A stretch of 64,000 nucleotides of DNA from Escherichia coli. GTDB lineage: Bacteria; Pseudomonadota; Gammaproteobacteria; Enterobacterales; Enterobacteriaceae. The translations under genes were made by a program, and so were the position numbers. Position 1 is the stretch's first letter. Each line of letters starts with the position of its first letter. The notes under the pieces were generated by a model. The model was not told the origin of the DNA, searched no databases, and worked only from the letters and a program-made list of their open reading frames with translations. The stretch is taken from assembly GCF_013315695.1 (NCBI RefSeq), contig NZ_CP054353.1. One strand, written 5' to 3'. This document shows, piece after piece, positions 1-64,000 of this stretch.

Positions 1-1
1 A

Positions 2-70
2 AGTGTGGATGAACACAAAAAGGCCAACGCCTTTACCGGCAGTGCCCTGAGTCACGCGGCGCTGCCGTAA
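2..70 (+). CDS. 3' end of upstream head gene (position of decoration protein D in lambda), partial
   Basis: Open frame running off the 5' edge, stop TAA at 68-70 just upstream of the capsid gene; identity inferred from gene order only. Confidence 0.3.
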   Translation, partial: SVDEHKKANAFTGSALSHAALP

Positions 71-127
71 CACGTTATCAGGCCACCGCGTTGGCCTGAC
101 TGATTTCTTAATGAAAGGAACTGATTT

Positions 128-1156
128 ATGGGATTGTTTACGACCCGCCAGTTACTCGGTTATACCGAACAAAAAGTTAAATTCCGTGCGCTGTTTCTGG
201 AGCTGTTTTTCCGCCGTACGGTGAATTTCCACACCGAAGAGGTGATGCTGGACAAAATTACCGGAAAAACGCCGGTGGCGGCCTATGTCTCCCCGATCGT
301 TGAAGGAAAAGTGCTTCGCCATCGCGGTGGTGAAACCCGCGTGTTACGTCCGGGCTACGTCAAGCCCAAACACGAATTTAATTACCAGCAGGCGGTTGAG
401 CGCCTTCCTGGTGAAGATCCGGCTCAGCTGAACGACCCGGCCTACCGTCGTCTGCGTATCATTACCGATAACCTCAAACAGGAAGAGCACGCCATTGTCC
501 AGGTGGAAGAAATGCAGGCGGTGAATGCCGTGCTGTATGGCAAATACACCATGGAAGGGGATCAGTTTGATACTGTCGAGGTGGATTTCGGGCGCTCTGA
601 AGGAAATAACATTGAGCAGGCTGACGGTAAAAAATGGTCTGAGCAGGACCGTGATACGTTTGATCCGACGCATGATATTGACCTCTACTGCGATCAGGCC
701 AGCGGCCTTGTGAATATCGCCATTATGGACGGTACGGTCTGGCGTCTGCTGAATGGCTTTAAGCTGTTCCGCGAAAAACTGGATACCCGTCGCGGCTCAA
801 ATTCACAACTCGAAACGGCAGTGAAAGACCTGGGGGCGGTGGTGTCCTTCAAGGGGTATTACGGCGATCTGGCCATTGTGGTGGCGAAAACGTCTTATGT
901 GGCAGAAGACGGTACCGAAAAACGTTATCTGCCGGAGGGCACACTGGTCCTGGGGAATACGGCAGCAGAGGGCATTCGTTGCTATGGTGCCATTCAGGAT
1001 GCGCAGGCGTTGTCCGAAGGTGTGGTGGCCTCTTCCCGTTATCCGAAACACTGGCTGACTGTGGGCGATCCGGCCCGTGAATTCACCATGACGCAGTCCG
1101 CACCGCTGATGGTGCTGCCGGATCCGGATGAGTTTGTGGTGGTACAGGTGAAATAA
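128..1156 (+). CDS. E: Major capsid protein, lambda gpE family
   Basis: 342 aa; translation strongly resembles lambda gpE (YVSPIV...RGG motif region and overall colinearity). Confidence 0.9.
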   Translation: MGLFTTRQLLGYTEQKVKFRALFLELFFRRTVNFHTEEVMLDKITGKTPVAAYVSPIVEGKVLRHRGGETRVLRPGYVKPKHEFNYQQAVERLPGEDPAQLNDPAYRRLRIITDNLKQEEHAIVQVEEMQAVNAVLYGKYTMEGDQFDTVEVDFGRSEGNNIEQADGKKWSEQDRDTFDPTHDIDLYCDQASGLVNIAIMDGTVWRLLNGFKLFREKLDTRRGSNSQLETAVKDLGAVVSFKGYYGDLAIVVAKTSYVAEDGTEKRYLPEGTLVLGNTAAEGIRCYGAIQDAQALSEGVVASSRYPKHWLTVGDPAREFTMTQSAPLMVLPDPDEFVVVQVK

Positions 1157-1164
1157 TCCGTGAG

Positions 1165-1193
1165 CGGGGGCGAAATGCCCCCGTGTCTTTTTT
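1165..1193 (+). terminator. Hairpin plus T-run immediately after capsid gene (terminator/attenuator)
   Basis: CGGGGGC-gaaat-GCCCCCG stem followed by TGTCTTTTTT. Confidence 0.55.
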
Positions 1194-1207
1194 CACAGGA
1201 GGCTGAG

Positions 1208-1591
1208 ATGGCAACAAAAGAAGAAAATCTGAATCGTCTTCGTCAACTGGCTGGCCTGCTGGGGCGCGAGGCGGATATGTCGGGGAGTGCTGCGGATATT
1301 GCTCAACGTGTGTCTGAGTGGGAAGAGGAGCTTGCTGTTTCCCCGGAGGGCATTATGCACTCTGATGAGAGCGGGGCTGATCAAAATCACACAGACGATG
1401 GTGAGCAGTTGCACAACACTGATGCTCCGGATGATGTTAAAGCGGTCCGTGTGCGGAAATGCCTGCATGTGATGGGGTATTGCCCGGAGACAGGCCGTCC
1501 CGTTGAACTGACGTACCGGGGCATGCGTGTTATGGTGCCATCACCACTGGCGACAGCCATGATACAGCACGGAACGGCTGAGCATGCGTGA
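1208..1591 (+). CDS. DNA packaging protein FI-like
   Basis: Start chosen at ATG 1208 preceded by AGGAGG; position between E and FII as in lambda; weak similarity to gpFI. Confidence 0.6.
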   Translation: MATKEENLNRLRQLAGLLGREADMSGSAADIAQRVSEWEEELAVSPEGIMHSDESGADQNHTDDGEQLHNTDAPDDVKAVRVRKCLHVMGYCPETGRPVELTYRGMRVMVPSPLATAMIQHGTAEHA

Positions 1592-1937
1592 TTTTCAGAA
1601 TGCCTTTGATGCTGCCCTCGCCGGGGTGGACAGTACGATCGTTGAAGTGATGGGGATCCGTGCGCAGTTCACCTCCGGAGCACAACGTGGCGGCGAAGTT
1701 CAGGGGGTTTTTGACGATCCGGAGTCGCTGGGTTTTGCCGGTGGCGGGGTCCGTATTGAAGGAAGCAGCCCGTCATTATTTGTGCGGACGGATACGGTGC
1801 GTGCCGTGCGGCGTGGTGACACGCTGACCATTAACGGCGAGATGTTCTGGGTGGATCGTGTTTCTCCGGATGACGGGGGAAGCTGTTATCTCTGGCTCAA
1901 CCGTGGGCAACCACCCGCTGTTAACCGGCGACGATAA
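1584..1937 (+). CDS. Head-tail joining protein FII
   Basis: 117 aa; C-terminus ...VSPDDGGSCYLWLNRGQPPAVNRRR matches lambda gpFII. Confidence 0.85.
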   Translation: MRDFQNAFDAALAGVDSTIVEVMGIRAQFTSGAQRGGEVQGVFDDPESLGFAGGGVRIEGSSPSLFVRTDTVRAVRRGDTLTINGEMFWVDRVSPDDGGSCYLWLNRGQPPAVNRRR

Positions 1938-1952
1938 ACGCAGGGTGAAATT

Positions 1953-2528
1953 ATGGCGATAAAAGGGCTTGATCAGGCGATTGATAATCTGAGCCGGGTT
2001 CGTAAAAACGCCATTCCGGCGGCTTCAGCAATGACGATTAACCGCGTGGCCACAACGGCGATTAATCAGTCTTCATCACAGGTTGCCCGGGAGACAAAGG
2101 TACGCCGGAAACTGGTTAAGGAACGGTCCAGACTGAAACGGGCCACGGTCAGAAATCCGAATGCAAAAATTATCGTTAACCGCGGTGATCTCCCTGTGAT
2201 TAAGCTGGGGATCAGAATGCTGGGGCGTCGTCCGGACAGCATACTCAAAGCCGGTCAGCATCGTTATCAGCGGGCATTTATCCAGCGATTAAATAATGGG
2301 CGCTGGCATGTTATGCAACGTCTTCCCCAGGCCAGATATGAGGAGGGCAATGACGACAAGGGAAGGAAAAAGCGTAATCGCCTTCCCATTCAGGTGGTGA
2401 AAATCCCGATGGCGGCCCCACTGAAACAGGCATTTGATGAGAATGTTGACCGTATCCGGCGTGAACGCCTGCCTAAAGAACTGGCATACGCGCTGAAACA
2501 ACAACTGAGGATTGCGATAAAACGATGA
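1953..2528 (+). CDS. Z: Minor tail protein Z
   Basis: 191 aa; MAIKGL...RVRKNAIPAASAMTINRVA... matches lambda gpZ. Confidence 0.85.
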   Translation: MAIKGLDQAIDNLSRVRKNAIPAASAMTINRVATTAINQSSSQVARETKVRRKLVKERSRLKRATVRNPNAKIIVNRGDLPVIKLGIRMLGRRPDSILKAGQHRYQRAFIQRLNNGRWHVMQRLPQARYEEGNDDKGRKKRNRLPIQVVKIPMAAPLKQAFDENVDRIRRERLPKELAYALKQQLRIAIKR

Positions 2529-2920
2529 AACACACTGACATTCGTGCCGCAGTGCTGGATGCACTCGAGCAGCATGAACACGGGGCGACGCTGTTTGATG
2601 GTCGCCCCGTTGTTTTTGACGAAGAGGATTTTCCTGCGATCGCGGTTTATCTGACGGATGCAGAGTATACCGGTGAAGAGCTGGATGCAGATACCTGGCG
2701 GGCCACGCTGCATATTGAGGTGTTTTTACCGGCACAGGTACCGGATTCAGAGCTTGATCAGTGGATGGAAAGCCGGATTTACCCGGCGATGACCGCGATC
2801 CCGGCACTGGCAGGACTGATTACCACGATGGTTACGCAGGGCTATGAGTATCGTCGTGATGACGATATGGCGTTATGGAGTTCTGCAGATCTGACTTATT
2901 CCATTACATACGAGATGTGA
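2525..2920 (+). CDS. U: Tail terminator protein U
   Basis: 131 aa; [15 protein letters not shown]... matches lambda gpU; overlaps Z stop (ATGA). Confidence 0.85.
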
Positions 2921-2927
2921 GGACGAT

Positions 2928-3674
2928 ATGGCAACACCAAATCCCCTTGAGCCGGTAAAAGGTGCCGGTACCACTCTGTGGGTTTACAACGGCAAGGCTG
3001 ATGCTTACGCAAACCCGTTGTCAGACGATGGCTGGCAGCGACTGGCTAAGGTGAAGGATCTGACGCCGGGCGAGATGACGGCTGAACCCTACGATGATAA
3101 CTACCTGGATGATGAAGACGCGGACTGGACCGCGACCGGGCAGGGACAGAAATCTGCAGGTGATACCAGTTTTACGCTGGCCTGGAAACCGGGAGAGGAA
3201 GGCCAGAAAGGGCTTATAGGCTGGTTTGAAAGCGGCGATGTCCGGGCCTATAAAATCCGTTTTCCGAATGGCACGGTGGATGTGTTTCGTGGCTGGGTCA
3301 GCAGTATCGGTAAGGCCGTGACGGCGAAAGAAGTGATCACCCGCACGGTGAAAGTCACTAACGTGGGTAAACCTTCTGTAGCGGAAGAACGCAGCAAAAT
3401 TACGCCGGTCACTGCGATTAAGGTAACGCCGACAGGTACGGTTGAAAAAGGGAAAACAACCACCCTGACCGTTACTGTGGAACCGGAAAATGCAACGGAT
3501 AAGACATTCAGGGCGATTTCCGCCGATCCATCAAAAGCCACCATTAGCGTGAAAGATATGACGATTACTGTGACGGGGGTTAAGGATGGAAAAGTCAGCA
3601 TCCCTGTGATTTCCGGTAATGGTCAGTTTGCTGCGGTGGCTGAAATTACCGTTAATAATGTGCCGGGTGGCTAA
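2928..3674 (+). CDS. V: Major tail tube protein V with C-terminal Ig-like domain
   Basis: 248 aa; near-colinear with lambda gpV ([10 protein letters not shown]...[20 protein letters not shown]...). Confidence 0.9.
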
Positions 3675-3692
3675 AGAGCTGAGAGATAAGCG

Positions 3693-4124
3693 ATGTTCCT
3701 GAAAACAGAACAATTTGAATATAACGGTGTATCCGTCACGCTTTCTGAGCTGTCTGCGCTGCAGCGTATTGAGCATCTTGCCCTCCTGAAACGGCGGGCA
3801 GAAGAGGCTGAAGCCAGCGGCAACCTGCAGGTGAGTGTGGAAGATCTTGTCAGAACCGGCGCGTTTCTGGTGGCGATGTCCCTGTGGCATAACCATCCAC
3901 AGAAAACGCAGTCACCGTCAATGAATGAGGCCGTGATGAAGATAGAGCAGGAAGTGCTCACCACCTGGCCTGCCGATGCCATTGCCCGGGCGGAAGACGT
4001 GGTGTTGTGCCTGTCCGGGATGATCGAAGCTGTTCGTCCGGATACTGATATTACTGAAGTGGCGAAAAATAACACGCTGACTGATGATGATTTTTCTGCG
4101 GGAAAGTCTTCGACGGCGAGCTGA
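3693..4124 (+). CDS. G: Tail assembly chaperone G
   Basis: 143 aa; MFLKTEQFEYNGVSVTLSELSALQRIEHL... matches lambda gpG. Confidence 0.85.
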   Translation: MFLKTEQFEYNGVSVTLSELSALQRIEHLALLKRRAEEAEASGNLQVSVEDLVRTGAFLVAMSLWHNHPQKTQSPSMNEAVMKIEQEVLTTWPADAIARAEDVVLCLSGMIEAVRPDTDITEVAKNNTLTDDDFSAGKSSTAS

Positions 4125-4564
4125 ACTTTGCCCTCAGACTGGCGCGTGAGATGGGGAGACCCGACTGGCGCGCCATGCTTGCCGGGATGACATCCACCGA
4201 ATATGCCGACTGGCACCGTTTTTACCGCACGCATTATTTTCAGGATACCCAGCTGGATATGCATTTTTCCGGGCTGACGTACGCTGTACTCAGCCTGTTT
4301 TTTTGCGATCCGGATATGCATCCCTCTGATTTCAGTCTGCTTGTCCCCCGGCATGAGGAAGAGCAGGTGGAGAGGCCGGATGAGGACAAAATGCTGATGC
4401 AGAAAGCGGCAGGACTTGCCGGAGGCGTCCGGTTCGGTGGGGACGGAGGGCGCGATATTTTATCGTCTGCGGATGTGGCGGATGTCATGGTGGATGATGC
4501 CGCATTAATGATGGCTTCAGCGGGGATTCCGGGAGGTGTGAGATATGTCCCAGCCGGTTGGTGA
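3693..4564 (+). CDS. T: Tail assembly chaperone G-T fusion (via -1 frameshift at 4100-4106)
   Basis: T-frame ORF 4151-4564 resembles lambda gpT and overlaps the start of H; geometry identical to the lambda G/GT system. Confidence 0.7.
4100..4106 (+). other. Programmed -1 ribosomal frameshift slippery heptamer GGGAAAG (G to G-T fusion)
   Basis: Heptamer is read GCG-GGA-AAG in the G frame (frame 0); the downstream T ORF is in the -1 frame (frame 2) and is open from this point. Confidence 0.75.
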
Positions 4565-7118
4565 TCTTGTTATTGACCTTAGTCTGGATGCTGTCCGTTT
4601 CGATGAGCAGATGAGCCGGGTAAGGCGTCATTTTTCAGGTCTGGATACCGACGCCAGAAAAACCGCCAGTGCTGTTGAACAGGGCCTGAGCCGCCAGGCG
4701 CTGGCTGCACAAAAAGCAGGGATTTCCGTCGGGCAGTATAAAGCGGCCATGCGAACCCTGCCCGCACAGTTTACGGATATCGCCACGCAGCTTGCCGGTG
4801 GTCAGAATCCCTGGCTGATCCTGCTGCAACAGGGCGGTCAGGTGAAGGACTCCTTCGGCGGGATGATCCCCATGTTCAGGGGGCTTGCCGGTGCGATCAC
4901 CCTGCCGATGGTCGGGGTCACCTCGCTGGCGGTGGCGACAGGTGCGCTGGTGTACGCCTGGTACCAGGGAGATTCCACGCTTTCAGCGTTTAATAAAACT
5001 CTGGTTCTTTCCGGTAATCAGTCCGGACTGACTGCCGATCGTATGCTGACTCTCTCAAGAGCCGGGCAGGCAGCAGGGCTGACGTTTAACCAGGCGAGAG
5101 AGTCACTGGCAGCCCTGGTGAATGCCGGTGTGCGTGGTGGTGAACAGTTTGATGCCATCAACCAGAGTGTCGCGCGTTTTGCGTCTGCATCCGGTGTGGA
5201 GGTGGATAAAGTCGCTGAAGCCTTCGGGAAGCTGACCACTGACCCGACGTCGGGACTGATGGCGATGGCGCGCCAGTTCCGTAACGTGACGGCAGAGCAG
5301 ATTGCGTATGTTGCACAGCTGCAGCGTTCCGGAGACGAGGCCGGGGCATTGCAGGCGGCGAACGATATCGCCACGAAAGGCTTTGATGAGCAGACCCGTC
5401 GCCTGAAAGAAAACATGGGAACACTGGAGACCTGGGCGGATAAAACAGGGAAGGCATTCAAATCGATGTGGGATGCCATTCTGGATATCGGTCGTCCGGA
5501 ATCCTCAGCGGATATGCTCGCCAGTGCGCAGAAGGCATTTGATGAGGCGGATAAAAAATGGCAGTGGTACCAGAGCCGGAGCCAGCGCCGGGGAAAGACC
5601 TCCTCTTTTCGTGCGAACCTTCAGGGGGCATGGGATGACCGGGAAAATGCCCGTCTGGGTCTGGCAGCGGCCACGCTGCAGTCGGATATGGAAAAAGCCG
5701 GTGAACTGGCGGCAAGGGACCGGGCTGAGCGTGAGGCGTCACAGCTGAAGTATACCGGAGAGGCGCAGAAGGCGTATGAGCGCCTGCAGACGCCGCTGGA
5801 TAAATATACCGCCCGTCAGAAAGAGCTGAATAAGGCCCTGAAAGACGGAAAAATCCTGCAGGCGGATTACAACACGCTGATGGCGTCGGCAAAAAAGGAT
5901 TATGAATCGACGCTGAAAAAGCCGTCAGGTGTGAAGGTGTCTGCCGGTGAGCGCCAGGAAGACCGGGCGCATGCAGCCATGCTGGCGCTTGAAACCGAGC
6001 TCAGGACGCTGGAAAAACACAGCGGTGTGAATGAGAAAATCAGCCAGCAGCGCCGGGATTTATGGGAAGCGGAAAATCAGTATGTGGTCCTGAAAGAGGC
6101 CGCCACGAAACGGCAGTTATCTGAGCAGGAAAAATCCCTGCTGGCCCATGAGAAAGAAACGCTGGAGTACAAACGCCAGCTGGCTGAGCTGGGCGACAAG
6201 ATAGAACACCAGAAGCGGCTGAATGAGCTGGCACAGCAGGCGGCGCGGTTTGAACAGCAGCAGAGCGCGAAGCAGGCGGCAATCAGCGCAAAAGCCCGCG
6301 GCCTCACTGACCGTCAGGCGCAGCGGGAGTCGGAAGAGCAGCGCCTTCGTGAGGTGTACGGTGATAATCCGGCTGCGCTGGCGAAGGCCACATCGGCACT
6401 GAAGAACACCTGGTCTGCGGAGGAGCAGCTTCGTGGAAGCTGGATGGCCGGGATGAAGTCCGGCTGGGGCGAGTGGGCGGAAAGTGCGACGGACAGTTTT
6501 TCGCAGGTTAAAAACGCGGCCACGCAGACCTTTGACGGTATTGCACAGAATATGGCGGCGATGCTGACCGGCAGTGAGCAGAACTGGCGTGGTTTCACCC
6601 GTTCCGTGCTCTCCATGCTGACAGAGATTTTTCTGAAGCAGGCAATGGTGGGGATTGTCGGAAGTATCGGCAGCGCCATTGGCGGGGCTGTTGGTGGTGG
6701 CGCATCCGCGTCAGGCGGTACAGCCATTCAGGCTGCGGCGGCGAACTTCCATTTTGCGACCGGAGGATTTACGGGAACCGGCGGCAAATATGAGCCAGCG
6801 GGGATTGTTCACCGTGGTGAATTTGTCTTCACGAAGGAGGCAACCAGCCGGATTGGTGTCGGCAACCTGTATCGTCTGATGCGCGGGTATGCGGAAGGTG
6901 GTTATGTCGGCGGTGCCGGAAGTCCGGCGCAGATGCGGCGGGCGGAAGGTATCCGGTTTGAGCAGAACAACAGCGTGGTGATTCAGAACGACGGTATCAA
7001 CGGACAGGCCGGGCCGCAGCTGATGAAAGCGGTGTATGAGATGGCCCGTAAAGGTGCGCAGGATGAGATTCAGGCGCAGATGCGTGATGGCGGCGTATTT
7101 TCCGGAGGCAGGCGATGA
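4545..7118 (+). CDS. H: Tail tape measure protein H
   Basis: 857 aa; colinear with lambda gpH over its full length (lambda H is about 853 aa). Confidence 0.95.
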   Translation: MSQPVGDLVIDLSLDAVRFDEQMSRVRRHFSGLDTDARKTASAVEQGLSRQALAAQKAGISVGQYKAAMRTLPAQFTDIATQLAGGQNPWLILLQQGGQVKDSFGGMIPMFRGLAGAITLPMVGVTSLAVATGALVYAWYQGDSTLSAFNKTLVLSGNQSGLTADRMLTLSRAGQAAGLTFNQARESLAALVNAGVRGGEQFDAINQSVARFASASGVEVDKVAEAFGKLTTDPTSGLMAMARQFRNVTAEQIAYVAQLQRSGDEAGALQAANDIATKGFDEQTRRLKENMGTLETWADKTGKAFKSMWDAILDIGRPESSADMLASAQKAFDEADKKWQWYQSRSQRRGKTSSFRANLQGAWDDRENARLGLAAATLQSDMEKAGELAARDRAEREASQLKYTGEAQKAYERLQTPLDKYTARQKELNKALKDGKILQADYNTLMASAKKDYESTLKKPSGVKVSAGERQEDRAHAAMLALETELRTLEKHSGVNEKISQQRRDLWEAENQYVVLKEAATKRQLSEQEKSLLAHEKETLEYKRQLAELGDKIEHQKRLNELAQQAARFEQQQSAKQAAISAKARGLTDRQAQRESEEQRLREVYGDNPAALAKATSALKNTWSAEEQLRGSWMAGMKSGWGEWAESATDSFSQVKNAATQTFDGIAQNMAAMLTGSEQNWRGFTRSVLSMLTEIFLKQAMVGIVGSIGSAIGGAVGGGASASGGTAIQAAAANFHFATGGFTGTGGKYEPAGIVHRGEFVFTKEATSRIGVGNLYRLMRGYAEGGYVGGAGSPAQMRRAEGIRFEQNNSVVIQNDGINGQAGPQLMKAVYEMARKGAQDEIQAQMRDGGVFSGGRR

Positions 7119-7444
7119 AAACCTTTCGCTGGAAAGTGAAACCGGATATGGAGGTGAACTCGCAGCCATCGGTGCGTGAAGTGCGTTTTGGTGACGGGTA
7201 CTCACAGCGTATGGCGGCAGGGCTGAATGCTGACCTGAAAACATACAGGGTGACGCTTTCCGTGACCCGGGAGGAGGCCCGGCATCTGGAAGCGTTCCTG
7301 GCAGAGCACGGTGGCTGGAAGGCATTTTTGTGGAAGCCACCCTATGCATACCGGCAGATAAAGGTGACCTGTGCCGGGTGGTCTGCGCGGGTCGGGATGT
7401 TGCGCGTTGAGTTCAGCGCGGAGTTTAAGCAGGTGGTGAACTGA
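7115..7444 (+). CDS. M: Minor tail protein M
   Basis: 109 aa; position and similarity to lambda gpM. Confidence 0.85.
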   Translation: MKTFRWKVKPDMEVNSQPSVREVRFGDGYSQRMAAGLNADLKTYRVTLSVTREEARHLEAFLAEHGGWKAFLWKPPYAYRQIKVTCAGWSARVGMLRVEFSAEFKQVVN

Positions 7445-8142
7445 TGCAGGATATTCGCGAAGAAAGTCTGAACGAGTCGGTTAAGTCAGAGCAGTCACCG
7501 CGGGTGGTACTCTGGGAAATCGACCTGACGGTACAGGGTGGTGAGCGGTATTTTTTCTGTAATGAGCTGAATGAAAAAGGGGAGCCGGTCACCTGGCAGG
7601 GGCGTAAGTATGAGGCATACCCGATTGACGGCAGCGGCTTTGAGATGAACGGCCGGGGCAGCAGTGCCAGACCGTCGCTGACGGTGTCCAATCTGTTCGG
7701 TCTGGTCACCGGGATGGCGGAAGACCTGCAGAGTCTGGTGGGGGCCACGGTGGTCCGCCGCCGGGTGTATGCCCGTTTTCTGGATGCGGTGAATTTCGTT
7801 GCGGGCAATCCGGAGGCGGACCCGGAGCAGGAGCTGAGTGACCGCTGGGTGGTGGAGCAGATGTCGCAGCTGACAGCCATGACGGCCTCGTTTGTGCTGG
7901 CCACACCGACCGAGACGGACGGGGCGCTGTTTCCCGGTCGCATCATGCTGGCGAACACCTGTATGTGGGATTACCGGGGAGATGAATGCGGGTATAACGG
8001 TCCTGCGGTGGCGGATGAGTTCGACAACCCCACCACGGATATCCGTAAGGACAGATGCAGCAAGTGCATGCGCGGGTGTGAGATGCGCGGCATGGTGGCT
8101 AATTTTGGCGGTTTCCTTTCCATTAACAAACTTTCGCAGTAA
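7444..8142 (+). CDS. L: Tail tip protein L (Cys cluster at C-terminus)
   Basis: 232 aa; lambda gpL-like; C-terminal CSKCMRGCEMRG cysteine motif. Confidence 0.85.
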   Translation: MQDIREESLNESVKSEQSPRVVLWEIDLTVQGGERYFFCNELNEKGEPVTWQGRKYEAYPIDGSGFEMNGRGSSARPSLTVSNLFGLVTGMAEDLQSLVGATVVRRRVYARFLDAVNFVAGNPEADPEQELSDRWVVEQMSQLTAMTASFVLATPTETDGALFPGRIMLANTCMWDYRGDECGYNGPAVADEFDNPTTDIRKDRCSKCMRGCEMRGMVANFGGFLSINKLSQ

Positions 8143-8147
8143 ATCCA

Positions 8148-8891
8148 ATGACACAGACAGAATCAGCGATTCTGGCGCATGCCCGGCGGTGTGTGCCTGC
8201 GGAGTCGTGCGGCTTAGTGGTGAGAACGCCGGAGGGGGAGCGGTATATCCCTTGTGTGAATATCTCTGCAGAGCCGGAGGCGTATTTTCGTATTGCACCG
8301 GAAGACTGGCTGCGGGCAGAGATGCAGGGGGAGATTGTGGCACTGGTCCACAGTCATCCCGGTGGGCTGCCCTGGCTGAGCGAGGCTGACCGGCGGCTGC
8401 AGATAAAAAGCGCACTGCCCTGGTGGCTGGTCTGCCGGGGTGACATTCACAAATTCCGCTGCGTGCCGCACCTGACGGGACGGCGCTTTGAGCACGGGGT
8501 GACGGACTGTTACACCCTGTTCCGGGATGCATACCATCTGGCGGGGACTGAAATGCCGGATTTTCATCGCGAGGATGACTGGTGGCGCAACGGTCAGAAC
8601 CTTTACCTGGACAATATGGCGGTCACCGGCTTTTACCGGGTGCCCCTGTCCTCTGCACAGGCGGGCGATATTCTGCTGTGCTGCTTTGGTGCTTCGGTAC
8701 CGAACCATGCCGCCATTTACTGCGGCAACGGTGAGCTGCTTCACCATCTGCCTGAACAACTGAGTAAACGGGAGAGGTATTCCGAAAAATGGCAACGACG
8801 AACGCATTCTGTCTGGCGTCACCGCCACTGGCACGCATCTGCCTTCACGGGGATTTGCAACGATTTGGCCGCCGCCTCAGCCTGTATGTGA
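8148..8891 (+). CDS. K: Tail tip assembly protein K (MPN/JAB plus NlpC/P60 domains)
   Basis: 247 aa; HSHP metal motif then Cys/His NlpC-like region; lambda gpK-like; 3' end overlaps I. Confidence 0.8.
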   Translation: MTQTESAILAHARRCVPAESCGLVVRTPEGERYIPCVNISAEPEAYFRIAPEDWLRAEMQGEIVALVHSHPGGLPWLSEADRRLQIKSALPWWLVCRGDIHKFRCVPHLTGRRFEHGVTDCYTLFRDAYHLAGTEMPDFHREDDWWRNGQNLYLDNMAVTGFYRVPLSSAQAGDILLCCFGASVPNHAAIYCGNGELLHHLPEQLSKRERYSEKWQRRTHSVWRHRHWHASAFTGICNDLAAASACM

Positions 8892-9469
8892 ACACGGCAG
8901 CGGAAGCCATTCGCGCCCTGTCGATGCAGATGCCGGGCTTTCGCCGTCAGATGAACGAAGGCTGGTACCAGATACGTATTGCCGGTGATGACACGGCACC
9001 GGAGGCGGTGTATGCCCGTCTTCACGAACAGCTGGGTGAGGGAACGGTCATCCACATTGTGCCGCGACTGGCCGGGGCCGGAAAGGGTGGACTGCAGATT
9101 GTGCTGGGGGCGGCAGCCATCGTGGGCTCTTTCTTCACGGCCGGAGGCTCGATGGCGTTATGGGGTACAGCCCTGAGTGCCGGTGGTTTTTCTGCCACCA
9201 CGATGCTGTTTTCACTGGGTGCCAGCATGATACTGGGCGGAGTGGCCCAGATGCTGGCCCCGAAGGCAAAAACACCGGATTACCGCGCAACGGATAACGG
9301 CAGACAGAACACGTACTTTTCCTCGCTGGATAACATGATTGCCCAGGGGAACCCGATGCCGGTGCCTTACGGGGAAATGCTGGTTGGCTCCCGCCGTATA
9401 TCCCAGGACATCAGCACCCGTGATGAAGGCGGGGGCGGAAAGGTCGTGGTTATCGGGCGGCAGGGGTAA
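8789..9469 (+). CDS. I: Tail tip assembly protein I
   Basis: 226 aa; ...ARICLHGDLQRFGRR... and Gly-rich hydrophobic middle match lambda gpI. Confidence 0.85.
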   Translation: MATTNAFCLASPPLARICLHGDLQRFGRRLSLYVNTAAEAIRALSMQMPGFRRQMNEGWYQIRIAGDDTAPEAVYARLHEQLGEGTVIHIVPRLAGAGKGGLQIVLGAAAIVGSFFTAGGSMALWGTALSAGGFSATTMLFSLGASMILGGVAQMLAPKAKTPDYRATDNGRQNTYFSSLDNMIAQGNPMPVPYGEMLVGSRRISQDISTRDEGGGGKVVVIGRQG

Positions 9470-9473
9470 AAAG

Positions 9474-9515
9474 AATAAAAAAATCCCGCAGTGATCGCGG
9501 ACAGGAACTGCGGGA
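9474..9515 (-). terminator. Hairpin with adjacent A-run (terminator-like when read on minus strand) in the I-J intergenic insert
   Basis: TCCCGCAG ... CTGCGGGA 8-bp stem, 16-nt loop, preceded on + strand by AATAAAAAAA. Confidence 0.35.
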
Positions 9516-9680
9516 GAGTTACGAAGATTAAGTGTAAGGAATTATTCTTATATCACGACAAAAAAATTAACGCAGAGAAATTATACGCGCCACAGTCAGT
9601 TTGTGAAAATGTGAAGATATTCAGAATTTTTATGCCATTACCGGTTTTAACCAACAGGATTATCGGTGGGCATGAAAGAA

Positions 9681-9715
9681 AACCCCGGTATCTGCTGATA
9701 CCGGGGTTTCTCTTT
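9681..9715. terminator. Perfect 11-bp palindromic hairpin flanked by A-rich and T-rich tracts (bidirectional terminator-like)
   Basis: AACCCCGGTAT-ctgctg-ATACCGGGGTT followed by TCTCTTT. Confidence 0.35.
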
Positions 9716-9812
9716 AGCATGGCAGAAATGTGTTTCATGCTTTTCGGGCGAAGGATATCCGACTTCTGTACGGAATGGCAAGTGGCGGTTAATTTATTCA
9801 GGGGAAGGCTGT

Positions 9813-12800
9813 ATGGGAAAAGGTGGCGGTAAGGCACACACGCCTCGTGAGGCGAAGGATAATCTCAAATCCACGCAGATGATGAGTGTGATTGATGCGA
9901 TTGGTGAGGGACCGATAGAAGGTCCGGTGAAGGGACTGCAGAGTATTCTGGTGAACAAAACCCCGCTGACGGACACGGACGGTAATCCCGTGATACACGG
10001 TGTGACTGCGGTCTGGCGTGCCGGGGAGCAGGAGCAGACACCACCGGAAGGCTTTGAGTCCTCCGGAGCTGAAACCGGACTGGGCGTGGAAGTGACGAAG
10101 GCAAAACCGGTGACGCGCACCATTACGTCCGCGAACATTGACCGCCTGCGGGTTACCTTCGGGGTGCAGTCACTGGTGCAGACCACGTCAAAGGGCGACC
10201 GTAATCCTTCCTCTGTCCGGATTCTGATTCAGTTACAGCGTAATGGCCGCTGGGTGACGGAAAAGGATGTCACCATTAACGGCAAGACCACCTCGCAGTT
10301 CCTGGCCTCGGTGATTCTGGATAATCTGCCTCCCCGGCCCTTTAACATCCGGATGGTCAGGGAGACGGCGGACAGCACCACGGACCAGCTGCAGAATAAG
10401 ACGCTGTGGTCGTCATACACCGAAATCATCGATGTGAAACAGTGCTACCCGAACACGGCCATTGTGGGGCTGCAGGTGGATGCGGAGCAGTTCGGCGGCC
10501 AGCAGATGACGGTGAACTACCATATCCGCGGTCGCATCATCCAGGTGCCGTCAAACTATGACCCGGAAAAACGCACGTACAGTGGTATCTGGGACGGCAG
10601 CCTGAAACCGGCATACAGCAACAACCCGGCCTGGTGTCTGTGGGACATGCTGACTCACCCGCGCTACGGCATGGGAAAACGTCTGGGGGCGGCGGATGTG
10701 GACAAGTGGGCGCTGTATGCCATCGGGCAGTACTGCGACCAGACGGTCCCGGATGGTTTCGGGGGGACCGAGCCGCGGATGACCTTTAATGCGTACCTGG
10801 CACAACAGCGTAAGGCGTGGGACGTTCTCAGTGATTTCTGCTCTGCGATGCGCTGTATGCCGGTATGGAACGGCCAGACGCTGACGTTCGTTCAGGACCG
10901 TCCGTCGGATGTGGTGTGGCCGTACACCAACAGCGATGTGGTGGTGGATGATAACGGCGTGGGTTTCCGCTACAGCTCCAGTGCCCTGAAGGACCGGCAC
11001 ACGGCAGTGGAGGTGAATTACACCGACCCGCAGAACGGCTGGCAGACCTCCACGGAACTGGTGGAAGACCCGGAAGCCATACTGCGCTACGGACGCAACC
11101 TGCTGAAGATGGACGCGTTCGGCTGTACCAGCCGCGGTCAGGCCCACCGTGCCGGGCTGTGGGTGATAAAGACCGAACTGCTGGAAACGCAGACGGTGGA
11201 TTTCACGCTTGGGTCACAGGGGCTGCGTCACACACCCGGTGACATCATTGAAATCTGTGATAACGACTATGCCGGGACCATGACCGGCGGACGTGTCCTG
11301 TCCATCGATGCCGCCAGCCGTACCCTGACGCTGGACCGGGAGGTGACACTGCCGGAGACCGGCACGGCCACTGTTAATCTGATTAACGGCAGCGGTAAGC
11401 CGGCGAGCGTGGCCATCACCGCACACCCCGCGCCTGACCGGATACAGGTCAGCACCCTGCCGGATGGTGTGGAGACATACGGTGTGTGGGGACTCTCCCT
11501 GCCGTCACTGCGTCGTCGCCTGTTCCGCTGTGTCTCCATCCGGGAAAACACGGACGGCACCTTTGCCATCACGGCGGTGCAGCACGTACCTGAAAAAGAA
11601 GCCATCGTGGATAACGGGGCCCGCTTTGAGCCGCAGTCAGGCACCCTGAACAGCGTTATCCCACCGGCAGTGCAGCACCTGACGGTGGAGGTGAGCGCAG
11701 CTGACGGCCAGTATCTGGCGCAGGCTAAATGGGACACGCCGCGGGTGGTGAAGGGCGTGCGCTTCAGTCTGCGCCTGACCAGTGGTAAGGGAACGGATGC
11801 CAGACTGGTGACCACCGCCATCACCGCAGACACGGAGCACCGTTTCAGCGGCCTGCCACTGGGGGAATACACCCTGACGGTGCGGGCCATTAACAGCTAC
11901 GGCCAGCAGGGCGAACCTGCGACCACCACCTTCCGGATTAACGCGCCTGCAAAACCCGCCACCATTGAGCTGACGCCGGGGTATTTTCAGATAACGGCGG
12001 TACCGGTGCTGGCGGTGTATGACCCGACGGTGCAGTTTGAATTCTGGTTCTCAGAAAAACGCATCACGAACACGGCACAGGTGGAAAAATCTGCCCGTTA
12101 TCTGGGGACCGGCAGTCAGTGGACTGTCCAGGGGAGCCGGATTAAGCCGGGGACGGATTTCTGGTTTTACGTGCGAAGCGTCAACCTGGTGGGAAAATCT
12201 GCTTTTGTGGAAGCCAGCGGGCAGCCCAGCAATGATGGTGAAGGGTATCTGGAAATTTTCCGGGGGCTGATAGATGAGACGCTTCTGGGGCAGGCACTGA
12301 AAGAGCGCATTGATGCTTCAGCGCTGCGTACGGAGGTCACGCAACTGGAAGAAGATATCCGTCAGCGGATGGACACGGATATCGCAGAAGTGACCCGGAA
12401 AATCGGGAAGGCGGAAAACAGCCTCACGCAGCTGGTTGCGAAAAAGAATGAGGACCAGACACTGGCCATCGCGCAGGTGAGCCAGAAAGTGGACCGGGTG
12501 AGCAGTGAAATCTCACAGACTGTCAGCCAGGGGCAGTCAGAAAACGCCCGACAGATAGCACAGGTCCGCCAGTACGTGGATAAAAAAGGGAGTGAAATTA
12601 CCTCGACCACGGATAAAAAGCTGGGTGACCAGGCCGTGACCATACAGCAAATCCAGCGGGTTCAGTCAGACACGCGCAATGAGCTGAATGCCATGTATAT
12701 GCTGAAGGTGCAGAAAACAAAAAACGGTATTCCCTATGTGGCCGGGATTGGCGCGGGGATTGAGGATGTTGATGGTCAGACCCTGAGTAACATTCTGCTG

Positions 12801-13505
12801 CAGGCCGATCGCATTGCGATGATTACCCCGGAGAACGGCAACACCACGCCGCTGTTTGTGGCGCAGGGGAATCAGCTGTTCATGAACGACGTGTTCCTGA
12901 AGCGACTGTTTGCGGTGAGCATCACGTCATCCGGCAATCCTCCGACGTTTTCCCTGACGCCGGATGGCAGGCTGACAGCCCGCAATGCGGATATCAGTGG
13001 AGCCATCACGGCGAATACCGGCACGCTCAATAATGTCACCATTAACGAGAACTGTGTCATCAGAGGGAAACTGTCTGCAAACCAGATTGAAGGCGATCTC
13101 GTTAAAACAGTGGGTAAGGCTTTCCCCCGTGACTCCCGTGCACCGAAGCGTTGGCCATCAGGAACCATTACCGTCAGGGTTTATGACGATCAGCCGTTTA
13201 ACCGGCAGATTGTTATTCCGGCGGTGGCTTTCAGCGGTGCCAGACATGAGCGGGAGAACAGCGATACTTATTCGTCATGCCGCCTGATAGTGAAGAAAAA
13301 CGGTGCTGAAATTTATAACCGTACCGCGATGGATAATACGCTGGTTTACAGTGGTGTTATTGATATGCCTGCTGGTCGCGGCCACATGACGCTGGAGTTT
13401 TCTGTATCAGCATGGTGGGTAAATGGCTGGTATCCCACAGCAAGTATCAGCGATTTGCTGGTTGTTGTGATGAAGAAAGCCACTGCAGGCATCACGATTA
13501 GCTGA
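9813..13505 (+). CDS. J: Host specificity / central tail fibre protein J
   Basis: 1230 aa; N-terminal 850 aa and C-terminal 270 aa colinear with lambda gpJ; extra coiled-coil segment in between. Confidence 0.95.
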
Positions 13506-13523
13506 ATTTTATAACCCCAATAC

Positions 13524-13548
13524 GGGCGCCAGAAATGGCGCCTTTTTT
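13524..13548 (+). terminator. Rho-independent terminator after J
   Basis: GGCGCC-agaaat-GGCGCC stem then TTTTTT. Confidence 0.6.
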
Positions 13549-13572
13549 ATTGCAGAAAAGCGAGAGGTAATT

Positions 13573-14172
13573 ATGCGTAAATTATGTGCAGCCATTTTGT
13601 CCGCAGCCATCTGTCTGTCCGTATCCGGTGCGCCTGCATGGGCGTCTGAACATCAGTCCACACTGAGCGCGGGGTATCTTCATGCCCGTACGAACGCTCC
13701 CGGCAGCGATAATCTGAACGGGATTAACGTGAAATACCGTTATGAGTTTACGGACACGCTGGGGCTGATTACGTCCTTCAGTTATGCCAATGCTGAGGAT
13801 GAGCAAAAAACGCACTACAACGATACCCGCTGGCATGAAGATTCCGTGCGTAACCGCTGGTTCAGCGTGATGGCGGGGCCGTCTGTACGCGTGAATGAAT
13901 GGTTCAGCGCGTATGCGATGGTGGGTGTGGCTTACAGCCGTGTGTCGACTTTCTCCGGGGATTATCTCCGCGTAACTGACAACAAGGGGAAAACGCACGA
14001 TGTGCTGACCGGAAGTGATGACGGTCGCCACAGCAACACGTCTCTGGCGTGGGGGGCTGGCGTGCAGTTTAACCCGACCGAATCCGTGGCCATTGATATT
14101 GCTTATGAAGGCTCCGGTAGTGGTGACTGGCGCACTGACGGTTTCATCGTGGGTGTCGGTTATAAGTTCTGA
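13573..14172 (+). CDS. lom: Outer membrane protein Lom (Ail/PagC family)
   Basis: 199 aa; nearly colinear with lambda Lom including signal peptide. Confidence 0.9.
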   Translation: MRKLCAAILSAAICLSVSGAPAWASEHQSTLSAGYLHARTNAPGSDNLNGINVKYRYEFTDTLGLITSFSYANAEDEQKTHYNDTRWHEDSVRNRWFSVMAGPSVRVNEWFSAYAMVGVAYSRVSTFSGDYLRVTDNKGKTHDVLTGSDDGRHSNTSLAWGAGVQFNPTESVAIDIAYEGSGSGDWRTDGFIVGVGYKF

Positions 14173-14198
14173 TTAGCCAGGTAACACAGTGTTATGAC

Positions 14199-14225
14199 AG
14201 CCCGCCGGTTCAGGCGGGCTTTTTT
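14199..14225 (+). terminator. Rho-independent terminator after lom
   Basis: AGCCCGCC-ggttca-GGCGGGCT stem then TTTTT. Confidence 0.65.
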
Positions 14226-14236
14226 GTGGAGTGGAT

Positions 14237-16303
14237 ATGGCAGCAGTAAAAATCTCAGGTGTGCTGAAAGATGGTGCGGGAAAACCAATACAGAACTGCA
14301 CTATTCAACTGAAGGCAAAGCGTAACAGCACCACGGTACTGGTGAACACGGTGGCCTCTGAAAATCCGGATGAAGCCGGGCGTTACAGCATGGATGTTGA
14401 GTATGGCCAGTACAGCGTCACCCTGCTGGTTGAAGGTTTTCCACCTTCACATGCCGGGACCATTACCGTCTATGAAGGTTCCAGACCAGGTACGCTGAAT
14501 GATTTTCTCGGTGCCATGACGGAGGATGATGTTCGTCCGGAGGCACTGCGCCGTTTTGAGCTGATGGTGAATGAAGTGGCACGTCATGCCGGAGCGTCAT
14601 CACAGAGTGCAGCGGCGGCAAAGAAATCCGAAACGGCAGCAGCCTCATCGAAGAATGCGGCGAAAACCTCAGAAACGAATGCAGCTAACAGCGCACAGGC
14701 GGCAGCGGCCTCGCAGACTGCATCGGCAAACTCCGCGACAGCAGCCAAAAAATCAGAAACCAGCGCGAAAAATAGCGAGACAGCCACAAAGGCCAGCGAA
14801 AAAAACGCAAAATCCAGCCAGACGGCAGCGAAAACCAGTGAGACGAATGCCAAAGACAGTGAAGCCAACGCAAAGGTGAGCGAAACAGCGGCGGCGAACT
14901 CGGCGAAAGCATCGGCAGCAAGCCAGACGGCAGCAAAAGCAAGTGAAGATGCTGCCAGAGAATACGCAAACCAGACAGCAGAGCCGTACAGATATGTTTT
15001 ACAGCCGCTGCCGGATGTGTGGATACCCTTTAATGATTCGCTGGATATGATTACGGGCTATTCTCCGGGTTATAAAAAAGTGAAGATTGGTGATAATGTG
15101 GTTCAGGTTGCCAGTGATAAACAGGTTAATTTCAGTCGCGCATCAACGGCAACATATATCAACAAATCTGGCGAACTGAAAACGGCGGAAATTAATGAGC
15201 CACGATTTGAGTGTGATGGCCTGCTTATTGAGGGGCAAAGAACGAACTTCTTCCCGAACAGTACAGACCCTTCGAAGTGGAATAAGTCAACTTCACTGGA
15301 CGTTACAGAAACAGGCACAGATAGTTTCGGGTTTAATTATGGCCGGTTTGTCGTACAGGATTCGATTGTTGGTACAAGTAAAGCGCATACCATTATCGGA
15401 CTGTATTCGAGTACCGGAGGGGTTGATACTTCAGGGGACGAAAAGCATGTAACTATATCCTGTCGGGTAAAAAGTGAAGTTGATAATATCGCCGTTCGTA
15501 TTTTATTTGAACATTATGATGGGGAGGTAAGGACATCAATAGGAGCAGCAAACCTGAACCTTACCACCCGCATAATTAGCAAGACAGGTCAGACAAGCCG
15601 TGTTACAGCAAGGTCTGTTAAGGATGATGCAACTGGCTGGATATTTTTTGAGGCTACATTAAAAGCAGATACAACAGAAAATACGGTTGGTGGTTTTGTC
15701 CAGTATTCTCCGGATACAGGGCAGATGGTTGCATCAGGGGATTATCTCGATGTAACCACTCCACAGATTGAGGCTGGTACAGGCGCATCATCTTTTATTG
15801 TTACGGGGACGGCACCGGTAACGCGGGCAAGCGATATGGTTACAGTTCCGATTAAGAATAATCTTTATAATCTTCCTTTTACGGTTCTTTGTGAGGTACA
15901 TAAGAACTGGTATAAAACGCCAAATGCAGCACCGCGTGTTTTTGACACATACCGGCATCAGGCAGATGCGGGGATCGTAATGGGGTTTGGTTCATCAGGT
16001 GGGTACGACGGTTTTCCGTATTGCGATATAGGTGGTTCAGACCGACGAATAAATGAAAATGCCGGGCTGGAAAAAATGCTTATTGGTATGCGGGTAAAGT
16101 CCGAACGGTCCACATGTGTAGTCAGTAACGGTAAGTTAAGCAGCGAAACTAAAACCAAATGGGAATATATCCGGAGTACAGCAACCATTCGCATTGGTGG
16201 ACAAACTACAGCAGGATTACGCCATTTATTTGGGCATGTGAGGAATTTTCGTCTCTGGCATAAAGAGCTAACAGATGCGCAGCTTGGGGAGGTTGTGGAG
16301 TGA
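14237..16303 (+). CDS. stf: Side tail fibre protein, lambda Stf-like N-terminus with divergent C-terminal receptor-binding domain
   Basis: First 120 aa match lambda Stf (AVKISGVLKDG...), then Ala/Ser/Thr-rich SETNA/AAKxSE repeats, then about 400 aa with no lambda counterpart; start set at ATG 14237. Confidence 0.75.
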   Translation: MAAVKISGVLKDGAGKPIQNCTIQLKAKRNSTTVLVNTVASENPDEAGRYSMDVEYGQYSVTLLVEGFPPSHAGTITVYEGSRPGTLNDFLGAMTEDDVRPEALRRFELMVNEVARHAGASSQSAAAAKKSETAAASSKNAAKTSETNAANSAQAAAASQTASANSATAAKKSETSAKNSETATKASEKNAKSSQTAAKTSETNAKDSEANAKVSETAAANSAKASAASQTAAKASEDAAREYANQTAEPYRYVLQPLPDVWIPFNDSLDMITGYSPGYKKVKIGDNVVQVASDKQVNFSRASTATYINKSGELKTAEINEPRFECDGLLIEGQRTNFFPNSTDPSKWNKSTSLDVTETGTDSFGFNYGRFVVQDSIVGTSKAHTIIGLYSSTGGVDTSGDEKHVTISCRVKSEVDNIAVRILFEHYDGEVRTSIGAANLNLTTRIISKTGQTSRVTARSVKDDATGWIFFEATLKADTTENTVGGFVQYSPDTGQMVASGDYLDVTTPQIEAGTGASSFIVTGTAPVTRASDMVTVPIKNNLYNLPFTVLCEVHKNWYKTPNAAPRVFDTYRHQADAGIVMGFGSSGGYDGFPYCDIGGSDRRINENAGLEKMLIGMRVKSERSTCVVSNGKLSSETKTKWEYIRSTATIRIGGQTTAGLRHLFGHVRNFRLWHKELTDAQLGEVVE

Positions 16304-16578
16304 GAGATTTCACGTTGCGTTTCAGTGATAAAGCAGATTTCAGGGCATTTCTCAGGAAACTTAACTGGGAAGAGGACGAAGAGCTGCAGAATGCCGTTCT
16401 GGTTGATGAGATTGGTTTTACGTTCAGGGAGACAGATGTTTCTGATGACGGAGAACCAGAATACACGCGAAACGAAGGGTACTTTGTTAATATCCGTCTT
16501 CTTGACGATGGATTTGATGATTCCGTGTTCCGTGAGTGGGTGGTTACACCAGAGCGCCCGCTCAGGGAGTGGTTTTAA
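16300..16578 (+). CDS. Hypothetical acidic protein (92 aa) downstream of stf
   Basis: ORF overlapping stf stop by 4 nt (translational coupling); occupies the tfa position but is shorter and unlike lambda Tfa. Confidence 0.4.
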   Translation: MRDFTLRFSDKADFRAFLRKLNWEEDEELQNAVLVDEIGFTFRETDVSDDGEPEYTRNEGYFVNIRLLDDGFDDSVFREWVVTPERPLREWF

Positions 16579-16587
16579 GGATAGCAG

Positions 16588-16875
16588 ATGGATATCACGT
16601 CGATACTTCATGCGCTTTGTGCCGTAGCGGTGCAGGTACTGGCTGGTCTTTTTACCGGAAACTGGGCTTACGGTGCGATAGCCGGTTGTACGTTCTTCAT
16701 TGCGCGTGAACACACCCAGGCAGAATATCGCTGGATTGAAATGTTTGGGCATGGCAAGAGGATTAACATGCCGTGGTGGGGCGGTTTTGATCCGCGCGTG
16801 TGGGATGTGGCAAGCCTGATGGATTTTGCTGTGCCGGTGGTGGCGTGTCTGCTGATCTGGATGTTGATCCGTTAA
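16588..16875 (+). CDS. Hypothetical small membrane protein (95 aa)
   Basis: Two predicted hydrophobic segments at N- and C-termini; last ORF before att. Confidence 0.4.
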   Translation: MDITSILHALCAVAVQVLAGLFTGNWAYGAIAGCTFFIAREHTQAEYRWIEMFGHGKRINMPWWGGFDPRVWDVASLMDFAVPVVACLLIWMLIR

Positions 16876-17224
16876 ATATAAAAAGTAAAAAGCCGCAGTA
16901 ACTTGTCATGACAGGATACTGCGGCTGGCTGGTTAACTTTCGATAGTGCGAGTATTGAATGATTTCCAGCTGTTACTGATTTTATATAACTGCAGTGGAA
17001 TTATTCAACACACAGGCAAAACGGAATAAGCTGAGAAAAAAAGCGTGCTTTCCCAATCTGGGGTAAATCACATCTGAATGACACCTGAAAACAGGTGGTG
17101 GCCTCAAGAAGGCTTGGAATATTCTTCTTTAATGTTATGTAATTTATTGATTTTTCGTGTACGATTTTAAGACATTTATTCCAAGAAAAATTTTTAACTC
17201 TTTGATTTTTCGACTCTGTATCAT

Positions 17225-17286
17225 CGGTCTCGAAAACCGGAGTAGGGGCAACTCTACCGGGGGTTCAAATCCCCCTCTCTCCGCCA
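17225..17286 (+). tRNA. Partial tRNA-Ser (3' 62 nt, serU-like, anticodon loop to CCA end): prophage attachment-site repeat, not a full gene
   Basis: CGGTCTCGAAAACCGGAGTAGGGGCAACTCTACCGGGGGTTCAAATCCCCCTCTCTCCGCCA matches the 3' part of E. coli tRNA-Ser(CGA) as I recall it; the 5' acceptor/D-arm is absent. Confidence 0.7.
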
Positions 17287-17830
17287 CTTTATCAATGACT
17301 TATCTCCCGACTTCCCGCCTTGCTTTTCCTAAACAGAACAATCGTAGAATATTCTTGAAGGGTTAGATCGTCACTGTTTTCTGTTCGATACTGTGACATT
17401 CAGCACTTGATTCGCTATGGAGCTGACAGGAAGGTTTCGAGCGAAAATCTACAGTTATTCAGTCGTTTTCTTATCGATCACCATTATTCTTTTAGACATT
17501 GATCCTATGAAACTGCCGCAAAGTTGCTGGCGGGAACTGAAGTTGCGTAGAGAAGGGGTCAATAATTGAGCCAAAAAAGGAACGCGGCCGTCAGATTAAA
17601 GCCGCGGGACAAAGTCCATAATTTCCAAGAGTTGTTGAATTTCCCAGCTTTTTTGAAAGCCTTTGTATTATACTAACAAGTAAAAAAGGTTTAAACACCA
17701 AAATTAACCTATATTTCTGGTTAGCTTTACCATGACAGATGACTTGCTCCTGGAAACATTTGCGCTGCCAGTCTGTATGGCTGAGTTGTGTATTTATTGT
17801 TCGCCTTTTTCGCAGTTTTTTTCTACAGAC

Positions 17831-17867
17831 ATAATAAAAAAGACACGACTCAAGTATGAGCGTGTCT
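17831..17867 (-). terminator. Rho-independent terminator of zinT
   Basis: AGACACG ... CGTGTCT stem followed on minus strand by a U-run (plus-strand ATAATAAAAA). Confidence 0.6.
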
Positions 17868-17955
17868 GAGTTTGTCTTACTTATTTGTCTTGGTAAATTA
17901 TTGTTGTTACTACCAGGCACTGTTCTGTTAAATAACTGAAGTCAGCGCAAAAAAA

Positions 17956-18606
17956 TCAATGAGACATCATCTCCTCGACCACTTCTTCGCTACTCAACTG
18001 ATAGGGATAATACGTTGGCCAGTTTTCCATTTCATTCAATAAAGATTGCTGGGAATCATTACCCATAAAAATGTGAAAATGAGATGATTTTCGTGGTGCA
18101 ATTATATGATCGCTAAATTGTATATATTTAGGGGCTTTGCTTTCAGGATCTTTACATTCGAATAAGTAACGAACGCCTTTCTTGCCTGATTTATAGGTGA
18201 GTATTTTGTATCCATCGTAATCATATTTACAGGATGTTGTTTCATTATTTCTATGGAATTCGACAATGCCGTCCTCAATGCCAATCATTTCGATATCTGT
18301 CGCATAACCTTTGCGATAATAATCTTTAATTTCAGCAAATGGTTTGGTTTTATCTGCATCCGCTTTCTTCTGAAAGACGGGATCAAGTTTGCCACTTTGC
18401 AGTAAAGGGTAAACGGATTGCCAGACTCCATCCCAGTCACTGAGCGTTCGGTTTTGTACATTGGTATCATCAAAAACACCATTAGCAGCTTTTTGTTCGA
18501 CCTCTGTTAAGGGTTTGCCGTGTGAGTGATGACCATGCGAAAAGGCAGGAGCGCTAACAATAAAGACACCTAAAGCAACAGCCAGTTTATGAAGACGAAT
18601 CGCCAA
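17956..18606 (-). CDS. zinT: Metal-binding periplasmic protein ZinT (YodA)
   Basis: 216 aa; His-rich N-terminus HGHHSHG after signal peptide; matches E. coli ZinT. Confidence 0.9.
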
Positions 18607-18863
18607 AACAATTTCCTCCAGAGTTAATGTACATGATGTGTAATGTTATATTGTAACATATGAAAAAATGCAACAACTCATTAGGAAATGAGAGCATGGT
18701 ATTCTCAGGTGTATTTAACTATCTTATTGAAATAAAATAAATTATTCTGGTGATGAAAGGTTGATGACAAACGAAACATAACTTGATGCGATCTGTGTGG
18801 GCCGGATAGGGCGCTCGCGCCGCATCCGGCCGGGATAACGCGAAGTTTGTCGGCAATATGAAG

Positions 18864-19499
18864 TTATAGAGATAATTTGTTGTGGGCCTGCTTGCGTAAC
18901 CGGTTGAAAAGGGAAAGCAACTTCTTATACCGTAAGGCTAAAAGCAGTACAGCCAGCCCAGCGTAGATGAGTGGCTGCGGTGAAATAATCTTCACTGACC
19001 ACAGATAATGTATTGGGGCCAGGATCGCGACAAGATAGACGAAGTTATGCAACTGTTGCCAGTGTTTGCCGAGTTTTCGCTGCATCGACTGGGTTGAAGT
19101 GAACGCTAAAGCAAGCAAAATAACCCAGCTGATAATTCCTAACGTTAAATAAGGCCGGGTAATTAACTCCTTACCTAATAACGCCAGATTATTCACGCCC
19201 AACTCCAGCAATGCGTAACTGGTTAAATGCAGTGTCGCCCAGGCAAAGCACCATAAGCCTAACAGGCGGCGAGTGCGTATCAATAACGGCTGTTTTGCGT
19301 AGCGTGCCAGAGGTGTGATTAACAAGGCCGCAAGCAAAAATTTCAGTGCAGTGCGACCGGTAAAATGCTGAATATCTTTCACCGGATCGGCACCTAGTCC
19401 ACCGTGATTGATCGCCCAGACCAGCCAGAGAAACGGCAACAATCCGGCAAGATGCAGGCAAACTTTCAGCCATATCACCTGCTTTGCTGTCAGACGCAT
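18864..19499 (-). CDS. msrQ: Methionine sulfoxide reductase heme-binding subunit MsrQ (YedZ)
   Basis: 211 aa polytopic membrane protein matching E. coli MsrQ. Confidence 0.9.
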
Positions 19500-20510
<1,011 letters not shown>

Positions 20511-20612
20511 TCACACTTTTTTGTCGTTAGCCAACAAGAGCCGTTTACTGTTAATCTGTCAGGGAGTCACCTCCCTAACAGTAGCAGAGATCAGCTTTTA
20601 CATATTTACGCA

Positions 20613-21026
20613 TTAACTGCCACGATAGGTTGAATACCCATATTGGCTGAGTAATAAAGGCACATGATAATGCTCGTTCACTTTATTAATATGAAATTCA
20701 ACGGGGATCTCAGGGAAGAAACTTTCAAGATTTTGTTTCTTGAAATAGTCTCCGGTTTTAAATACGACACGGTAATCGCCAGTAGTCGCAGTTTGCTCGG
20801 GCCACAGTGCCTTAATTCGTCCATCCTTATCTGTTTTGGCGGTATTAAGTTGTAACCAGCCGTTATCCGCTTTCTTTTCAAGAGTGACTGTCACGTCGGC
20901 AGCGGGTTTTCCTGTTTGCTGGTTCAAAATGTGCACGCTAAGAATGTTTTGTTGTGCGGCATAAACCAAAGAAGGTAATGAAAATGCTGCCGTTGCTACC
21001 GAGAGTACTAAATAACGCTTTAACAT
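20613..21026 (-). CDS. hiuH: 5-hydroxyisourate hydrolase (transthyretin-like) HiuH (YedX)
   Basis: 137 aa; C-terminal YRGS motif; matches E. coli HiuH. Confidence 0.9.
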
Positions 21027-21158
21027 GTTTATATCCTTGTCATGTGAATGAGTTTTGAGGATAGCGAAAAAACGTCCAGGGTAACCTTACAGCAGCATTA
21101 CAATTTTGTAATGAACCAGGTTGTTTCTATAACATATGATTTATGGCATATTATTTTC

Positions 21159-21830
21159 ATGAAGATTCTACTTATTGAAGATAATCAAAGGACCCAGGAA
21201 TGGGTAACGCAGGGGCTTTCCGAAGCGGGTTATGTCATTGATGCCGTTTCTGATGGCAGAGATGGGCTTTATCTTGCGCTGAAGGATGATTATGCATTGA
21301 TCATTCTGGATATTATGCTTCCGGGTATGGATGGCTGGCAGATCTTACAAACGTTAAGAACGGCAAAGCAAACTCCTGTTATTTGCCTTACAGCAAGGGA
21401 TTCTGTCGATGACAGAGTCAGAGGGCTGGACAGTGGAGCAAATGATTATCTGGTAAAACCTTTTTCATTTTCTGAGTTGCTGGCAAGGGTTCGGGCACAA
21501 TTAAGGCAACATCACGCTTTGAATTCAACATTAGAAATCAGTGGCTTAAAAATGGACTCTGTCAGTCAAAGTGTGAGCAGGGACAATATCAGTATTACAC
21601 TGACGCGCAAGGAGTTTCAGTTACTTTGGCTACTGGCCTCCAGAGCTGGCGAGATTATACCCAGAACGGTTATTGCGAGTGAAATTTGGGGAATCAACTT
21701 TGATAGTGAGACCAATACGGTGGATGTCGCCATTCGCAGGCTCCGCGCAAAAGTTGATGATCCTTTTCCTGAAAAGCTAATCGCCACAATCCGGGGGATG
21801 GGCTATTCATTCGTAGCGGTAAAAAAATAA
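21159..21830 (+). CDS. hprR: Two-component response regulator HprR (YedW)
   Basis: 223 aa from ATG 21159 (MKILLIEDN...); OmpR-family receiver plus winged helix. Confidence 0.9.
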   Translation: MKILLIEDNQRTQEWVTQGLSEAGYVIDAVSDGRDGLYLALKDDYALIILDIMLPGMDGWQILQTLRTAKQTPVICLTARDSVDDRVRGLDSGANDYLVKPFSFSELLARVRAQLRQHHALNSTLEISGLKMDSVSQSVSRDNISITLTRKEFQLLWLLASRAGEIIPRTVIASEIWGINFDSETNTVDVAIRRLRAKVDDPFPEKLIATIRGMGYSFVAVKK

Positions 21831-23188
21831 TGAAAAGATTATCTATAACCGTCCGTTTAACCTTGCTTTTTATATTGCTGCTGTCTGTTGCTGGCGCTGG
21901 AATTGTATGGACTCTCTATAATGGCCTGGCAAGTGAGTTGAAATGGCGCGATGATACAACACTCATTAACCGGACAGCGCAGATCAAGCAGTTGTTAATT
22001 GATGGGGTAAATCCAGATACGTTACCTGTGTACTTTAACCGGATGATGGATGTTAGTCAGGATATTTTGATCATTCATGGTGATGGCATCAATAAAATTG
22101 TTAACCGGACAAATGTCAGTGATGACATGTTAAATAACATACCTGCTAGTGAGACAATCAGCGCAGCAGGCATTTACAGAAGCATTATTAATGATACAGA
22201 GATAGATGCTTTACGAATTAACATTGATGAAGTTTCGCCATCATTAACGGTTACTGTGGCTAAATTGGCTTCAGCCAGACATAATATGCTTGAACAGTAT
22301 AAAATTAATAGCATTATAATTTGCATTGTCGCCATTATATTGTGCTCAGTATTAAGTCCGTTGTTAATCAGGACGGGGTTGCGAGAGATCAAAAAGTTGA
22401 GTGGCGTAACGGAAGCGCTGAATTATAACGATAGCCGAGTGCCGGTTGAGGTTAGCGCATTACCGAGAGAACTAAAACCTCTTGGGCAGGCGTTGAATAA
22501 AATGCATCATGCTTTAGTCAAAGATTTTGAGCGCCTTAGTCAATTTGCTGACGATCTCGCTCATGAACTTAGAACGCCAATTAATGCATTACTGGGTCAG
22601 AATCAGGTTACGCTCAGTCAAATCAGAAGTATCGCTGAATATCAAAAAACAATTGCCGGAAACATTGAAGAGCTGGAAAATATTTCGCGGTTAACAGAGA
22701 ATATACTGTTTCTTGCCAGGGCAGACAAAAACAATGTTTTGGTGAAACTGGATGCGCTTTCTCTCAATAAGGAAGTTGAAAATCTTTTGGACTATCTTGA
22801 ATATCTTTCAGACGAGAAAGAGATTCGTTTTAAGGTCGAGTGCAATCAACAAATCTTTGCGGATAAAATTTTACTGCAACGAATGTTATCGAATCTTATT
22901 GTTAACGCCATTCGATATTCACCAGAAAAATCGCGTATTCATATAACCAGTTTTCTTGATGCCAACGGTTCTCTTAATATTGATATCGCCAGTCCTGGAA
23001 CGAAAATTAATGAGCCTGAAAAACTCTTCCGTAGATTTTGGCGGGGAGATAATTCGCGTCATTCCGTAGGTCAGGGACTTGGCCTTTCTTTAGTCAAAGC
23101 GATTGCCGAATTACATGGAGGAAGTGCTACGTATCACTATCTCAGTAAGCATAACGTGTTCCGAATTACGTTACCGCAAAGAAATTAA
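21830..23188 (+). CDS. hprS: Sensor histidine kinase HprS (YedV)
   Basis: 452 aa; two TM segments, HAMP, H-box (LAHELRTP) and ATPase domain; start overlaps hprR stop. Confidence 0.9.
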   Translation: MKRLSITVRLTLLFILLLSVAGAGIVWTLYNGLASELKWRDDTTLINRTAQIKQLLIDGVNPDTLPVYFNRMMDVSQDILIIHGDGINKIVNRTNVSDDMLNNIPASETISAAGIYRSIINDTEIDALRINIDEVSPSLTVTVAKLASARHNMLEQYKINSIIICIVAIILCSVLSPLLIRTGLREIKKLSGVTEALNYNDSRVPVEVSALPRELKPLGQALNKMHHALVKDFERLSQFADDLAHELRTPINALLGQNQVTLSQIRSIAEYQKTIAGNIEELENISRLTENILFLARADKNNVLVKLDALSLNKEVENLLDYLEYLSDEKEIRFKVECNQQIFADKILLQRMLSNLIVNAIRYSPEKSRIHITSFLDANGSLNIDIASPGTKINEPEKLFRRFWRGDNSRHSVGQGLGLSLVKAIAELHGGSATYHYLSKHNVFRITLPQRN

Positions 23189-23295
23189 CATCGGGCTTCA
23201 GTACGCCATAAGTTAACCGTGAAAAAACGCAGCCACGTCGTGAGTATTAACGTGGCTGCGATTGATTATGCGCTTACATCACAATGTAACAGGGA

Positions 23296-24147
23296 TTAAC
23301 TCGCGTAAGCTGCCAGCATTTCCTGCGCCGCCAGTTTACCCAACGCATTCGCTGCAAAAGGACTGTCGCCGGTGAGAAGTTTACGGTCCTTATGTACTCG
23401 CCCGGTGATGTCGTCATTAATGATGTTCATGCCCATTTTCTTCAACTCTTCGCCGAAGTACCAGGTGAGATGACCCGGCATATAGCCAATATCTGGCGTT
23501 TGTTTGTCTGCGGCGTCTGGGAATGCGCAAATAGAATAACCATTCAGTGGGTTATCGCTGTGGCGAAGTGCCAGAAAAGCCGCCGGACCGTGGCAAAGGG
23601 AGATAACAAAACGGTCATTTTTGATTGCCCACTGTAAAGCGGCAGCCACGTCCTGGCTTTCTGGTAAACCAATAAGTGCGCCATGCCCACCAGGAACAAA
23701 GATTGCTGCATATTCGCTATCAGCGTTGAGGCTGGCGACAACATCCGCGAGTTTCTTCGGATTACGGAATAACGATTTATGCTGTTCAAAGAATGGCATT
23801 ACTTTTTCATCTTTGTGCGGCATAGCCCAGTATTCAAACTTGGTCATCAGACCGGAAATGGTCGCCACTTCGAATTCGAAACCTGCAGCATGGAGATGAT
23901 ACAACGGCAGCAACGTTTCAATCGGATGGTTACCGGTCGAGAACAGTTTTCCGTTATCGGTCGGCAAATAACGTTCGTCCGCGGCGATCACCAGAATTTT
24001 ATGTTTACCGCGATACGGTTTTGGATAGTCCACGCCATCAAGATCAGAGACGGGACTCGTATATTGGCTAAGCGAATATTCTGAAGGGAAGAACGCATTA
24101 TCTTCAGCAATATCGACCTGCGGGTTTTTACTTGTTTGAACAGTCAT
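23296..24147 (-). CDS. hchA: Hsp31 glyoxalase/chaperone HchA
   Basis: 283 aa; DJ-1/PfpI fold with conserved Cys (ISLCHGPAA); matches E. coli HchA. Confidence 0.9.
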   Translation of the reverse strand: MTVQTSKNPQVDIAEDNAFFPSEYSLSQYTSPVSDLDGVDYPKPYRGKHKILVIAADERYLPTDNGKLFSTGNHPIETLLPLYHLHAAGFEFEVATISGLMTKFEYWAMPHKDEKVMPFFEQHKSLFRNPKKLADVVASLNADSEYAAIFVPGGHGALIGLPESQDVAAALQWAIKNDRFVISLCHGPAAFLALRHSDNPLNGYSICAFPDAADKQTPDIGYMPGHLTWYFGEELKKMGMNIINDDITGRVHKDRKLLTGDSPFAANALGKLAAQEMLAAYAS

Positions 24148-24662
24148 AGTGTATTCCTTATTGTTGCTTAGTTAGGGTAGTCACTATATTTGCGACTGAG
24201 CTGGTCGCTATTTTTAACCAGGCTGAAAAATTGAGTCAATATATCGAAAGCGGTAGTTGGCGGGCATAAGTATGTAATGATGATGCTGCACTGGTGTTGA
24301 ATATTATTCACGCCAAACTTTCCTTATTGAGTAACGTCGTCGCAAGTGGCCTCAATGATTTTAGACCATTATCAGAGGTTTGGGGGCGATGGGGAGAGAT
24401 TTAGTGCTGTGGAATGTTGTGGTACTGATGAATATTTATATCCCGGATTGGTAGGGAAAAAGCTTTTTTCATGCACTATTTTTGCAAATATTTCTATATG
24501 GGAAGCGGTTTTGTTACAGATTAAATTTATAAAGAAATGCATTTGGGGTGTTGGCTGGAAGAGTTGCTGGTAGAGGATATTGTGCCAGGAGGGGCAGGGT
24601 AAGTGGCTGTATCGAGATGCTTTGGCAATTGCGTGTGCCGCAGATGGAGATGAAATGCCAAT

Positions 24663-24700
24663 AAAAAAAGCCTGAGTTCGATGAGGGACGAACTCAGGCT
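24663..24700 (-). terminator. Rho-independent terminator of yedS
   Basis: GCCTGAGTTCG-atgaggga-CGAACTCAGGC 11-bp stem; A-run on plus strand gives a U-run on minus. Confidence 0.6.
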
Positions 24701-24742
24701 GGTGTTATGTTTTACAGTAACACGCCTCGGCGCGTTGGCTGA

Positions 24743-25801
24743 TTAGAACTGGTAGACGATACCAACTGCCAGTTGGTCGTCGGTGTTCAGTCCATGAGCG
24801 AGAACATAATCACTCTTATCAAGCAGGTTGATCTGATAAGCGGTATATACGTTCATATTCTTATTGAAGTAATACCAGGTACCGATTTCAATATAGTTCA
24901 GACGATCAGAATCTTTGTAACCTGCTACGTCCAGTGCTTTAGAATAGGAGTAACCGATGGATGGACGCAGACCAAAGTCGAACTGATATTGCAGAACAGC
25001 TTCGAAGTTTTGTGTTTTGTTCACAACATCACCGTCGTCGGAATTCATGTTGTGAGATTCACCGTACATCACAGCAGCATAGACATTGTTAGCGTCATAT
25101 TTTGTTGACAACGCCCAAACTTCGGCTCTTTCGCCTTTACCATCACCAGACTGCCAATCAGTACGGTCAGAGTTTGCATAAGCACCAGCAAATGAGAAAC
25201 CGTCAATAGTGTAAGTTGCAGATAAACCATGGCCATCGCCATTTGCTTTGTAGTTGCCTGTACCTTCATTTTTACCCTGATATTGCAGAGCAAAATTTAG
25301 ACCTTCAACCATGCCAAAGAAATCTGTGTTACGATAGGTTGCAACACCGTTGGTACGGTTGGTCATGAACAGGTCAGTACCAGCCCATGAGTCACCGCCC
25401 CACTCAACAAACATATCAGTAAATGCTTCTGCATCATACGCGACACCGACATTACGACCGTAGTCGAATGAACCAAAATCTTTGTAACTCAAACCAGCAT
25501 ATGCCAAACGAGTTTGGTCAGGGTTGTGTCTGTTTGATGCTTCCAGGTCTAGTTCAAACTGACCGTAACCAGTCAGTTCAGGGTTGATCTGAGTTTCACC
25601 TTTCACGCCTACACGGGCATAAGAGGTATCTTGAGAATTATCGCCTTTTTCACCATTTTCACGGTCGGTCAGAATGCGCTCACCAACCATCTTGCCGTAT
25701 AGCTCAACTTTATTGCCATTTTTATTATAAATTTCAGCCGCATTTGCTGCGCCAGCAACTAATAACGCCGGGACCAGCATTGCCAGAACTTTTCTTTTCA
25801 T
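24743..25801 (-). CDS. yedS: Outer membrane porin (OmpC/OmpN family), YedS-like, apparently intact
   Basis: 352 aa from MKRKVLAM...; signal peptide, C-terminal ...VGIVYQF typical of general porins. Confidence 0.8.
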   Translation of the reverse strand: MKRKVLAMLVPALLVAGAANAAEIYNKNGNKVELYGKMVGERILTDRENGEKGDNSQDTSYARVGVKGETQINPELTGYGQFELDLEASNRHNPDQTRLAYAGLSYKDFGSFDYGRNVGVAYDAEAFTDMFVEWGGDSWAGTDLFMTNRTNGVATYRNTDFFGMVEGLNFALQYQGKNEGTGNYKANGDGHGLSATYTIDGFSFAGAYANSDRTDWQSGDGKGERAEVWALSTKYDANNVYAAVMYGESHNMNSDDGDVVNKTQNFEAVLQYQFDFGLRPSIGYSYSKALDVAGYKDSDRLNYIEIGTWYYFNKNMNVYTAYQINLLDKSDYVLAHGLNTDDQLAVGIVYQF

Positions 25802-26349
25802 TATGTATTCCCTTGTGATTATAATCTTCATGAATATATCAATAAGTGCTGTTATCCAAAAAAAGCACATTTGGATACTATTCTATGAAGTTCATTTTAT
25901 TTTAAAGATTACATGTAACAAATGTATTTAAAAGATTTCAAAATGTTTCTAATCTATTTAATATAATTCATAGTTATGAATTCTGAATATAAATATTCAC
26001 GAATATTATGGATATATATCAATATGTTATGAGTTGATCGAAAAGATAGGGAGTATCAATGATTGTTGCGCTAAACGGCTGGTGTGATCTCGCGCACATT
26101 AATGAAGGCATAAAAAAAAGCCGGCATCATGCCGGCCCAAAAAAATATAAACAAGACGATAAAAGGCTAATAACGGAGGCATGATGACACAGAAAAATAA
26201 AAAGGTATAATTGTAATCAGTACCAATATATTGATTGAATGAATTAATAAAGCCGAAATCAAAGATAAATAACATCGTTCAAATCGATTTTTCCTGTATT
26301 CACCGCCGTTGCGCAAAATTTATCTATTTGTTCAAAAAATGATTGAGTC

Positions 26350-26733
26350 TTGACTGGCTCATCCAATGTGGAAAAATGTGACTTTTATCACATAATAGTT
26401 CTAAGTCTGAATTTTCCGGGTTATCTCAAAATGGAATACGGTTCGACAAAGATGGAAGAGAGACTCTCTCGCAGCCCTGGCGGCAAATTGGCTTTGTGGG
26501 CTTTCTATACATGGTGTGGCTATTTCGTCTGGGCAATGGCGCGATACATCTGGGTGATGAGCCGGATCCCCGATGCCCCCGTGTCGGGATTTGAAAGTGA
26601 TTTAGGATCTACCGCGGGGAAGTGGTTAGGAGCATTGGTCGGATTTCTGTTTATGGCCCTGGTTGGTGCCTTGTTAGGCGGCATTGCATGGTACACCCGA
26701 CCTCGTCCCGCACGTTGCAGACGCTATGAATAA
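26350..26733 (+). CDS. yedR: Inner membrane protein YedR (start uncertain: ATG 26350, in-frame GTG 26368 or ATG 26431)
   Basis: Translation contains MEYGSTKMEERLSRSPGGKLALWAFYTW... and two TM segments as in YedR. Confidence 0.7.
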   Translation: MTGSSNVEKCDFYHIIVLSLNFPGYLKMEYGSTKMEERLSRSPGGKLALWAFYTWCGYFVWAMARYIWVMSRIPDAPVSGFESDLGSTAGKWLGALVGFLFMALVGALLGGIAWYTRPRPARCRRYE

Positions 26734-26772
26734 AAACTGCTAAGGTTGCGACTCTTTGGCAACGGAGCGCGT

Positions 26773-27468
26773 ATGGAGTTACAACACTGGCAGGCACAGT
26801 TCGATAACTGGTTGAAAAACCATCATCAACATCAGGACGCGGCGCATGACTTGTGTCATTTTCGCCGTGTCTGGGCTACGGCACAGAAACTGGCGGCAGA
26901 TGACGATGTCGATATGCTGGTGATTTTAACCGCCTGTTATTTTCACGATATCGTGACCCTGGCGAAAAATCATCCGCAACGGCAGCGTTCTTCAATCCTG
27001 GCGGCAGAAGAGACGCGTCGCCTGCTCCGTGAAGAGTTCGCGCAATTTCCGGCGGAGAAAATTGAGGCCGTTTGTCATGCCATTGCCGCTCACAGTTTCA
27101 GCGCGCAAATCGCCCCCTTAACAACGGAAGCTAAAATCGTCCAGGATGCGGATCGGCTGGAAGCCCTGGGGGCGATTGGCCTGGCGCGCGTATTTGCCGT
27201 TTCAGGGGCATTGGGCTTGGCGCTGTTTGATGGCGAAGATCCGTTCGCACAGCATCGCCCGCTTGATGATAAACGCTACGCGCTGGATCATTTCCAGACA
27301 AAGTTACTGAAATTACCGCAAACCATGCAAACCGCAAGAGGCAAGCAGCTGGCACAGCACAACGCGCAATTTTTAGTCGAGTTTATGGCGAAGCTCGGTG
27401 CCGAACTGGCGGGGGAGAATGAAGGTATCGATCACAAGGTGATAGATGCGTTTTCACCCGCTGGCTGA
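26773..27468 (+). CDS. yedJ: HD-domain phosphohydrolase YedJ
   Basis: 231 aa from MELQHWQ...; HD motif (CYFHDIV); matches E. coli YedJ. Confidence 0.85.
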
Positions 27469-27534
27469 GCGCGTGGCCCTAAACGGCAGTAATTATGTTA
27501 ACCTGTCGGCCATCTCAGATGGCCGGTTAAATCT

Positions 27535-28953
27535 ATGCAGGAAAATATATCAGTAACCGATTCATACAGCACCGGGAATGCCGCACAGGCAATGCTGGAG
27601 AAACTGCTGCAAATTTATGATGTTAAAACGCTGGTGGCGCAGCTTAATGGTGTGGGTGAGAATCACTGGAGCGCGGCAATTTTAAAACGTGCGCTGGCGA
27701 ATGACTCGGCATGGCACCGTTTAAGTGAGAAAGAGTTTGCCCATCTGCAAACGTTGTTACCCAAACCACCGGAACATCATCCGCATTATGCGTTTCGCTT
27801 TATCGATCTATTTGCCGGAATTGGCGGCATCCGTCGCGGTTTTGAATCGATTGGCGGACAGTGCGTGTTTACCAGCGAATGGAACAAACATGCTGTACGC
27901 ACTTATAAAGCCAACCATTATTGCGACCCGGCGACGCATCATTTTAATGAAGATATCCGCGACATCACCCTCAGTCATCAAGAAGGCGTGAGTGATGAGG
28001 CGGCGGCGGAACATATTCGTCAACACATTCCTGAACACGATGTTTTACTGGCCGGTTTCCCTTGTCAGCCATTTTCGCTGGCTGGCGTATCGAAAAAGAA
28101 CTCGCTCGGGCGGGCGCACGGTTTTGCCTGCGATACCCAGGGTACGCTGTTCTTTGATGTGGTGCGCATTATCGACGCGCGTCGTCCGGCGATGTTTGTG
28201 CTCGAAAATGTCAAAAACCTGAAGAGTCACGATAAGGGAAAAACGTTCCGCATCATCATGCAGACGCTGGACGAACTGGGCTATGACGTTGCCGACGCAG
28301 CAGATAACGGGCCGGACGATCCGAAAATCATCGACGGTAAACATTTCCTGCCGCAGCACCGTGAACGCATCGTGCTGGTGGGTTTTCGTCGCGATCTGAA
28401 TCTGAAAGCCGATTTTACTCTGCGTGATATCAGCGAATGTTTCCCTGCACAGCGAGTGACGCTGGCGCAGCTGCTGGACCCGATGGTTGAGGCGAAATAT
28501 ATCCTGACGCCGGTGCTGTGGAAGTACCTCTATCGATATGCGAAAAAACATCAGGCGCGCGGTAACGGCTTCGGTTATGGAATGGTTTATCCGAACAATC
28601 CGCAAAGCGTCACCCGTACGCTGTCTGCTCGTTATTACAAGGATGGCGCGGAAATTTTAATCGACCGCGGCTGGGATATGGCCACGGGTGAGAAAGACTT
28701 TGACGATCCGCTGAATCAGCAACATCGTCCACGTCGGTTAACACCTCGTGAATGCGCGCGCTTAATGGGTTTTGAAGCGCCGGGAGAAGCGAAATTCCGC
28801 ATTCCGGTTTCGGACACTCAGGCCTATCGCCAGTTCGGTAACTCGGTGGTCGTGCCGGTCTTTGCCGCGGTGGCAAAACTGCTTGAGCCAAAAATCAAAC
28901 AGGCGGTGGCGTTGCGTCAGCAAGAGGCACAACATGGTCGACGTTCACGATAA
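27535..28953 (+). CDS. dcm: DNA-cytosine C5-methyltransferase Dcm
   Basis: 472 aa; motifs FxGxGG (FAGIGG), PCQ (GFPCQPFS), ENV (ENVKN); matches E. coli Dcm. Confidence 0.95.
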
Positions 28954-29404
28954 GGCCACCCGCAGCAAAAATATGCGCGCGATTGCCACGCGTGATACGG
29001 CGATTGAGAAGCGCCTCGCCAGTTTGTTAACCGGGCAGGGCCTTGCGTTTCGCGTTCAGGACGCCAGTCTGCCCGGACGCCCGGATTTTGTCGTTGATGA
29101 ATATCGCTGCGTGATATTTACCCACGGCTGCTTCTGGCATCATCATCACTGCTATCTGTTTAAAGTGCCTGCGACTCGAACCGAGTTCTGGCTGGAGAAG
29201 ATAGGTAAAAATGTTGAACGCGATCGCCGCGATATCAGTCGCTTGCAGGAGCTCGGCTGGCGCGTACTGATTGTCTGGGAGTGTGCGTTACGTGGGCGCG
29301 AGAAGCTGACGGATGCGGCGCTTACCGAGCGTCTGGAAGAGTGGATCTGCGGCGAAGGTGCCAGCGCGCAGATCGACACGCAGGGGATTCATTTACTCGC
29401 TTGA
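28934..29404 (+). CDS. vsr: Very-short-patch repair endonuclease Vsr
   Basis: 156 aa from ATG 28934 ([16 protein letters not shown]...), overlapping the dcm 3' end as in E. coli. Confidence 0.9.
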
Positions 29405-30313
29405 TGCATCCTGAATAACTGGCGCGACAACGGGTTTGGCCGGGAAGAGATATTTTCCCAACGTGACCAGTACCACCGCGAAAACAATTACGCCGAGCGC
29501 CAGCCATTCAATTTTCGACAGCGTTTCGCCACCCAGTCCCGTACCCAGCAAGACCGCGACCACCGGGTTAACGTAGGCGTAGCTGGTGGCGAGAGCCGGA
29601 CTGACATTACGGATTAAATACATATAAGCGTTAATGGCGATAATCGAACCAAACAGCGCCAGATAGCCGACCGCAAGGAAGCCTGACAGGGAAGGGAGCG
29701 CCGTCAGTTTTTCACCCGCAATCATCGATGCGATCATTAACACCACGCCTGCCGCCAGCATCTCAATCGCACCCGCCATCATCCCTACAGGTAAGGTAAT
29801 GCGCGAGCCATAAACTGAGCCAAACGCCCAGCTAATCGAGCCGATTAAAATCAGAATCGCGCCCCACGGATTGCCGCTTAAATTTCCACCGCTATTGAGC
29901 ATGATGATTCCGGCAAGCCCAATGGCGATACCCACCCATTCCAGTTTGCGCGTTTTAATGCCAAACAGGCGGCTGAAGCACAGGGTAAAGAGGGGCACGG
30001 TTGCAACCACTACGGCGGCGATGCCGGAAGGAACATTTTGATGTTCGGCAACCGTCACCATGCCATTACCGACAGCCAGCAATAACAGGCCAATCAGCGC
30101 GGCATTGAGCAGCGGACGTAGCGGGGGAAGTTTGTGTCCGCGCAGTAGCAAAAATGCCAGCAATAAAATACCGGCTGCCAGGAATCGAACGCCCGCCATC
30201 ATTAACGGAGGCCAGCTTTCCACGCCAATCCGAATGACAAAATAGGTTGAGCCCCAAATGATATACAACGCAAACAGCGCGCCAAAAAGCGGTAACAACT
30301 GGCGGAAACGCAT
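29393..30313 (-). CDS. yedA: EamA/DMT-family transporter YedA
   Basis: 306 aa, 10 TM-like segments; matches E. coli YedA. Confidence 0.9.
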   Translation of the reverse strand: MRFRQLLPLFGALFALYIIWGSTYFVIRIGVESWPPLMMAGVRFLAAGILLLAFLLLRGHKLPPLRPLLNAALIGLLLLAVGNGMVTVAEHQNVPSGIAAVVVATVPLFTLCFSRLFGIKTRKLEWVGIAIGLAGIIMLNSGGNLSGNPWGAILILIGSISWAFGSVYGSRITLPVGMMAGAIEMLAAGVVLMIASMIAGEKLTALPSLSGFLAVGYLALFGSIIAINAYMYLIRNVSPALATSYAYVNPVVAVLLGTGLGGETLSKIEWLALGVIVFAVVLVTLGKYLFPAKPVVAPVIQDASSE

Positions 30314-30485
30314 AATCCCTCACGGCGGAAATAAAAAGGTGGTTCATAGTAAACGTGAAAATCATTCTGCTGGCGAGAGATATAATTGCACTTGATTGTT
30401 AAATAAATGTTGACCTGTGAAGCAAGTATCAGAGCTGCCGTTTTTGCTTCATACTTACACCCTTCAACAATAAAAATGAGAGGGA

Positions 30486-31403
30486 ATGCTTTTGGCCGGG
30501 AGTAGTTTACTGACGTTGCTCGATGATATCGCCACACTGCTGGACGATATCTCCGTGATGGGCAAACTGGCGGCGAAGAAAACCGCCGGTGTATTAGGGG
30601 ATGATTTATCGCTCAATGCGCAACAAGTTTCAGGCGTGCGGGCCAACCGGGAACTTCCCGTGGTCTGGGGCGTGGCGAAAGGATCGCTGATCAATAAAGT
30701 GATTCTGGTGCCGCTGGCGTTGATCATCAGTGCGTTTATCCCGTGGGCGATTACGCCACTGTTGATGATTGGTGGCGCGTTTCTCTGCTTTGAAGGGGTA
30801 GAGAAAGTGCTGCATATGCTGGAGGCGCGTAAACATAAAGAAGATCCAGCGCAGAGCCAGCAGCGTCTGGAGAAGCTGGCGGCGCAGGATCCGCTGAAGT
30901 TTGAAAAGGACAAAATTAAAGGGGCGATTCGTACCGATTTTATTTTGTCTGCGGAAATCGTCGCCATCACGCTGGGGATTGTGGCAGAGGCGCCGTTGCT
31001 TAATCAGGTGCTGGTGCTTTCAGGCATCGCGCTGGTAGTGACCGTGGGCGTCTACGGTCTGGTAGGGGTTATCGTTAAGATTGATGACCTGGGGTATTGG
31101 CTGGCGGAAAAATCCAGCGCGCTGATGCAGGCATTAGGTAAAGGGTTATTGATTATCGCGCCCTGGCTGATGAAAGCATTATCGATTGTCGGCACGCTGG
31201 CGATGTTCCTCGTCGGCGGCGGGATTGTGGTACATGGTATTGCGCCGCTGCATCACGCCATTGAACATTTCGCCGGGCAGCAAAGTGCAGTGGTGGCGAT
31301 GATATTACCGACTGTTTTAAATCTGATTCTTGGATTTATCATCGGCGGCATCGTGGTGCTGGGAGTGAAAGCAGTAGCGAAAATGCGCGGTCAGGCACAT
31401 TAA
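30486..31403 (+). CDS. yedI: DUF808 inner membrane protein YedI
   Basis: 305 aa; matches E. coli YedI. Confidence 0.85.
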
Positions 31404-31481
31404 TACTCGCACTGGCTATTATGCAAAATTTGCCATCTTCAACTAAGGTGAACAAGTTTCACTCGAAAAAAGGAGGCGAGT

Positions 31482-31664
31482 ATGAGCTTTATGGTTAGTG
31501 AGGAAGTTACGGTTAAAGAGGGCGGCCCGCGGATGATTGTCACTGGATACTCCAGCGGTATGGTTGAGTGTCGTTGGTATGACGGTTACGGGGTCAAGCG
31601 GGAAGCTTTTCATGAAACCGATCTTGTTCCGGGGGAGGGGAGTCGTTCTGCGGAAGAAGTTTGA
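31482..31664 (+). CDS. yodC: Small protein YodC
   Basis: 60 aa; MSFMVSEEVTVKEGGPRMIVTGY... matches E. coli YodC. Confidence 0.8.
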   Translation: MSFMVSEEVTVKEGGPRMIVTGYSSGMVECRWYDGYGVKREAFHETDLVPGEGSRSAEEV

Positions 31665-31834
31665 AAGGGTATCATTAACACCAGGCCGGATCACATCCGG
31701 CCTGGTGTCCCAATGCCTGCAATGAATGATAGTCGCGTCTTATCATGCCACCATTATAAAATTATCGCTGTTTTGCGGTACGCTATCGCCGGGTTATGCC
31801 AGAATCATAAAAAAGCAGGTTGGGAGTCGTCAGG

Positions 31835-32626
31835 GTGCAGCACGAGACAAAAATGGAAAACCAGAGCTGGTTGAAAAAACTCGCACGCCGCCTGGGGCCT
31901 GGTCATATCGTTAATCTCTGCTTTATCGTGGTATTGCTTTTTTCCACCTTGCTCACCTGGCGTGAAGTGGTGGTGCTGGAAGATGCCTATATCTCCAGCC
32001 AGCGTAATCATCTGGAAAACGTAGCCAACGCGCTCGATAAGCATTTGCAGTATAACGTCGACAAACTGATCTTTTTGCGTAATGGCATGCGCGAAGCTCT
32101 CGTGGCGCCACTGGATTTCACCTCTCTGCGTAATGCCGTAACCGAGTTCGAACAGCATCGCGACGAGCACACCTGGCAAATCGAACTCAACCGACGGCGC
32201 ACCCTGCCAGTCAATGGCGTATCGGATGCATTAGTCAGCGAGGGGAATCTCCTGTCTCGCGAAAATGAAAGCCTCGACAATGAAATTACCGCTGCACTGG
32301 AAGTTGGTTACTTGCTGCGACTGGCGCACAACTCCTCGTCGATGGTTGAACAGGCGGTGTATGTCTCGCGTGCTGGATTTTACGTTTCGACGCTGCCGAC
32401 CTTGTTTACGCGCAATGTACCAACGCGTTATTACGGCTATGTCACCCAACCCTGGTTTATCGGCCATTCACAACGAGAAAATCGTCACCGCGCGGTACGC
32501 TGGTTCACTTCGCAACCGGAACACGCCAGCAATACTGAACCGCAGGTTACCGTCAGTGTTCCGGTAGACAGTAATAACTACTGGTTGATCAGACATGAGA
32601 TAAATGAAGGGGGATCCGTGAGATAA
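31835..32626 (+). pseudogene. dgcQ: Diguanylate cyclase DgcQ (YedQ), 5' fragment only (periplasmic sensor domain); truncated by prophage insertion
   Basis: About 264 codons matching the DgcQ N-terminal region, then a premature stop in phage-derived sequence; no TM or GGDEF domain follows. Confidence 0.8.
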
Positions 32627-32628
32627 AT
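32596..32628 (+). repeat. Two direct copies of TGAGATAAAT, 23 bp apart, at the prophage left terminus (candidate transposase-binding end repeats)
   Basis: Copies at 32596-32605 and 32619-32628, immediately after the point where the dgcQ frame diverges. Confidence 0.4.
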
Positions 32629-32781
32629 AACGAATTGGAGTGGGTTAACATGGGTTCTGGTGAACAGAACTGAAATTCTTTTCCGCTATACGATAGATAA
32701 GTCGGGCATTGAAATCATCCTTCCTGGCAACTTAGAATCGAGTTTGCTGAAACATGACCCGTAACAAAAAGGATGATTCCA

Positions 32782-32943
32782 ATGACTACTCAAAACAATA
32801 AGCATGACAGCCTGGATTACTCAGAAAAGCCCAAAAGCAAGCACATTGTGACGTTCGAGCGCGATTCCGGTAGAAAAGGAGAATCGTCTTCCTCTGCCAA
32901 TAAAACCACTATGCCGGCAGCTCCTGCTCCAGGGAAAAAATAA
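32782..32943 (+). CDS. Hypothetical small hydrophilic protein (53 aa)
   Basis: ATG with AAAGGA-like RBS 8 nt upstream; below the ORF-track length cutoff; no recognisable similarity. Confidence 0.25.
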   Translation: MTTQNNKHDSLDYSEKPKSKHIVTFERDSGRKGESSSSANKTTMPAAPAPGKK

Positions 32944-32946
32944 ACA

Positions 32947-33579
32947 TCATTCATCGTTCGTTGCACGAACGCGCCTGATCTCCACTCTGGCAATCTGATC
33001 TGCTGGAATATAGGTTGCCAGAGCTCCCCAGTACTTATCAACCACGCCTTTATACTCTTCCCATTCGTTACTTCCTGAAGGGCTGCTGTGCGTGACGTAA
33101 AGAACCATATCGCCTTTATTTCCCAGGGTAAACGGACCGTTAGGCCACTCTTCAAAGTTCCCTGGCAGCCGTGACATCATACCGGAACCATCGCGAAGAA
33201 TCACTCTGACCTCGGTGACGCTGAAGCCTGTTTGATCAAACATTGCCTGCCATGCTGAGCTGGTATTGTCAGACCATGAAATATCATTATTCCACAGTAA
33301 TCTGTACATCCATTTGCGACCGTACCTGCGCCACCACGCACCGCATGTAACGGCACACAGAAGTGCTGGGGGGGTTGCCAGCCAGGCATTCAGACCTGCC
33401 CACATAACAGCCTGGTAAGCCATCATTGCTGTCAGGCCAAAAATCAGCGAAGAAAAAGTCACCTCAATGGGTTTGTGGTGATCCTTCAGCCCCACATTCG
33501 CAATAAAATACCCAATATAGCCACTGGTCAGGGTCACCAGTGTTGCCCATGGCAGATTTAATAACGAAACGTCAAACAT
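32947..33579 (-). CDS. Hypothetical membrane protein (3 N-terminal TM segments plus about 110-aa soluble C-terminal domain), terminal gene of early operon
   Basis: Start set at ATG 33579 preceded by GGGAGA; ORF track gives 33657. Confidence 0.6.
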   Translation of the reverse strand: MFDVSLLNLPWATLVTLTSGYIGYFIANVGLKDHHKPIEVTFSSLIFGLTAMMAYQAVMWAGLNAWLATPPALLCAVTCGAWWRRYGRKWMYRLLWNNDISWSDNTSSAWQAMFDQTGFSVTEVRVILRDGSGMMSRLPGNFEEWPNGPFTLGNKGDMVLYVTHSSPSGSNEWEEYKGVVDKYWGALATYIPADQIARVEIRRVRATNDE

Positions 33580-33693
33580 ATTTTCTCCCGGCATCCTGAA
33601 TATTACATAGAGAGCATAAAAAAAGCACGGTAAAGGGTCTACCGTGCTCTTATACAATAAGGAGATTTTTGAAAGGACTTTAACAAGCAGGAA

Positions 33694-34092
33694 TTATCTG
33701 GATTTGTTAACGTCTTTCGTCTCCTCTGGCAGATCTTCATCAAACAACCTGCCCTGCATCCGATCCAGTTCTTCTTTTCTGACCCGCTTAACCACGCTGT
33801 AGACCCACTGAAGCGAAACACCAAAATTGCGGGCCAGTTCGTGGTGGTTGCGTCCGTTAAACTCCCTGAAGATTTCCCGGTCGCGCTGACTGACCTTCCA
33901 TACCATGCCCATCGGGAAATAAACGTTTTGCCCGCCCCAGACCTGCATCATTCGGTTCGCGACGGCCTGACCAATCTGGTCGGCAATTGCGGGCTCAATA
34001 TCAATAATCTCGCGAACGGTCTCAGAGGTATGCTGTGCCAGTTCCACCAGGAGTTCCGGCCCTTTACTTCGAAACTGATTCAGGTCGCTCAT
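33694..34092 (-). CDS. mor: Mor/C-family transcriptional activator (middle/late gene activator)
   Basis: 132 aa; C-terminal HTH ...ELARNFGVSLQWVYSVVKR... typical of the Mu Mor/C family. Confidence 0.7.
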   Translation of the reverse strand: MSDLNQFRSKGPELLVELAQHTSETVREIIDIEPAIADQIGQAVANRMMQVWGGQNVYFPMGMVWKVSQRDREIFREFNGRNHHELARNFGVSLQWVYSVVKRVRKEELDRMQGRLFDEDLPEETKDVNKSR

Positions 34093-34555
34093 GTTTTACT
34101 CCCGCAGCTCTGCGCTGCCACTTCTTCAGTTTCTCAATAACACTGCTTGCCTGTTCAGTATTGAGCCAGCGCAGGGCGCTGATGCCCGTTTCCCGCTTGA
34201 TCCACCGCGCTAATGCATTTTCTGAACGGTCACGAACAATGCCGGCAGCAGCCATTTCAAGCCATAGCGCACGGATTTTCCTGGACTGCGGATGGTTATC
34301 CAGCGGTAAACCGGAGCTGGCTTTTCTGGCAGGCTTAACGCGAAAGCCTTTCCTTTTCATGGATTCCAGCACGCAGTTTAGTTGTGTGGTATCCATTCCT
34401 TTGGTTGAGGCTTTACCGGTCAGCCCCTGTAACATCTGGCGGTAGGTGTCTTCATCCATACCCAGTTCATTACGGGCAATATGAATGAGCTGGATAAGAC
34501 GTTGTTTAGTCATCATCGTTGCTCCTTTTACCTGCGCCACCGATATAATCGACAT
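34064..34555 (-). CDS. gemA: GemA-like protein (Mu gp16 family, DUF1018)
   Basis: 163 aa; similarity to Mu GemA/gp16-type proteins. Confidence 0.65.
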   Translation of the reverse strand: MSIISVAQVKGATMMTKQRLIQLIHIARNELGMDEDTYRQMLQGLTGKASTKGMDTTQLNCVLESMKRKGFRVKPARKASSGLPLDNHPQSRKIRALWLEMAAAGIVRDRSENALARWIKRETGISALRWLNTEQASSVIEKLKKWQRRAAGVKHERPESVSK

Positions 34556-34877
34556 ATAAAGGAAGCGCCACAGGCCAGCACAGGAACATCACCGACCAGC
34601 TAATCCAGTAGCCGGCACCACTGTAACGTGAATAAAACCCTGAACGGCGGTGCAGTTCAGCAGTACACCAACCGACAAAACAATACCAGAACAGGGCACA
34701 TACAACAGATTCAGCCGTCATTCTGAATATCCCCCCAACTGATATGAATATTACGGGCAGCAATGACAGGGTCGTTATTCCACCATGCACCTGACATGTA
34801 TTTTTCAACCTGTTCGCGTCCGGCAATAACACCAATTGTGATCCCCGGCCTGACGTTCTTAAAAAAGGCGCGGGCAA
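34506..34877 (-). CDS. Hypothetical small membrane protein (real start probably the internal Met, about 71 aa)
   Basis: Hydrophobic ORF in the early-operon orientation overlapping the gemA 5' end. Confidence 0.3.
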   Translation of the reverse strand: MPAPFLRTSGRGSQLVLLPDANRLKNTCQVHGGITTLSLLPVIFISVGGIFRMTAESVVCALFWYCFVGWCTAELHRRSGFYSRYSGAGYWISWSVMFLCWPVALPLYVDYIGGAGKRSNDDD

Positions 34878-34937
34878 AAAGGTATCTGGCAGATATTCGG
34901 CAGGCTTTTAATTTCCGGCTGTTACCTGATAGCGTAA

Positions 34938-35657
34938 TCATCTGGCCTCCAGTTTCTGTTGTTCCTGCCCACTGACCGGGCGGTGCAGTCTGACGTTCTG
35001 CCCTTCACGAAACCCCGCATAGCGCGAGGCGTCGCCATTGCGGCTTCTTCCCGGTTTACGCGCCCTGGTGGTTTGCGTCTGCGGGTATTTATGTTCCAGC
35101 CACTGCTGCATCAGTTCACGCTCATCATCGGTCAGGGCAAAGGACTGTATTTCACTGATAACGGCCAGCACCCAGCCTTCGGCAAACTGGTCTCCACGGC
35201 TGGTGCGGGTGGCGGTTTTTATTCTTTTGTTCTGTGCACTGATATACTGCTGACGCGCCTTTTTCAGCTGACGGGCCAGCACTTCCCAGGTGTATGCAGC
35301 CAGTGCCGCACGTTCCCGGTTGCCGTAGAACCCCACAGACGGGTGCGTGCCGGGGTGAATGATGGAGTTAACACCAAATACCTCGCGGATGATGTTCATC
35401 AGGCCCAGCATGTAGCGCGGTGGACGGAGACTGCCTGTCGGCCAGTAGTGACTGATGGTTTCATCAATATCACTCATAGCAATGTCGGAATGTGTGATGC
35501 CGTGAACATCCATCAGTTTACGGGCTCGGCGCAGTGCCAGAGCGGCCTCGTGCGGGTTGCCGGATGCGGCCAGCGCCAGCAACTTTTTCAGTTTCTCAAT
35601 GTGTTTATTCTGGTCTGTCATTGTTCTGTATCTCCGGTATTTTTCTGCCGTTTCCAT
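34938..35657 (-). CDS. DUF2786-like early protein
   Basis: 239 aa; N-terminal KLLALAASGNPHEAALALRRARKLM motif typical of this Mu-like prophage family. Confidence 0.5.
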   Translation of the reverse strand: METAEKYRRYRTMTDQNKHIEKLKKLLALAASGNPHEAALALRRARKLMDVHGITHSDIAMSDIDETISHYWPTGSLRPPRYMLGLMNIIREVFGVNSIIHPGTHPSVGFYGNRERAALAAYTWEVLARQLKKARQQYISAQNKRIKTATRTSRGDQFAEGWVLAVISEIQSFALTDDERELMQQWLEHKYPQTQTTRARKPGRSRNGDASRYAGFREGQNVRLHRPVSGQEQQKLEAR

Positions 35658-35833
35658 GCCCGGACAGCGTCGGACAGCTCTTTCAGGCTGTATGCTGCTT
35701 TAAGCTTTTCCCATAACCACTGTGTTGTTATGTGCATCAGCAGGGCAGCCAGGGCTGCCCCCGCACTGAGGCATGTCGCCAGGCCAGTAAGAATCAGTGT
35801 CCATGCGGTGATTTCCCTGAGTATGTCAGCCAT
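35618..35833 (-). CDS. Hypothetical small membrane protein (71 aa)
   Basis: One TM segment; in operon orientation. Confidence 0.4.
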   Translation of the reverse strand: MADILREITAWTLILTGLATCLSAGAALAALLMHITTQWLWEKLKAAYSLKELSDAVRAWKRQKNTGDTEQ

Positions 35834-35847
35834 TGAATGCCTCCCGG

Positions 35848-36144
35848 TTACTCGTTCGTGTAAATCACGCCCAGTCGTGCAGCCAGACGTTCCAGTTTTT
35901 TCTGTTTGTGGAAGTCAATCAGCCGGTCCATCCCCTGAAGGCGCAGTTGCTCTGTCATGATTTCCACGTCTGCCAGCTCTGCCGCGAGGTCACTTTCGCT
36001 GCCCTGTCCGTTCAGGTTGCGGGCGGCACTGGCCGCCAGTTCAGCGGCCTCTTCTGCCAGTTTCAGGGCCTGTGCGTCCGGCCCGAAACGCTGCAGGGCC
36101 AGACGGTAGAGGGCGGTGCGGGTGAGTTCGGTGTTTCGTGTCAT
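35848..36144 (-). CDS. Small MazG-like nucleotide pyrophosphohydrolase domain protein
   Basis: 98 aa; ...LKLAEEAAELAASAA...ELADVEIMTEQL... resembles the MazG/HisE-type helical NTP-PPase core. Confidence 0.5.
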   Translation of the reverse strand: MTRNTELTRTALYRLALQRFGPDAQALKLAEEAAELAASAARNLNGQGSESDLAAELADVEIMTEQLRLQGMDRLIDFHKQKKLERLAARLGVIYTNE

Positions 36145-36153
36145 GCCGCGCCC

Positions 36154-36426
36154 TCAGTGCTTCCGGCTGACGGTGATGTGCAGGCCGCCTTCTGCAGTGG
36201 TTTCCATCCGGTACGGCACCTCATGCTCTGCCGTGTGGGTGAGTGTGTTCATCAGTACCTGCAGGGCAGCCTCCTTTCCGTTGGTCGCCACAATGGCCTG
36301 TGTGGCCATGCTGATTAGCGCCGTCAGGACGTGATTCACATCGGTGAGGTCGCGGCATTCACACTCGTTGACATAGTGTTCAACAAGGGTTCGGGTGCGC
36401 TGTCGTGCTTCCTGTGGGGTAATCAT
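36154..36426 (-). CDS. Hypothetical protein (90 aa)
   Basis: ORF in early-operon orientation, compact spacing. Confidence 0.4.
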   Translation of the reverse strand: MITPQEARQRTRTLVEHYVNECECRDLTDVNHVLTALISMATQAIVATNGKEAALQVLMNTLTHTAEHEVPYRMETTAEGGLHITVSRKH

Positions 36427-36617
36427 TGCGCGTCCTCCCTGTCAGGGCGGGAGAATTCCATGACGGGCACGTCCGCCGAAAAATGCTGGCTGCAGTACGG
36501 GCAGACCAGGGTGACACGTACTGCAGGTATGTGATACTTACCGGACATCACGGCGATGGCGCTGTGAAAACGCAGGGCTGTTATATCCCTCTCGCACTGA
36601 ATACATTTAAATATCAT
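36423..36617 (-). CDS. Small zinc-ribbon protein
   Basis: 64 aa with CxxC (CIQC) ... CPYC motifs. Confidence 0.45.
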   Translation of the reverse strand: MIFKCIQCERDITALRFHSAIAVMSGKYHIPAVRVTLVCPYCSQHFSADVPVMEFSRPDREDAQ

Positions 36618-36714
36618 AATTTAATTCTCCTCTGTTTCCGGCGTGCAGAAGCCCACGGCGCTGACGCCGGAATAAAAAAGAAAATGTTTTTATTAAATAA
36701 TTAACGTGGTGTGT

Positions 36715-37245
36715 TTACTGCACATCCTGCTCAAAAGGAATTATTGAAAAATCCTCAATGTCGCTTTTAATGGAAATACCGGGAATATTTTTCACGGCCT
36801 CTTTTTCATTCAGAATGGCATCTTTATTTATTTCCTCCTTTACACGAATAAAGCGCTCAAGCCCCAGACGTCTCAGCAGTTCAATGACATTATCCGCCCC
36901 GCGAATGCTGACTGACGGCGGACGGTTTCGCCACTGCACCTCGCCGGTGGTGAGGTTAGCGAACTTCACCTTCCCGTTGCCGGTCAGTTCATCACGGTGC
37001 GCCTCACACCATGTCTGGATACCGGACTGCAGTTCGGCCATGCGTTTTTTCAGGCTCTCGGTGAGCGGGGCATAACGTGCAGTGATGTCGCCAATGGTGT
37101 CATTCATTTCTGTTTCAGCCCTGACCAGTTCACGTTGCGCGTCACCAAGCAGTCTGATTCCCTCAATGACCTCTTCGCGTGTCCCCGGCACCCAGAGTGC
37201 TGCTGCGGCTTTGATACGTTTTGCCCCTTTTGTACTTTTTGCCAT
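36715..37245 (-). CDS. gam: Host-nuclease inhibitor Gam (Mu Gam / Ku-like)
   Basis: 176 aa; near-colinear with Mu Gam (MAK...KRIK.AAA...ETEMND...GKVK.ANL.TG.V.WR.RPPSVSIRG...FIR.K.EINK.AIL...EDFSIIPFEQ). Confidence 0.95.
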   Translation of the reverse strand: MAKSTKGAKRIKAAAALWVPGTREEVIEGIRLLGDAQRELVRAETEMNDTIGDITARYAPLTESLKKRMAELQSGIQTWCEAHRDELTGNGKVKFANLTTGEVQWRNRPPSVSIRGADNVIELLRRLGLERFIRVKEEINKDAILNEKEAVKNIPGISIKSDIEDFSIIPFEQDVQ

Positions 37246-37272
37246 ATTTTATGACTCCTCCTGTTGTGCTGA

Positions 37273-37542
37273 TTACCACAAAGATTCCGGCCACACGACG
37301 CGACAGCCGTGCAGTTCGAAAACGCCCTGACGGAAATATCCCCTGTGGTCATGTCCGGTATACAGATAACAGGCCTTTCCCTGCTCAAGCATGCGCATGC
37401 AATGCGCACTCCGGGAAACGCGGATGACAGGTTTGTTACCCCTGATGGTGATGCTTTGTACATCCGTGTTCGTCGCCTTAAGCGCCATAATGGCTGACTG
37501 CACTTTGCTGATTTGCTGGTTGATACCTGTGGTGGATTTCAT
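37273..37542 (-). CDS. Hypothetical protein (89 aa) in the kil-region position
   Basis: ORF between B and gam. Confidence 0.4.
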   Translation of the reverse strand: MKSTTGINQQISKVQSAIMALKATNTDVQSITIRGNKPVIRVSRSAHCMRMLEQGKACYLYTGHDHRGYFRQGVFELHGCRVVWPESLW

Positions 37543-37544
37543 TA

Positions 37545-38711
37545 TTAAACCCCTTTGACAACGTCAGCGTTGACCTGTGGAACCCCGATTTCAGCGGCCA
37601 GATTCATGGCGGCTATCACCAGGTTACTGACGGCCAGCGGATACAGCAGGCTGACCATATTTTTACGATGACTTCCCGGATTGCTCAGGCGGGCACGTAT
37701 GGCATCCACTGCGCTGGCGTCCATAATGTCCGTCAGTTGTTTACCGGCCCGTTGCAGTTTGAACGTCAGAAATTCTTCAAGGTTATTGTCCAGAGGCAGA
37801 AGTTCGACCACCTCACAACGCTGAACGACTTCACGGACTTCCATATTGCGTTCAGACAGTTTTGTCGCCAGTTCCGGCTGGCCAATCAGCACGATGGACA
37901 GCAGTTTTTTGAAACCGGACTCCAGCTCAAAAAAGCGTTTGAGGTGTTTCAGTGTCGGAATGGGCAGACTGTGGGCCTCCTCAATCACCAAAACGTGGCT
38001 GAACCCCGCCTGGCTGCTGTCTTTCAGGACGCGATGCAACTGGCGAAAGCGGGCGTCCTGACTGCGTCTGATGCTTTCCAGTGGTGCGATGGTACTGATA
38101 ATGGCTTCGGCAATCGCTGCTGCCTTCAGGGTTTTCCCTTTCACATCGTTGTCTTCCATAGCGATGATGTATGGCTCGATAACAATTACCGGCGCATTCT
38201 CGCGGTTGATACGTTCAGTCAGGTCGCGGCGCAGCGTGGATTTACCCGCACCGGACTCACCGATGACGGCCATAAACCCACCATGACGGGCTGTCTGGTA
38301 CAACGCCTCACGCACGTAGCGAATGTCCGGGGTGGTGAACACATCATCAGAACCCTGCATGGCTTCATCGGCGAACGGGTCACGGAAAAGACCAAACGCT
38401 TTTTTGGTTGCTGGAAATAACACCTGTTTTTTGAGTAACATATTCTCTTCCTCACTGAGGCTCGTTTTATCTGTGGTACCCGCTGTACGGGGCGTGGCTG
38501 CGCCCTGTACAGCATCAAAACTCTTCGTTGTATCAATCCCCTGACTTTCCAGCCAGGACGCAAGACGCCGGCGCACTTCTCCGGGGCTGGTGCGGGGCCA
38601 CGCGTTATGATTCACAATCTGGGCCAGCGTGGCCTCAGAAACATCGACAGCTCTCGCCACCACCGCCTGTGGGATACGGGCCTCTTTCAGTTGCTGCTTC
38701 AGTACCAGCAT
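37545..38711 (-). CDS. B: Transposition ATPase B-like (AAA+, TniB/ExeA-type Walker A GESGAGKST)
   Basis: 388 aa from ATG 38711 preceded by GAGGAGG; N-terminal HTH-like segment, central P-loop ATPase; immediately downstream of transposase. Confidence 0.7.
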   Translation of the reverse strand: MLVLKQQLKEARIPQAVVARAVDVSEATLAQIVNHNAWPRTSPGEVRRRLASWLESQGIDTTKSFDAVQGAATPRTAGTTDKTSLSEEENMLLKKQVLFPATKKAFGLFRDPFADEAMQGSDDVFTTPDIRYVREALYQTARHGGFMAVIGESGAGKSTLRRDLTERINRENAPVIVIEPYIIAMEDNDVKGKTLKAAAIAEAIISTIAPLESIRRSQDARFRQLHRVLKDSSQAGFSHVLVIEEAHSLPIPTLKHLKRFFELESGFKKLLSIVLIGQPELATKLSERNMEVREVVQRCEVVELLPLDNNLEEFLTFKLQRAGKQLTDIMDASAVDAIRARLSNPGSHRKNMVSLLYPLAVSNLVIAAMNLAAEIGVPQVNADVVKGV

Positions 38712-38721
38712 GTTTTCCTCC

Positions 38722-40491
38722 TCAGTTGCCGTTAACAATGCTGATAACACTGCTGCGTGCCGGCGTGGTCAGCGTGGCCATGACTTCATCCAGTGCAGCT
38801 TCCGGTACGCCGTCCGGGTACTGTGCCGTTAACTGGCGGTAATGTTCCGGCGTCCAGGTAAGGCCGTCGGCGCTGAACTTATCGCGCAGGGCTTTCGCGG
38901 CCTCCACATGAGTCATGGGACGTTGTTCAGTGCGCGGCCCGCGTACGTCAGAGGCCTGACCACGCTTCGGCATATAGGCCGGAAGTGTGGTGTCGTCGAT
39001 ATGTTTATACGGGTCAAGCCGCCCGCCGAACGGCAGCGCCTTCGCCTTGCGTGCGGCGGCTGCATCTGCGGCGTTGTCTGTACCGGTAACCAGCGCTTCA
39101 GTTTCTTTTGCCGCCATCTGTGCCGAGGTTTCCGGCAGGGCTTTGTAACTTTCGCCAAATACCGCCGCGCCTTCAGCAAAGCCAAACTCGTTCTTTCTGA
39201 CCTCTTCGACCAGGAAGAACGTCTCGTGGCCGTCCTCACCGGTCAGAACCACCTGTGCCACATCGCTGCGCCATGGGTTACGGGTAATCATCAGTTTTTC
39301 ACCAACCAGTACGCCCGGTACCGTTGATACGTCAAATTCAGTGCCCCGGAACGAGACACGAAGTTTTGGCGTGACTTTGCGGAGTTCTGGTGCCGCCACA
39401 GCCAGTTCACGACATACCTCAACGGAAGGCGCTTTTTTCAGCTGCTCAGCAGTAATCTTCAGCCAGATATCCGTGCGGGTTTTACCGTGGCGGCTGTGAA
39501 CAGCCGTGGCGTTAAAGTGGCTGCGCCATTTCGCGGCCAGCGCGTTGAGTTCTTCCAGACTGTGAACCGGCCGGAACTTCAGCCCCGGCTCCAGCTTGCG
39601 TTCGATAATGTCACGCGCCTTTTCCACCTGTCCGGTGGCGCGGGCGTTATGCGGCTTGTGCGCTATCAGGTCGATGCCCAGTGAGCGGCACATGTTTTTC
39701 GTCATACCCGCGGTGTTTGCCGAGCCGGGGTCGAGATAGAGTATTTTCGGCACGCCGTGCAGCACGTCTGCGCCGCCACGCTCCTGCATGGCGTTGATAA
39801 GCACAGAGCACAGGTTCTCACCTGATTCCGCGCCCGTCACATACTCAACGTAAATCCAGCCGCTGGCATGGTCGGTAATCTCGTAACTCCACACGCGGTC
39901 ACTGGCGATACGGGCAAGGTTAGCGGGCTTGTTCTTGTAGAACTTCGCGCTGTCCATCACCTGCAGCCCTTTATGTCCATTGCTCAGGTAGTAAAGCGTG
40001 CAGAGTGAGGCGTCAATCTGCCAGACATGATTGGGATGCAGACTGGCCACTTCGGTATGTGGTGCAGGGGCATCCAGTTGTTCCGGGTGCAGGCCATAGT
40101 TACGCAGAGCACGGCTGATGGCATCTTCAGACAACGGGAAAAACTCACTGGTGGTTTCATCTGTTCTGCCTGCGGTGATAAAGCCGTTAGCCCGCAGGGT
40201 TTCCACTGCATCTGCGATGGAATAGAGACGCTTACCGTTCTTGCGGGTGGCCTCACGCAGTGTGGCAGATATCAGCGCGGCTTCGTCGCGGGTCAGGGCG
40301 CTGCGCCCGGCATCGGCGCGTTTTTTGCGTTTATCAGTCACAGAGACCTCCTTCAGCCTGCGCAGCAGAGTGGCGCGGGACATGCCAAGTTCAGCACAGG
40401 CAGCGTCGTATATTGCACCGCGTTTACCATGCCCCGCGTCACGTGCCGCGCGGGCGACATAAACCAGTCGTTCAGTCAGGGCAGCATTCAT
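38722..40491 (-). CDS. A: DDE transposase (Mu A-like, integrase-fold catalytic core)
   Basis: 589 aa; N-terminal HTH, central core with HVWQIDASL-type first Asp region, C-terminal domain. Confidence 0.75.
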   Translation of the reverse strand: MNAALTERLVYVARAARDAGHGKRGAIYDAACAELGMSRATLLRRLKEVSVTDKRKKRADAGRSALTRDEAALISATLREATRKNGKRLYSIADAVETLRANGFITAGRTDETTSEFFPLSEDAISRALRNYGLHPEQLDAPAPHTEVASLHPNHVWQIDASLCTLYYLSNGHKGLQVMDSAKFYKNKPANLARIASDRVWSYEITDHASGWIYVEYVTGAESGENLCSVLINAMQERGGADVLHGVPKILYLDPGSANTAGMTKNMCRSLGIDLIAHKPHNARATGQVEKARDIIERKLEPGLKFRPVHSLEELNALAAKWRSHFNATAVHSRHGKTRTDIWLKITAEQLKKAPSVEVCRELAVAAPELRKVTPKLRVSFRGTEFDVSTVPGVLVGEKLMITRNPWRSDVAQVVLTGEDGHETFFLVEEVRKNEFGFAEGAAVFGESYKALPETSAQMAAKETEALVTGTDNAADAAAARKAKALPFGGRLDPYKHIDDTTLPAYMPKRGQASDVRGPRTEQRPMTHVEAAKALRDKFSADGLTWTPEHYRQLTAQYPDGVPEAALDEVMATLTTPARSSVISIVNGN

Positions 40492-40494
40492 TGG

Positions 40495-41409
40495 TTATGC
40501 CTCCAGCCCGTTAATCTGTGGCGTCGGCTCAGTCAGCCATGAAGGCGCTGCATTGCCTGTTGGCTCGTCCGGCAGGTCAAATGTGGAGCGCAGGCTACGC
40601 GCTGTGCTTTCCAGTTGACAGACCAGGCCTGCCATGAAGTCTCTGGGGGTATCAATCATGTTTTCAGCACAATATGCGCACAGCGTCTCAAAAGCGCTGG
40701 ACAGTCGGACGGCGATAGCAGATTCCGCCTCAACCGCTAATGCTGTTACTTCCGCCCGCAGCTTCTTAACCTCCTCATCAGGCTCAGGCGGCTGAATACG
40801 GGATTTCTTCTCCAGTCTGGTGGAGAGTGAATCTATTTTTTCATTTTTGTCGGCGAGTACGCGCTGTTGTGCTGCGTTGGTTTCGCGCGCTTCGCGCAGG
40901 GCCTGACGCAATTCACGTACTGACATGCGATCAACGTCGTCAAGCGTCAGGCCGGCAACTGTGCCGCCGTCGGCCAATTCATCAAGTTCTTCATTATCCA
41001 GAACCATCAGGTCGTACAGTTTGGCTTTCCCCAAAACGCTCAACGTTGAGCGTTTTGTTGGCTCATCACCTTCTCCCAAAAACTTCATACTGGCTTGCAT
41101 CATGCGGCGAGCAACTTGTGGTGCAAGTCCGAGTTCATTTTCTAAAATGTTTGTAAAATCACCGTGTGGCTCATTTTCTTTTAAGATGATCAGCCGCTTA
41201 CCCGCTTCCAGCATAGATTCAGCACTCTGCGCCATATAAAAACGTGCTTCGTGAACAATGCGATCACGTTCATAAGGCAGTCCATCACCAAACTGCTGCA
41301 TAATTTCCATGCGATGCTGTGTCATAGCGTTCAAATTGACATTGATGTTATCTGACAGCGGAACCTCAACATTCAGTTCAGTGTTAACGGGTGATTTGGT
41401 GCGTCCCAT
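40495..41409 (-). CDS. Hypothetical coiled-coil early protein (304 aa)
   Basis: ORF between the Ner-like regulator and transposase; long acidic coiled-coil; no confident family assignment. Confidence 0.45.
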   Translation of the reverse strand: MGRTKSPVNTELNVEVPLSDNINVNLNAMTQHRMEIMQQFGDGLPYERDRIVHEARFYMAQSAESMLEAGKRLIILKENEPHGDFTNILENELGLAPQVARRMMQASMKFLGEGDEPTKRSTLSVLGKAKLYDLMVLDNEELDELADGGTVAGLTLDDVDRMSVRELRQALREARETNAAQQRVLADKNEKIDSLSTRLEKKSRIQPPEPDEEVKKLRAEVTALAVEAESAIAVRLSSAFETLCAYCAENMIDTPRDFMAGLVCQLESTARSLRSTFDLPDEPTGNAAPSWLTEPTPQINGLEA

Positions 41410-41419
41410 TGATTACTCC

Positions 41420-41728
41420 TTACAAACGACTACCTGAAATAACTCGTTGGTTGATTTCGTTAATACGATCCTGTGCACGCGCCATCTCGTGACTGTGAGC
41501 CATGGCGATCTGTAGTAACTGGATTCCCGGTGCGAAACGTCCGTTCTCTAATTTCATGGCCAGTCCCTCTTCAATAAGGGTATTAAGTGCTCGATTGATA
41601 TTCGCCGGGGACTCCCCCAGGGCTGATGCCAGTTCACCGTTAGAAACACCGTTCAGAGCATGACCGCGTAGAGCTTTGAGTACACGTAGGATGCGGGTCC
41701 CAGAACTGGAAATATTTACTTTACTCAT
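41420..41728 (-). CDS. Winged-helix DNA-binding protein (102 aa from internal Met)
   Basis: ...GELASALGESPANINRALNTLIEEGL... wHTH-like; ORF track start 41791 would overlap the upstream gene. Confidence 0.45.
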   Translation of the reverse strand: MSKVNISSSGTRILRVLKALRGHALNGVSNGELASALGESPANINRALNTLIEEGLAMKLENGRFAPGIQLLQIAMAHSHEMARAQDRINEINQRVISGSRL

Positions 41729-41780
41729 GTCACATTTCCATTTTTGCAATATGTGATAACCTGTTGCATATGTGGAAAAT

Positions 41781-41969
41781 TTATGCCGCATTTGACGTGG
41801 GTTTTAATCCCAGTTTTACGGCAATTTCATGGGCTTTGCCGTAACGAGCTTTGGTCTGTCCATTGAGAACACGATAGACCTCATTGCGGCTGTAGCCGTG
41901 TTCTTCGGCCCAGCGGGTAAACGTGATACCACGCTGACGGAAGAGATTTTTAACTTGTTCGGAAGTCAT
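41781..41969 (-). CDS. Small HTH DNA-binding protein, Ner/Cro-like early regulator
   Basis: 62 aa; first gene of the leftward early operon, divergent from the putative repressor. Confidence 0.55.
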   Translation of the reverse strand: MTSEQVKNLFRQRGITFTRWAEEHGYSRNEVYRVLNGQTKARYGKAHEIAVKLGLKPTSNAA

Positions 41970-42052
41970 TGTTGTCTCCTTTGTTGATGCAATGATGTTT
42001 GTTTTATATGTGATAGATTATGAGAACTATTGTTCTCATTGTCAATGAGGTT
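41970..42052. promoter_or_regulatory. Divergent early/immunity control region with 20-bp palindromic operator candidate ATGAGAAC-tatt-GTTCTCAT (42020-42039)
   Basis: AT-rich intergenic region between divergent regulators; perfect 8-bp inverted repeat. Confidence 0.5.
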
Positions 42053-42481
42053 TGTGTGAATTTTGATTCTCTTTGCGCGTCGCGGTTCAAAGCTGAGCGT
42101 TCGCGGTTATCACTCAAGCAGGCTGAAGTAGCAGCCCTTTGTGGCGTTTCAAGAGAAATGTGGGGGAAATATGAACGAGGGGTTGCTGTTCCCGGAGGTG
42201 AGTTACTTGCAGCCTTTGCAAGAATTGGGGCCAATGTACAGTTCATTCTTACCGGGGAGTCATCAGGTATAACTTTATCACGTGATGAAATGGAGTTACT
42301 GCAGCACTACCGGCAGGCACCATTACAGGTCAAAGGTTCAGTTTTGTCGGCCTTGACTACTGGCTCCTCCAGAGAACGGGCGGAACAGGTTATTCATGGA
42401 GATGTTCTGGGGAATGTTATCAAAGGTAACGTAACCATAGGAACAGGTGGAATAATGAACAAAAATACCAAGAGAAGATGA
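42053..42481 (+). CDS. XRE-family HTH repressor (putative prophage immunity repressor)
   Basis: HTH ...LSLKQAEVAALCGVSREMWGKYERG...; start proposed at GTG 42053 (GAGG 5 nt upstream); ORF-track ATG 42020 lies inside the palindrome. Confidence 0.6.
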   Translation, partial: CVNFDSLCASRFKAERSRLSLKQAEVAALCGVSREMWGKYERGVAVPGGELLAAFARIGANVQFILTGESSGITLSRDEMELLQHYRQAPLQVKGSVLSALTTGSSRERAEQVIHGDVLGNVIKGNVTIGTGGIMNKNTKRR

Positions 42482-43464
42482 GTAAAGAGAAGCAAACAGT
42501 TAACGGGGATGTGGGTAACGTTGTCAGCGGTGATGTTACCATTCATAACTATTCTGCTGACATACTTCCTTCGGCCCAGCAACCAATTTCGTTGCTGCAA
42601 AAACGCGATTTACACAGATTGATGGATGAATTGGTTGATCTGGGGGAAAGTAAGCGCGAGCTATGGATGACGATCCACACGAAACTTAATACCAAAACAG
42701 TTAATGAAATGACTGCGGCTGATTATCATGGTGCGGTTGAGATCCTTCAGAGATATGCACAACAGATCCAGAATATGAAGGACTGTAATCTTCTGGTCAG
42801 CAAAATAATGGCGCTTACTGACCCTGGGTATCGTCTTGACCGTGACAGATACTGTCTGAAGCATTTCGGTACAACCCATCTTAAAGGCCTAGACAAAGAG
42901 CAGTTGCAGGCTGTGTTTGGTTATTTTGATGATCTGCTGAATATTCGTGATGAGAGTAAAACTCTATCACCTCCATCGGAAAGCGGTGCAAAATCAGTCG
43001 CAACTGTACCAACCAGAAGCCGGAAGCCTCATGTAGTAGTGTTGGGGGGAGTGTTAGTTCTTGTAGCAATATTTTTCGTGGGAATGATTGTGTTCGCTGG
43101 TAAATGGGGAAATGCCAAAGCAGTAGCTTCTACTGAAACCAGCGTTTTTAACATTAAAACCAACGATAAAATAATAGAAGATTCCATCCCCGCACTGCGC
43201 AGCATGTTTCCAGGGTTAAATAAGTACTCAGATGATTTCCATTCGGTTTCAAGCTACAAGCAAAAAACGGGCTGGCATACCCTTAAATTTACTGTATCAG
43301 CAAAGGCATCCGTCCCCGAAAATTATAGTGTTAAGGGCAAGGTTTGTTACATTAACATAAGCCCTGATGGTAGTTATGCTCGGGTTTTGACTGCTCCATG
43401 TCGTTCACTGCTACTTGATCAGCAAAGCACTCCTGACAGTAAATACCGTTTTATTCTTAAATAG
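42478..43464 (+). CDS. Hypothetical single-pass membrane protein (328 aa), translationally coupled to the repressor
   Basis: ATGA start/stop overlap with repressor; about 175-aa cytoplasmic N-domain, TM (VVVLGGVLVLVAIFFVGMIVFA), about 120-aa C-terminal domain; no recognisable family. Confidence 0.6.
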   Translation: MSKEKQTVNGDVGNVVSGDVTIHNYSADILPSAQQPISLLQKRDLHRLMDELVDLGESKRELWMTIHTKLNTKTVNEMTAADYHGAVEILQRYAQQIQNMKDCNLLVSKIMALTDPGYRLDRDRYCLKHFGTTHLKGLDKEQLQAVFGYFDDLLNIRDESKTLSPPSESGAKSVATVPTRSRKPHVVVLGGVLVLVAIFFVGMIVFAGKWGNAKAVASTETSVFNIKTNDKIIEDSIPALRSMFPGLNKYSDDFHSVSSYKQKTGWHTLKFTVSAKASVPENYSVKGKVCYINISPDGSYARVLTAPCRSLLLDQQSTPDSKYRFILK

Positions 43465-43545
43465 AAAATAACAGCTGAATTACCATGGGATCAGAAAAAA
43501 GACAAAGGCGGCATCATGCTGCGTTCTGAAATTTTAATGTAAAAG

Positions 43546-44136
43546 GTGATGAACATGGCAGGGATTCAGGTTATCGCAGGAAGTTTTCCTAAAGGGTGGG
43601 CAAGCATGGGGTTCGGTACCATCGTGTTTGCCAAAAAAACAAAACAAGGCTTTCCTGAAAATATTGTATTAAATCTGAAAGAAGAGCTTTTATCGATTGA
43701 ACTTGCGGATAGTGAAGAGGAAAGCCGTATAGGTAAGGCGGCAGGCGCAGGTTTGCTTGGTGGATTAATCTTTGGTGGTGCAGGGTTGGTCATTGGAGGT
43801 TTGCTTGGTGCGGCGGACAAGACGAAAAAAACTATCACTTTTAAGGCAATGTTTACGGGAAATAGGTTACTTCTGGCTAAAACAGATTCAAAAACTTTTG
43901 TAAAACTTCAGTCAATTGCTGCTGATAATGCCCATAACGCATCTGTAATCAACATGAAGCAAACTAATAGGGGCGATGTTTCTTCTCGTAAACAACTAAC
44001 AGAAAATCCACAGCAGCAAGACTTACCTGCGCCCGCTACAACAGTAAAAATGACTGCCAAAGATAAGTTAGAATCGGCTCTTGGGCTGGGAATCATCGTT
44101 ATAGCTGTTTGGGCAATAATACACTTCTTTTTTTAG
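43546..44136 (+). CDS. Hypothetical glycine-zipper membrane protein (196 aa)
   Basis: Central GxxxG-rich segment AAGAGLLGGLIFGGAGLVIGGLLGAA and C-terminal TM LGLGIIVIAVWAIIHFFF. Confidence 0.55.
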   Translation: MMNMAGIQVIAGSFPKGWASMGFGTIVFAKKTKQGFPENIVLNLKEELLSIELADSEEESRIGKAAGAGLLGGLIFGGAGLVIGGLLGAADKTKKTITFKAMFTGNRLLLAKTDSKTFVKLQSIAADNAHNASVINMKQTNRGDVSSRKQLTENPQQQDLPAPATTVKMTAKDKLESALGLGIIVIAVWAIIHFFF

Positions 44137-44173
44137 TGCAGCCCTTCAGGGCTGTTTCTGTTCAGGAGGTATC

Positions 44174-44650
44174 TTAAGGATTATCCGGGGCGTTTTCCTG
44201 TTTGCCGTACTTCGGAGACGAACAACATTCTGTTGGCTGACCGGTGAGTTTACGTAACTCCTTCATGAGCAGCTCCTGATCGTAAACTGTCATCAGTGCC
44301 GCAATGGTGGCATGCAGTGCATCGGGCAGTATCCAGGGTTGCCGGCCCGTGGGGCATATAACATCCAGCAGCTCATTCGTCCGACAGATACGCTCCTCGC
44401 CGTATGACAACAGGCCCTGTCCCGTGTATTCCTCTAGCCTGATCACTGTGCCACCCCGTGGCTTCTGCCAGGTCGTCAGATCTTCGCCATTCATACGGCG
44501 CTCATTCTCCACGTCAGCAGCATCGACAATGACGCTGTTTCCGAGTTCCTGTTTCACCATCTCTTCTATCCGCGCCAGTACGTAACTTTTACCGCTGCCC
44601 ACAGGACCGGACACAGTGACAGTGATGACCGGATTCAGTGTGTGCGTCAT
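44174..44650 (-). CDS. Small P-loop NTPase (158 aa), function unknown
   Basis: Walker A GPVGSGKS at residues 25-32, Walker-B-like VIVDAAD; convergent with the membrane protein genes. Confidence 0.55.
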   Translation of the reverse strand: MTHTLNPVITVTVSGPVGSGKSYVLARIEEMVKQELGNSVIVDAADVENERRMNGEDLTTWQKPRGGTVIRLEEYTGQGLLSYGEERICRTNELLDVICPTGRQPWILPDALHATIAALMTVYDQELLMKELRKLTGQPTECCSSPKYGKQENAPDNP

Positions 44651-44780
44651 ATCGTATTCTCCTCTGTGAATAATTCATCGTTTATCCTGCACATCCCGTA
44701 TCCCCGGCTCTCTTAACGCGCTTTAAAATCCTTCGCGCCCTGTATTTGTGATGCTGTCTCCACCAAACGAGGAGACACAC

Positions 44781-45131
44781 ATGAAAAACCTGAAAAAATT
44801 CATTCCCCCTGTTAAAAAACCTCGCCTCAGCGGCTGGCTGCTGACCTCAGTGCTGTTGCTGGGCACCATCGCTCTGGTCTCACCACAGCAGCTGCCTGTT
44901 GTGATCTACAAGCTGGCACTCATCACGCTGGCAGCAGTGCTGGGTTACTGGCTTGACCGTTCGCTCTTCCCCAAAGCCCGTCCCGGTCAGTACCTGAAAC
45001 ATGACGACAGGCTGATGGCTGAAGGGCGTTTCCCGGTACAGACCGGCCTTCACCTGGTGTTTTCTGCTGCGTTAATCCGCCGTGCACTGATTGTTGCAGC
45101 GGTCTGCCTGGCTGTTGCGATGGGGCTTTAA
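44781..45131 (+). CDS. Putative holin (3 TM segments)
   Basis: 116 aa from ATG 44781 (GAGGAG upstream); first gene of lysis cassette upstream of endolysin. Confidence 0.5.
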   Translation: MKNLKKFIPPVKKPRLSGWLLTSVLLLGTIALVSPQQLPVVIYKLALITLAAVLGYWLDRSLFPKARPGQYLKHDDRLMAEGRFPVQTGLHLVFSAALIRRALIVAAVCLAVAMGL

Positions 45132-45133
45132 TC

Positions 45134-45874
45134 ATGAACTGGCCGCAGATCACCTGGATTGTATGCATGTCCCTGAAACTGGCTTTCGAAGCCTTTCGGG
45201 TCTTCATCAGAACCGAACGCCTGTCAGTCCGCGCCGGGACCTTTCTGGTTCATATGGCATGGGTATTCTTTGTCGCAATGTTGCTCTGGTGTGGCGGCTT
45301 TTTCAGCCAGGCATGCGCAGCACAACCTCCGCAGGCTGCGCTGCAGTATCGCGATGATGTGATCCGTAATGCCCGGCTTGAATGGGGACTGTCTGCGCCG
45401 GTGGCCGATTTCGCCGCGCAACTGCATCAGGAAAGCGGCTGGCGACCTGATGCGATCTCGCCGGCTGGCGCTCAGGGACTGGCGCAGTTCATGCCTGCCA
45501 CTGCCGACTGGATAAGCCAGTTGATACCGATGCTGAGCAGTCGTGAGCCGTTTAATCCGGCATGGGCTATCCGGGCGCTGGTCAGCTATGACCGCTGGCT
45601 GTGGCAGCGTGTCAGCGCCGCCAGTGACTGCGAGCGTATGGCCATGACACTGTCGGGCTATAACGGTGGTCTGGGCTGGGTACAACGGGACAGGCGGCTT
45701 GCATCACAGAAAGGTCTGGACAGCACCCGCTGGTTCGGACATGTCGCCACGGTGAATGCCGGACGCAATGCGGCCAGCTGGCGGGAGAACCGCCATTATC
45801 CGCAGCGCATCCTGCGCGAACTGGCACCGCGATATCTCACATGGGGAGGCAGCAGTTGTGTGGCATCTGGTTAA
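45134..45874 (+). CDS. Endolysin, lytic transglycosylase (SLT domain) with N-terminal hydrophobic signal-anchor-release-like segment (start may be 45254)
   Basis: Catalytic region ...HQESGWRPDAISPAGAQGLAQFMPATA...; hydrophobic Gly-containing N-terminal stretch. Confidence 0.75.
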   Translation: MNWPQITWIVCMSLKLAFEAFRVFIRTERLSVRAGTFLVHMAWVFFVAMLLWCGGFFSQACAAQPPQAALQYRDDVIRNARLEWGLSAPVADFAAQLHQESGWRPDAISPAGAQGLAQFMPATADWISQLIPMLSSREPFNPAWAIRALVSYDRWLWQRVSAASDCERMAMTLSGYNGGLGWVQRDRRLASQKGLDSTRWFGHVATVNAGRNAASWRENRHYPQRILRELAPRYLTWGGSSCVASG

Positions 45875-46508
45875 AAAGCTGCCGTGGCGCGGCATTCTGC
45901 TGGCCATTCTTATCAATGCCTTTCTGGTCGGCCTGTATGCCATGGGATACAGAAGTGGTCATGACTCTGCAAAGCGTGACGGTGATACCGCGCTCAGTCA
46001 GTTGCAGTCAGCATTTGACGCGTACAAAACGGAGCAGGCAACGCTTGAGAATGCTGCGCTGCGGGCCTGGGCCAGACGGTATCAGGAGCAGGTGGCCGCC
46101 GGGCAGCGGGCTGAAGCCGGTTATCTTGAGCAGATTGCTCAACTGGAGAGCCGGAACAAACAACTACAGGGGCAAATTAACGATGTCACACAGCGCTGGA
46201 TTGATGAAAAAGGTAAGAGTCATCCCATTGAGTGCGTGTTTACTCGCGGTTTCGTGCGCCAGTACAACGCCGCACTCGGGTATGACAACGCATCTGTCGA
46301 CACCGGTCATTCAGACTCAGTTGCCGCCACTGGCACCCGCTCTGGCACAGCGACCGGGCAACCTGAAACCACTGACACCCGGTTACGCGATTCGGGTGTC
46401 TCCCAGCGTGACGTTCTCGCCAACATCATCGACAACGCAGGACAATGTCGTCGCTGGCGGAACCAGATAAACGCGTTACTGGATGAACGGGAAGGATTAC
46501 AGAAATGA
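45858..46508 (+). CDS. Inner-membrane spanin Rz-like (i-spanin)
   Basis: GTG start with GGAGG RBS; N-terminal TM then long coiled-coil; overlaps endolysin 3' end. Confidence 0.65.
   Translation: MWHLVKKLPWRGILLAILINAFLVGLYAMGYRSGHDSAKRDGDTALSQLQSAFDAYKTEQATLENAALRAWARRYQEQVAAGQRAEAGYLEQIAQLESRNKQLQGQINDVTQRWIDEKGKSHPIECVFTRGFVRQYNAALGYDNASVDTGHSDSVAATGTRSGTATGQPETTDTRLRDSGVSQRDVLANIIDNAGQCRRWRNQINALLDEREGLQK
46204..46470 (+). CDS. Outer-membrane lipoprotein spanin Rz1-like (o-spanin), embedded in the +1 frame of Rz
   Basis: MKKVRVIPLSAC... with lipobox LSAC, Pro-rich mature region. Confidence 0.6.
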   Translation: MKKVRVIPLSACLLAVSCASTTPHSGMTTHLSTPVIQTQLPPLAPALAQRPGNLKPLTPGYAIRVSPSVTFSPTSSTTQDNVVAGGTR

Positions 46509-46831
46509 CACTGCAGGTTGAATTCTGGACGGTGGTGAGTTTTTTGCTCACCTTCATGGGGTTTGTGGGAGGGCTCGCCAAATGGTTGTTCAGTAAAACA
46601 GAAGAACGCCAGGCGGCACGATTCGCCTCTCTTGAACAGGCCCTGCAACAGTCCGCATCCAACTGGGGCGAGCTGGAAAAAGAATTTATGCGATTTAAAG
46701 CGGATTTACCGCTGAATTATGTCCGTCGCGAGGATTATATCCGTGGCCAGACAGTCATCGAGGCCAAACTGGACGCGCTTTATAACAAACTGGAAGTGGT
46801 ACAGCAGTACCGCAATACCGGAGGTCAATAA
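46505..46831 (+). CDS. Small membrane-anchored protein (Mu gp25-like position)
   Basis: 108 aa; N-terminal TM then coiled-coil; between spanins and packaging genes. Confidence 0.45.
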   Translation: MTLQVEFWTVVSFLLTFMGFVGGLAKWLFSKTEERQAARFASLEQALQQSASNWGELEKEFMRFKADLPLNYVRREDYIRGQTVIEAKLDALYNKLEVVQQYRNTGGQ

Positions 46832-47142
46832 TGGTCGATATTACCCGGGTACGCCGCGAATCCCTGCGCTGGAGTCTGCTGGTTGCCCTGAACAAAACCC
46901 GCCCTTACACCGCCAGCGAAACGTTGCTGCTGGACGTGTCCCGCGCCATCTACCCGGACACCACGCAACTGGAGCTGCGCCGGGAGCTTGATTATCTGGC
47001 AGATCGCAAAATGGTGGAGCTGGAGAAGAGACCGTCCGGTGACTGGTTTGCCGATCTGAGTCGCCTTGGTGTGGATATTGTGGAATACACCGTGGAATGC
47101 GGCCCGGGTATTGCCCGACCGGAAAAATACTGGAGTGAGTGA
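46831..47142 (+). CDS. Hypothetical protein (Mu gp26-like position)
   Basis: 103 aa; operonic with ATGA overlaps. Confidence 0.45.
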   Translation: MVDITRVRRESLRWSLLVALNKTRPYTASETLLLDVSRAIYPDTTQLELRRELDYLADRKMVELEKRPSGDWFADLSRLGVDIVEYTVECGPGIARPEKYWSE

Positions 47143-47687
47143 TTATGGGACGTCGCAGCAGCATTGATTCTCTGCCGACGGATGTCCGCCGCTGGCTGGA
47201 GCGGGCGCTGACGGAGAATAATTTCACCGGCTATGCTGAACTTGAAAGTTTGTTAAAAGAGAGGGGATATGTGATAACCCGCTCCTCCCTGCAGCGGTTC
47301 GGCTACAAAATGGAGCAGCAACTGGCCCGTGTTCGTGCGGCAACTGAAGCAGCCAGGCTGATGGCTCGTGAAGCGGGGGATGATGCGGATGACCGTTCTG
47401 CGGGACTGATGACGTTGATCCAGACGGAGATGATCGACATCCTGATGCGTCTGCAACAAGTCAGTGACGAGAATGATCCGACTGATCGGGCGAAATTGCT
47501 GGCCACCGCTTCCCGCAATATTGCGACCCTGACCCGCGCCTCTGTCAATCTCAAGCGTTTTCAGAGTGAGGTCAAGGAAAAAGCAGAACTTGCAGCGAAT
47601 GCGGCCGAGAAAATTGCCCGTAAGGGCGGATTGTCAAGCGACGCAGTACAGGCACTTCGTCGCGAGATTCTGGGGATTGCCACATGA
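47139..47687 (+). CDS. Putative terminase small subunit (Mu gp27-like)
   Basis: 182 aa immediately upstream of large terminase; N-terminal HTH-like region. Confidence 0.55.
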   Translation: MIMGRRSSIDSLPTDVRRWLERALTENNFTGYAELESLLKERGYVITRSSLQRFGYKMEQQLARVRAATEAARLMAREAGDDADDRSAGLMTLIQTEMIDILMRLQQVSDENDPTDRAKLLATASRNIATLTRASVNLKRFQSEVKEKAELAANAAEKIARKGGLSSDAVQALRREILGIAT

Positions 47688-49207
47688 GCCAGTTCACGCC
47701 GGTAATACCAGACACTTCCGGTTATGATGCCCCTCCCGTTCTGTTGCCCTACCAGCAGCGCTGGGTGGCAGATGCCTCTCCGCTTAAGGTGATAGAAAAG
47801 AGCCGTCGTACCGGTATTACATGGGCTGAGGCATCCGATAACGTACTGACCGCCGCCTCTTCTGCGCCAGCAGGCGGGATGAATGTGTATTACATCGCTT
47901 ATAACCAGGACATGACCGTCGAATACATTCAGGCGTGTGCGATGTGGGCACGGGCATTCAACTATGCGGCCAGTGAAATTGAAGAAGGATTCTGGGAAGA
48001 GGACGACGACGACAAACACATCAAGACTTACACCATCAAATTTCCTGACTCCGGCTTTCGTATTGTTGCGCTCTCCAGCCGCCCGTCTAACCTGCGTGGC
48101 CGTCAGGGTATTATTGTTATCGACGAAGCGGCGTTCCATGAGCAACTGGACGAACTGCTGAAAGCGGCGCTGGCGATGCTTATCTGGGGGGGAAAGGTAC
48201 GCGTTATCTCCACCCATGACGGTGACGACAATCCGTTCAATACGCTTATCGGGGATATCCGTGCCGGACGTCAGGGAGGCAGCGTACATCGCATCACTTT
48301 CCGGGAAGCCGTATCTGAGGGGCTGTTCCGGCGCGTCTGTCTGCGCACCGGGAAGGAATGGTCAGAGGCATCCGAGCAGGCCTGGATGGCGTCGGTGTAC
48401 AAATTCTACGCTGCCGGCGCATCCGAAGAGCTTGACTGTATTCCGGTCAACGGTGGCGGCGCCTGGCTGTCCCGTGCCCTGATAGAGTCCCGCATGTCCG
48501 CTGATACGCCGGTATTGCGTCTGACCTGTCAGGAAGGTTATGAACTGCTGTCTGATGAGGTTCGCTTCCACGAGACACAGGACTGGCTTGATGAGCATCT
48601 GAAACCCTTGCTGGAGGCACTCCCCGCTGATGCCCGCTCTTTCCTGGGGCGCGACTTTGGCCGTAGCGGTGATTTGTCGGTGGACTATCCCCTGCTGCAG
48701 GAGAAGAACCTGGTACGACGCGTGCCATTCGTACTGGAGCTGCGTAACGTGCCGTTCAGACAGCAGGAGCAAATCACCTGGTATCTGATGGATGGCCTGC
48801 CCGGTCTACTGGGTGCAGCGTTTGATGCCCGTGGTAATGGTGCCTATCTGGCTGAATACGCCATGCAGCGCTACGGCTCCAGCCGGGTTCAGCAGGTGAT
48901 GCCAACTGAAGGCTGGTACCGGGAGCATATGCCTCCGGTCAAAGCTGCACTGGAAGACGGTAACCTGGTGGACTTACCAAAGGATGAAGACACACTGGAT
49001 GACCTGCGGGCCGTTCAGGTGGTGAACGGTGTCCCCCGCGTGCCGGAGCAACGCTCAAAAGCAAAGGCTGACGGTGGTAAACGCCACGGGGATTCAGCCA
49101 TCGCACTGGCGCTGGCGTATTTCGCCAGCCGTGAAATTAACAAAGGGCCGGTGAAGGCAAGCTCACGCCGTCGTCGTCAGGCGGCCCGTATGCTGGAGGG
49201 ATTCTGA
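47684..49207 (+). CDS. Terminase large subunit (Mu gp28-like)
   Basis: 507 aa; ATPase and nuclease regions; resembles Mu-family TerL. Confidence 0.85.
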   Translation: MSQFTPVIPDTSGYDAPPVLLPYQQRWVADASPLKVIEKSRRTGITWAEASDNVLTAASSAPAGGMNVYYIAYNQDMTVEYIQACAMWARAFNYAASEIEEGFWEEDDDDKHIKTYTIKFPDSGFRIVALSSRPSNLRGRQGIIVIDEAAFHEQLDELLKAALAMLIWGGKVRVISTHDGDDNPFNTLIGDIRAGRQGGSVHRITFREAVSEGLFRRVCLRTGKEWSEASEQAWMASVYKFYAAGASEELDCIPVNGGGAWLSRALIESRMSADTPVLRLTCQEGYELLSDEVRFHETQDWLDEHLKPLLEALPADARSFLGRDFGRSGDLSVDYPLLQEKNLVRRVPFVLELRNVPFRQQEQITWYLMDGLPGLLGAAFDARGNGAYLAEYAMQRYGSSRVQQVMPTEGWYREHMPPVKAALEDGNLVDLPKDEDTLDDLRAVQVVNGVPRVPEQRSKAKADGGKRHGDSAIALALAYFASREINKGPVKASSRRRRQAARMLEGF

Positions 49208-50700
49208 TGGCGAGGGGTATCTGGGTTTCACCCGATGAATTTGTTGCTTTTTCTGAGCCTCAGAAATCACTGACCGCGCAGATTGCCTCCCGCAGCCGCG
49301 CGATCGACTTTTACGGACTGGGCATGTATCTGCCCAATCCTGATCCCATTCTCAAGGCTCAGGGACGGGATATCCGTATCTACCGCGAACTGCGCACCGA
49401 CCCGCTGGTCGGGGGCTGTATCCGCAGACGTAAAGCAGCGCTCAAATCGCTGGAGCGTGGACTGGAGCGTGGTCACGCCTCTGCCCGGGTCTTCCGTTTC
49501 ATCCGCGACATGCTCGACGATCTGGATCTGTCCCGCATCATCGGTGAAATGAGCGATGCCGTGCTCTACGGGTATCAGCCCTGTGAAATCATGTGGGGCC
49601 GTTCGGTCAGGGCGTGGGCGGTGACGGATATTGTCGGCAAACCGCCTGAGTGGTTTCAGTTTGATACGGACAACTGCCTGCGCTTCCGGGCGCGTGATGC
49701 GGGTGTGGAGGGTGAGCTGCTGTCACCGTCAAAATTCGTGGTGCCGGCACAGGATGCCTCGTATGACAATCCTTACGGTTTCCCTGACCTGTCCATGTGC
49801 TTCTGGCCGGTCGCCTTCAAGAAAGGCGGGATGAAATTCTGGCTCCGCTTTGCCGAAAAGTTTGGCTCCCCGTGGGTGATCGGTAAGCACCCGAGGGGCG
49901 CAAATGATGCAGAGATTGAAAAACTGCTGGACTCCATGGAGCAGATGGTGGAGGACGCGGTGGCCGCCATCCCCGATGACAGCAGTATTGAGCTCAGGGC
50001 AGCGGATGGCAAGGCAGACAGCAGCGAGGTATTTCGCGAGCTGATCACACTGTCACGCAGTGAGATCTCCATTGCATTACTCGGTCAGAATCAGACCACG
50101 GAAGCGAACAGTAACAAGGCCTCTGCACAGGCCGGGCTGGAGGTAACGGCTGATATCCGCGATGCGGATGCGGACATCATTCAGGCGGCAGTGAATCAGG
50201 TCATCAGAACGGTGGTCACCCTGAACTTCGGCGATGTGCCGTGTCCGGTCTGGGCCATGTGGGAACAGGAGGCCATTGATGACACCCGCGCCACCCGCGA
50301 CGAAAAACTCACCCGCGCGGGACTGCGCCTGACCCCGCAGTACTTCATGCGGGAGTACCAGCTGCAGGAGGGGGATATTGACCTCTCTGATGCACCGGTT
50401 GCGGACGGGGCAGTGCCTGCGGAATTTGCCGAGGCGATAAGCGCCGATCATGATGCACAACAGCAGCTTGACGACGCGCTGGACATTCTGATGAACGGAG
50501 GTGTGTTAAATGGCACGCTGGAACCCGTCCTGGCACCTCTGTTTAAGCGGGTCGAAAATGGGGTTAACCCGTCTGAGCTGCTGGGCGAACTGGCGGAGCT
50601 CTACCCTCAGATGAACACGGACGATCTGCAGGAACGGTTGGCCCGCATTCTCTTTGTGGCAAATATCTGGGGGCGTCTGCATGAGCGTGACAACGGCTGA
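49207..50700 (+). CDS. Portal protein (Mu gp29 family, DUF935)
   Basis: 497 aa; position and similarity. Confidence 0.85.
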   Translation: MARGIWVSPDEFVAFSEPQKSLTAQIASRSRAIDFYGLGMYLPNPDPILKAQGRDIRIYRELRTDPLVGGCIRRRKAALKSLERGLERGHASARVFRFIRDMLDDLDLSRIIGEMSDAVLYGYQPCEIMWGRSVRAWAVTDIVGKPPEWFQFDTDNCLRFRARDAGVEGELLSPSKFVVPAQDASYDNPYGFPDLSMCFWPVAFKKGGMKFWLRFAEKFGSPWVIGKHPRGANDAEIEKLLDSMEQMVEDAVAAIPDDSSIELRAADGKADSSEVFRELITLSRSEISIALLGQNQTTEANSNKASAQAGLEVTADIRDADADIIQAAVNQVIRTVVTLNFGDVPCPVWAMWEQEAIDDTRATRDEKLTRAGLRLTPQYFMREYQLQEGDIDLSDAPVADGAVPAEFAEAISADHDAQQQLDDALDILMNGGVLNGTLEPVLAPLFKRVENGVNPSELLGELAELYPQMNTDDLQERLARILFVANIWGRLHERDNG

Positions 50701-51502
50701 ACTGGCGTACTGCATGACGCTTCCCCCGAAGCGGGCAGTCAGTTACCTGAAGTCCAAAGGGTATCAGATTACCTGGGACTGGGAAGAAATGTGGCAGGAG
50801 GCCCATGCCCGCGCCTTTACCGTTGCTAAAGTGACCCGCCTGGATATCCTGGAAGATATTCGCGGGGCACTGCAGCAGGCTGTCGATGAAGGAAAAACCG
50901 ATCGCTGGTTCCGGCAGGAGCTGGAGCCGGTGCTGAAGCGTAAGGGATGGTGGGGACCACGTGACACGACTGACCCGGTAACGGGTAAGCCGGTCACCAT
51001 TCAGCAGGGCAGTCCGTGGCGGCTCGATACCATCTTTCGCACCAATATGTCCGTACTCTACAGCGCCGGTCGTTGGGCGGAACAGATGGAAAACGTCGAC
51101 GACAGGCCGTACTGGATGTATACCGGCATCAACGACAGCCATACCCGCAGGAGCCATCTGGCGCTGCATGGTCTGGTGCTGCGCTGGGATGACCCGTTCT
51201 GGCAGGCATTTTACCCGCCGAACGGCTGGCGCTGCCGCTGTAGTGTGATTGCCCTGAGTGCGGCGGATGTACGTGCCCGTGGCCTGAAGGTTATCAGCTC
51301 CGGCTCTGCCATGGGCCAGGAACTGAAACTGGTCTCAGAGAAAACCGGCGAAATGCGGAACGTGGCCACCTTTAATACCGGCACCACGAAGGTGACCACC
51401 GACGTCGGCTGGTCTTATGCACCGGGGGCAGCATACCGTCCCGACCTGGCCCGCTATCAGGGTACGCTTCAGCCACTGGCACAACAGGAACTGAGAGGAT
51501 AA
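50681..51502 (+). CDS. Head morphogenesis protein (Mu F / SPP1 gp7 family)
   Basis: 273 aa; conserved ...WMYTGINDSHTRRSH...GW.CRC... region. Confidence 0.8.
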   Translation: MSVTTAELAYCMTLPPKRAVSYLKSKGYQITWDWEEMWQEAHARAFTVAKVTRLDILEDIRGALQQAVDEGKTDRWFRQELEPVLKRKGWWGPRDTTDPVTGKPVTIQQGSPWRLDTIFRTNMSVLYSAGRWAEQMENVDDRPYWMYTGINDSHTRRSHLALHGLVLRWDDPFWQAFYPPNGWRCRCSVIALSAADVRARGLKVISSGSAMGQELKLVSEKTGEMRNVATFNTGTTKVTTDVGWSYAPGAAYRPDLARYQGTLQPLAQQELRG

Positions 51503-51504
51503 CA

Positions 51505-51963
51505 ATGGCTTCCGATAACCTGGTCAGTATCACCATTAACGATAAATCCCTGCGCCGGAGCCTCCGTGCGCTGGATCTTGCTGCCACAGACCTGGAGCCC
51601 GCGATGCGCAAAATCGCCGGAACCCTGCTGGCGGAAACACAGTTTAACTTTCTTGATGAGGGGCGTCCGGGGTGGATCCCCTCGCTGGCAGCGGAAGAAC
51701 GTGACGGGCAGACACTGCAGGATACCGGGCGTCTGATGGGGTCAGTATCAACCGACCATGACGACCGGCAGGCTGTTGTGGGGACCAACGTTGTTTACGG
51801 TGCCATTCACCAGTTCGGGGGTAAAACGGGGCGTAATGAGTCTGTTGAACTTCCGGCCCGCCCGTTCCTGCCGGTGACGGGGGATGGAGAACTACAGCCT
51901 GAAGTGGTAATCCCCATCCTCGATACCATTGTCCGCCATCTTGAATCAGCGGCCCGTCGCTGA
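51505..51963 (+). CDS. Virion morphogenesis protein (Mu G family)
   Basis: 152 aa; position and similarity. Confidence 0.7.
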   Translation: MASDNLVSITINDKSLRRSLRALDLAATDLEPAMRKIAGTLLAETQFNFLDEGRPGWIPSLAAEERDGQTLQDTGRLMGSVSTDHDDRQAVVGTNVVYGAIHQFGGKTGRNESVELPARPFLPVTGDGELQPEVVIPILDTIVRHLESAARR

Positions 51964-52177
51964 GTTTTCTCTCTTCAGGCGGGTGATTTATCATTGCCAG
52001 CGAATGAGGGGCTGTATTACCTTTATAAAGGCTTTACAGCCTCTGTTTTATAACCGCCTCCGGTTCACCGCATTGCTTTCCCTGTCCTTCTCCCCTGATG
52101 TTTTCTAAAGCAGATTAAAATCGCCGGGCCTGCATTTCTCACAAACTGTCTCCGACAACATAACGCGGGACAGCAAA
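51964..52177 (+). promoter_or_regulatory. Intergenic region upstream of the protease/scaffold gene; candidate Mor/C-dependent late promoter (analogue of Mu P_I) with a hairpin GGCTGTA ... TACAGCC
   Basis: Only gap over 200 bp inside the otherwise tightly packed head operon; Mu has a late promoter at the same position. Confidence 0.3.
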
Positions 52178-53293
52178 ATGTCAGCCATTCACATTTTTAA
52201 AGCCGGTACTCATACCGATATGCACGGCAAAAAACTGCCGTTCACGCCAGACGATCTTGCCGCCTGCGTGAAAGCCTATGACCCGTCCGTCCATGAAGCA
52301 CCACTCGTGATTGGTCATCCCAGAACGGAAGACCCGGCGTGGGGCTGGGTGAAAGCCCTGTCGCTCAGCGGCGTCGATCTGATGGCAGAGCCTGCCCAGC
52401 TGGACCCGCAGTTTGCTGAGATGGTCACCGACGGACGATTCAAAAAAGTGTCCGCCTCTTTCTACCTCCCGGATTCACCGTCCAATCCGAAGCCCGGCGT
52501 GCTCTACCTTCGCCATGTGGGCTTTCTCGGGGCACAGCCACCTTCCGTCAAGGGGCTGAAACAGGTGTCCTTCAGTGAGCAGGAAGAAGGTGTGGTGGAG
52601 TTCGCCGACTGGCAGGCCATCACGAATGCCTCCCTGTGGGGAAAGCTGCGCGATTTTCTGATCGCCCGCTTCAGTCTGGACGAGGCAGAAAAAGTCCTGC
52701 CGGAATGGCAGCTCAACAGTCTGCGCGAAGAGGCGTACCGCGACACACTGTCGCAGGATGCAGCAGGTGCACAATTCAGTGAGACAGGCCCGGGGCCGTC
52801 TTCCGCAAGTAACGAGGAATCATCGATGACAAAAGAAGAGATTGAAGCCCTTCAGGAGGAGAACCGCCGCTTGAAGCAGCAGGCTGCTGATCGCGATGCG
52901 CGTGATGCACAGGTCAGACAGGAGCAACTGCATAAGGACAATGTGGCCTTTGCAGAAAAACTGGTCGCAGAGGGCCGTCTGGCTCCCCGCGCCTCCTCCG
53001 TGGTGGTTGCCCTGCTGGATGCCGTCGCCGGTGGCGACAAGCCGGTGGAGTTTGCTGAGGGGGAAAGCCGCACACCGCTGGCCACCGCCTTTCGTTCATT
53101 GCTCTCCGACGGGGAGCCGGTGATGAATTTCGCCGAACAGGCCACAAAAGAGCGTGTCGGCGACACGGTGAAGGTGGATGTGGCAGAGTTTGCGGAAGCC
53201 GATCCTGAGCGTCTGGCCCTGCATCAGAAAGCAGTGGCCCTGTCCAAAAAAGAAGGCATCAGCTATGAGGCTGCTGTCGCACGCTGCCTGTAA
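52178..53293 (+). CDS. Head maturation protease / scaffold protein (Mu I family)
   Basis: 371 aa; N-terminal protease-like domain, C-terminal coiled-coil scaffold region. Confidence 0.8.
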   Translation: MSAIHIFKAGTHTDMHGKKLPFTPDDLAACVKAYDPSVHEAPLVIGHPRTEDPAWGWVKALSLSGVDLMAEPAQLDPQFAEMVTDGRFKKVSASFYLPDSPSNPKPGVLYLRHVGFLGAQPPSVKGLKQVSFSEQEEGVVEFADWQAITNASLWGKLRDFLIARFSLDEAEKVLPEWQLNSLREEAYRDTLSQDAAGAQFSETGPGPSSASNEESSMTKEEIEALQEENRRLKQQAADRDARDAQVRQEQLHKDNVAFAEKLVAEGRLAPRASSVVVALLDAVAGGDKPVEFAEGESRTPLATAFRSLLSDGEPVMNFAEQATKERVGDTVKVDVAEFAEADPERLALHQKAVALSKKEGISYEAAVARCL

Positions 53294-53307
53294 TTTAAGG
53301 AGAGAGC

Positions 53308-54261
53308 ATGTCTGATTACTTAAAAGGTAAACGTGTCGTTGATCCGGTACTGACCAGTATCGCCCGTGGCTATAAAAATGCCGCATTCATCGGCGAACGT
53401 ATTTTCCCCGTCGTGCTGACGGACAAGGAAGGCGTGCGTGTACCGACCTTCGGGAAAACCGCCTTTGTGGAATATGACACCGAGCGTGCCGTCGGGGCGG
53501 ACAGCAATGTTCTGGTCCGTGAAAAAACAGGCACGCTGGACCTGGTGCTGGGTGAACACGATCTGGCTGCGCCGGTGGACTATCGCGAGCAGGCGGAGTC
53601 CATGTTTAACGAAGAGAGCAAGGCCATCCGTCGCGCCACGAATGGCGTGAACCTGCGCCGTGAACTTATCGCTGCCCGTCTGGCTCAGGATGAAAAGGTC
53701 TACCGTACCGGGCACGTCAAAAAACTGACAGCCAGTGATCGCTGGGCCGGTGGTAAGGGGGACCCCATCGGGGTGATTGAAGCCGGTATGGAAGCGGTCC
53801 GTACGGCCACGGGGCTGCGTCCTAACCTGATGACCATGGGGGCCGGCGTGATGGCGCTGCTGAAGTTCCACCCGGCGATTCAGGCCGCCATCGGAGCCAA
53901 CGAACGCAAGCGCATCACCACAGAAATCCTGCAGGACCTCTTTCAGATCGAAGAGATCGTCATCGGTGCCCCAGTCTCCCTGCCGTCCATGAAAGCGGCA
54001 ATGGATAAGAACAGCGTGCCGGCGGATATCTGGGGAGACAATCTGATGCTGCACTATGTCGGCAAACCGCAGCCGGGGGCGGACAGCGCGGACGAGAACG
54101 AGCCGTCCTTCGGCTACACCCTGCGTCGTAAGGGGATGCCTGTTGCCGACAAATACGACGGAGCCGGTGGCAAGGTGAAGTACTGCCGTTATACCGATAT
54201 CTACAAAGTCGCCGTGGTTGGTGGCGATGCCGGGTATCTCATTACCGGTATCAGTAAATAA
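53308..54261 (+). CDS. Major capsid protein (Mu T family)
   Basis: 317 aa; position after I; similarity to Mu-like major head subunits. Confidence 0.85.
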   Translation: MSDYLKGKRVVDPVLTSIARGYKNAAFIGERIFPVVLTDKEGVRVPTFGKTAFVEYDTERAVGADSNVLVREKTGTLDLVLGEHDLAAPVDYREQAESMFNEESKAIRRATNGVNLRRELIAARLAQDEKVYRTGHVKKLTASDRWAGGKGDPIGVIEAGMEAVRTATGLRPNLMTMGAGVMALLKFHPAIQAAIGANERKRITTEILQDLFQIEEIVIGAPVSLPSMKAAMDKNSVPADIWGDNLMLHYVGKPQPGADSADENEPSFGYTLRRKGMPVADKYDGAGGKVKYCRYTDIYKVAVVGGDAGYLITGISK

Positions 54262-54270
54262 GGAGGCGTT

Positions 54271-54609
54271 ATGGGAACCACTCAGCAGGTCATTCTGATC
54301 ACAACCGTAACGGCAGGGGCAGCACTGGCACAGCAGCGTTTTGTCGGGGCAGATAATACCCCCTGTAAAGCCGGTGCCGCAGCGCTCGGGGTTGCCGAAG
54401 TGGATGCTGTTACCGGCGACAGCACGCCGGTGAGCGTTCTGGGCATTATTGCTGTCGAGGCCGGGGCCGCTGTCAGCCGTGGTGTGGCTGTTCAGTCAGA
54501 TGCTCAGGCCAGAGCCGTGCCGCAGTCCGGCGACGGTAAATCCTGTGGTATTGCACTTGATGAAGCCGGGGGTGAAGGCGACGTCATTCGTATCCTGCGC
54601 GGGGTGTGA
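54271..54609 (+). CDS. Small Gly/Ala-rich head protein (possible decoration protein)
   Basis: 112 aa downstream of capsid gene. Confidence 0.45.
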   Translation: MGTTQQVILITTVTAGAALAQQRFVGADNTPCKAGAAALGVAEVDAVTGDSTPVSVLGIIAVEAGAAVSRGVAVQSDAQARAVPQSGDGKSCGIALDEAGGEGDVIRILRGV

Positions 54610-54610
54610 C

Positions 54611-55057
54611 ATGTACTGCACCCTGGAGGATTTGCTTGCGCAGGTGCCGGAGCGGACGCTTATCGAGCTCACCAGTGAAGAGATGGACTTCGACTCACCT
54701 GCAACAGTGAATACCCGTGTGGTGGACAGCTGTATCCGCTATGCCGACGAGCTGATTGATGCCCATCTGCGCGGACGCTATATCCTGCCACTGGCAGAGA
54801 TACCGACTGTTCTGCGGGACATTGCCATCACGCTGGTCCGTTACCGGCTCTACGCCCGCCGCCCGGAAGGTGACCTCCCGGATACGGTGAAGGATGACCA
54901 CAAAGAAGCGCTGCGGCAACTCAGGGAGTTACGTGATAACAGGCTCACGCTGGGGCTGCCGTCCACTCAGAAAGATGTGCCTGAGCCTGGCGAGTTTCGT
55001 GTACGCAGTCGCCCGGCTACTTTCGGCGGTCGTGACGGTTTACTGGAGAAATACTGA
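54611..55057 (+). CDS. Head-tail connector protein (Mu gp36 family, DUF1320)
   Basis: 148 aa from ATG 54611. Confidence 0.6.
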   Translation: MYCTLEDLLAQVPERTLIELTSEEMDFDSPATVNTRVVDSCIRYADELIDAHLRGRYILPLAEIPTVLRDIAITLVRYRLYARRPEGDLPDTVKDDHKEALRQLRELRDNRLTLGLPSTQKDVPEPGEFRVRSRPATFGGRDGLLEKY

Positions 55058-55521
55058 TGAACGTTCTGCCCGTCCTTGATGCGGTACTGGCCCGGTTACG
55101 CGAGAAGCTGCCGCAACTGCAGGTGGAGTACTTCCCGGAGAAACCGGCTGAATATCGCCTGAACCATCCGGTTGGCGCGTTGCTGTTGAGCTATGCCGGT
55201 TCGCGCTTTGACAGGCCGGATGATACCGGTGCAGTGATCCAGTCTCAGACTATCCAGCTCTGCGTCACGGTGGTCTTCCGCCAGCTCAACGGTAAAAAAG
55301 GGGCGATTAATGTCCTGGATGCTGTCCGCCGCATTCTCGGTGGCCACACCCCGCCCGGCTGCCGCCGCCGTATCTGGCTGACCCGCGAGGTGTTTATCGG
55401 TGAAGTCAGGGGGCTGTGGCAGTACGCCCTCGACTTCGCGACTGAAAGCGTCTTTATCGAAGACAGCGATTTACCGTCCGGCCCGCTGTTAACCGAAGTG
55501 AACTATGAGGAAAGCGAGTGA
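55057..55521 (+). CDS. Head-tail joining protein (Mu gp37 family)
   Basis: 154 aa. Confidence 0.6.
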   Translation: MNVLPVLDAVLARLREKLPQLQVEYFPEKPAEYRLNHPVGALLLSYAGSRFDRPDDTGAVIQSQTIQLCVTVVFRQLNGKKGAINVLDAVRRILGGHTPPGCRRRIWLTREVFIGEVRGLWQYALDFATESVFIEDSDLPSGPLLTEVNYEESE

Positions 55522-55772
55522 TGAAAGAATACCGCTATTCCGGCCCGGCCAGCGGCGTCACGCTGTCGGACGGAACCGAAATCCTGCTCTGGCCGGGGAA
55601 GACGGTTTCCCTGCCGGAGGAGCATGACTACGTGAAGGTACTGGTGGCGCTGAAACATCTGACGCCGGTACCTGAAGAGACTAAACCCGCCGGCACACCG
55701 GCTGTGCAGTCACCAAAGCGCAGAAGCAGCAGTGACAGCGAAGTGAAAACGGAGGACACCCATGGCAGCTAA
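55518..55772 (+). CDS. Small protein (Mu gp38 position)
   Basis: 84 aa, ATGA-coupled. Confidence 0.5.
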   Translation: MMKEYRYSGPASGVTLSDGTEILLWPGKTVSLPEEHDYVKVLVALKHLTPVPEETKPAGTPAVQSPKRRSSSDSEVKTEDTHGS

Positions 55773-57189
55773 CTATCTGCATGGTCCCGAAACCATTGAG
55801 GTGGAAAACGGTGCCCGCCCGGTTAAAACGGTGAAATCTGCCGTTATTGGCCTGATTGGTACCGCCCCGATGGGGGATGTCAATACGCTGGTACAGTGCC
55901 TGTCTGAGAAAGACGCAGCGGCATTTGGCAGCCAGTTCACCGGCTTTACCATTCCGCAGGCGCTGGATGCGATTTATGACCATGGTGCAGGTATCGTTCT
56001 GGTCATTAACGTCCTCGACCCGGCGAAACATAAAACGGCGATCGAGGATGAGGTGGTTACCTTTGACAAATCGACAGGGCAGGCCAGACTGGCGCATCCG
56101 GTTGTCGCTAATGTGGTGGTGAAAAACAGTGAAGGCAGCACCTCCCACACGGCGAACACGGACTACCGTGTTGATGCGCAGGCGGGTGTGCTCACGAACC
56201 TGGGCAAGGCTATTGAGGCCGGTGGCAGCGTGAAGGTGAGCTATGAGTACGCGGACCCGTCGAAGGTGACTGCGGCGGACATCATCGGCGGGGTGAACAG
56301 CGCCGGAAACCGAACCGGCATGAAGCTGCTTAACGACAGCTTCAACCTGTACGGCTATTTCGCCAAAATTCTGATTGCGCCGGTGTTCTGCACCCAGAAG
56401 AGTGTCGCAGTTGAGCTTATCGCCATGGCAGAGAAGCTGGGCGCGGTAACCTACATTGATGCGCCTGTCGGTACCACCTTTGCACAGGCTCTGGCAGGTC
56501 GTGGCCCGGAAGGCACCATCAACTTCAATACCAGCTCCGACCGCGTCCGTCTGTGCTATCCGCATGTGAAGGTATATGACCCGGTGACAAACACAGAGCG
56601 TCTGGAGCCGCTCAGCCAGCGTGCAGCAGGTCTGCGTGCCAGAGTCGATCTGGACAAGGGCTACTGGTGGTCATCCTCCAATCAGGAGATTCTGGGGATC
56701 ACTGGCGTGGAGCGCCAGCTGTCCGCGATGATTGATGACCCGCAGAGTGAGGTGAACCTGCTTAACGAACAGGGGATCACCACGGTATTCAGCAGTTACG
56801 GCAGCGGCCTTCGTCTGTGGGGTAACCGGACGGCAGCATGGCCAACGGTCACCCATATGCGTAACTTTGAGAACGTTCGCCGCACCGGTGATGTGATCAA
56901 CGAGTCCATTCGTTATTTCAGCCAGCAGTACATCGACATGCCGATTACTCAGGCGCTGATTGATGCACTGACGGAGTCGGTCAACGCCTACGGTCGCAAA
57001 ATGACTGGTGATGGTGCGGTACTGGGCTTCCGTTGCTGGTTTGATCCGGCCCGCAATCCGGAGACGGAGCTGGCCGCCGGGCACCTGTTGCTGAGCTACA
57101 AATATACGCCACCACCGCCGCTGGAGCGACTGACGTTTGAGACTGAGATCACCTCGGAATACCTGTTAACCCTGAAAGGGGGCAACTGA
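55762..57189 (+). CDS. Contractile tail sheath protein (Mu L family)
   Basis: 475 aa; similarity to Mu/P2-type sheath proteins. Confidence 0.9.
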   Translation: MAANYLHGPETIEVENGARPVKTVKSAVIGLIGTAPMGDVNTLVQCLSEKDAAAFGSQFTGFTIPQALDAIYDHGAGIVLVINVLDPAKHKTAIEDEVVTFDKSTGQARLAHPVVANVVVKNSEGSTSHTANTDYRVDAQAGVLTNLGKAIEAGGSVKVSYEYADPSKVTAADIIGGVNSAGNRTGMKLLNDSFNLYGYFAKILIAPVFCTQKSVAVELIAMAEKLGAVTYIDAPVGTTFAQALAGRGPEGTINFNTSSDRVRLCYPHVKVYDPVTNTERLEPLSQRAAGLRARVDLDKGYWWSSSNQEILGITGVERQLSAMIDDPQSEVNLLNEQGITTVFSSYGSGLRLWGNRTAAWPTVTHMRNFENVRRTGDVINESIRYFSQQYIDMPITQALIDALTESVNAYGRKMTGDGAVLGFRCWFDPARNPETELAAGHLLLSYKYTPPPPLERLTFETEITSEYLLTLKGGN

Positions 57190-57710
57190 TGTCAAAGATT
57201 GAGATAAACCGCATCACGAATGCCAACATCTATCTGGATGGTACTAACCTGCTGGGACGGGCTGAGGAAGTTAAACTCCCCGATGTCTCCATGATTATGC
57301 AGGAACACAAGGCGCTGGGGATGGTGGGTAAGGTGGAACTCCCGGCTGGTTTTGACAAACTGGAAGGCGAAATCAAATGGAACAGCTTTTACCGCGATGC
57401 GATGCTGTCTGCCGCGAACCCGTACAGGTCGCTGGCACTGCAGTGTCGTTCCAGCGTCCAGCGCTACAGCTCGCAGGGGCTGATTGACGAAATCCCGCTG
57501 GTCACCTTCCTGACGATTATGTTCAAGAAGAACCCGCTGGGGACGTTCAAACAGCACGAGAACGCCGAGTTCTCCAGTAGCTTCACCTGCACGTATATCA
57601 GACAGGTACTGGATGGTGAAGAGCTGCTGCAACTGGACTATCTGGCCAACATCTTCCGGGTCGGCGGTGTTGATCAACTGACTGACTACCGTATCAATAT
57701 CGGGGGCTGA
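57189..57710 (+). CDS. Tail tube protein (Mu M family)
   Basis: 173 aa; position after sheath. Confidence 0.85.
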   Translation: MSKIEINRITNANIYLDGTNLLGRAEEVKLPDVSMIMQEHKALGMVGKVELPAGFDKLEGEIKWNSFYRDAMLSAANPYRSLALQCRSSVQRYSSQGLIDEIPLVTFLTIMFKKNPLGTFKQHENAEFSSSFTCTYIRQVLDGEELLQLDYLANIFRVGGVDQLTDYRINIGG

Positions 57711-57712
57711 CG

Positions 57713-57994
57713 GTGAGTGTTGAACTGACGGATAAAGGAGGACGATGTGCGGCACTGGGCATGTCAAATGGTACGTGGTTTACCCTCCTTGATATTCCGG
57801 GGGTGGAAACCCTTTTTAATACCCGTAAAACCAATGACCCGATTGACTGCACACGTTCAAAGGCCCGCAAACTGGCGGATTTGATTGAAGCATGGGAGCC
57901 TCCCGACCACTGGTTCTCCGGCATCGGCAAATCTGAGGGAAAGACGCTTCTCATCGCTTTCCTGCGTAACTGCAAGGGGTTTCGCACTTGCTGA
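57713..57994 (+). CDS. Hypothetical protein (93 aa, GTG start)
   Basis: ORF between tube and tail chaperone genes. Confidence 0.35.
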   Translation: MSVELTDKGGRCAALGMSNGTWFTLLDIPGVETLFNTRKTNDPIDCTRSKARKLADLIEAWEPPDHWFSGIGKSEGKTLLIAFLRNCKGFRTC

Positions 57995-58091
57995 CATCAC
58001 AGGGGCTCCGGCCCCTTCTTCTTAATCTCCTTTAATATCCGTCACGCGCTTCTCCCGACATACTGCCCTGAACTTACACAGGAGCACAATC

Positions 58092-58427
58092 ATGTCACAG
58101 ACCCCATCCGATACTTTTAAATTGTCTTATCCCTTCACCACTGCTGCAGGCACCAGAATTGAGCTGGTTGAACTGAAACGCCTGACGGTAAAAGACCTGA
58201 AGCAGGTGCGCAAAATCAGCAAAAACCCGGCAGACTGGGACGAACCGCTGATTGCCCGCAGTACTGGTCTTCTCCCGGAAGATCTCGACAATATGGATCT
58301 GGCTGATTACCTGCAGTTACAGAAACGATTTCAGCTCATCACGGGGATGGGTGAGAGCAACCAGGGCGCTGACGCAGGCGCAGGGGCTGCTGGCGAGATG
58401 GTTCCGGTTTCAGCCGGGGGAGATTGA
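58092..58427 (+). CDS. Tail assembly chaperone (Mu gp41 / lambda G analogue)
   Basis: 111 aa directly upstream of tape measure gene. Confidence 0.7.
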   Translation: MSQTPSDTFKLSYPFTTAAGTRIELVELKRLTVKDLKQVRKISKNPADWDEPLIARSTGLLPEDLDNMDLADYLQLQKRFQLITGMGESNQGADAGAGAAGEMVPVSAGGD

Positions 58428-58509
58428 TGCCCTCGATACTGACGATCTGGAGATGTGGCTGGAGCAGGCTGAAGAGCAAATAAAAAGCGAGTACGGCGAC
58501 AAATCATAG
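58252..58509 (+). other. Overlapping +1-frame ORF: likely C-terminal extension of the tail chaperone produced by programmed frameshift
   Basis: Frame +1 relative to chaperone, open across its stop (58425-58427) to 58509; G-rich run GCCGGGGGAGATTGA at the end of frame 0. Confidence 0.5.
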
Positions 58510-58584
58510 TACAGACAGCCGCCAGTAGCGGCTGTTCTGCGTTATTCCCTCACGTCTTTTCACCTTCCCCGGAGGTTAACCACT

Positions 58585-61536
58585 ATGTCGGGACAGTTTT
58601 CAGTCGGCGTTGTTATCGGCGGGATGATTGGCAGCACATTCCGTTCTGCAATGAGCGGTACCCGCCGTGCGCTTGATTCCCTGAGCGATACCTCACGCCG
58701 CCTGCAGGAACGTCAGAACGCTTTAACCCGTGCAACAGAACGTTATGGTCAACTGGGTTCTTCCCGGATGCAGCATCTCAACAGCGAGCTGCTGCGGGTA
58801 AGCCGCACCATGGAGCAAATTGAGCGCCAGCAGCGCCGTCTGTCAGCGGCATCCGCTACCAGTGATGCGCTGAAAGCTAACCGCATGGCGCTGTATGGTC
58901 AGGGGATTGAAGCGTATGGCATGGCACAGACTGTTTATCATACGGTTTCCCCTGCCGTTCAGCAGTCCATGTCTTTTCAGGACAAAATGATTGATATGTC
59001 GATCACCGCAAAATATGACAATAAAACGCGGGATGCACTTGCCGGACAGATAAAAGGCTGGGCGCTTAAATACAATCAGTATCAGGATGAGCTGCAGGAG
59101 GCGGTGGGTTCACTCATCAGCGACAATATTGATAATGTGTCAGATATCGGTTTTCTGATGCCGGATATTGCCCGCGCGGCAACGGCAACACGCACGTCTG
59201 CTCAGGACTGGGCAAAAGTGGCCGCAGTCTGGCAAAACTCCCTGAAAGGTGCGGCCAGAGATTTTGGTGCCGTTCAGAATATTATGGCTTATGCCGGTGA
59301 CCAGGGGTCATTTGAAATCCCGGATCAGGTCAAGTGGATGCAGTCCCTGGCCCCAATGATGGCGGGTATTGCCAGTGGAAAAGAGGCTGTTGCTGAAATC
59401 GGGGCCAGTCTCCAGATAGCAAAAATCGGTGCAGGTTCCACCGACGAAGCAGCTAATAATTTTAAAAACTTTCTTACCAAAATTTTTGCCCGCGATACTC
59501 AGAAACAGTTTGCTGATCTGGGTATTGATTTGCAGGGATCTATTGCGAGTTATAAAGCTGCGGGGATCTCTCCGATTGAAGGGATGTTGAGTGTTATAGA
59601 ACGTTACCTCAATGCCAAAAGCCCCGAAGCGCTGGCCGGCTTCAAATCAGCCATGAAAATAAAGAATGATACGGCAAGAGATGAGGCACTTCAGGCTCTG
59701 GCGAAAAACTTTGGTCTGGGCGATATGTTCGCGGATATGCAGGTCATGGCATTTATCCGCCCGATGCTGGCCAACATGGACAGATATCGAGAGATCCGTG
59801 CCGGTGCTCTCAGGGCTGCGGATAACGATTTGCTTGCCAGTGCTTATGATCAGCGGCTGAAATCTCCCCTTGAAGCCACTAAAACACTTATGGTCAGCAG
59901 TCGCGATCTGGCAATTACGCTGGGCGATCAATTAGCTCCATCTTTTATTTCTTTGACTCAGGAACTGCTTCCACTCATTCAGGGGGCAAAACACTGGGTA
60001 GCGACTCACCCGCAATTTGTCAGTGGGGCTTTTAAGCTCATCAGTGCGCTCCTTGCGATTAAGATAGCGACTGTTGGTCTCAAACTGGGGCTGAATCTCC
60101 TTATTTCCCCCTTTGTAAGTGTCTGGAAAAATGCTGTTTTACTTCGGGCCAACTGGCTTCGTCTGTCGCTCGCACTGGGGCAAGGCGGTAAGCTCCGCTG
60201 GCTGGTGACCGGATTTAGCGCCGTCGCCAGAGGAGCCAGAACACTGAGTGGCGTGCTCTCCGGGGGGCTGGTTCGCGGAATTATGCTCGCCGGACGTGCT
60301 GTTCTCTGGATTGGACGTGCGCTGATGATGAATCCCATCGGTCTCGTTATCACCGCTGTCGCGGCAGCAGCTTACCTTATCTACCGCAACTGGGGGGCAG
60401 TCAGTGGCTGGTTTAAACAGCGCTGGGCAGACATTCAGGAAGCCTTTAACGGCGGCATTGTGGGAATTGGTAAGTTACTGATTAACTGGTCGCCGGCAGG
60501 CCTGCTCTATAAAGCCTTTGCGGCTGCGCTGAAATATTTCGGCGTTGCTCTGCCGGCAAAGTTCACCGACTTCGGTGGCCATCTTATCGACGGTCTGATT
60601 AACGGTATCAAAAACAAATGGGGGTCGCTCAAATCCAGTGTAACCGGAATGGGTGACAGCATCAGTAGCTGGTTTAAACAGTGCTGGGCTGACATTCAGG
60701 AAGCCTTTAACGGCGGTATCGCGGGAACTGGTAAGCTGCTGATTAACTGGTCGCCGGCAGGTCTGCTCTATAAAGCCTTTGCAGCTGCGCTGAAATATCT
60801 TGGTGTTGATCTGCCGGCAAAGTTCACCGACTTCGGTGGCCATCTTGTCGACGGTCTGATTAACGGTATCAAAAACAAATGGGAGTCGCTCAAATCCAGT
60901 GTAACCGGAATGGGTGACAGCATCAGTGGCTGGTTCAGCGAAAAGCTGGGCATTCATTCGCCGAGCCGCGTGTTTATGGGCTTTGGTGACAATATCGCGC
61001 AGGGGGCCGCCATTGGCCTGCAGCGGACCACTCCGCTTGCAGCTCTGGCCGGGCAGCGAATGGCCAGTGAACTGCTCCCCAAAATGCCCGTGAGCATTCA
61101 GGGGCCAGAAATACGGGATAACACTTCAGGTGTTCGCTTCAGTATGCCGTTGCCCGATATCAATGGGTTTATGTCGTCTGCTAAAAATGCGATCGGAGCC
61201 GTAATCAATAGTTTGTCTTCCATGCCCGCTATCCCGCTCTCCACCCGGGCATCGATTTTACCAGGGCAACGTCTGGCAAATGAGATGACACCGGATGTTC
61301 CCCGTATCCCCTCGCCTGAAATCATGGCTGCCGGATATTCAGGCCGTGGTGCAGCTGCAACCGGCGGTGGAACGTCTGGTGGTATCCAGGTCAGCTTTAA
61401 TCCTCAGTTTTTCCTCAATGGCAGGGAAACCACAGCGCCTGCAGGACTGACTGGTGCCCTGAATATGAGTCTGCATGAGCTGGAAAAAATGCTGGAGCGT
61501 CTGCTGGCTCAGAAACAACGTAAGGAGTACCGCTGA
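58585..61536 (+). CDS. Tail tape measure protein
   Basis: 983 aa; long helical protein with hydrophobic central segments between chaperone and baseplate genes. Confidence 0.9.
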   Translation: MSGQFSVGVVIGGMIGSTFRSAMSGTRRALDSLSDTSRRLQERQNALTRATERYGQLGSSRMQHLNSELLRVSRTMEQIERQQRRLSAASATSDALKANRMALYGQGIEAYGMAQTVYHTVSPAVQQSMSFQDKMIDMSITAKYDNKTRDALAGQIKGWALKYNQYQDELQEAVGSLISDNIDNVSDIGFLMPDIARAATATRTSAQDWAKVAAVWQNSLKGAARDFGAVQNIMAYAGDQGSFEIPDQVKWMQSLAPMMAGIASGKEAVAEIGASLQIAKIGAGSTDEAANNFKNFLTKIFARDTQKQFADLGIDLQGSIASYKAAGISPIEGMLSVIERYLNAKSPEALAGFKSAMKIKNDTARDEALQALAKNFGLGDMFADMQVMAFIRPMLANMDRYREIRAGALRAADNDLLASAYDQRLKSPLEATKTLMVSSRDLAITLGDQLAPSFISLTQELLPLIQGAKHWVATHPQFVSGAFKLISALLAIKIATVGLKLGLNLLISPFVSVWKNAVLLRANWLRLSLALGQGGKLRWLVTGFSAVARGARTLSGVLSGGLVRGIMLAGRAVLWIGRALMMNPIGLVITAVAAAAYLIYRNWGAVSGWFKQRWADIQEAFNGGIVGIGKLLINWSPAGLLYKAFAAALKYFGVALPAKFTDFGGHLIDGLINGIKNKWGSLKSSVTGMGDSISSWFKQCWADIQEAFNGGIAGTGKLLINWSPAGLLYKAFAAALKYLGVDLPAKFTDFGGHLVDGLINGIKNKWESLKSSVTGMGDSISGWFSEKLGIHSPSRVFMGFGDNIAQGAAIGLQRTTPLAALAGQRMASELLPKMPVSIQGPEIRDNTSGVRFSMPLPDINGFMSSAKNAIGAVINSLSSMPAIPLSTRASILPGQRLANEMTPDVPRIPSPEIMAAGYSGRGAAATGGGTSGGIQVSFNPQFFLNGRETTAPAGLTGALNMSLHELEKMLERLLAQKQRKEYR
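60408..60929 (+). repeat. Tandem direct duplication (2 x 261 bp, about 95 percent identical) inside the tape measure gene
   Basis: Unit WFKQ(R/C)WADIQEAFNGGI(V/A)G(I/T)GKLLINWSPAGLLYKAFAAALKY... repeated in frame; second copy begins near 60669. Confidence 0.85.
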
Positions 61537-62420
61537 TGTTTGCCGTACTGGGTGATATTGAGTTTGAGCTGATTACCTACTGGGACGGCTTCGAGGCCAC
61601 GTTCGGCGTCGATTATGCGGAGCATGCCCGCATCGGGGGTAAGCCTGGCCTGCAGTTCGTCGGCGACAGGCTGGACGAAATCCAGATAACTCTGGTTTTC
61701 CATCAGCATTATTGTGTACCCGATGTGGAGCTGGCGAGACTGCGAACAGCCATGAAAGCCCATCAGGCACTGGCGCTGGTCTTCGGCAACGGTGACTATC
61801 GCGGCTGGTTCGTGATTACCGATGTGACTGCAACCAGCGAGCAGACTGACAGTACCGGCAACGTGCTGGCTGTCAGTGCCACCGTGTCTCTCCGGGAATA
61901 CACCGGTGACCCGAAAAATCCTCTGCAACCACCGGCAATACGCACGAAGCTCCCGGGTGTCGGGGCGGTCTCCGGTGCCATTCCTTCGCCTTCAGGGGTG
62001 GCGCAGTTCATCCGCAACGGCGTCAACTATGCGAAACAGGCGCAGTCTGTACTCCAGACCACTATCAGCGCCGTTCGGGTGACACAGAAAATGAAGGATA
62101 ACCCCGTTGTCGCACTGACCCGTGTGCCGGGGCTGATGAGCGGACTGGGTAATATCTCCGGGGCTCTGGGGAAAAGTGTTCCGGCGTTTAACGCACTCTC
62201 TGAATCCATGCCCGATGCCATCAGTCTGGCCAGAACAGCCAGCGAAGCAGCCACGTATGTACAGCAGGCACAGTCTGCGCTGAGTGGTGTGGACAAAAGA
62301 AATATTGCAGGTGCTCTGGATACCGTTTCCGGGCAGCTTAACGCCGCCGGCACAGCATTCAACCGCATGTCTCCGGGATTAAGTGCAATGGCCACCAGAA
62401 TACTGACGAGGAGTGTGTGA
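61536..62420 (+). CDS. Tail protein (Mu N / P2 gpU-like, DNA circularisation protein family)
   Basis: 294 aa; position after tape measure. Confidence 0.6.
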   Translation: MFAVLGDIEFELITYWDGFEATFGVDYAEHARIGGKPGLQFVGDRLDEIQITLVFHQHYCVPDVELARLRTAMKAHQALALVFGNGDYRGWFVITDVTATSEQTDSTGNVLAVSATVSLREYTGDPKNPLQPPAIRTKLPGVGAVSGAIPSPSGVAQFIRNGVNYAKQAQSVLQTTISAVRVTQKMKDNPVVALTRVPGLMSGLGNISGALGKSVPAFNALSESMPDAISLARTASEAATYVQQAQSALSGVDKRNIAGALDTVSGQLNAAGTAFNRMSPGLSAMATRILTRSV

Positions 62421-62632
62421 TGTTTCTTGAACATATTACCCGTGACGGAGAGCGCTGGGATTCGCTGGCATGGCAGTACTACGGTGACCCGCTGGGCTAT
62501 CCCCGGATTATTGCAGCCAATCCGCACGTGGCCATCACGCCGGTGCTGCCCTCCGGGTTGTTGTTACTGATCCCGGTTATTGAGGCTGAAGATGCCCGTA
62601 CAGAAGAGGATATTGCCCCATGGCTGAGATAA
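62417..62632 (+). CDS. Tail protein X-like (LysM-like small tail protein)
   Basis: 71 aa; ...WDSLAWQYYGDP... motif typical of P2 gpX-like proteins. Confidence 0.65.
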   Translation: MMFLEHITRDGERWDSLAWQYYGDPLGYPRIIAANPHVAITPVLPSGLLLLIPVIEAEDARTEEDIAPWLR

Positions 62633-63774
62633 ACAGTACTGCGCAAGCCACATCAGCGTTAACCGGCGTCAGCGATGTGCTGACGCCGGTATTCACTCTG
62701 TGGTATCTGCAGAAAAACATCACCTCTGATATCGCGCCTTATGTCACCCGTGTGGTCTGGAGCGATAACATCAAAAATGAGTCCGATACCATTGAGGTGG
62801 AGCTGGACGACACCGATGGCCGCTGGCTGGATAAGTGGTATCCGGGCAAGGGTGACACGCTGACGCTGAAAATGGGTTATCAGGGCGAGAAACTGCTGTC
62901 CTGCGGTACATTCTCAATAGACGAGATCGAAGTGAGTTCGCCCGCGTCCGTTGTCGCTATCCGTGGGGTGGCCACCTCGGTTAACAGTGCTCTGCGGACT
63001 AAATCCAGCCGTGGTTTTGAGAACACCACGCTGGCAGCTGTTGCGGGGCGGATTGCCAGAAAGCACCGGCTGAAACTGGTGGGCAGCATTGAGTCCATCA
63101 GAATCGACCGGGTGACCCAGTATGCTGAAACCGACGTGGGTTTTCTGCGCCGGCTGGCCAGCGAGTATGGTTATGCAGTGAAAGTGGTCAGTGACCAGCT
63201 GATTTTTTCTCATCTGGCCACACTGCGCAGTCAGGAGCCGGTCAGGCAGTTAAAACCGCAGGATGTGGCCCGCTTTTCCCTGCGTGACACCATCAACCGG
63301 GTCTATAAATCTGCAAAGGTAAAACACCAGAAAAGCAGCAGTAAAAAACTGATCGTCTACGAAGCTGATGGTGGTACCCGTGAAAGCGACAAAAAGCTCA
63401 AAGGTGGTAAGGTTACCAGCGCTGACTCACTTAAAGTTAACAGCCGCGTCAGCGACCCGGACAGTGCCCGGATTAAAGCGGATTCAGCACTGGCCAGACA
63501 TAACGAATACCAGCAGAACGGCTCCCTGACGCTGACGGGAACACCTCAACTGACAGCAGGCAACAAAATTGAACTGGTGGGTTTTGGGCAGTTATCCGGG
63601 CCATGGCTCATAACCACTGCCCGCCATGCGTTTGACCGTAACAGCGGCTACACCACAGAGCTGGAAGTGGCACGGGGGCCAGTCACAAGAGGGAAAAAAC
63701 AAAAAACTCAGAAACTCACGGTTTATCACCCGGATGGCAGTACATCGACGGTGATTAAGGAGAAGAAAAAATGA
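62620..63774 (+). CDS. Tail/baseplate hub protein (P2 gpD / Mu P-like)
   Basis: 384 aa; position and similarity. Confidence 0.7.
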   Translation: MAEINSTAQATSALTGVSDVLTPVFTLWYLQKNITSDIAPYVTRVVWSDNIKNESDTIEVELDDTDGRWLDKWYPGKGDTLTLKMGYQGEKLLSCGTFSIDEIEVSSPASVVAIRGVATSVNSALRTKSSRGFENTTLAAVAGRIARKHRLKLVGSIESIRIDRVTQYAETDVGFLRRLASEYGYAVKVVSDQLIFSHLATLRSQEPVRQLKPQDVARFSLRDTINRVYKSAKVKHQKSSSKKLIVYEADGGTRESDKKLKGGKVTSADSLKVNSRVSDPDSARIKADSALARHNEYQQNGSLTLTGTPQLTAGNKIELVGFGQLSGPWLITTARHAFDRNSGYTTELEVARGPVTRGKKQKTQKLTVYHPDGSTSTVIKEKKK

Positions 63775-64000
63775 CTGGTGTCACTCGTCAGGTCGGTACG
63801 GTCAGTGCCGTTGATGCCGACAGGGTTCAGGCCCGCGTTCGTCTGCCTGAATGCGATAACCTGCGCACAAACTGGCTTAACGTGCTGCAGCGCAATATCC
63901 AGGATAACAAAGATTACTGGCTCCCTGACGTGGGGGAGCAGGTTGAGGTGCTGCTCGATGCCAACGGCGAGGATGGTGTTATTCTGGGCGCGGTGTATTC
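63771..64000 (+). CDS. Baseplate spike/assembly protein (P2 gpV / Mu gp45-like), 5' part only, runs off window
   Basis: ATG 63771; open frame to the window edge. Confidence 0.6.
   Translation, partial: MTGVTRQVGTVSAVDADRVQARVRLPECDNLRTNWLNVLQRNIQDNKDYWLPDVGEQVEVLLDANGEDGVILGAVY

What the first reader, a model, noticed from the sequence alone, without database searches (positions are those of the whole stretch)
17225..17286. Lambda-like prophage boundary marked by a tRNA-Ser 3' fragment adjacent to zinT
A 62-nt segment identical to the 3' part of a serine tRNA (anticodon loop to CCA) lies about 350 bp after the last phage ORF, without the 5' half of the gene. This is the typical footprint of integration into a tRNA 3' end, with the intact gene presumably at the other prophage end outside the window. 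It defines the phage-host junction about 670 bp from zinT.
Basis: partly seen in the sequence, partly recalled or inferred. Interest (0 to 1): 0.35.

Follow-up and report, generated by a model that had tools for sequence, protein, structure and literature searches.

The report
Prophage end at serU tRNA
The 62-base piece of a serine tRNA gene is the displaced original 3' end of the E. coli serU gene and marks the right-hand junction (attR) of a lambda-like prophage; this is a common and already described arrangement.

Summary
Window 17225-17286 (+) is 62/62 identical to nt 29-90 of E. coli K-12 serU, the tRNA-Ser(CGA) gene, from the second base of the anticodon stem to CCA. The 5' part is absent and ARAGORN calls no tRNA.

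Collinearity with the K-12 chromosome starts exactly at 17225. To the left lie lambda-like capsid-to-tail-fibre genes.

The window's source genome is not in the collection. In its nearest relative, MSB1_4I (host part 99.989% identical), an intact serU lies 47.5 kb away, 27 bp from a tyrosine integrase gene, with mtfA beyond it as in K-12.

Two paired bases in the tRNA variable arm tell the copies apart:
- The fragment has the host pair A48:U59.
- The rebuilt gene has the phage pair G48:C59.
- Strand exchange therefore occurred within nt 29-47, the anticodon stem-loop.

I built the predicted attP from the window's phage arm and the integrase-side arm. It occurs intact in 11 genomes, and in the two I inspected it joins two tandem prophages.

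serU is a published prophage site: SE11 carries a 47.6 kb prophage there with a 77-nt duplication, and GenBank KU052038 annotates the same 62-nt pseudo-tRNA. About 21% of complete E. coli genomes have this integrase next to serU. The finding is ordinary and of low interest.

One side observation: the same attR, with 278 bp of host flank, also travels as a passenger inside some lambda-attB phages.

The parts
17225..17286 (+). Displaced native 3' part of serU (tRNA-Ser CGA, nt 29-90). It is a non-functional pseudo-tRNA and forms the core plus B' side of the prophage attR.
   Evidence: It is 62/62 identical to K-12 serU nt 29-90. ARAGORN makes no tRNA call. It carries the host-type A48/T59 pair. 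The same 62-nt pseudo tRNA-Ser is annotated in GenBank KU052038.
17225..17243 (+). 19-nt stretch (tRNA nt 29-47, anticodon stem-loop) that is identical in attP and attB. Strand exchange must have occurred inside it.
   Evidence: In the four-way att alignment, attL and POP' carry G48/C59, while attB and this attR carry A48/T59. Positions 48 and 59 pair in the variable-arm stem.
17029..17224 (+). Phage-side arm of the attachment site (P arm of attP), non-coding and AT-rich.
   Evidence: It has no K-12 homologue. It is contiguous with the integrase-side arm in intact POP' junctions in 11 genomes; the two inspected join tandem prophages. It is shared with the SerU-LTIIb prophage end.
17113..17122 (+). 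CTTGGAATAT, a candidate arm-type integrase binding site (inferred).
   Evidence: The motif, allowing up to 1 mismatch, occurs only twice in the 64-kb window, and both copies are in this arm. Two tandem copies meet the same criterion in the integrase-side arm of attL; a third adjacent copy (CTTGGAATTA, 2 mismatches) was read by eye.
17176..17185 (-). Second copy of the candidate arm-type site (CTTGGAATAA), in inverted orientation.
17287..17302 (+). First 16 nt after CCA. They are partly similar to the phage sequence after CCA at attL and extend the imperfect duplication to 77-78 nt.
   Evidence: BLAST of window 17225-17302 against attL gives 91% identity over 78 nt; see also the alignments. SE11 reports a 77-nt duplication at serU (PMC2608844).
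17287..17733 (+). Host flank downstream of serU, collinear with K-12.
   Evidence: Window 17225-17733 matches K-12 at 96.3% identity.
1..16875 (+). Late-gene half of the lambda-like prophage: major capsid, FI, tail genes, tape measure, L/K/I, J, Lom, tail fibre and two small ORFs. It is cut by the start of the window.
   Evidence: ORFs; RefSeq annotation of the 99.4% identical MSB1_4I region.
16891..16926 (+). Perfectly abutting 18-nt inverted repeat just after the last phage ORF, resembling a terminator.
   Evidence: repeat I1.
17956..18606 (-). zinT, the first host gene after the junction.
   Evidence: Pfam ZinT at E = 1.3e-84; K-12 collinearity resumes at 17956.

Best explanation
The segment is the right attachment junction (attR, P-O-B') of a roughly 47.5 kb lambda-like prophage integrated into the 3' part of the serU tRNA-Ser(CGA) gene.

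The phage attP carries its own copy of tRNA nt 29-90 plus about 15 nt. A phage tyrosine integrase exchanged strands between attP and the chromosomal gene inside the anticodon stem-loop (nt 29-47). This had two consequences:
- At the integrase end (attL, outside the window) the host 5' part was joined to the phage-supplied 3' part, so the cell keeps an intact serU.
- The original host 3' part was pushed about 47.5 kb away and sits here, without a promoter or a 5' half, as an inert pseudo-tRNA next to the host flank leading to zinT.

Shown here: the identity and boundaries of the fragment, the empty site, attL in near-identical genomes, intact attP, and the provenance of the polymorphic bases. 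Inferred: the exact cleavage positions, the arm-type binding sites (CTTGGAATAT), and that the far end in the window's own genome matches that of its relatives.
For: Fragment and boundary
- The fragment is 62/62 identical to K-12 serU nt 29-90, and no tRNA is called.
- K-12 collinearity begins exactly at 17225, runs to 17733 and resumes at zinT.
- Lambda-like late genes fill 1-16875.

Far end in close relatives
- The host part of the window is 99.989% identical to MSB1_4I. Between 14000 and 20125 the two differ at a single position, near 18000 in zinT, so the junction itself is identical.
- In MSB1_4I an intact tRNA-Ser(CGA) lies 27 bp from a tyrosine integrase gene with an adjacent DUF4224 gene, followed by mtfA and asnT as in K-12.
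- The integrase has Pfam Phage_integrase and SAM-like domains.

Provenance of the two copies
- attL carries G48/C59 and the window fragment carries A48/T59. The two positions pair in the variable arm.

attP
- A synthetic attP built from the window's P arm and the attL P' arm is found intact at 98-99% identity in 8 of the 11 complete genomes that hold at least 80% of it (89-92% in the other three).
- In the two inspected it joins two tandem lambdoid prophages and carries G48/C59.
- The circular Citrobacter phage Chris1 has an attP that starts at the same tRNA nt 29, next to its integrase.

Prevalence and precedent
- 1140 of 5426 complete E. coli genomes have mtfA-serU-integrase.
- Published serU prophages: PMC2608844 (47.6 kb, 77-nt duplication), PMC8767318, PMC7067040, and GenBank KU052038.
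Against: - The integrase end is not in the window, and the window's exact source genome is not in the collection. The best match is 99.5% identical, so attL is inferred from close relatives.
- The integrase gene is annotated as frameshifted in MSB1_4I and in the two tandem-lysogen genomes, so this prophage may no longer be able to excise.
- The same P arm, fragment and 278 bp of flank also occur as a passenger inside phages that integrate elsewhere. The fragment alone is therefore not diagnostic; here the extended host synteny decides.
Confidence: 0.95

Rival explanations
1. The fragment is not the junction of this prophage. Instead it is the 'fossil attR' passenger module (P arm + 62 nt + 278 nt of serU flank) that some lambdoid phages carry in their b region, so the true prophage boundary would lie elsewhere.
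For: Phages ev099, mEp332 and PhiR70_1 match window 17029-17300; for ev099 and mEp332 the match extends to 17564, at 96-97% identity. The module joined to an AraC-family gene is present in 524 of 5426 complete genomes. In strain TUM1887 it sits inside a prophage next to ybhB/bioA.
Against: In the window the K-12 collinearity does not stop at 17564. It continues to 17733 and then through zinT, msrQP and hiuH. No AraC/IS module follows. In the near-identical MSB1_4I the order is mtfA, serU, integrase, prophage, fragment, zinT, which is the K-12 order with a prophage inserted.
Confidence: 0.02
2. The fragment is a decayed or truncated second tRNA-Ser gene produced by a deletion or duplication unrelated to phage integration.
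For: Taken alone, a 5'-truncated tRNA gene could arise by deletion.
Against: The truncation point, nt 29, is the same in four sequences: the attP of a free phage (Chris1), the SerU-LTIIb prophage end, and the two POP' junctions inspected. The upstream sequence is phage attP arm, not host DNA. The two polymorphic bases partition as reciprocal recombination predicts.
Confidence: 0.01
3. The resemblance to a tRNA is due to chance.
For: None.
Against: The match is 62/62 identical. The 3' 25-mer is unique in the window, and 0 of 100 shuffles gave a match even with 3 mismatches allowed.
Confidence: 0

Closest known systems
Prophage PP_SE11-6 of E. coli SE11, integrated at serU (PMC2608844, Table 2)
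   Same: Same integration gene (serU), nearly the same size (47.6 kb against about 47.5 kb in MSB1_4I), and the same duplication length (77 nt against 77-78 nt here).
   Different: I did not compare the sequences directly. SE11's phage type was listed as 'Unclear', whereas this prophage has lambda-like late genes.
Escherichia phage SerU-LTIIb (GenBank KU052038.1)
   Same: The prophage right end has an identical 62-nt tRNA-Ser pseudogene that starts at the same nucleotide. It is preceded by a homologous P arm (from window 17109) and followed by the same host flank.
   Different: That prophage carries LT-IIb toxin genes and different tail fibres. Its host retains yodB, which is absent from the window.
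Bacteriophage lambda attR (P-O-B') and the general scheme of tyrosine-integrase integration into tRNA genes through the anticodon stem-loop (textbook knowledge; Williams 2002, Nucleic Acids Res 30:866, cited from memory)
   Same: Four features match: int-proximal attL and tail-proximal attR; a repeated candidate arm-type motif in both arms, in tandem copies next to int; regeneration of the tRNA by a phage-borne 3' copy; and an identity block running from the anticodon stem to the 3' end.
   Different: Lambda itself uses a 15-bp core between gal and bio, not a tRNA gene. Binding of the integrase to the proposed arm sites is not shown here.
Citrobacter phage Chris1 attP (ON041214.1, circular complete genome)
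   Same: Its attP carries tRNA-Ser nt 29-90 starting at the same base, about 50 bp from a tyrosine integrase gene.
   Different: It has a different host genus, a longer integrase (about 431 aa), different arms, and an A48/T59 variable arm.

Membership tests
attR of a tRNA-gene-integrating temperate phage (tyrosine integrase) | The fragment equals the 3' part of a resident tRNA gene and lacks the 5' part. | tested here: met
   It is 62/62 identical to serU nt 29-90; the upstream sequence is unrelated to the tRNA; ARAGORN makes no call.
attR of a tRNA-gene-integrating temperate phage (tyrosine integrase) | An unoccupied site exists in which the tRNA gene is contiguous with the same flank (attB). 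| tested here: met
   In K-12, mtfA-serU-flank-zinT is collinear with the window from 17225 onward.
attR of a tRNA-gene-integrating temperate phage (tyrosine integrase) | An intact tRNA gene and a tyrosine integrase gene lie at the opposite prophage end, forming a direct repeat. | tested here: inconclusive
   The feature is met in MSB1_4I, whose host part is 99.989% identical to the window, and in the seven other close relatives that appear among the rows listed. That end lies outside the window, so it could not be checked in the source genome itself.
attR of a tRNA-gene-integrating temperate phage (tyrosine integrase) | The two phage arms are contiguous around the core in the unintegrated form (attP, P-O-P'). 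| tested here: met
   The synthetic attP was recovered intact in 11 complete genomes; the two inspected show it as a junction between tandem prophages. An analogous attP occurs in the circular phage Chris1.
attR of a tRNA-gene-integrating temperate phage (tyrosine integrase) | Sequence differences between attP and attB segregate reciprocally into attL and attR. | tested here: met
   G48/C59 occurs in POP' and attL; A48/T59 occurs in attB and in the window's attR.
attR of a tRNA-gene-integrating temperate phage (tyrosine integrase) | Integrase-dependent integration and excision demonstrated experimentally. | not testable with these tools
   This needs an induction experiment with PCR for attP and attB.
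Functional tRNA gene | A complete cloverleaf with acceptor stem, D arm, anticodon arm and T arm. | tested here: not met
   ARAGORN finds 0 genes in the window. There is no Rfam tRNA hit. The 5' acceptor strand and the D arm are missing.
Lambdoid (lambda-like) prophage | Lambda-type late gene order: capsid, FI, head-tail joining genes, V, G/T, tape measure, M/L/K/I, J, Lom, side tail fibre. | tested here: met
   The RefSeq product names come from the 99.4% identical MSB1_4I region. I did not re-derive these names with profile searches.
Passenger 'fossil attR' module of ev099/mEp332-type phages | The serU flank ends 278 nt after CCA and is joined to an AraC-family gene and IS remnants inside a prophage at another locus. 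| tested here: not met
   In the window the flank continues past 17564 to 17733 and then to zinT, and no AraC module follows.

The most novel reading that the evidence does not exclude
A complete attR for the serU-type integrase (P arm, core and B') travels as a passenger inside lambda-attB-type phages (ev099, mEp332, PhiR70_1) and is present, joined to an AraC-family gene, in about 10% of complete E. coli genomes. In principle this copy could still be recognised by serU-type integrase and excisionase. It could then act as a secondary attachment site (prophage-in-prophage integration), or as a partner for long-range recombination with attL at serU, driving chromosomal rearrangements. The displaced fragment in the window could likewise serve as the entry point for the tandem lysogens seen in two inspected genomes, out of 11 that carry the same junction.
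Probability: 0.1. Interest if true: 0.4.

Novelty: already known. Interest (0 to 1): 0.1.

Why it matters
The result fixes one boundary of a prophage to the nucleotide. The phage-host junction lies at or within 19 nt after 17225. This is useful for annotation: the 62 nt should be labelled as a pseudo-tRNA/attR, not as a gene.

It also shows that the serU copy this lineage expresses is a host-phage chimera with a compensated G48:C59 variable-arm pair.

Beyond that, it is a textbook case at a site occupied in roughly a fifth of complete E. coli genomes. It opens no new question.

One caution is mildly useful. The same arm, fragment and flank also occur inside phages that integrate elsewhere. A tRNA fragment alone should therefore not be used to call a prophage boundary without checking synteny.

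Tried and rejected
- Rfam at relaxed E-value over 16900-17900. The only hits were an antisense 'Plastid-psbl-rps4' match, the tmRNA T arm and sX4. All are trivial echoes of the tRNA-Ser T arm and variable arm, and none reaches its gathering score.
- Search for a free phage with the same integrase in the phage collection. Only two 'partial genome' records turned up (vB_EcoS-689R5 and vB_EcoM-606R7). Both are prophage cut-outs that include host mtfA and asnT, so they show attL rather than attP. attP was obtained instead from tandem-prophage junctions and from phage Chris1.
- Link between the fossil module and IS1397. I wondered whether the right end of the fossil module (window 17564) coincided with the IS1397 insertion seen in many relatives. 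It does not: that IS sits between zinT and msrQ.
- A recollection about O157 Sakai. I remembered prophage Sp10 as lying at serU. PMC2608844 places Sp10 at the same integration locus as PP_SE11-2, which its Table 2 lists as ttcA, so I dropped the comparison.
- The first literature search was swamped by 'serum' because terms match at the start of a word. I repeated it with whole-word matching.
- The Jobling paper on SerU-LTIIb is not in the library, so only the GenBank record is cited.

Full report

Yes. Window 17225-17286 on the + strand is CGGTCTCGAAAACCGGAGTAGGGGCAACTCTACCGGGGGTTCAAATCCCCCTCTCTCCGCCA. It is 62/62 identical to nt 29-90 of the 90-nt serU gene of E. coli K-12, tRNA-Ser with anticodon CGA. 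In the folded tRNA the anticodon stem is nt 28-32/40-44 and the anticodon is nt 35-37. The piece therefore starts at the second base of the anticodon stem and runs to CCA.

The 28 nt upstream have no similarity to the acceptor or D arms. ARAGORN finds no tRNA in the whole window. Rfam finds only rseX at gathering score. The 3' 25-mer is unique in the window, with no match in 100 shuffles even when 3 mismatches are allowed.

The last phage-side ORF ends at 16875, 349 nt upstream. zinT (Pfam ZinT, E = 1.3e-84) ends at 17956, 669 nt downstream.

**2. What surrounds it?**

Left of the fragment, 1-16875 encodes a lambda-type late region. The order is major capsid, FI, head-tail joining, tail tube, G/T chaperones, tape measure, L/K/I, J, Lom, and a tail fibre with two small ORFs. 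This comes from the ORFs and the RefSeq annotation of a 99.4% identical region.

Right of it, BLAST against K-12 shows collinearity that begins exactly at 17225, runs to 17733 and resumes at 17956 with zinT, msrQ, msrP and hiuH. K-12 has no prophage here. Its order is mtfA, serU, yodB, zinT. So 17225 is where phage DNA ends and the host chromosome begins.

**3. The other end**

The window's source genome is not in the complete-genome collection. The best match is MSB1_4I (NZ_LR898874.1).
- The host part of the window (20125-64000) is 99.989% identical to it.
- The prophage part is 99.4% identical. Most of the differences fall in 7500-9500, and between 14000 and 20125 there is a single difference, near 18000 in zinT.

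In MSB1_4I an intact tRNA-Ser(CGA) lies 47,472 bp from the fragment. It is 27 bp from the 3' end of a tyrosine integrase gene with a DUF4224 gene next to it, and is followed by mtfA and asnT exactly as in K-12.

An unbroken 341-aa version of that integrase, from record ON470583, has Pfam Phage_integrase and N-terminal SAM-like domains and a C-terminal GHK...LIY motif.

A 901-nt probe spanning the integrase end, serU and mtfA is covered at 80% or more in 1140 of 5426 complete E. coli genomes. These include the seven other close relatives that appear among the listed rows, as well as ST131 strains EC958 and JJ1886.

**4. Mechanism, tested by a four-way att comparison**

The two serU copies in MSB1_4I and the window differ at two positions. 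The intact gene has G48 and C59, while the window fragment has A48 and T59, as K-12 does. Positions 48 and 59 pair with each other in the variable-arm stem, so the change is compensatory and the chimeric tRNA folds normally.

Site-specific recombination between a phage attP carrying G48/C59 and a host attB carrying A48/T59 predicts exactly this distribution, provided the crossover lies 5' of position 48.

To test the model I built the predicted attP from three pieces:
- window 17029-17224 (the P arm);
- the phage-type core;
- the integrase-side arm of the MSB1_4I attL.

I searched for this construct in the complete genomes. It is present intact over all 488 nt, at 98-99% identity in 8 of the 11 genomes that hold at least 80% of it. 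In the two genomes I inspected it joins the tail-fibre end of one lambdoid prophage to the integrase end of a second one. This is the P-O-P' junction expected in tandem lysogens. It has no tRNA 5' half and it carries G48/C59.

The alignment shows all four sites:

| Site | Source | Pair at 48/59 |
|---|---|---|
| attB | K-12 | A/T |
| attP (P-O-P') | strains noe1104 and 2013C-4991 | G/C |
| attL | MSB1_4I | G/C |
| attR | window | A/T |

Strand exchange therefore occurred within tRNA nt 29-47 (window 17225-17243), which is the anticodon stem-loop.

The phage copy continues about 15 nt beyond CCA with partial similarity (TCAAT.ACTTA). This makes a 77-78 nt imperfect duplication.

A free, circular phage genome, Citrobacter phage Chris1, has an attP that starts at the same tRNA nucleotide and lies about 50 bp from its integrase gene.

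The motif CTTGGAATAT, allowing up to 1 mismatch, occurs only twice in the 64-kb window. Both copies are in the P arm, at 17113-17122 (+) and 17176-17185 (-). It recurs in tandem in the integrase-side arm: two copies meet the same criterion, and a third adjacent copy (CTTGGAATTA, 2 mismatches) was read by eye. I take these as candidate arm-type integrase binding sites. This is inference by analogy with lambda's P1/P2 and P'1-3 sites, and binding is untested.

**5. Comparison with what is known**

serU is an established prophage site in E. coli.
- SE11 prophage PP_SE11-6 is 47.6 kb and lies at serU with a 77-nt sequence duplication (PMC2608844).
- STEC O121:H19 and O145:H28 carry prophages at serU (PMC8767318 and PMC7067040).
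- GenBank KU052038 ('phage SerU-LTIIb') annotates the very same 62-nt tRNA-Ser pseudogene at the prophage end. Its P arm is homologous from window 17109 and its flank is identical.

Regeneration of a tRNA gene by a phage-borne 3' copy, with crossover in the anticodon stem-loop, is the classical scheme for tyrosine integrases. I take this from my own knowledge (lambda paradigm; Williams 2002, not checked here). Nothing in the window departs from it.

**6. A twist worth recording**

The free phages ev099 and mEp332 carry window 17029-17564 at 96-97% identity inside their b region. PhiR70_1 matched the part of this module that my query covered, to window 17300. That stretch is the P arm, the host-type 62-nt fragment and 278 nt of the chromosomal serU flank. 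In these phages it is followed by an AraC-family gene, IS remnants and an integrase gene with no further serU-like sequence next to it.

In strain TUM1887 a prophage with this module sits next to ybhB/bioA, the lambda attB region. The fragment-flank-AraC junction is covered at 80% or more in 524 of 5426 complete genomes.

The simplest reading is that an ancestral serU prophage picked up its attR and adjacent host DNA by aberrant excision or recombination, and that this fossil now circulates in phages with another integration specificity.

This gives a rival reading for the window, namely that the fragment is such a passenger. The rival fails because the window's host collinearity continues past 17564 to 17733 and into zinT, and no AraC module follows.

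**7. Verdict**

This is a textbook attR at a very commonly occupied tRNA site, and equivalent junctions are already annotated in public records. Interest is low.

The residual uncertainty of about 5% exists only because attL lies outside the window and was checked in near-identical genomes rather than in the source genome. The integrase is annotated as frameshifted in relatives, so whether this particular prophage can still excise is unknown.

Noticed in passing
window 17029-17564; L004 (phage ev099) 3001-3535; L005 (mEp332) 3001-3535; L006 (E. coli TUM1887) 5502-6036: The whole attR (P arm, 62-nt serU fragment and 278 nt of host flank) is carried as a passenger inside free lambdoid phages ev099 and mEp332 (PhiR70_1 matched to window 17300). 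There it is joined to an AraC-family gene and IS remnants. In TUM1887 it lies inside a prophage next to ybhB/bioA. The fragment-flank-AraC junction occurs in 524 of 5426 complete E. coli genomes. It looks like host DNA captured by aberrant excision. I did not check whether this has been described.
   Followed up: partly
L013 5001-5488 (strain noe1104); L014 5001-5489 (strain 2013C-4991): Eleven complete E. coli genomes contain an intact P-O-P' (attP) junction. In the two inspected it lies between the tail-fibre end of one lambdoid prophage and the integrase end of another, which indicates tandem lysogens at serU.
   Followed up: partly
window 17734-17955: yodB (K-12 b1974, putative cytochrome b561) is absent. 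About 996 bp of K-12 sequence between the serU flank and zinT is replaced here by 222 bp of unrelated AT-rich sequence. yodB is present in the SerU-LTIIb host.
   Followed up: partly
window ~32600-64000: A Mu-like prophage runs off the end of the window. Its genes include a transposase (integrase catalytic domain), an ExeA-family protein, Gam, Mor, and portal, sheath, tube, tape measure and baseplate proteins. It interrupts dgcQ (yedQ), the diguanylate cyclase that regulates cellulose synthesis; the truncated dgcQ lies at about 31835-32584. This comes from the annotation of the 99.989% identical MSB1_4I region.
   Followed up: partly
window 7500-9500: Roughly 97 of the 119 differences from the MSB1_4I prophage cluster in the tail genes L, K and I. 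The rest of the 20 kb is nearly identical. This suggests a recombination patch acquired from another lambdoid phage.
   Followed up: no
MSB1_4I record 3150233-3151283 (outside the window); L013 5286-6336; L014 5287-6337: The serU-type integrase gene is annotated as 'frameshifted' in three independent genomes. A 341-aa ORF ending inside the tandem CTTGGAAT repeats is annotated as intact in ON470583. The integrase 3' end overlaps the candidate arm-type sites. Whether the frameshift call is real or an annotation artefact was not resolved.
   Followed up: no
window 26113-26203 (-): The sRNA rseX (Hfq-binding) is detected at 90.8 bits, in the expected chromosomal neighbourhood.
   Followed up: no
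window 60383-60935: An internal tandem duplication of about 260 nt (92% identity between copies) lies inside the tape-measure gene of the Mu-like prophage. It was seen as offset self-matches in BLAST.
   Followed up: no
window 9470-9812: A gap of about 340 nt separates the tail assembly gene (I-like, ends at 9469) from gpJ (starts at 9813). In lambda these genes abut. The gap holds an unannotated 113-aa GTG ORF at 9491-9832.
   Followed up: no

What the first reader, a model, noticed from the sequence alone, without database searches (positions are those of the whole stretch)
24743..25801. yedS porin reading frame is intact in this strain
The OmpC/OmpN-family porin between hchA and yedR has an uninterrupted 352-codon frame with signal peptide and the C-terminal porin signature. 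In the K-12 lineage this locus is, as I recall, a pseudogene, so an intact copy may be relevant for permeability or phage-receptor phenotypes.
Basis: partly seen in the sequence, partly recalled or inferred. Interest (0 to 1): 0.2.

Follow-up and report, generated by a model that had tools for sequence, protein, structure and literature searches.

The report
Intact porin gene at yedS locus
The gene is a genuinely intact outer-membrane pore gene sitting where laboratory E. coli K-12 has the broken yedS gene, but it is a common, already annotated and quite different version of that gene (60% identical protein), so the finding is correct but ordinary.

Summary
Observation confirmed. Window 24743..25801 (-) is an uninterrupted 352-codon porin ORF with a signal peptide, a 16-strand barrel, an intact constriction zone and a C-terminal ...YQF. 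It lies between hchA and rseX/drpB(yedR). K-12 yedS (b4496) is indeed a pseudogene, with exactly two lesions (Gln162 amber; 1-nt deletion in codon 221) relative to a 99.7%-identical intact allele.

The window gene is not a repaired K-12 yedS. Its protein is only 59-60% identical to K-12-type YedS, about as far as from OmpC, OmpF, PhoE or OmpN. It falls below the NCBIfam OmpC cut-off that K-12-type alleles pass.

The drpB-hchA slot in E. coli holds at least four deeply diverged porin cassettes in two clades. They share a near-identical promoter region, rseX, 5'UTR and signal peptide upstream, and a similar (about 82-100%) terminator-side flank. The window type occurs in about 21% of 5,426 complete genomes. 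The exact protein is on at least 1,000 public contigs and is annotated "porin" (WP_000824389.1). Against ST131, a roughly 1.24-kb recombination tract swaps only the cassette.

Expression is untested. An AT-rich upstream region suggests H-NS-silenced, quiescent behaviour like Salmonella ompS1. Already known; low interest. The cassette polymorphism is the only mildly novel aspect.

The parts
24743..25801 (-). Porin CDS: 352 codons plus TAA stop. 'Type A' allele of the drpB-hchA (yedS) porin slot; RefSeq WP_000824389.1 'porin'.
   Evidence: The exact protein is on at least 1,000 contigs. dN/dS is 0.165 against a 97% sub-allele.
25739..25801 (-). Signal-peptide codons (residues 1-21, MKRKVLAMLVPALLVAGAANA). 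They are 100% identical in protein in all seven allele types compared, and the DNA here is 100% identical.
24463..25703 (-). Recombination tract that distinguishes the window from the ST131 allele in an otherwise near-identical background. It covers the mature-porin coding part plus about 280 bp 3' of the stop.
   Evidence: 2 differences in 2,501 bp upstream; 366 within 25703..24770; 18 within 24669..24463; then 8 in about 1,860 bp.
24669..24700 (-). Intrinsic-terminator-like hairpin (12-bp stem, 7 G-C pairs) followed by TTTTTTT, 43 nt after the stop codon.
   Evidence: sequence.
25802..26112 (-). 5' regulatory region and 5'UTR of the porin gene. It is very AT-rich (GC 21-27%), 87-100% conserved across all allele types in 60-bp windows, and contains AAGGGA 8-13 nt before the ATG. 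A candidate H-NS-silenced region (inference).
   Evidence: Weak promoter-like hexamers at 25987..25960 and 25921..25894 are no more frequent than in shuffles.
26083..26098 (+). CRP-type palindrome TGTGATCTCGCGCACA. It corresponds to the in-vitro CRP footprint listed for K-12 'yedS' (ggTGTGAtcaggcGCACAtta).
   Evidence: unique in the window; preprint PMC12871828.
26113..26203 (-). rseX Hfq-binding sRNA with its own terminator. It lies in tandem upstream of the porin gene, ending 311 nt before the porin ATG.
   Evidence: Rfam RF01401, 90.8 bits against a gathering score of 50; terminator 26138..26118.
23296..24147 (-). hchA, the downstream flank of the slot.
26452..26733 (+). drpB (yedR), divergently transcribed; the upstream flank of the slot. 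The slot is conserved next to drpB in E. fergusonii and K. oxytoca, and next to yedJ-dcm in Citrobacter.

Best explanation
The gene encodes a complete, selectively maintained, general-diffusion trimeric porin (Porin_1 / OmpF-OmpC-PhoE superfamily). It occupies the chromosomal slot next to rseX-drpB where K-12 has the yedS pseudogene.

Inferred mechanism, from homology:
- Sec export via the 21-residue signal peptide.
- BAM insertion via the C-terminal ...YQF.
- A 16-stranded barrel whose L3 loop (FTDMFVEWGGD; D129, E133) faces a basic ladder (K37, R63, R98, R149). This forms a constriction that passes small hydrophilic solutes, plausibly including beta-lactams.
- Unusually short surface loops L4-L7.

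It is one of at least four deeply diverged 'cassettes' (type A) that segregate at this one locus in E. coli. The cassettes are exchanged by homologous recombination between the conserved 5' region (promoter, 5'UTR, signal peptide) and the 3' flank.

Because the upstream region is shared by all alleles and is 21-27% GC, the gene is most likely expressed at low level and H-NS-silenced under laboratory conditions. That would match what is reported for the adjacent rseX in K-12 and for Salmonella ompS1. It would then act as an alternative porin when de-repressed. This step is inferred, not shown.
For: Intact frame and family:
-.
- Full-length alignments to solved porins: OmpK35 E 2e-132, then PhoE and OmpF; 60% identity to OmpK35.
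- The AF2 model shows 16 strands, though mean pLDDT is only 63.
- Pore-lining residues are conserved in the alignment to OmpF.

Purifying selection: dN/dS is 0.165 against the 97% sub-allele, and 5 of the 10 amino-acid changes fall in aa 216-225, four of them in loop L5.

Commonness:
- The exact protein is on at least 1,000 contigs, in a 90% cluster of 2,356 members.
- The type-A 3' half is in 1,165 of 5,426 complete genomes.
- It is annotated as an intact 'porin' in MSB1_4I, FDAARGOS_536, ECSD228 and an E2348/69 derivative.

Cassette structure:
- Flanks are 82-100% identical in nearly all 60-bp windows (one drpB-side window drops to 63% in K-12), with signal-peptide codons at 100%. Identity of the mature coding part varies widely by window (mostly about 25-80%), with the drop starting after the signal peptide and ending at the stop codon.
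- Surface loops L1, L2, L6 and L7 are 0-30% identical, L4, L5 and L8 16-57%, against strands at 58-75%.
- Against ST131 there is a roughly 1.24-kb tract in near-identical flanks.
- Other types counted: B 1,654, C 380, D about 1,668 genomes.

Syntenic clade-I porins sit next to drpB in K. oxytoca and E. fergusonii, and next to yedJ-dcm in Citrobacter.

Regulation lead:
- Upstream GC is 21-27%.
- rseX and 'surrounding areas' are de-repressed in hns mutants of K-12 (PMC8313858).
- Salmonella ompS1 is quiescent, H-NS/StpA-silenced and LeuO-activated (PMC4264507).
- K-12 yedS is equated with ompS1 in PMC2731931.
Against: There are no expression or protein data for this strain, so an intact frame does not show that the porin is made. 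The promoter scan found nothing above the shuffle expectation. The H-NS/LeuO model is transferred from K-12 rseX and from Salmonella ompS1; K-12 yedS, which one paper equates with ompS1, belongs to the other clade at this locus. The AF2 model is only of moderate confidence. The allele-type counts come from megablast with 3'-half queries. The hit table does not display pseudogene flags (K-12 derivatives are listed simply as 'porin OmpC'), so intactness across all 1,165 genomes was not verified individually.
Confidence: 0.85

Rival explanations
1. The gene is intact by sequence but functionally silent: a cryptic gene that is never expressed and is on its way to decay, as already happened independently in K-12 and in O157:H7 Sakai.
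For: K-12 has two lesions. Sakai has a different, independent frameshift. The upstream region is AT-rich and probably H-NS-bound. No convincing sigma-70 promoter was found.
Against: dN/dS is 0.165 within type A. The identical protein is on at least 1,000 contigs. All constriction-zone residues are retained. The slot is kept with intact porins in Klebsiella, Citrobacter and E. fergusonii. Both pseudogenes examined here (K-12 and Sakai) are of the K-12-like long (clade II) type.
Confidence: 0.1
2. The window allele is a recent horizontal import of a foreign (Klebsiella/Enterobacter-like OmpK35/OmpF-type) porin that replaced the native yedS.
For: The best solved-structure match is K. pneumoniae OmpK35. 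The L3 motif VEWGGD is shared with OmpK35 and differs from the PEFGGD of OmpC/OmpF/K-12 YedS. Replacement is confined to a roughly 1.24-kb tract.
Against: Identity to OmpK35 is only 60%. The closest named non-E. coli relatives are 66-69% identical (K. oxytoca, Enterobacter, Citrobacter, E. fergusonii), whereas every named hit of 77% or more is E. coli. Those relatives sit at the same syntenic slot (beside drpB, or beside yedJ-dcm in Citrobacter) and are closer to E. coli type B than to type A. Type A itself splits into two sub-alleles with dS 0.08 that are spread over different backgrounds. This points to an old polymorphism within Escherichia exchanged among E. coli lineages, not a recent inter-genus import.
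Confidence: 0.05

Closest known systems
E. coli K-12 yedS pseudogene (b4496; formerly b1964-b1966) and its intact 397-404-aa alleles ('type D')
   Same: It occupies the same chromosomal slot, rseX/drpB-[porin]-hchA. The 5' regulatory region is 87-100% identical in 60-bp windows, the signal peptide is identical, and the terminator-side flank is similar.
   Different: The protein is 59-60% identical. Apart from an alignable 5' portion of the gene, the mature coding DNA does not align. K-12-type alleles have a PEFGGD L3 loop and long L4-L7 loops (28/23/17/13 residues against 14/12/7/3). They pass the NCBIfam OmpC-subfamily cut-off, and their nearest paralogue is OmpN at 71-72%. K-12 carries an amber codon and a frameshift.
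Functional YedS of a carbapenem-resistant clinical E. coli (Warner et al. 2013, Antimicrob Agents Chemother 57:1935)
   Same: It is the precedent that an intact gene at this locus can be an active porin relevant to carbapenem entry. PMC4048246 and PMC11267920 cite it in that sense.
   Different: The paper is not held, so I could not determine which allele type was studied. My recollection that MarA acts on it through MicF is from memory only. A duplex prediction gives no MicF pairing with the window's translation-initiation region (z +0.5, against -4.9 for ompF).
Salmonella OmpS1 (quiescent porin; H-NS/StpA-silenced, LeuO- and OmpR-dependent)
   Same: PMC2731931 equates K-12 yedS with ompS1. 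The proposed regulatory logic, a silent AT-rich promoter, is borrowed from it.
   Different: No Salmonella sequence was compared here. No regulation was tested.
Klebsiella pneumoniae OmpK35 (OmpF orthologue; PDB 9hn1, 5o77)
   Same: It is the best solved-structure match over the full length (E 2e-132). It shares the VEWGGD L3 motif, has similar short loops and is of comparable length.
   Different: Identity is only 60%. The window's locus was tested and lies between drpB and hchA; that OmpK35 itself sits at the ompF locus is from my own knowledge, not checked here. Klebsiella oxytoca has a separate 351-aa porin (69% identical) at the drpB slot.
Other E. coli alleles at the same slot: type B (357 aa; 371 aa in ST131/UTI89, WP_000824383.1) and type C (387 aa)
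   Same: Same slot and same flanks; the ST131 flanks are virtually identical to the window's. Type B belongs to the same clade I, with VEWGGD.
   Different: Type B is 68-70% identical and type C 59%. Loop lengths differ.

Membership tests
General-diffusion trimeric porins (Pfam PF00267 Porin_1; OmpF/OmpC/PhoE superfamily) | Sequence match to the family model above the curated threshold, over the whole mature protein | tested here: met
   368.9 bits against a gathering score of 23.7; residues 27-352 match profile positions 1-337 of 337.
General-diffusion trimeric porins (Pfam PF00267 Porin_1; OmpF/OmpC/PhoE superfamily) | Cleavable Sec signal peptide; mature N-terminus AE(I/V)YNK | tested here: met
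   Mature chains of solved porins align from query residue 22. Residues 1-21 are identical to those of all other alleles and near-identical to OmpC's.
General-diffusion trimeric porins (Pfam PF00267 Porin_1; OmpF/OmpC/PhoE superfamily) | 16-stranded beta-barrel with an inward-folded L3 loop | tested here: met
   End-to-end alignment to OmpK35, PhoE and OmpF structures. The AF2 model has 16 strands and a helix-containing segment at 115-152, but mean pLDDT is only 63.
General-diffusion trimeric porins (Pfam PF00267 Porin_1; OmpF/OmpC/PhoE superfamily) | Constriction-zone residues: basic ladder (OmpF K16, R42, R82, R132) opposite acidic L3 residues (D113, E117). The OmpF numbering is from established knowledge of the OmpF structure. 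| tested here: met
   K37, R63, R98, R149, D129 and E133 of the window protein align with these positions (alignments).
General-diffusion trimeric porins (Pfam PF00267 Porin_1; OmpF/OmpC/PhoE superfamily) | C-terminal aromatic residue (Phe) as the outer-membrane assembly signal | tested here: met
   The protein ends ...VGIVYQF. Y350, Q351 and F352 are invariant in the alignment.
General-diffusion trimeric porins (Pfam PF00267 Porin_1; OmpF/OmpC/PhoE superfamily) | Trimer formation and pore conductance | not testable with these tools
   Needs purification and bilayer or liposome-swelling assays.
NCBIfam OmpC subfamily (NF007841), OmpF (NF007446) and PhoE (NF007544) equivalogs | Score at or above the curated cut-off | tested here: not met
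   OmpF 410.7 (cut-off 583); PhoE 407.9 (cut-off 599); OmpC 387.6 (cut-off 484). K-12-type and type-C alleles do pass the OmpC cut-off, at 541.6 and 519.8.
yedS locus gene (positional orthologue of K-12 b4496) | Position between rseX/drpB(yedR) and hchA, same orientation, shared regulatory region | tested here: met
YedS protein of the K-12 type (sequence orthologue) | Protein identity at the level usual for E. coli orthologues, with the gene alignable at DNA level along its length | tested here: not met
   Identity is 59-60%. Apart from the first ~540 nt and one 85-nt stretch, the gene is not alignable to K-12 by blastn, and identity against all alleles drops right after the signal-peptide codons.
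Quiescent OmpS1-type porin (H-NS/StpA-silenced, LeuO/OmpR-activated) | Silencing by H-NS and activation by LeuO/OmpR | not testable with these tools
   There are only indirect leads: upstream GC of 21-27%, H-NS repression of rseX and its surroundings in K-12, and the Salmonella data.
Quiescent OmpS1-type porin (H-NS/StpA-silenced, LeuO/OmpR-activated) | Sequence similarity to Salmonella OmpS1 | not tested
   No Salmonella sequence was fetched.

The most novel reading that the evidence does not exclude
The drpB-hchA porin slot of E. coli is a balanced, multi-allelic 'cassette' locus. At least four porin types in two ancient clades share one promoter/5'UTR/signal-peptide module and one terminator-side flank. 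Clade I is OmpF/OmpK35-like, short-looped, with VEWGGD. Clade II is OmpN/OmpC-like, long-looped, with PEFGGD. The two clades are only about 60% identical. The cassettes are shuffled between otherwise near-identical genomes by tracts of roughly 1.2 kb, presumably under frequency-dependent selection from phages, colicins or antibody. On this view the K-12 'pseudogene versus intact' contrast is a side issue. I found no description of this in the 35 held papers that mention yedS.
Probability: 0.35. Interest if true: 0.4.

Novelty: already known. Interest (0 to 1): 0.15.

Why it matters
For this strain it means one more potentially usable general porin besides OmpC, OmpF, PhoE and OmpN. That could influence antibiotic (carbapenem/cephalosporin) entry, phage or colicin susceptibility and surface antigenicity if the gene is ever de-repressed. 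For annotation, it is a caution that 'yedS' names a chromosomal slot, not one protein. Results obtained with one allele (K-12 pseudogene, clinical YedS, Salmonella OmpS1) cannot be transferred to strains carrying another cassette. Pan-genome or resistance pipelines that score 'yedS intact/disrupted' by alignment to K-12 will misclassify about 60% of genomes.

Tried and rejected
1. sRNA control. RNAduplex of MicF(1-36), MicC(1-36) and RseX(1-60) against -40..+30 of the window gene gave z = +0.53, -1.41 and -0.18. The positive controls worked: MicF-ompF -4.9, MicC-ompC -3.9, RseX-ompC -2.4. A first version with full-length RNAs was uninformative, and one script timed out. There is therefore no computational support for direct pairing of these sRNAs at the start region.

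2. Promoter scan. Hits did not exceed the shuffle expectation.

3. Warner et al. 2013 could not be read, so it is used only as cited by others and from memory.

4. I used the hit tables' feature names to count intact versus pseudogene alleles. I rejected this because K-12 derivatives appear as 'porin OmpC' with no pseudogene flag.

5. The AF2 model from a 9-sequence alignment reached only pLDDT 63. I used it only to delimit strands and ran no fold search, because the sequence match to solved porins is already decisive.

6. The longer 375-aa ORF starting at 25870 was rejected as the start.

7. The proteomics paper PMC9731836 mentions a porin '50% homologous to YedS' in an O26 strain, but its accession could not be mapped to an allele type.

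Full report
**Observation.** On the minus strand, the window has an ORF from ATG at 25801 to TAA at 24745..24743. It is 352 codons with no interruption and translates to MKRKVLAMLVPALLVAGAANA|AEIYNK...VGIVYQF.
- Pfam Porin_1 matches the whole mature part (368.9 bits).
- Solved porins align end to end, and their mature chains start at query residue 22. This fixes a 21-residue signal peptide.
- The gene lies between hchA (23296..24147, -) and the rseX sRNA (26113..26203, -, Rfam 90.8 bits) followed by divergent drpB/yedR.
- A strong terminator-like hairpin follows the stop codon (24700..24669).
- The window is 100% identical over 25 kb to E. coli MSB1_4I (NZ_LR898874.1), where the gene is annotated as 'porin' WP_000824389.1 with no pseudogene flag.

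**K-12 comparison.** MG1655 carries yedS (b4496) as an annotated pseudogene in the same slot. I aligned it to a 99.7%-identical intact 397-aa allele from strain W12-1. K-12 has exactly two lesions: C484T, which turns Gln162 (CAG) into an amber codon, and a single-base deletion at nt 663, in codon 221. O157:H7 Sakai has a different, independent frameshift.

The window gene is not the intact form of the K-12 gene.
- Its product is 59-60% identical to K-12-type YedS. That is no closer than to OmpC, OmpF, PhoE or OmpN of K-12 (54-57%).
- In a sliding comparison of the whole drpB-hchA interval from seven strains, identity to the window is 87-100% in nearly all 60-bp windows from drpB through rseX and the intergenic region.
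- It is 100% in the signal-peptide codons and varies widely across the mature coding part (mostly about 25-80% per window). It recovers to 88-100% immediately after the stop codon, and the rest of the downstream flank is 82-100%.
- By structural element, strands are 58-75% identical and L3 is 61-76%. Surface loops L1, L2, L6 and L7 are 0-30% identical; L4, L5 and L8 are 16-57%.
- The window allele has the shortest L4-L7 loops of all: 14, 12, 7 and 3 residues, against 28, 23, 17 and 13 in the K-12 type (strand limits from the AF2 model).

**Allele types and frequencies.** Sequences from the slot fall into two deep clades.
- Clade I has VEWGGD in L3. It contains type A (window, 352 aa) and type B (357 aa; 371 aa in ST131/UTI89).
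- Clade II has PEFGGD or a close variant (PVFGGD in type C). It contains type C (387 aa) and type D (397-404 aa, including K-12). Its nearest paralogue is OmpN (69-72%).
- NCBIfam places C and D above the OmpC-subfamily cut-off (519.8 and 541.6 against 484). A and B fall below every curated cut-off and score best with OmpF. This explains why PGAP calls some 'porin OmpC' and others just 'porin'.

Megablast with type-specific 3' halves over 5,426 complete genomes gave these counts:

| Type | Genomes |
|---|---|
| A | 1,165 |
| B | 1,654 |
| C | 380 |
| D | about 1,668 at 80% coverage or more |

Together this is roughly 90% of genomes. The exact window protein is recorded on at least 1,000 contigs, in a 90% cluster of 2,356 sequences. 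An intact gene here is therefore the rule, not the exception.

**Recombination.** The ST131 locus (type B, 371 aa) compares with the window as follows:
- 2 differences in 2,501 bp upstream;
- 366 differences between 25703 and 24770;
- 18 differences in the next roughly 280 bp (24669..24463);
- 8 differences in the remaining roughly 1,860 bp.

This marks a cassette exchange of about 1.24 kb in a near-identical background. L004 and L003 (both 357 aa) differ in whether the first mature codons are window-like, which shows intragenic mosaicism.

**Origin.** Every named database hit at 77% identity or more is E. coli. The next relatives, at 66-69%, are from the K. oxytoca group, Enterobacter, Citrobacter and E. 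fergusonii. The three I inspected sit in the same slot: dcm-yedJ-drpB-porin in K. oxytoca, vsr-yedJ-drpB-porin in E. fergusonii, and dcm-yedJ-porin (no drpB gene called) in Citrobacter. They are closer to type B than to type A. The slot and clade I are therefore old in Enterobacteriaceae, and type A is a long E. coli branch. A recent inter-genus import is unlikely.

**Is it functional?**
- Within type A, the window allele and a 97% sub-allele give dN/dS = 0.165. Five of the 10 amino-acid changes fall in aa 216-225, four of them in loop L5.
- The residues that form the OmpF constriction are all present: K37, R63, R98, R149, D129 and E133 (the OmpF numbering is from established structural knowledge).
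- I therefore take it to be a working general-diffusion porin gene.

Whether and when it is expressed is unknown.
- The 311 bp between rseX and the start codon are 21-27% GC and are shared by all allele types.
- In K-12, rseX 'and surrounding areas' are de-repressed without H-NS (PMC8313858).
- Salmonella ompS1, with which K-12 yedS has been equated (PMC2731931), is a quiescent, H-NS/StpA-silenced, LeuO-activated porin gene (PMC4264507).
- A CRP-type palindrome at 26083..26098 corresponds to an in-vitro CRP footprint reported for K-12 yedS.

Conditional, normally low expression is thus my inference, not a result. Simple duplex predictions give no support for MicF, MicC or RseX pairing at the start region, although the positive controls work.

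**Known or new.** The gene is annotated in RefSeq and is extremely common. An intact, active YedS relevant to carbapenem susceptibility was published in 2013 (Warner et al.; seen only as cited). The yedS-yedR intergenic region is even used as a host-tracking marker (PMC11267920). The finding as written is therefore already known and of low interest.

The one aspect I did not find described, in any of the 35 held papers mentioning yedS, is this: 'yedS' is a slot holding several about 60%-identical porin cassettes behind one shared regulatory and signal-peptide module. This is a modest, plausible lead for balancing selection on a surface protein. It is also a practical warning against using K-12 yedS as the reference for all strains.

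Noticed in passing
window 31835..64000 (continues beyond the window end): A Mu-like transposable prophage is inserted in dgcQ (yedQ), the diguanylate cyclase that regulates cellulose synthesis. It carries Mor, gp16, Gam, an ExeA/MuB-like ATPase at 37545..38711, a MuA-like transposase at 38722..40491, repressor-region HTH genes, a lysis module and head and contractile-tail genes. Only a 5' dgcQ fragment (31835..32584) remains, annotated 'incomplete' in NZ_LR898874.1.
   Followed up: partly
window 1..~16900: This is the late half of a lambdoid prophage, next to zinT. It includes the major capsid gene, tail genes, gpJ at 9813..13505, a Lom/Ail-family outer-membrane protein at 13573..14172 and a tail-fibre gene at 14237..16303.
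   Followed up: no
window 26113..26203 (-): The rseX sRNA is intact (Rfam 90.8 bits). It lies in tandem 311 nt upstream of the porin start. In K-12, micF sits beside ompC and micC beside ompN, so each of these porin genes has an adjacent sRNA gene. No RseX pairing with the porin's own start region is predicted.
   Followed up: partly
window 26083..26098 (+): A CRP-type palindrome, TGTGATCTCGCGCACA, is unique in the window. It matches the K-12 in-vitro CRP footprint assigned to yedS in a 2026 preprint (PMC12871828).
   Followed up: partly
L019 6001..8772 (Escherichia fergusonii, GCA_002965935.1): Two porin genes lie in tandem at the drpB slot. The first is a clade-I gene (361 aa, same signal peptide as E. 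coli). The second is a 369-aa gene with a different signal peptide; its closest K-12 paralogues are PhoE and OmpN (65% each) and it passes the NCBIfam OmpC-subfamily cut-off. A TrkH-family gene and a DJ-1/PfpI-family (hchA-like) gene follow. This may bear on how several porin types came to share one slot.
   Followed up: partly
L008 2501..3687 (E. coli O157:H7 Sakai) and L001 8052..9244 (K-12): These are independent pseudogenisations of long K-12-like alleles: a different frameshift in Sakai, and an amber codon plus a 1-nt deletion in K-12. No disrupted clade-I allele was met among those inspected.
   Followed up: partly
window 24148..24742: The 595-bp hchA-porin intergenic region has a patch (24463..24669) that co-varies with the cassette type. 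PGAP sometimes calls small hypothetical ORFs on the opposite strand there in other strains (L003 3714..3908, L007 3698..4108).
   Followed up: no

Follow-up and report, generated by a model that had tools for sequence, protein, structure and literature searches.

The left end of a BcepMu-type prophage in dgcQ of Escherichia coli and its optional two-gene cassette

The interrupted dgcQ gene and the phage ends

We analysed a stretch of 64,000 nucleotides from an Escherichia coli genome (NZ_CP054353.1), here called the window, in which phage genes follow the first part of dgcQ, encoding a diguanylate cyclase. The features at and around the junction are:

31835–32585, plus strand: 5' fragment of dgcQ (codons 1–250 plus 1 nt), by comparison with the intact dgcQ of strain SK1144
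32580–32585, plus strand: left copy of a 6-bp target-site duplication, ACTGGT (dgcQ nt 746–751); the hexamer recurs after the right phage end in the sister genome L001
32586–64000 (window end), no strand: BcepMu-type transposable prophage; its full 37,491 bp would end at about 70076
32586–32628, plus strand: left terminus, 5'-TG, then two transposase-site repeats TGAGATAAAT at 32596–32605 and 32619–32628
32653–32671, plus strand: terminator-like hairpin with T-rich tail, lying past the end repeats and ahead of the promoter of a small ORF (pattern scan)

Alignment to the intact 564-codon dgcQ (L056) covered 751 nt, from the GTG start given by RefSeq (31835) to position 32585, with 3 mismatches. 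The gene is cut after nt 751 (codon 250), between 32585 and 32586. A sequence-only reading of the window had placed a prophage inside dgcQ and had proposed this alignment; exact mapping on the intact gene bears it out. The same reading had the dgcQ match extend for about 264 codons. This is correct as the length of the chimeric ORF, in which 13 phage-derived codons and a stop follow the junction, but not as homology, which ends at codon 250. The fragment keeps the first transmembrane segment and roughly two thirds of the sensor domain in the periplasm; the second transmembrane segment and the GGEEF domain lie outside the window. In intact DgcQ, the transmembrane windows begin at residues 20–31 and 355–362 and GGEEF is found at residue 477. 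As the first transmembrane segment and most of the sensor are split from the second segment and the GGDEF domain, now 37.5 kb away, dgcQ is inactivated. RefSeq labels the gene as a partial pseudogene in L001. None of the papers found links dgcQ with prophage insertion.

The right phage end and the 3' part of dgcQ were read from L001 (NZ_OZ547117.1), a near-identical complete genome which differs from the window at 4 of 32,978 aligned positions. It contains the whole 37,491-bp prophage (1564–39054 in L001), without pseudogenes, and the remainder of dgcQ. ACTGGT occurs once in intact dgcQ. A target duplication of 5 bp had been expected; it was 6 bp in all three independent insertions (ACTGGT in dgcQ, ACATGG in gudD and TCTTCG in zraS). 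In these three, the phage begins with TGATCAG... and ends with ...GCGCATCA. For the strain studied here, we predict a right end of ...GCGCATCA followed by ACTGGTATGG, and a junction of ...GTGCATTTATCGCGCGGCGCATCA / ACTGGTATGGCGTGC.

Two direct copies of a 10-mer, 23 bp apart at the junction, had been taken for transposase-binding end sites. Both are present, at phage positions 11–20 and 34–43, so that they start 23 bp from each other and the outer one lies 10 nt inside the phage end. The window holds two exact copies of TGAGATAAAT, the chance expectation being about 0.1 copies in 128 kb of two-strand sequence by our own arithmetic; allowing one mismatch adds only two more, which are distant and within chance. 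The inverted copies that were to be sought at the right end were both found in L001. In reverse complement this end reads TGAT-N7-GCGATAAATG-N11-GTGCGATAAAT, in the same register as the left end, with both sites inverted, the distance of 11 nt and the spacing of 23 nt retained, and a closing ...CA-3'. Sites of the form G[AC]GATAAAT are thus located 11 and 34 nt from either terminus. The left end of BcepMu, TGAAGAGAGG-TGAGATATTT-N13-CGCGATATTT, has sites in matching positions, and the ST131-type variant of the phage has the same end layout as this prophage. From these sequence comparisons, we identify the two 10-mers as the pair of sites that the transposase binds in this phage family.

The hairpin at 32653–32671 may keep transcription of the dgcQ fragment from continuing into the phage. 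It is also kept in an orphan plasmid copy of the phage end.

Matches to the left end start at 32582–32586 in dozens of genomes and at different loci. More than 10 insertion loci were seen, including gudD, zraS, ptsP, yfiB, xylR and a site beside ycaL. Insertion is near-random with a short target duplication, as expected for a BcepMu-type phage. The phage type is present in about 12% of the complete E. coli genomes, at many different sites; the dgcQ insertion occurs in only four complete genomes. These four (H1–H4) are all of human origin, AF3 being a blood-culture isolate.

Relationship to BcepMu and Mu

Phage genes of the left arm that could be assigned are:

33694–34092, minus strand: mor, late transcription activator of the Mor/C family, homologue of BcepMu gene 1 (phrog_532, RefSeq name, BcepMu annotation)
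34064–34513, minus strand: gemA/gp16-family gene, homologue of BcepMu gene 2 (phrog_286; RefSeq coordinates transferred from L001)
36715–37245, minus strand: Gam-like host-nuclease inhibitor (phrog_491)
37545–38711, minus strand: ExeA-family AAA ATPase, predicted transposition helper, counterpart of BcepMu gene 8 (phrog_296)
38722–40491, minus strand: DDE (rve) transposase of BcepMu/B3 type (Pfam rve, E 3e-8)
42020–42481, plus strand: HTH repressor-like gene in the position of BcepMu gene 17, where the leftward early and rightward late arms diverge

The gene order from 33694 to 42481 matches BcepMu genes 1–17, and the left arm is collinear with genes 1–12. As in BcepMu, a leftward early arm runs from Mor and GemA to the ExeA-like ATPase, TnpA and a Ner-like regulator, followed by the divergent repressor. 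The transposase is 68% identical to BcepMu TnpA (gp9; 98% of length), which is annotated as 'Tn552/IS1604 rve transposase', and 56% identical to that of B3/JBD25. Its sole significant Pfam match is rve. Mu was absent among the 69 phage records matched at E<=1e-10, and a search of solved structures (E<=0.01) did not yield a MuA chain. A published account of BcepMu-type prophages gives them TG...CA termini and a Tn552-related Rve transposase (PMC2628397); the prophage in dgcQ shares these termini as well as the two 10-bp left-end repeats at positions 11–20 and 34–43. PhiKM, an E. coli relative classified as a Bcepmuvirus, is 98% identical over 33734–36600. Mu-like head genes are combined with P2-like tail genes, as in BcepMu and PhiKM, and a complete lysis cassette (holin, SLT transglycosylase and spanin) is located elsewhere in the phage. 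Two differences were seen: the uncharacterised genes between the repressor and the lysis genes are a different set from those of BcepMu and PhiKM, and a cassette of ~1 kb is present between the left end and mor, a stretch that is free of genes in BcepMu and in the majority of E. coli copies.

With Mu, the phage shares the character of a transposable temperate myovirus, almost random insertion with inactivation of host genes, TG...CA ends with repeated transposase sites, homologues of Mor, GemA and Gam, and, at the right end, a Gin-like invertase together with a tail-fibre segment that can be inverted. It differs from Mu in the duplication (6 bp instead of 5 bp), in a transposase which is not MuA-like by sequence, and in its P2-like tail genes. 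Furthermore, Mu has its repressor, ner, A and B at the left end, read rightward, whereas here the transposase lies 6.1–7.9 kb inward and is read towards the left end, and mor is end-proximal. The earlier description as 'Mu-like' is therefore right in that the phage is transposable, but it is not Mu proper; 68% TnpA identity and the collinear left arm make it BcepMu-type.

The proximity of mor to an end looks odd against Mu, in which mor is about 9 kb from the left end. The junction at 32586 might accordingly be a scar, left when a deletion or rearrangement in a defective Mu-like remnant brought mor near its edge. In the BcepMu prototype, however, mor is gene 1 and lies beside the left end. Moreover, the identical end sequence adjoins many different host genes, and between the matching inverted ends, bordered by the 6-bp duplication, lies a 37.5-kb genome that is complete and free of pseudogenes. 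We rejected the scar because of the multiple host loci, the matched ends, the intact genome and the BcepMu layout, and consider its probability negligible. The prophage is a 37,491-bp Bcepmuvirus-like myovirus that integrated into dgcQ by DDE transposition and thereby duplicated ACTGGT.

The cassette between the left end and mor

The features between the end repeats and mor are:

32709–32738, plus strand: sigma-70-like promoter TTGAAA-18-TAGAAT (10 of 12), upstream of the 53-aa ORF
32782–32943, plus strand: gene of a small protein of 53 aa, hydrophilic and rich in proline, convergent with the 210-aa gene (phrog_15726)
32947–33579, minus strand: 210-aa predicted inner-membrane protein, distant relative of DUF6338 (AlphaFold2 model, family relatives)
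33621–33651, minus strand: predicted intrinsic terminator after mor, 14-pair stem and T run, 42 nt ahead of the 210-aa start codon

The cassette is about 1 kb long and consists of two convergent genes (210 aa and 53 aa), the coding regions of which are 3 nt apart. It is absent from the ST131-type copy, from BcepMu and from about 80% of the E. coli relatives. The mor–gemA region was found in 639 genomes (616 at a coverage of at least 80%), the cassette in only 117. Accordingly, the distance from the phage end to mor is 163 bp in the common (ST131-type) variant, which is without the cassette, and 364 bp in BcepMu. The cassette is optional cargo of the phage. The 210-aa gene had previously been proposed to be a moron, and its optional presence, in 117 of about 620–640 E. 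coli phage copies, agrees with cargo. As for a promoter and terminator of its own, which characterize a moron, a sigma-70-like promoter was found for the small ORF; for the large gene, no promoter was recognised and a terminator precedes it. Identity as a BcepMu-type prophage, the mapped ends and the cargo nature of the cassette are, taken together, very probable.

In the sister genomes, RefSeq lists the products of both ORFs as hypothetical. The prediction of a 210-aa minus-strand ORF after mor (32947–33579), with three transmembrane segments and a soluble domain, was confirmed. Both genes are under purifying selection (dN/dS about 0.11 each). The value is 0.115 for the 210-aa protein; for the 53-aa ORF, compared with the copy in strain 3-72, it is 0.107 (12 synonymous and 6 nonsynonymous changes) and exceeds 1 in the other frames. 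By this coding signature, both are real genes. The 53-aa ORF had been noted simply as lying between the 210-aa gene and the end; it exists, but is a conserved partner of the 210-aa gene and not a bystander. A convergent small ORF of 44–63 aa accompanies the large gene in 17 distinct variants, including alphaproteobacterial phages and integrative elements, metagenomic loci and non-Mu contexts. Two loci (L042 and L058) have the large gene without a recognisable small ORF. The cassette was also found in an unrelated siphophage, inside its head-tail module, and next to HicB and Rap1a genes in an element with primase and integrase. Across the contexts outside this phage, the antitoxin-type neighbours include HicB and SocA/Panacea genes.

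The promoter of the small ORF points inward from the phage end. Its two hexamers recur unchanged at the corresponding site of a Klebsiella relative (L010); in a Serratia relative (L008), the promoter reads TTGTAA-17-TAGAAT. A scan for a sigma-70 promoter of the 210-aa gene recognised none, and the gene may thus be expressed only by lytic read-through. Expression restricted to the lytic phase would fit a role in the phage cycle as well as one in protecting the lysogen. The gap between the convergent coding regions leaves no room for a terminator. With the coding regions 3 nt apart, the transcript of the small gene must run antisense into the large one.

We also considered the hairpin after mor as a Mor-binding dyad of a Mor-dependent promoter for the large gene; a TAATAT -10 element suggests a start site, which the centre of the hairpin precedes by about 43 nt. 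This was rejected. The dyad has no second copy in the window, and neither the lysis operon nor the head operon is preceded by one. In the Klebsiella relative, a terminator occupies the matching position before the large gene, and as this hairpin is unrelated in sequence, the structure is better explained as a terminator than as a Mor dyad.

The AlphaFold2 model of the 210-aa protein has three helices (residues 11–27, 37–60 and 65–97) and a beta-rich domain (119–205), which is modelled as a small beta-barrel of the Sm/SH3-like type. The positive-inside rule predicts an N-out/C-in topology, so that the barrel is probably cytoplasmic. Neither cassette protein matched PADLOC, NCBIfam or Pfam; in PHROGs, both matched only families without an assigned function, and their RefSeq accessions are not mentioned in any paper found. 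The window copy of the 210-aa protein had no Pfam match even at E<=10. Among its homologues, 9 of 32 close and 4 of 49 distant ones match DUF6338 (PF19865) at E<=0.001, a family of similar size and membrane character. At this threshold no other Pfam family is matched, except Phage_holin_9 by one distant member (E 8e-4). In the literature searched, DUF6338 was found only in a proteomics survey of small proteins on an unrelated topic. The family profile gave nothing below E 0.7 against the sequences of solved structures. In a viral fold library, the sole significant match of the protein was one uncharacterised protein; matches to its transmembrane part were mostly holins, at E values of 0.05–1, which are not significant. 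Longer family members (P0159, P0201 and P0169) were inspected for fused domains and discarded, the extra parts being low-complexity sequence or mis-called starts.

The 53-aa protein has no Pfam match and no named homologue. Its family has a conserved C-terminal PxxPx(K/R) motif resembling an SH3 ligand. A complex of the two proteins was modelled with AlphaFold2 as a fusion via a (GS)15 linker, using a locus-paired alignment of 16 pairs. In this weak test (shallow alignment, without PAE), the small part had a pLDDT of 28–40 and formed only a low-confidence strand of 5 residues, so that the model lends no support to direct binding of the two proteins.

In its general design, with transmembrane helices at the N-terminus joined to a small soluble beta-barrel, the 210-aa protein resembles the S-2TMbeta effectors Cap15 of CBASS and OptE of Panoptes. 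Cap15 and OptE bind a ligand through the barrel, and both disrupt the inner membrane (PMC12657218). Among the AFDB structural neighbours of the 210-aa model, one (rank 18, TM-score 0.75) bears the annotation S-2TMbeta effector. However, the 210-aa protein has three transmembrane helices instead of two, and its partner is a protein of ~50 aa instead of a synthase. Neither Pfam S_2TMBeta nor a PADLOC effector was matched by the 210-aa protein or the 81 homologue rows, and no nucleotide cyclase (CD-NTase or mCpol) was found near the cassette in the E. coli, Klebsiella, Serratia, Bradyrhizobium and metagenomic neighbourhoods examined. The resemblance is one of design, not of membership.

Possible functions and biological meaning

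We tentatively suggest that the cassette may be a two-component accessory module benefiting the lysogen or the phage. The 210-aa protein would act as a membrane-perturbing or entry-blocking effector. The 53-aa gene would be expressed constitutively and restrain the effector via RNA, protein or both, until a disturbance such as infection by another phage, loss of the prophage or its induction sets the effector free. More specifically, three transmembrane helices with an Sm/SH3-like barrel and a partner of ~50 aa could constitute an undescribed two-component membrane effector (abortive infection, exclusion or toxin-antidote), a portable unit of unrelated phages and integrative elements across Proteobacteria; we regard this version as unlikely. 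The cytoplasmic barrel would then be kept inactive by the SH3-ligand-like motif of the small protein, the antisense transcript, or both.

Phages are known to encode proteins for superinfection exclusion, such as T4 Imm, P22 SieA and HK97 gp15. An inner-membrane protein at the prophage end which is optional among close relatives, and the gene of which moves among unrelated phages and mobile elements in the usual pattern of exclusion genes, might likewise block DNA entry or an inner-membrane receptor, the small protein being a regulator or an unrelated neighbour. Exclusion requires expression in the lysogen, and this is not evident for a gene without a recognised promoter that a terminator cuts off from the early operon; the tight and ancient linkage to the small ORF favours a two-component mechanism. 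We consider simple exclusion unlikely. The cassette could also be an addiction module, in which a membrane toxin and an unstable small antidote (protein and/or antisense RNA) stabilize the prophage or element. The 3' transcripts of the convergent genes must overlap across the 3-nt gap, a strong and conserved promoter was recognised for the small gene but none for the large one, and antitoxin-type neighbours (HicB, SocA/Panacea) occur in other contexts. Yet type II toxin-antitoxin genes are co-directional and co-transcribed, with the antitoxin usually first, while the cassette genes are convergent, an order and orientation atypical for such systems. Type I antitoxins are RNAs, but the small product is a conserved protein. 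The fused AlphaFold2 model did not contain a confident interaction, and transposable prophages are not lost by excision, so that they would gain little from addiction. We consider an addiction module quite unlikely.

A role of the 210-aa protein in the lytic cycle, in holin/antiholin-like lysis timing or membrane remodelling, would account for its position directly downstream of mor, on the same strand and without a recognisable promoter, expression being due to early/mor read-through. The holin-like matches of its transmembrane part (E 0.05–1) and the Phage_holin_9 match of the distant member point in the same direction, although the former are not significant. However, the phage already has a full lysis cassette, and the gene is missing in about 80% of the E. 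coli relatives and in BcepMu and present in non-phage integrative elements, which makes a lytic role improbable. An accessory module of effector and restraining partner, tentative as it is, is the reading we prefer.

For the strain, the insertion removes one diguanylate cyclase out of the twelve that are active in E. coli. Because excision of transposable phages is imprecise, the loss is probably permanent in this small clinical clone. In K-12, DgcQ adds to the overall pool of c-di-GMP and aids infection by phage N4 to a minor extent, and deletion of dgcQ has mild effects only (PMC8669469). RefSeq names the dgcQ product a cellulose-biosynthesis regulator. Biofilm, cellulose and motility phenotypes of the strain may differ; by analogy with the K-12 data, the effects would be modest. 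The phage type, present in about 12% of complete E. coli genomes, hits a different gene in each lineage and so is a widespread natural mutagen. Neither the prophage nor the kind of event that placed it in dgcQ is out of the ordinary. The main product of the analysis is the cassette, a conserved and mobile two-gene unit which recurs in unrelated phages. Cassettes distributed like this have often proved to be defence or competition systems.

The prophage in dgcQ and its ends

We mapped the junction against the intact 564-codon dgcQ gene of strain SK1144.

31835–32585, plus strand: 5′ part of dgcQ, 3 of 751 nt differing from the intact gene

Homology ends after nt 751 (codon 250), and the frame runs on for 13 codons in foreign DNA to a stop at 32626. 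The prophage junction in dgcQ proposed in a sequence-only reading was thereby confirmed, with true homology ending at codon 250 rather than at about 264. The membrane segments of intact DgcQ start at about residues 20–31 and 355–362 (simple hydropathy), and GGEEF is at residue 477. The gene is thus broken within the periplasmic domain, and TM2 and the catalytic domain are cut off; DgcQ is lost in this strain. A strong phenotype should not be assumed: deletion of dgcQ in K-12 lowers N4 plating about tenfold and, for motility, only adds to the effects of dgcJ and dgcE in a pdeH mutant background (PMC8669469).

The window stops short of the far end of the element. The same junction was found in four complete E. 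coli genomes, and isolate AF3 (NZ_OZ547117.1) differs from the window at only 4 of 32,978 aligned positions. In the AF3 locus the foreign DNA occupies 1564–39054 (37,491 bp) and has 56 coding genes, not one of them marked as a pseudogene; dgcQ resumes directly beyond it. ACTGGT closes the left and opens the right flank, being present once in intact dgcQ (nt 746–751); elsewhere this phage sits between copies of ACATGG (in gudD) and of TCTTCG (in zraS). Given these flanks, the target duplication is 6 bp, in contrast to the 5 bp of Mu, which had been expected here.

The element begins with 5′-TG and ends with CA-3′. TGAGATAAAT has exactly two copies in the window, at 32596 and 32619. In the AF3 locus the 9-mer G[AC]GATAAAT lies at distances of 11 and 34 nt from both termini, on the plus strand at the left and on the minus strand at the right, with just one more copy outside the termini in 45.5 kb. 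When the left end, the right end in reverse complement and the left end of a diverged copy are aligned, nothing but these two blocks is conserved. BcepMu has the same layout at its own left end, TGAAGAGAGG-TGAGATATTT-N13-CGCGATATTT. Because of the inverted copies and the BcepMu layout, the repeats are terminal transposase sites of the phage family, as had been suspected from the left junction, with a search for inverted copies at the right end suggested as a check. The prophage entered dgcQ by DDE transposition.

From the left end, a minus-strand arm encodes Mor, GemA, several small proteins, DUF2786, Gam and an ExeA-family ATPase, then a 589-aa transposase, DUF3102 and a Ner-like regulator. 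A repressor-like gene points rightward, as do, beyond a variable region, the lysis, Mu-like head and P2-like tail genes. This is the order of BcepMu genes 1–17 and differs from that of Mu. The transposase, whose Pfam match is to rve alone, is 68% identical to BcepMu TnpA and 56% to that of Pseudomonas phages B3 and JBD25; no match to MuA was detectable among solved structures. E. coli phage PhiKM, classified as Bcepmuvirus, is 98% identical over 33734–36600, and the KS10 paper gives BcepMu relatives TG...CA termini and a Tn552-related Rve transposase (PMC2628397). The prophage is thus a transposable phage, as first read, but of the known BcepMu type and not Mu proper.

Of 5,426 complete E. coli genomes, 639 contain the mor-gemA-DUF2786 region. 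The genes that left-end matches adjoin are many and varied: they include gudD, zraS, ptsP, yfiB and xylR, a fimbrial gene and genes for type II secretion, and in ST131 the site is beside ycaL, as expected of near-random transposition.

Several further observations concern the element and its surroundings. Its right end, beyond the window (37250–38976 in the AF3 locus; 36311–37893 in another copy, L004), has a gene for a Gin-like serine recombinase, together with a tail-fibre/assembly segment whose orientation varies between genomes, an invertible host-range segment like that of Mu. The recombinase gene points outwards, to the dgcQ 3′ fragment, so that read-through transcription of the fragment is possible. 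A plus-strand hairpin with a T-rich tail (32653–32671), just inside the left end and 5′ of the small-ORF promoter, could keep transcription that starts in the interrupted host gene out of the prophage. Roughly the first 145 bp of the left end (32595–32739) recur, with about 90% identity, on about 105 large plasmids of E. coli; those listed measure about 165–290 kb and come from avian and human isolates. The plasmid copy examined (L014, 4001–4144) contains the two transposase sites together with the hairpin and the small-ORF promoter region; such copies have no phage genes attached and adjoin IS3 and IS1 debris. The stretch resembles an orphaned phage end that became fixed in a lineage of plasmids.

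Between the repressor and lysis genes there is a further region of variable cargo; in two other copies of the phage (L003, L004) it encodes a DNA adenine methylase along with another set of small genes.

Within 42478–44650: 328-aa protein, phrog_10002, weak N-terminal similarity to Flk
Within 42478–44650: 196-aa protein, phrog_12025
Within 42478–44650, minus strand: 158-aa P-loop protein, phrog_3787

In the window, two prophages flank a chromosomal segment of about 15 kb that runs from zinT to dgcQ. The other, lambdoid, prophage (1–16900, ending beside zinT) encodes capsid, tail, tape measure, a J-like tip protein and a tail fibre; its left part differs from the AF3 genome by indels (78-nt coordinate offset).

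13573–14172: Lom/Ail-family outer-membrane protein of the lambdoid prophage

A two-gene cassette between the left end and mor

Two convergent genes, with 3 nt between their coding regions, lie between the left end and mor.

32782–32943, plus strand: 53-aa ORF (small)
32947–33579, minus strand: 210-aa ORF (large)

The 1.1 kb between left end and mor is present in only 117 genomes; the common variant has 163 bp from the phage end to the mor stop codon. In BcepMu, mor is gene 1 and starts 364 bp from the end, and relatives in the phage collection match solely from 33734 on. Approximately 32630–33734 is therefore optional cargo. Compared with the copy in strain 3-72 (inserted in xylR; dS about 0.45), dN/dS is 0.115 for the large ORF and 0.107 for the small one (12 synonymous and 6 nonsynonymous changes), and above 1 in the remaining frames of the latter. 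To judge by these ratios, both ORFs, already noted by the sequence-only reading, are real protein-coding genes, inherited together.

The small ORF has a sigma-70-like promoter (TTGAAA-18-TAGAAT, 10 of 12 matches), with identical hexamers in Klebsiella and TTGTAA-17-TAGAAT in Serratia. A 14-pair hairpin with a T run ends mor, 42 nt ahead of the large gene, and Klebsiella has a hairpin of other sequence at the same place. No promoter for the large gene was recognisable in its upstream sequence. Since the 3-nt gap leaves no room for a terminator, each transcript must by geometry run antisense into the other gene; we infer a consequence of this overlap. The hairpin 32653–32671 is also kept in the orphan plasmid copy.

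The large gene lies 3′ of GemA-Mor in 32 of 37 viral-contig loci, and in Klebsiella and Serratia it is the final gene ahead of the prophage end. Distant contexts are as follows.

L053: between head and tail genes of a siphophage
L049: after a head-protease gene
L016: primase/integrase element, beside HicB-, Rap1a- and Arc-type genes
L058: adjoining a SocA/Panacea gene
Bradyrhizobium chromosomes
L015, 9001–9726: Synechococcus phage Ssp-JY41, record positions 1–744, extreme end

The Ssp-JY41 protein (29% identity) is the sole homologue in the deposited-phage collection; the 20-kb record also encodes a primase, and its sequence stops just past the gene. Among loci with downstream sequence, 17 distinct sequence variants have a convergent ORF of 44–63 aa, ending −128 to +43 nt relative to the stop codon of the large gene; it is absent only from L042 and L058. 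The small proteins are hydrophilic and fast-evolving, with no Pfam match or named homologue. Common to them are M[TS]xx[KN]N at the N terminus, a [DN][YF]-[ST]-E-x-P-K or repeated N-[YF]-x-P-x-T motif, and a C-terminal PPxP, after which K or R often comes.

The large protein and the possible role of the cassette

The large protein has no match in Pfam, NCBIfam or PADLOC and belongs to the uncharacterised family phrog_12870. Its family comprises about 500 clusters at 50% identity, uniform in length (about 205 aa), a minority of members matching DUF6338 weakly. The AlphaFold2 model (mean pLDDT 81) predicts helices at 11–27, 37–60 and 65–97 and a beta domain at 119–205, in agreement with the three TM segments and soluble domain first proposed. 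Loop 1 (KDHHK) and the stretch following helix 3 (WWRRYGRKWMYR) are positively charged, and the N-terminal tail and loop 2 carry no positive charge, which argues for an N-out/C-in topology with a cytoplasmic barrel. The close structural neighbours in AFDB50 are all uncharacterised, with one annotated as S-2TMbeta effector and a few as DUF421. Across 32 homologues, with identities as low as 38%, the invariant positions include H35 (loop 1, predicted cytoplasmic), D104 (linker) and the barrel residues D157, Y161 and T163, along with the LPW motif that opens helix 1; at least 90% of the sequences have H164. The invariant polar residues suggest a ligand or metal site at the membrane–cytoplasm interface.

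The cassette might be an effector-plus-regulator module, which we propose tentatively and regard as rather doubtful. In Cap15 and OptE, TM helices are fused to a soluble barrel controlling membrane disruption (PMC12657218). The large protein resembles them in design, but without sequence match, with three helices instead of two and without a cyclase partner; its membership of this group thus failed on sequence, helix count and cyclase linkage. Direct binding of the proline-rich tail to the SH3-like barrel would be an appealing mechanism, but received no support from a linker-fused AlphaFold2 run. Alternatively, the cassette could exclude incoming phages, act as an addiction module or serve the lytic cycle of the phage itself. 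Apart from the effector-plus-regulator proposal and these alternatives, the cassette is an uncharacterised, portable two-gene unit, and merits a simple experimental test.
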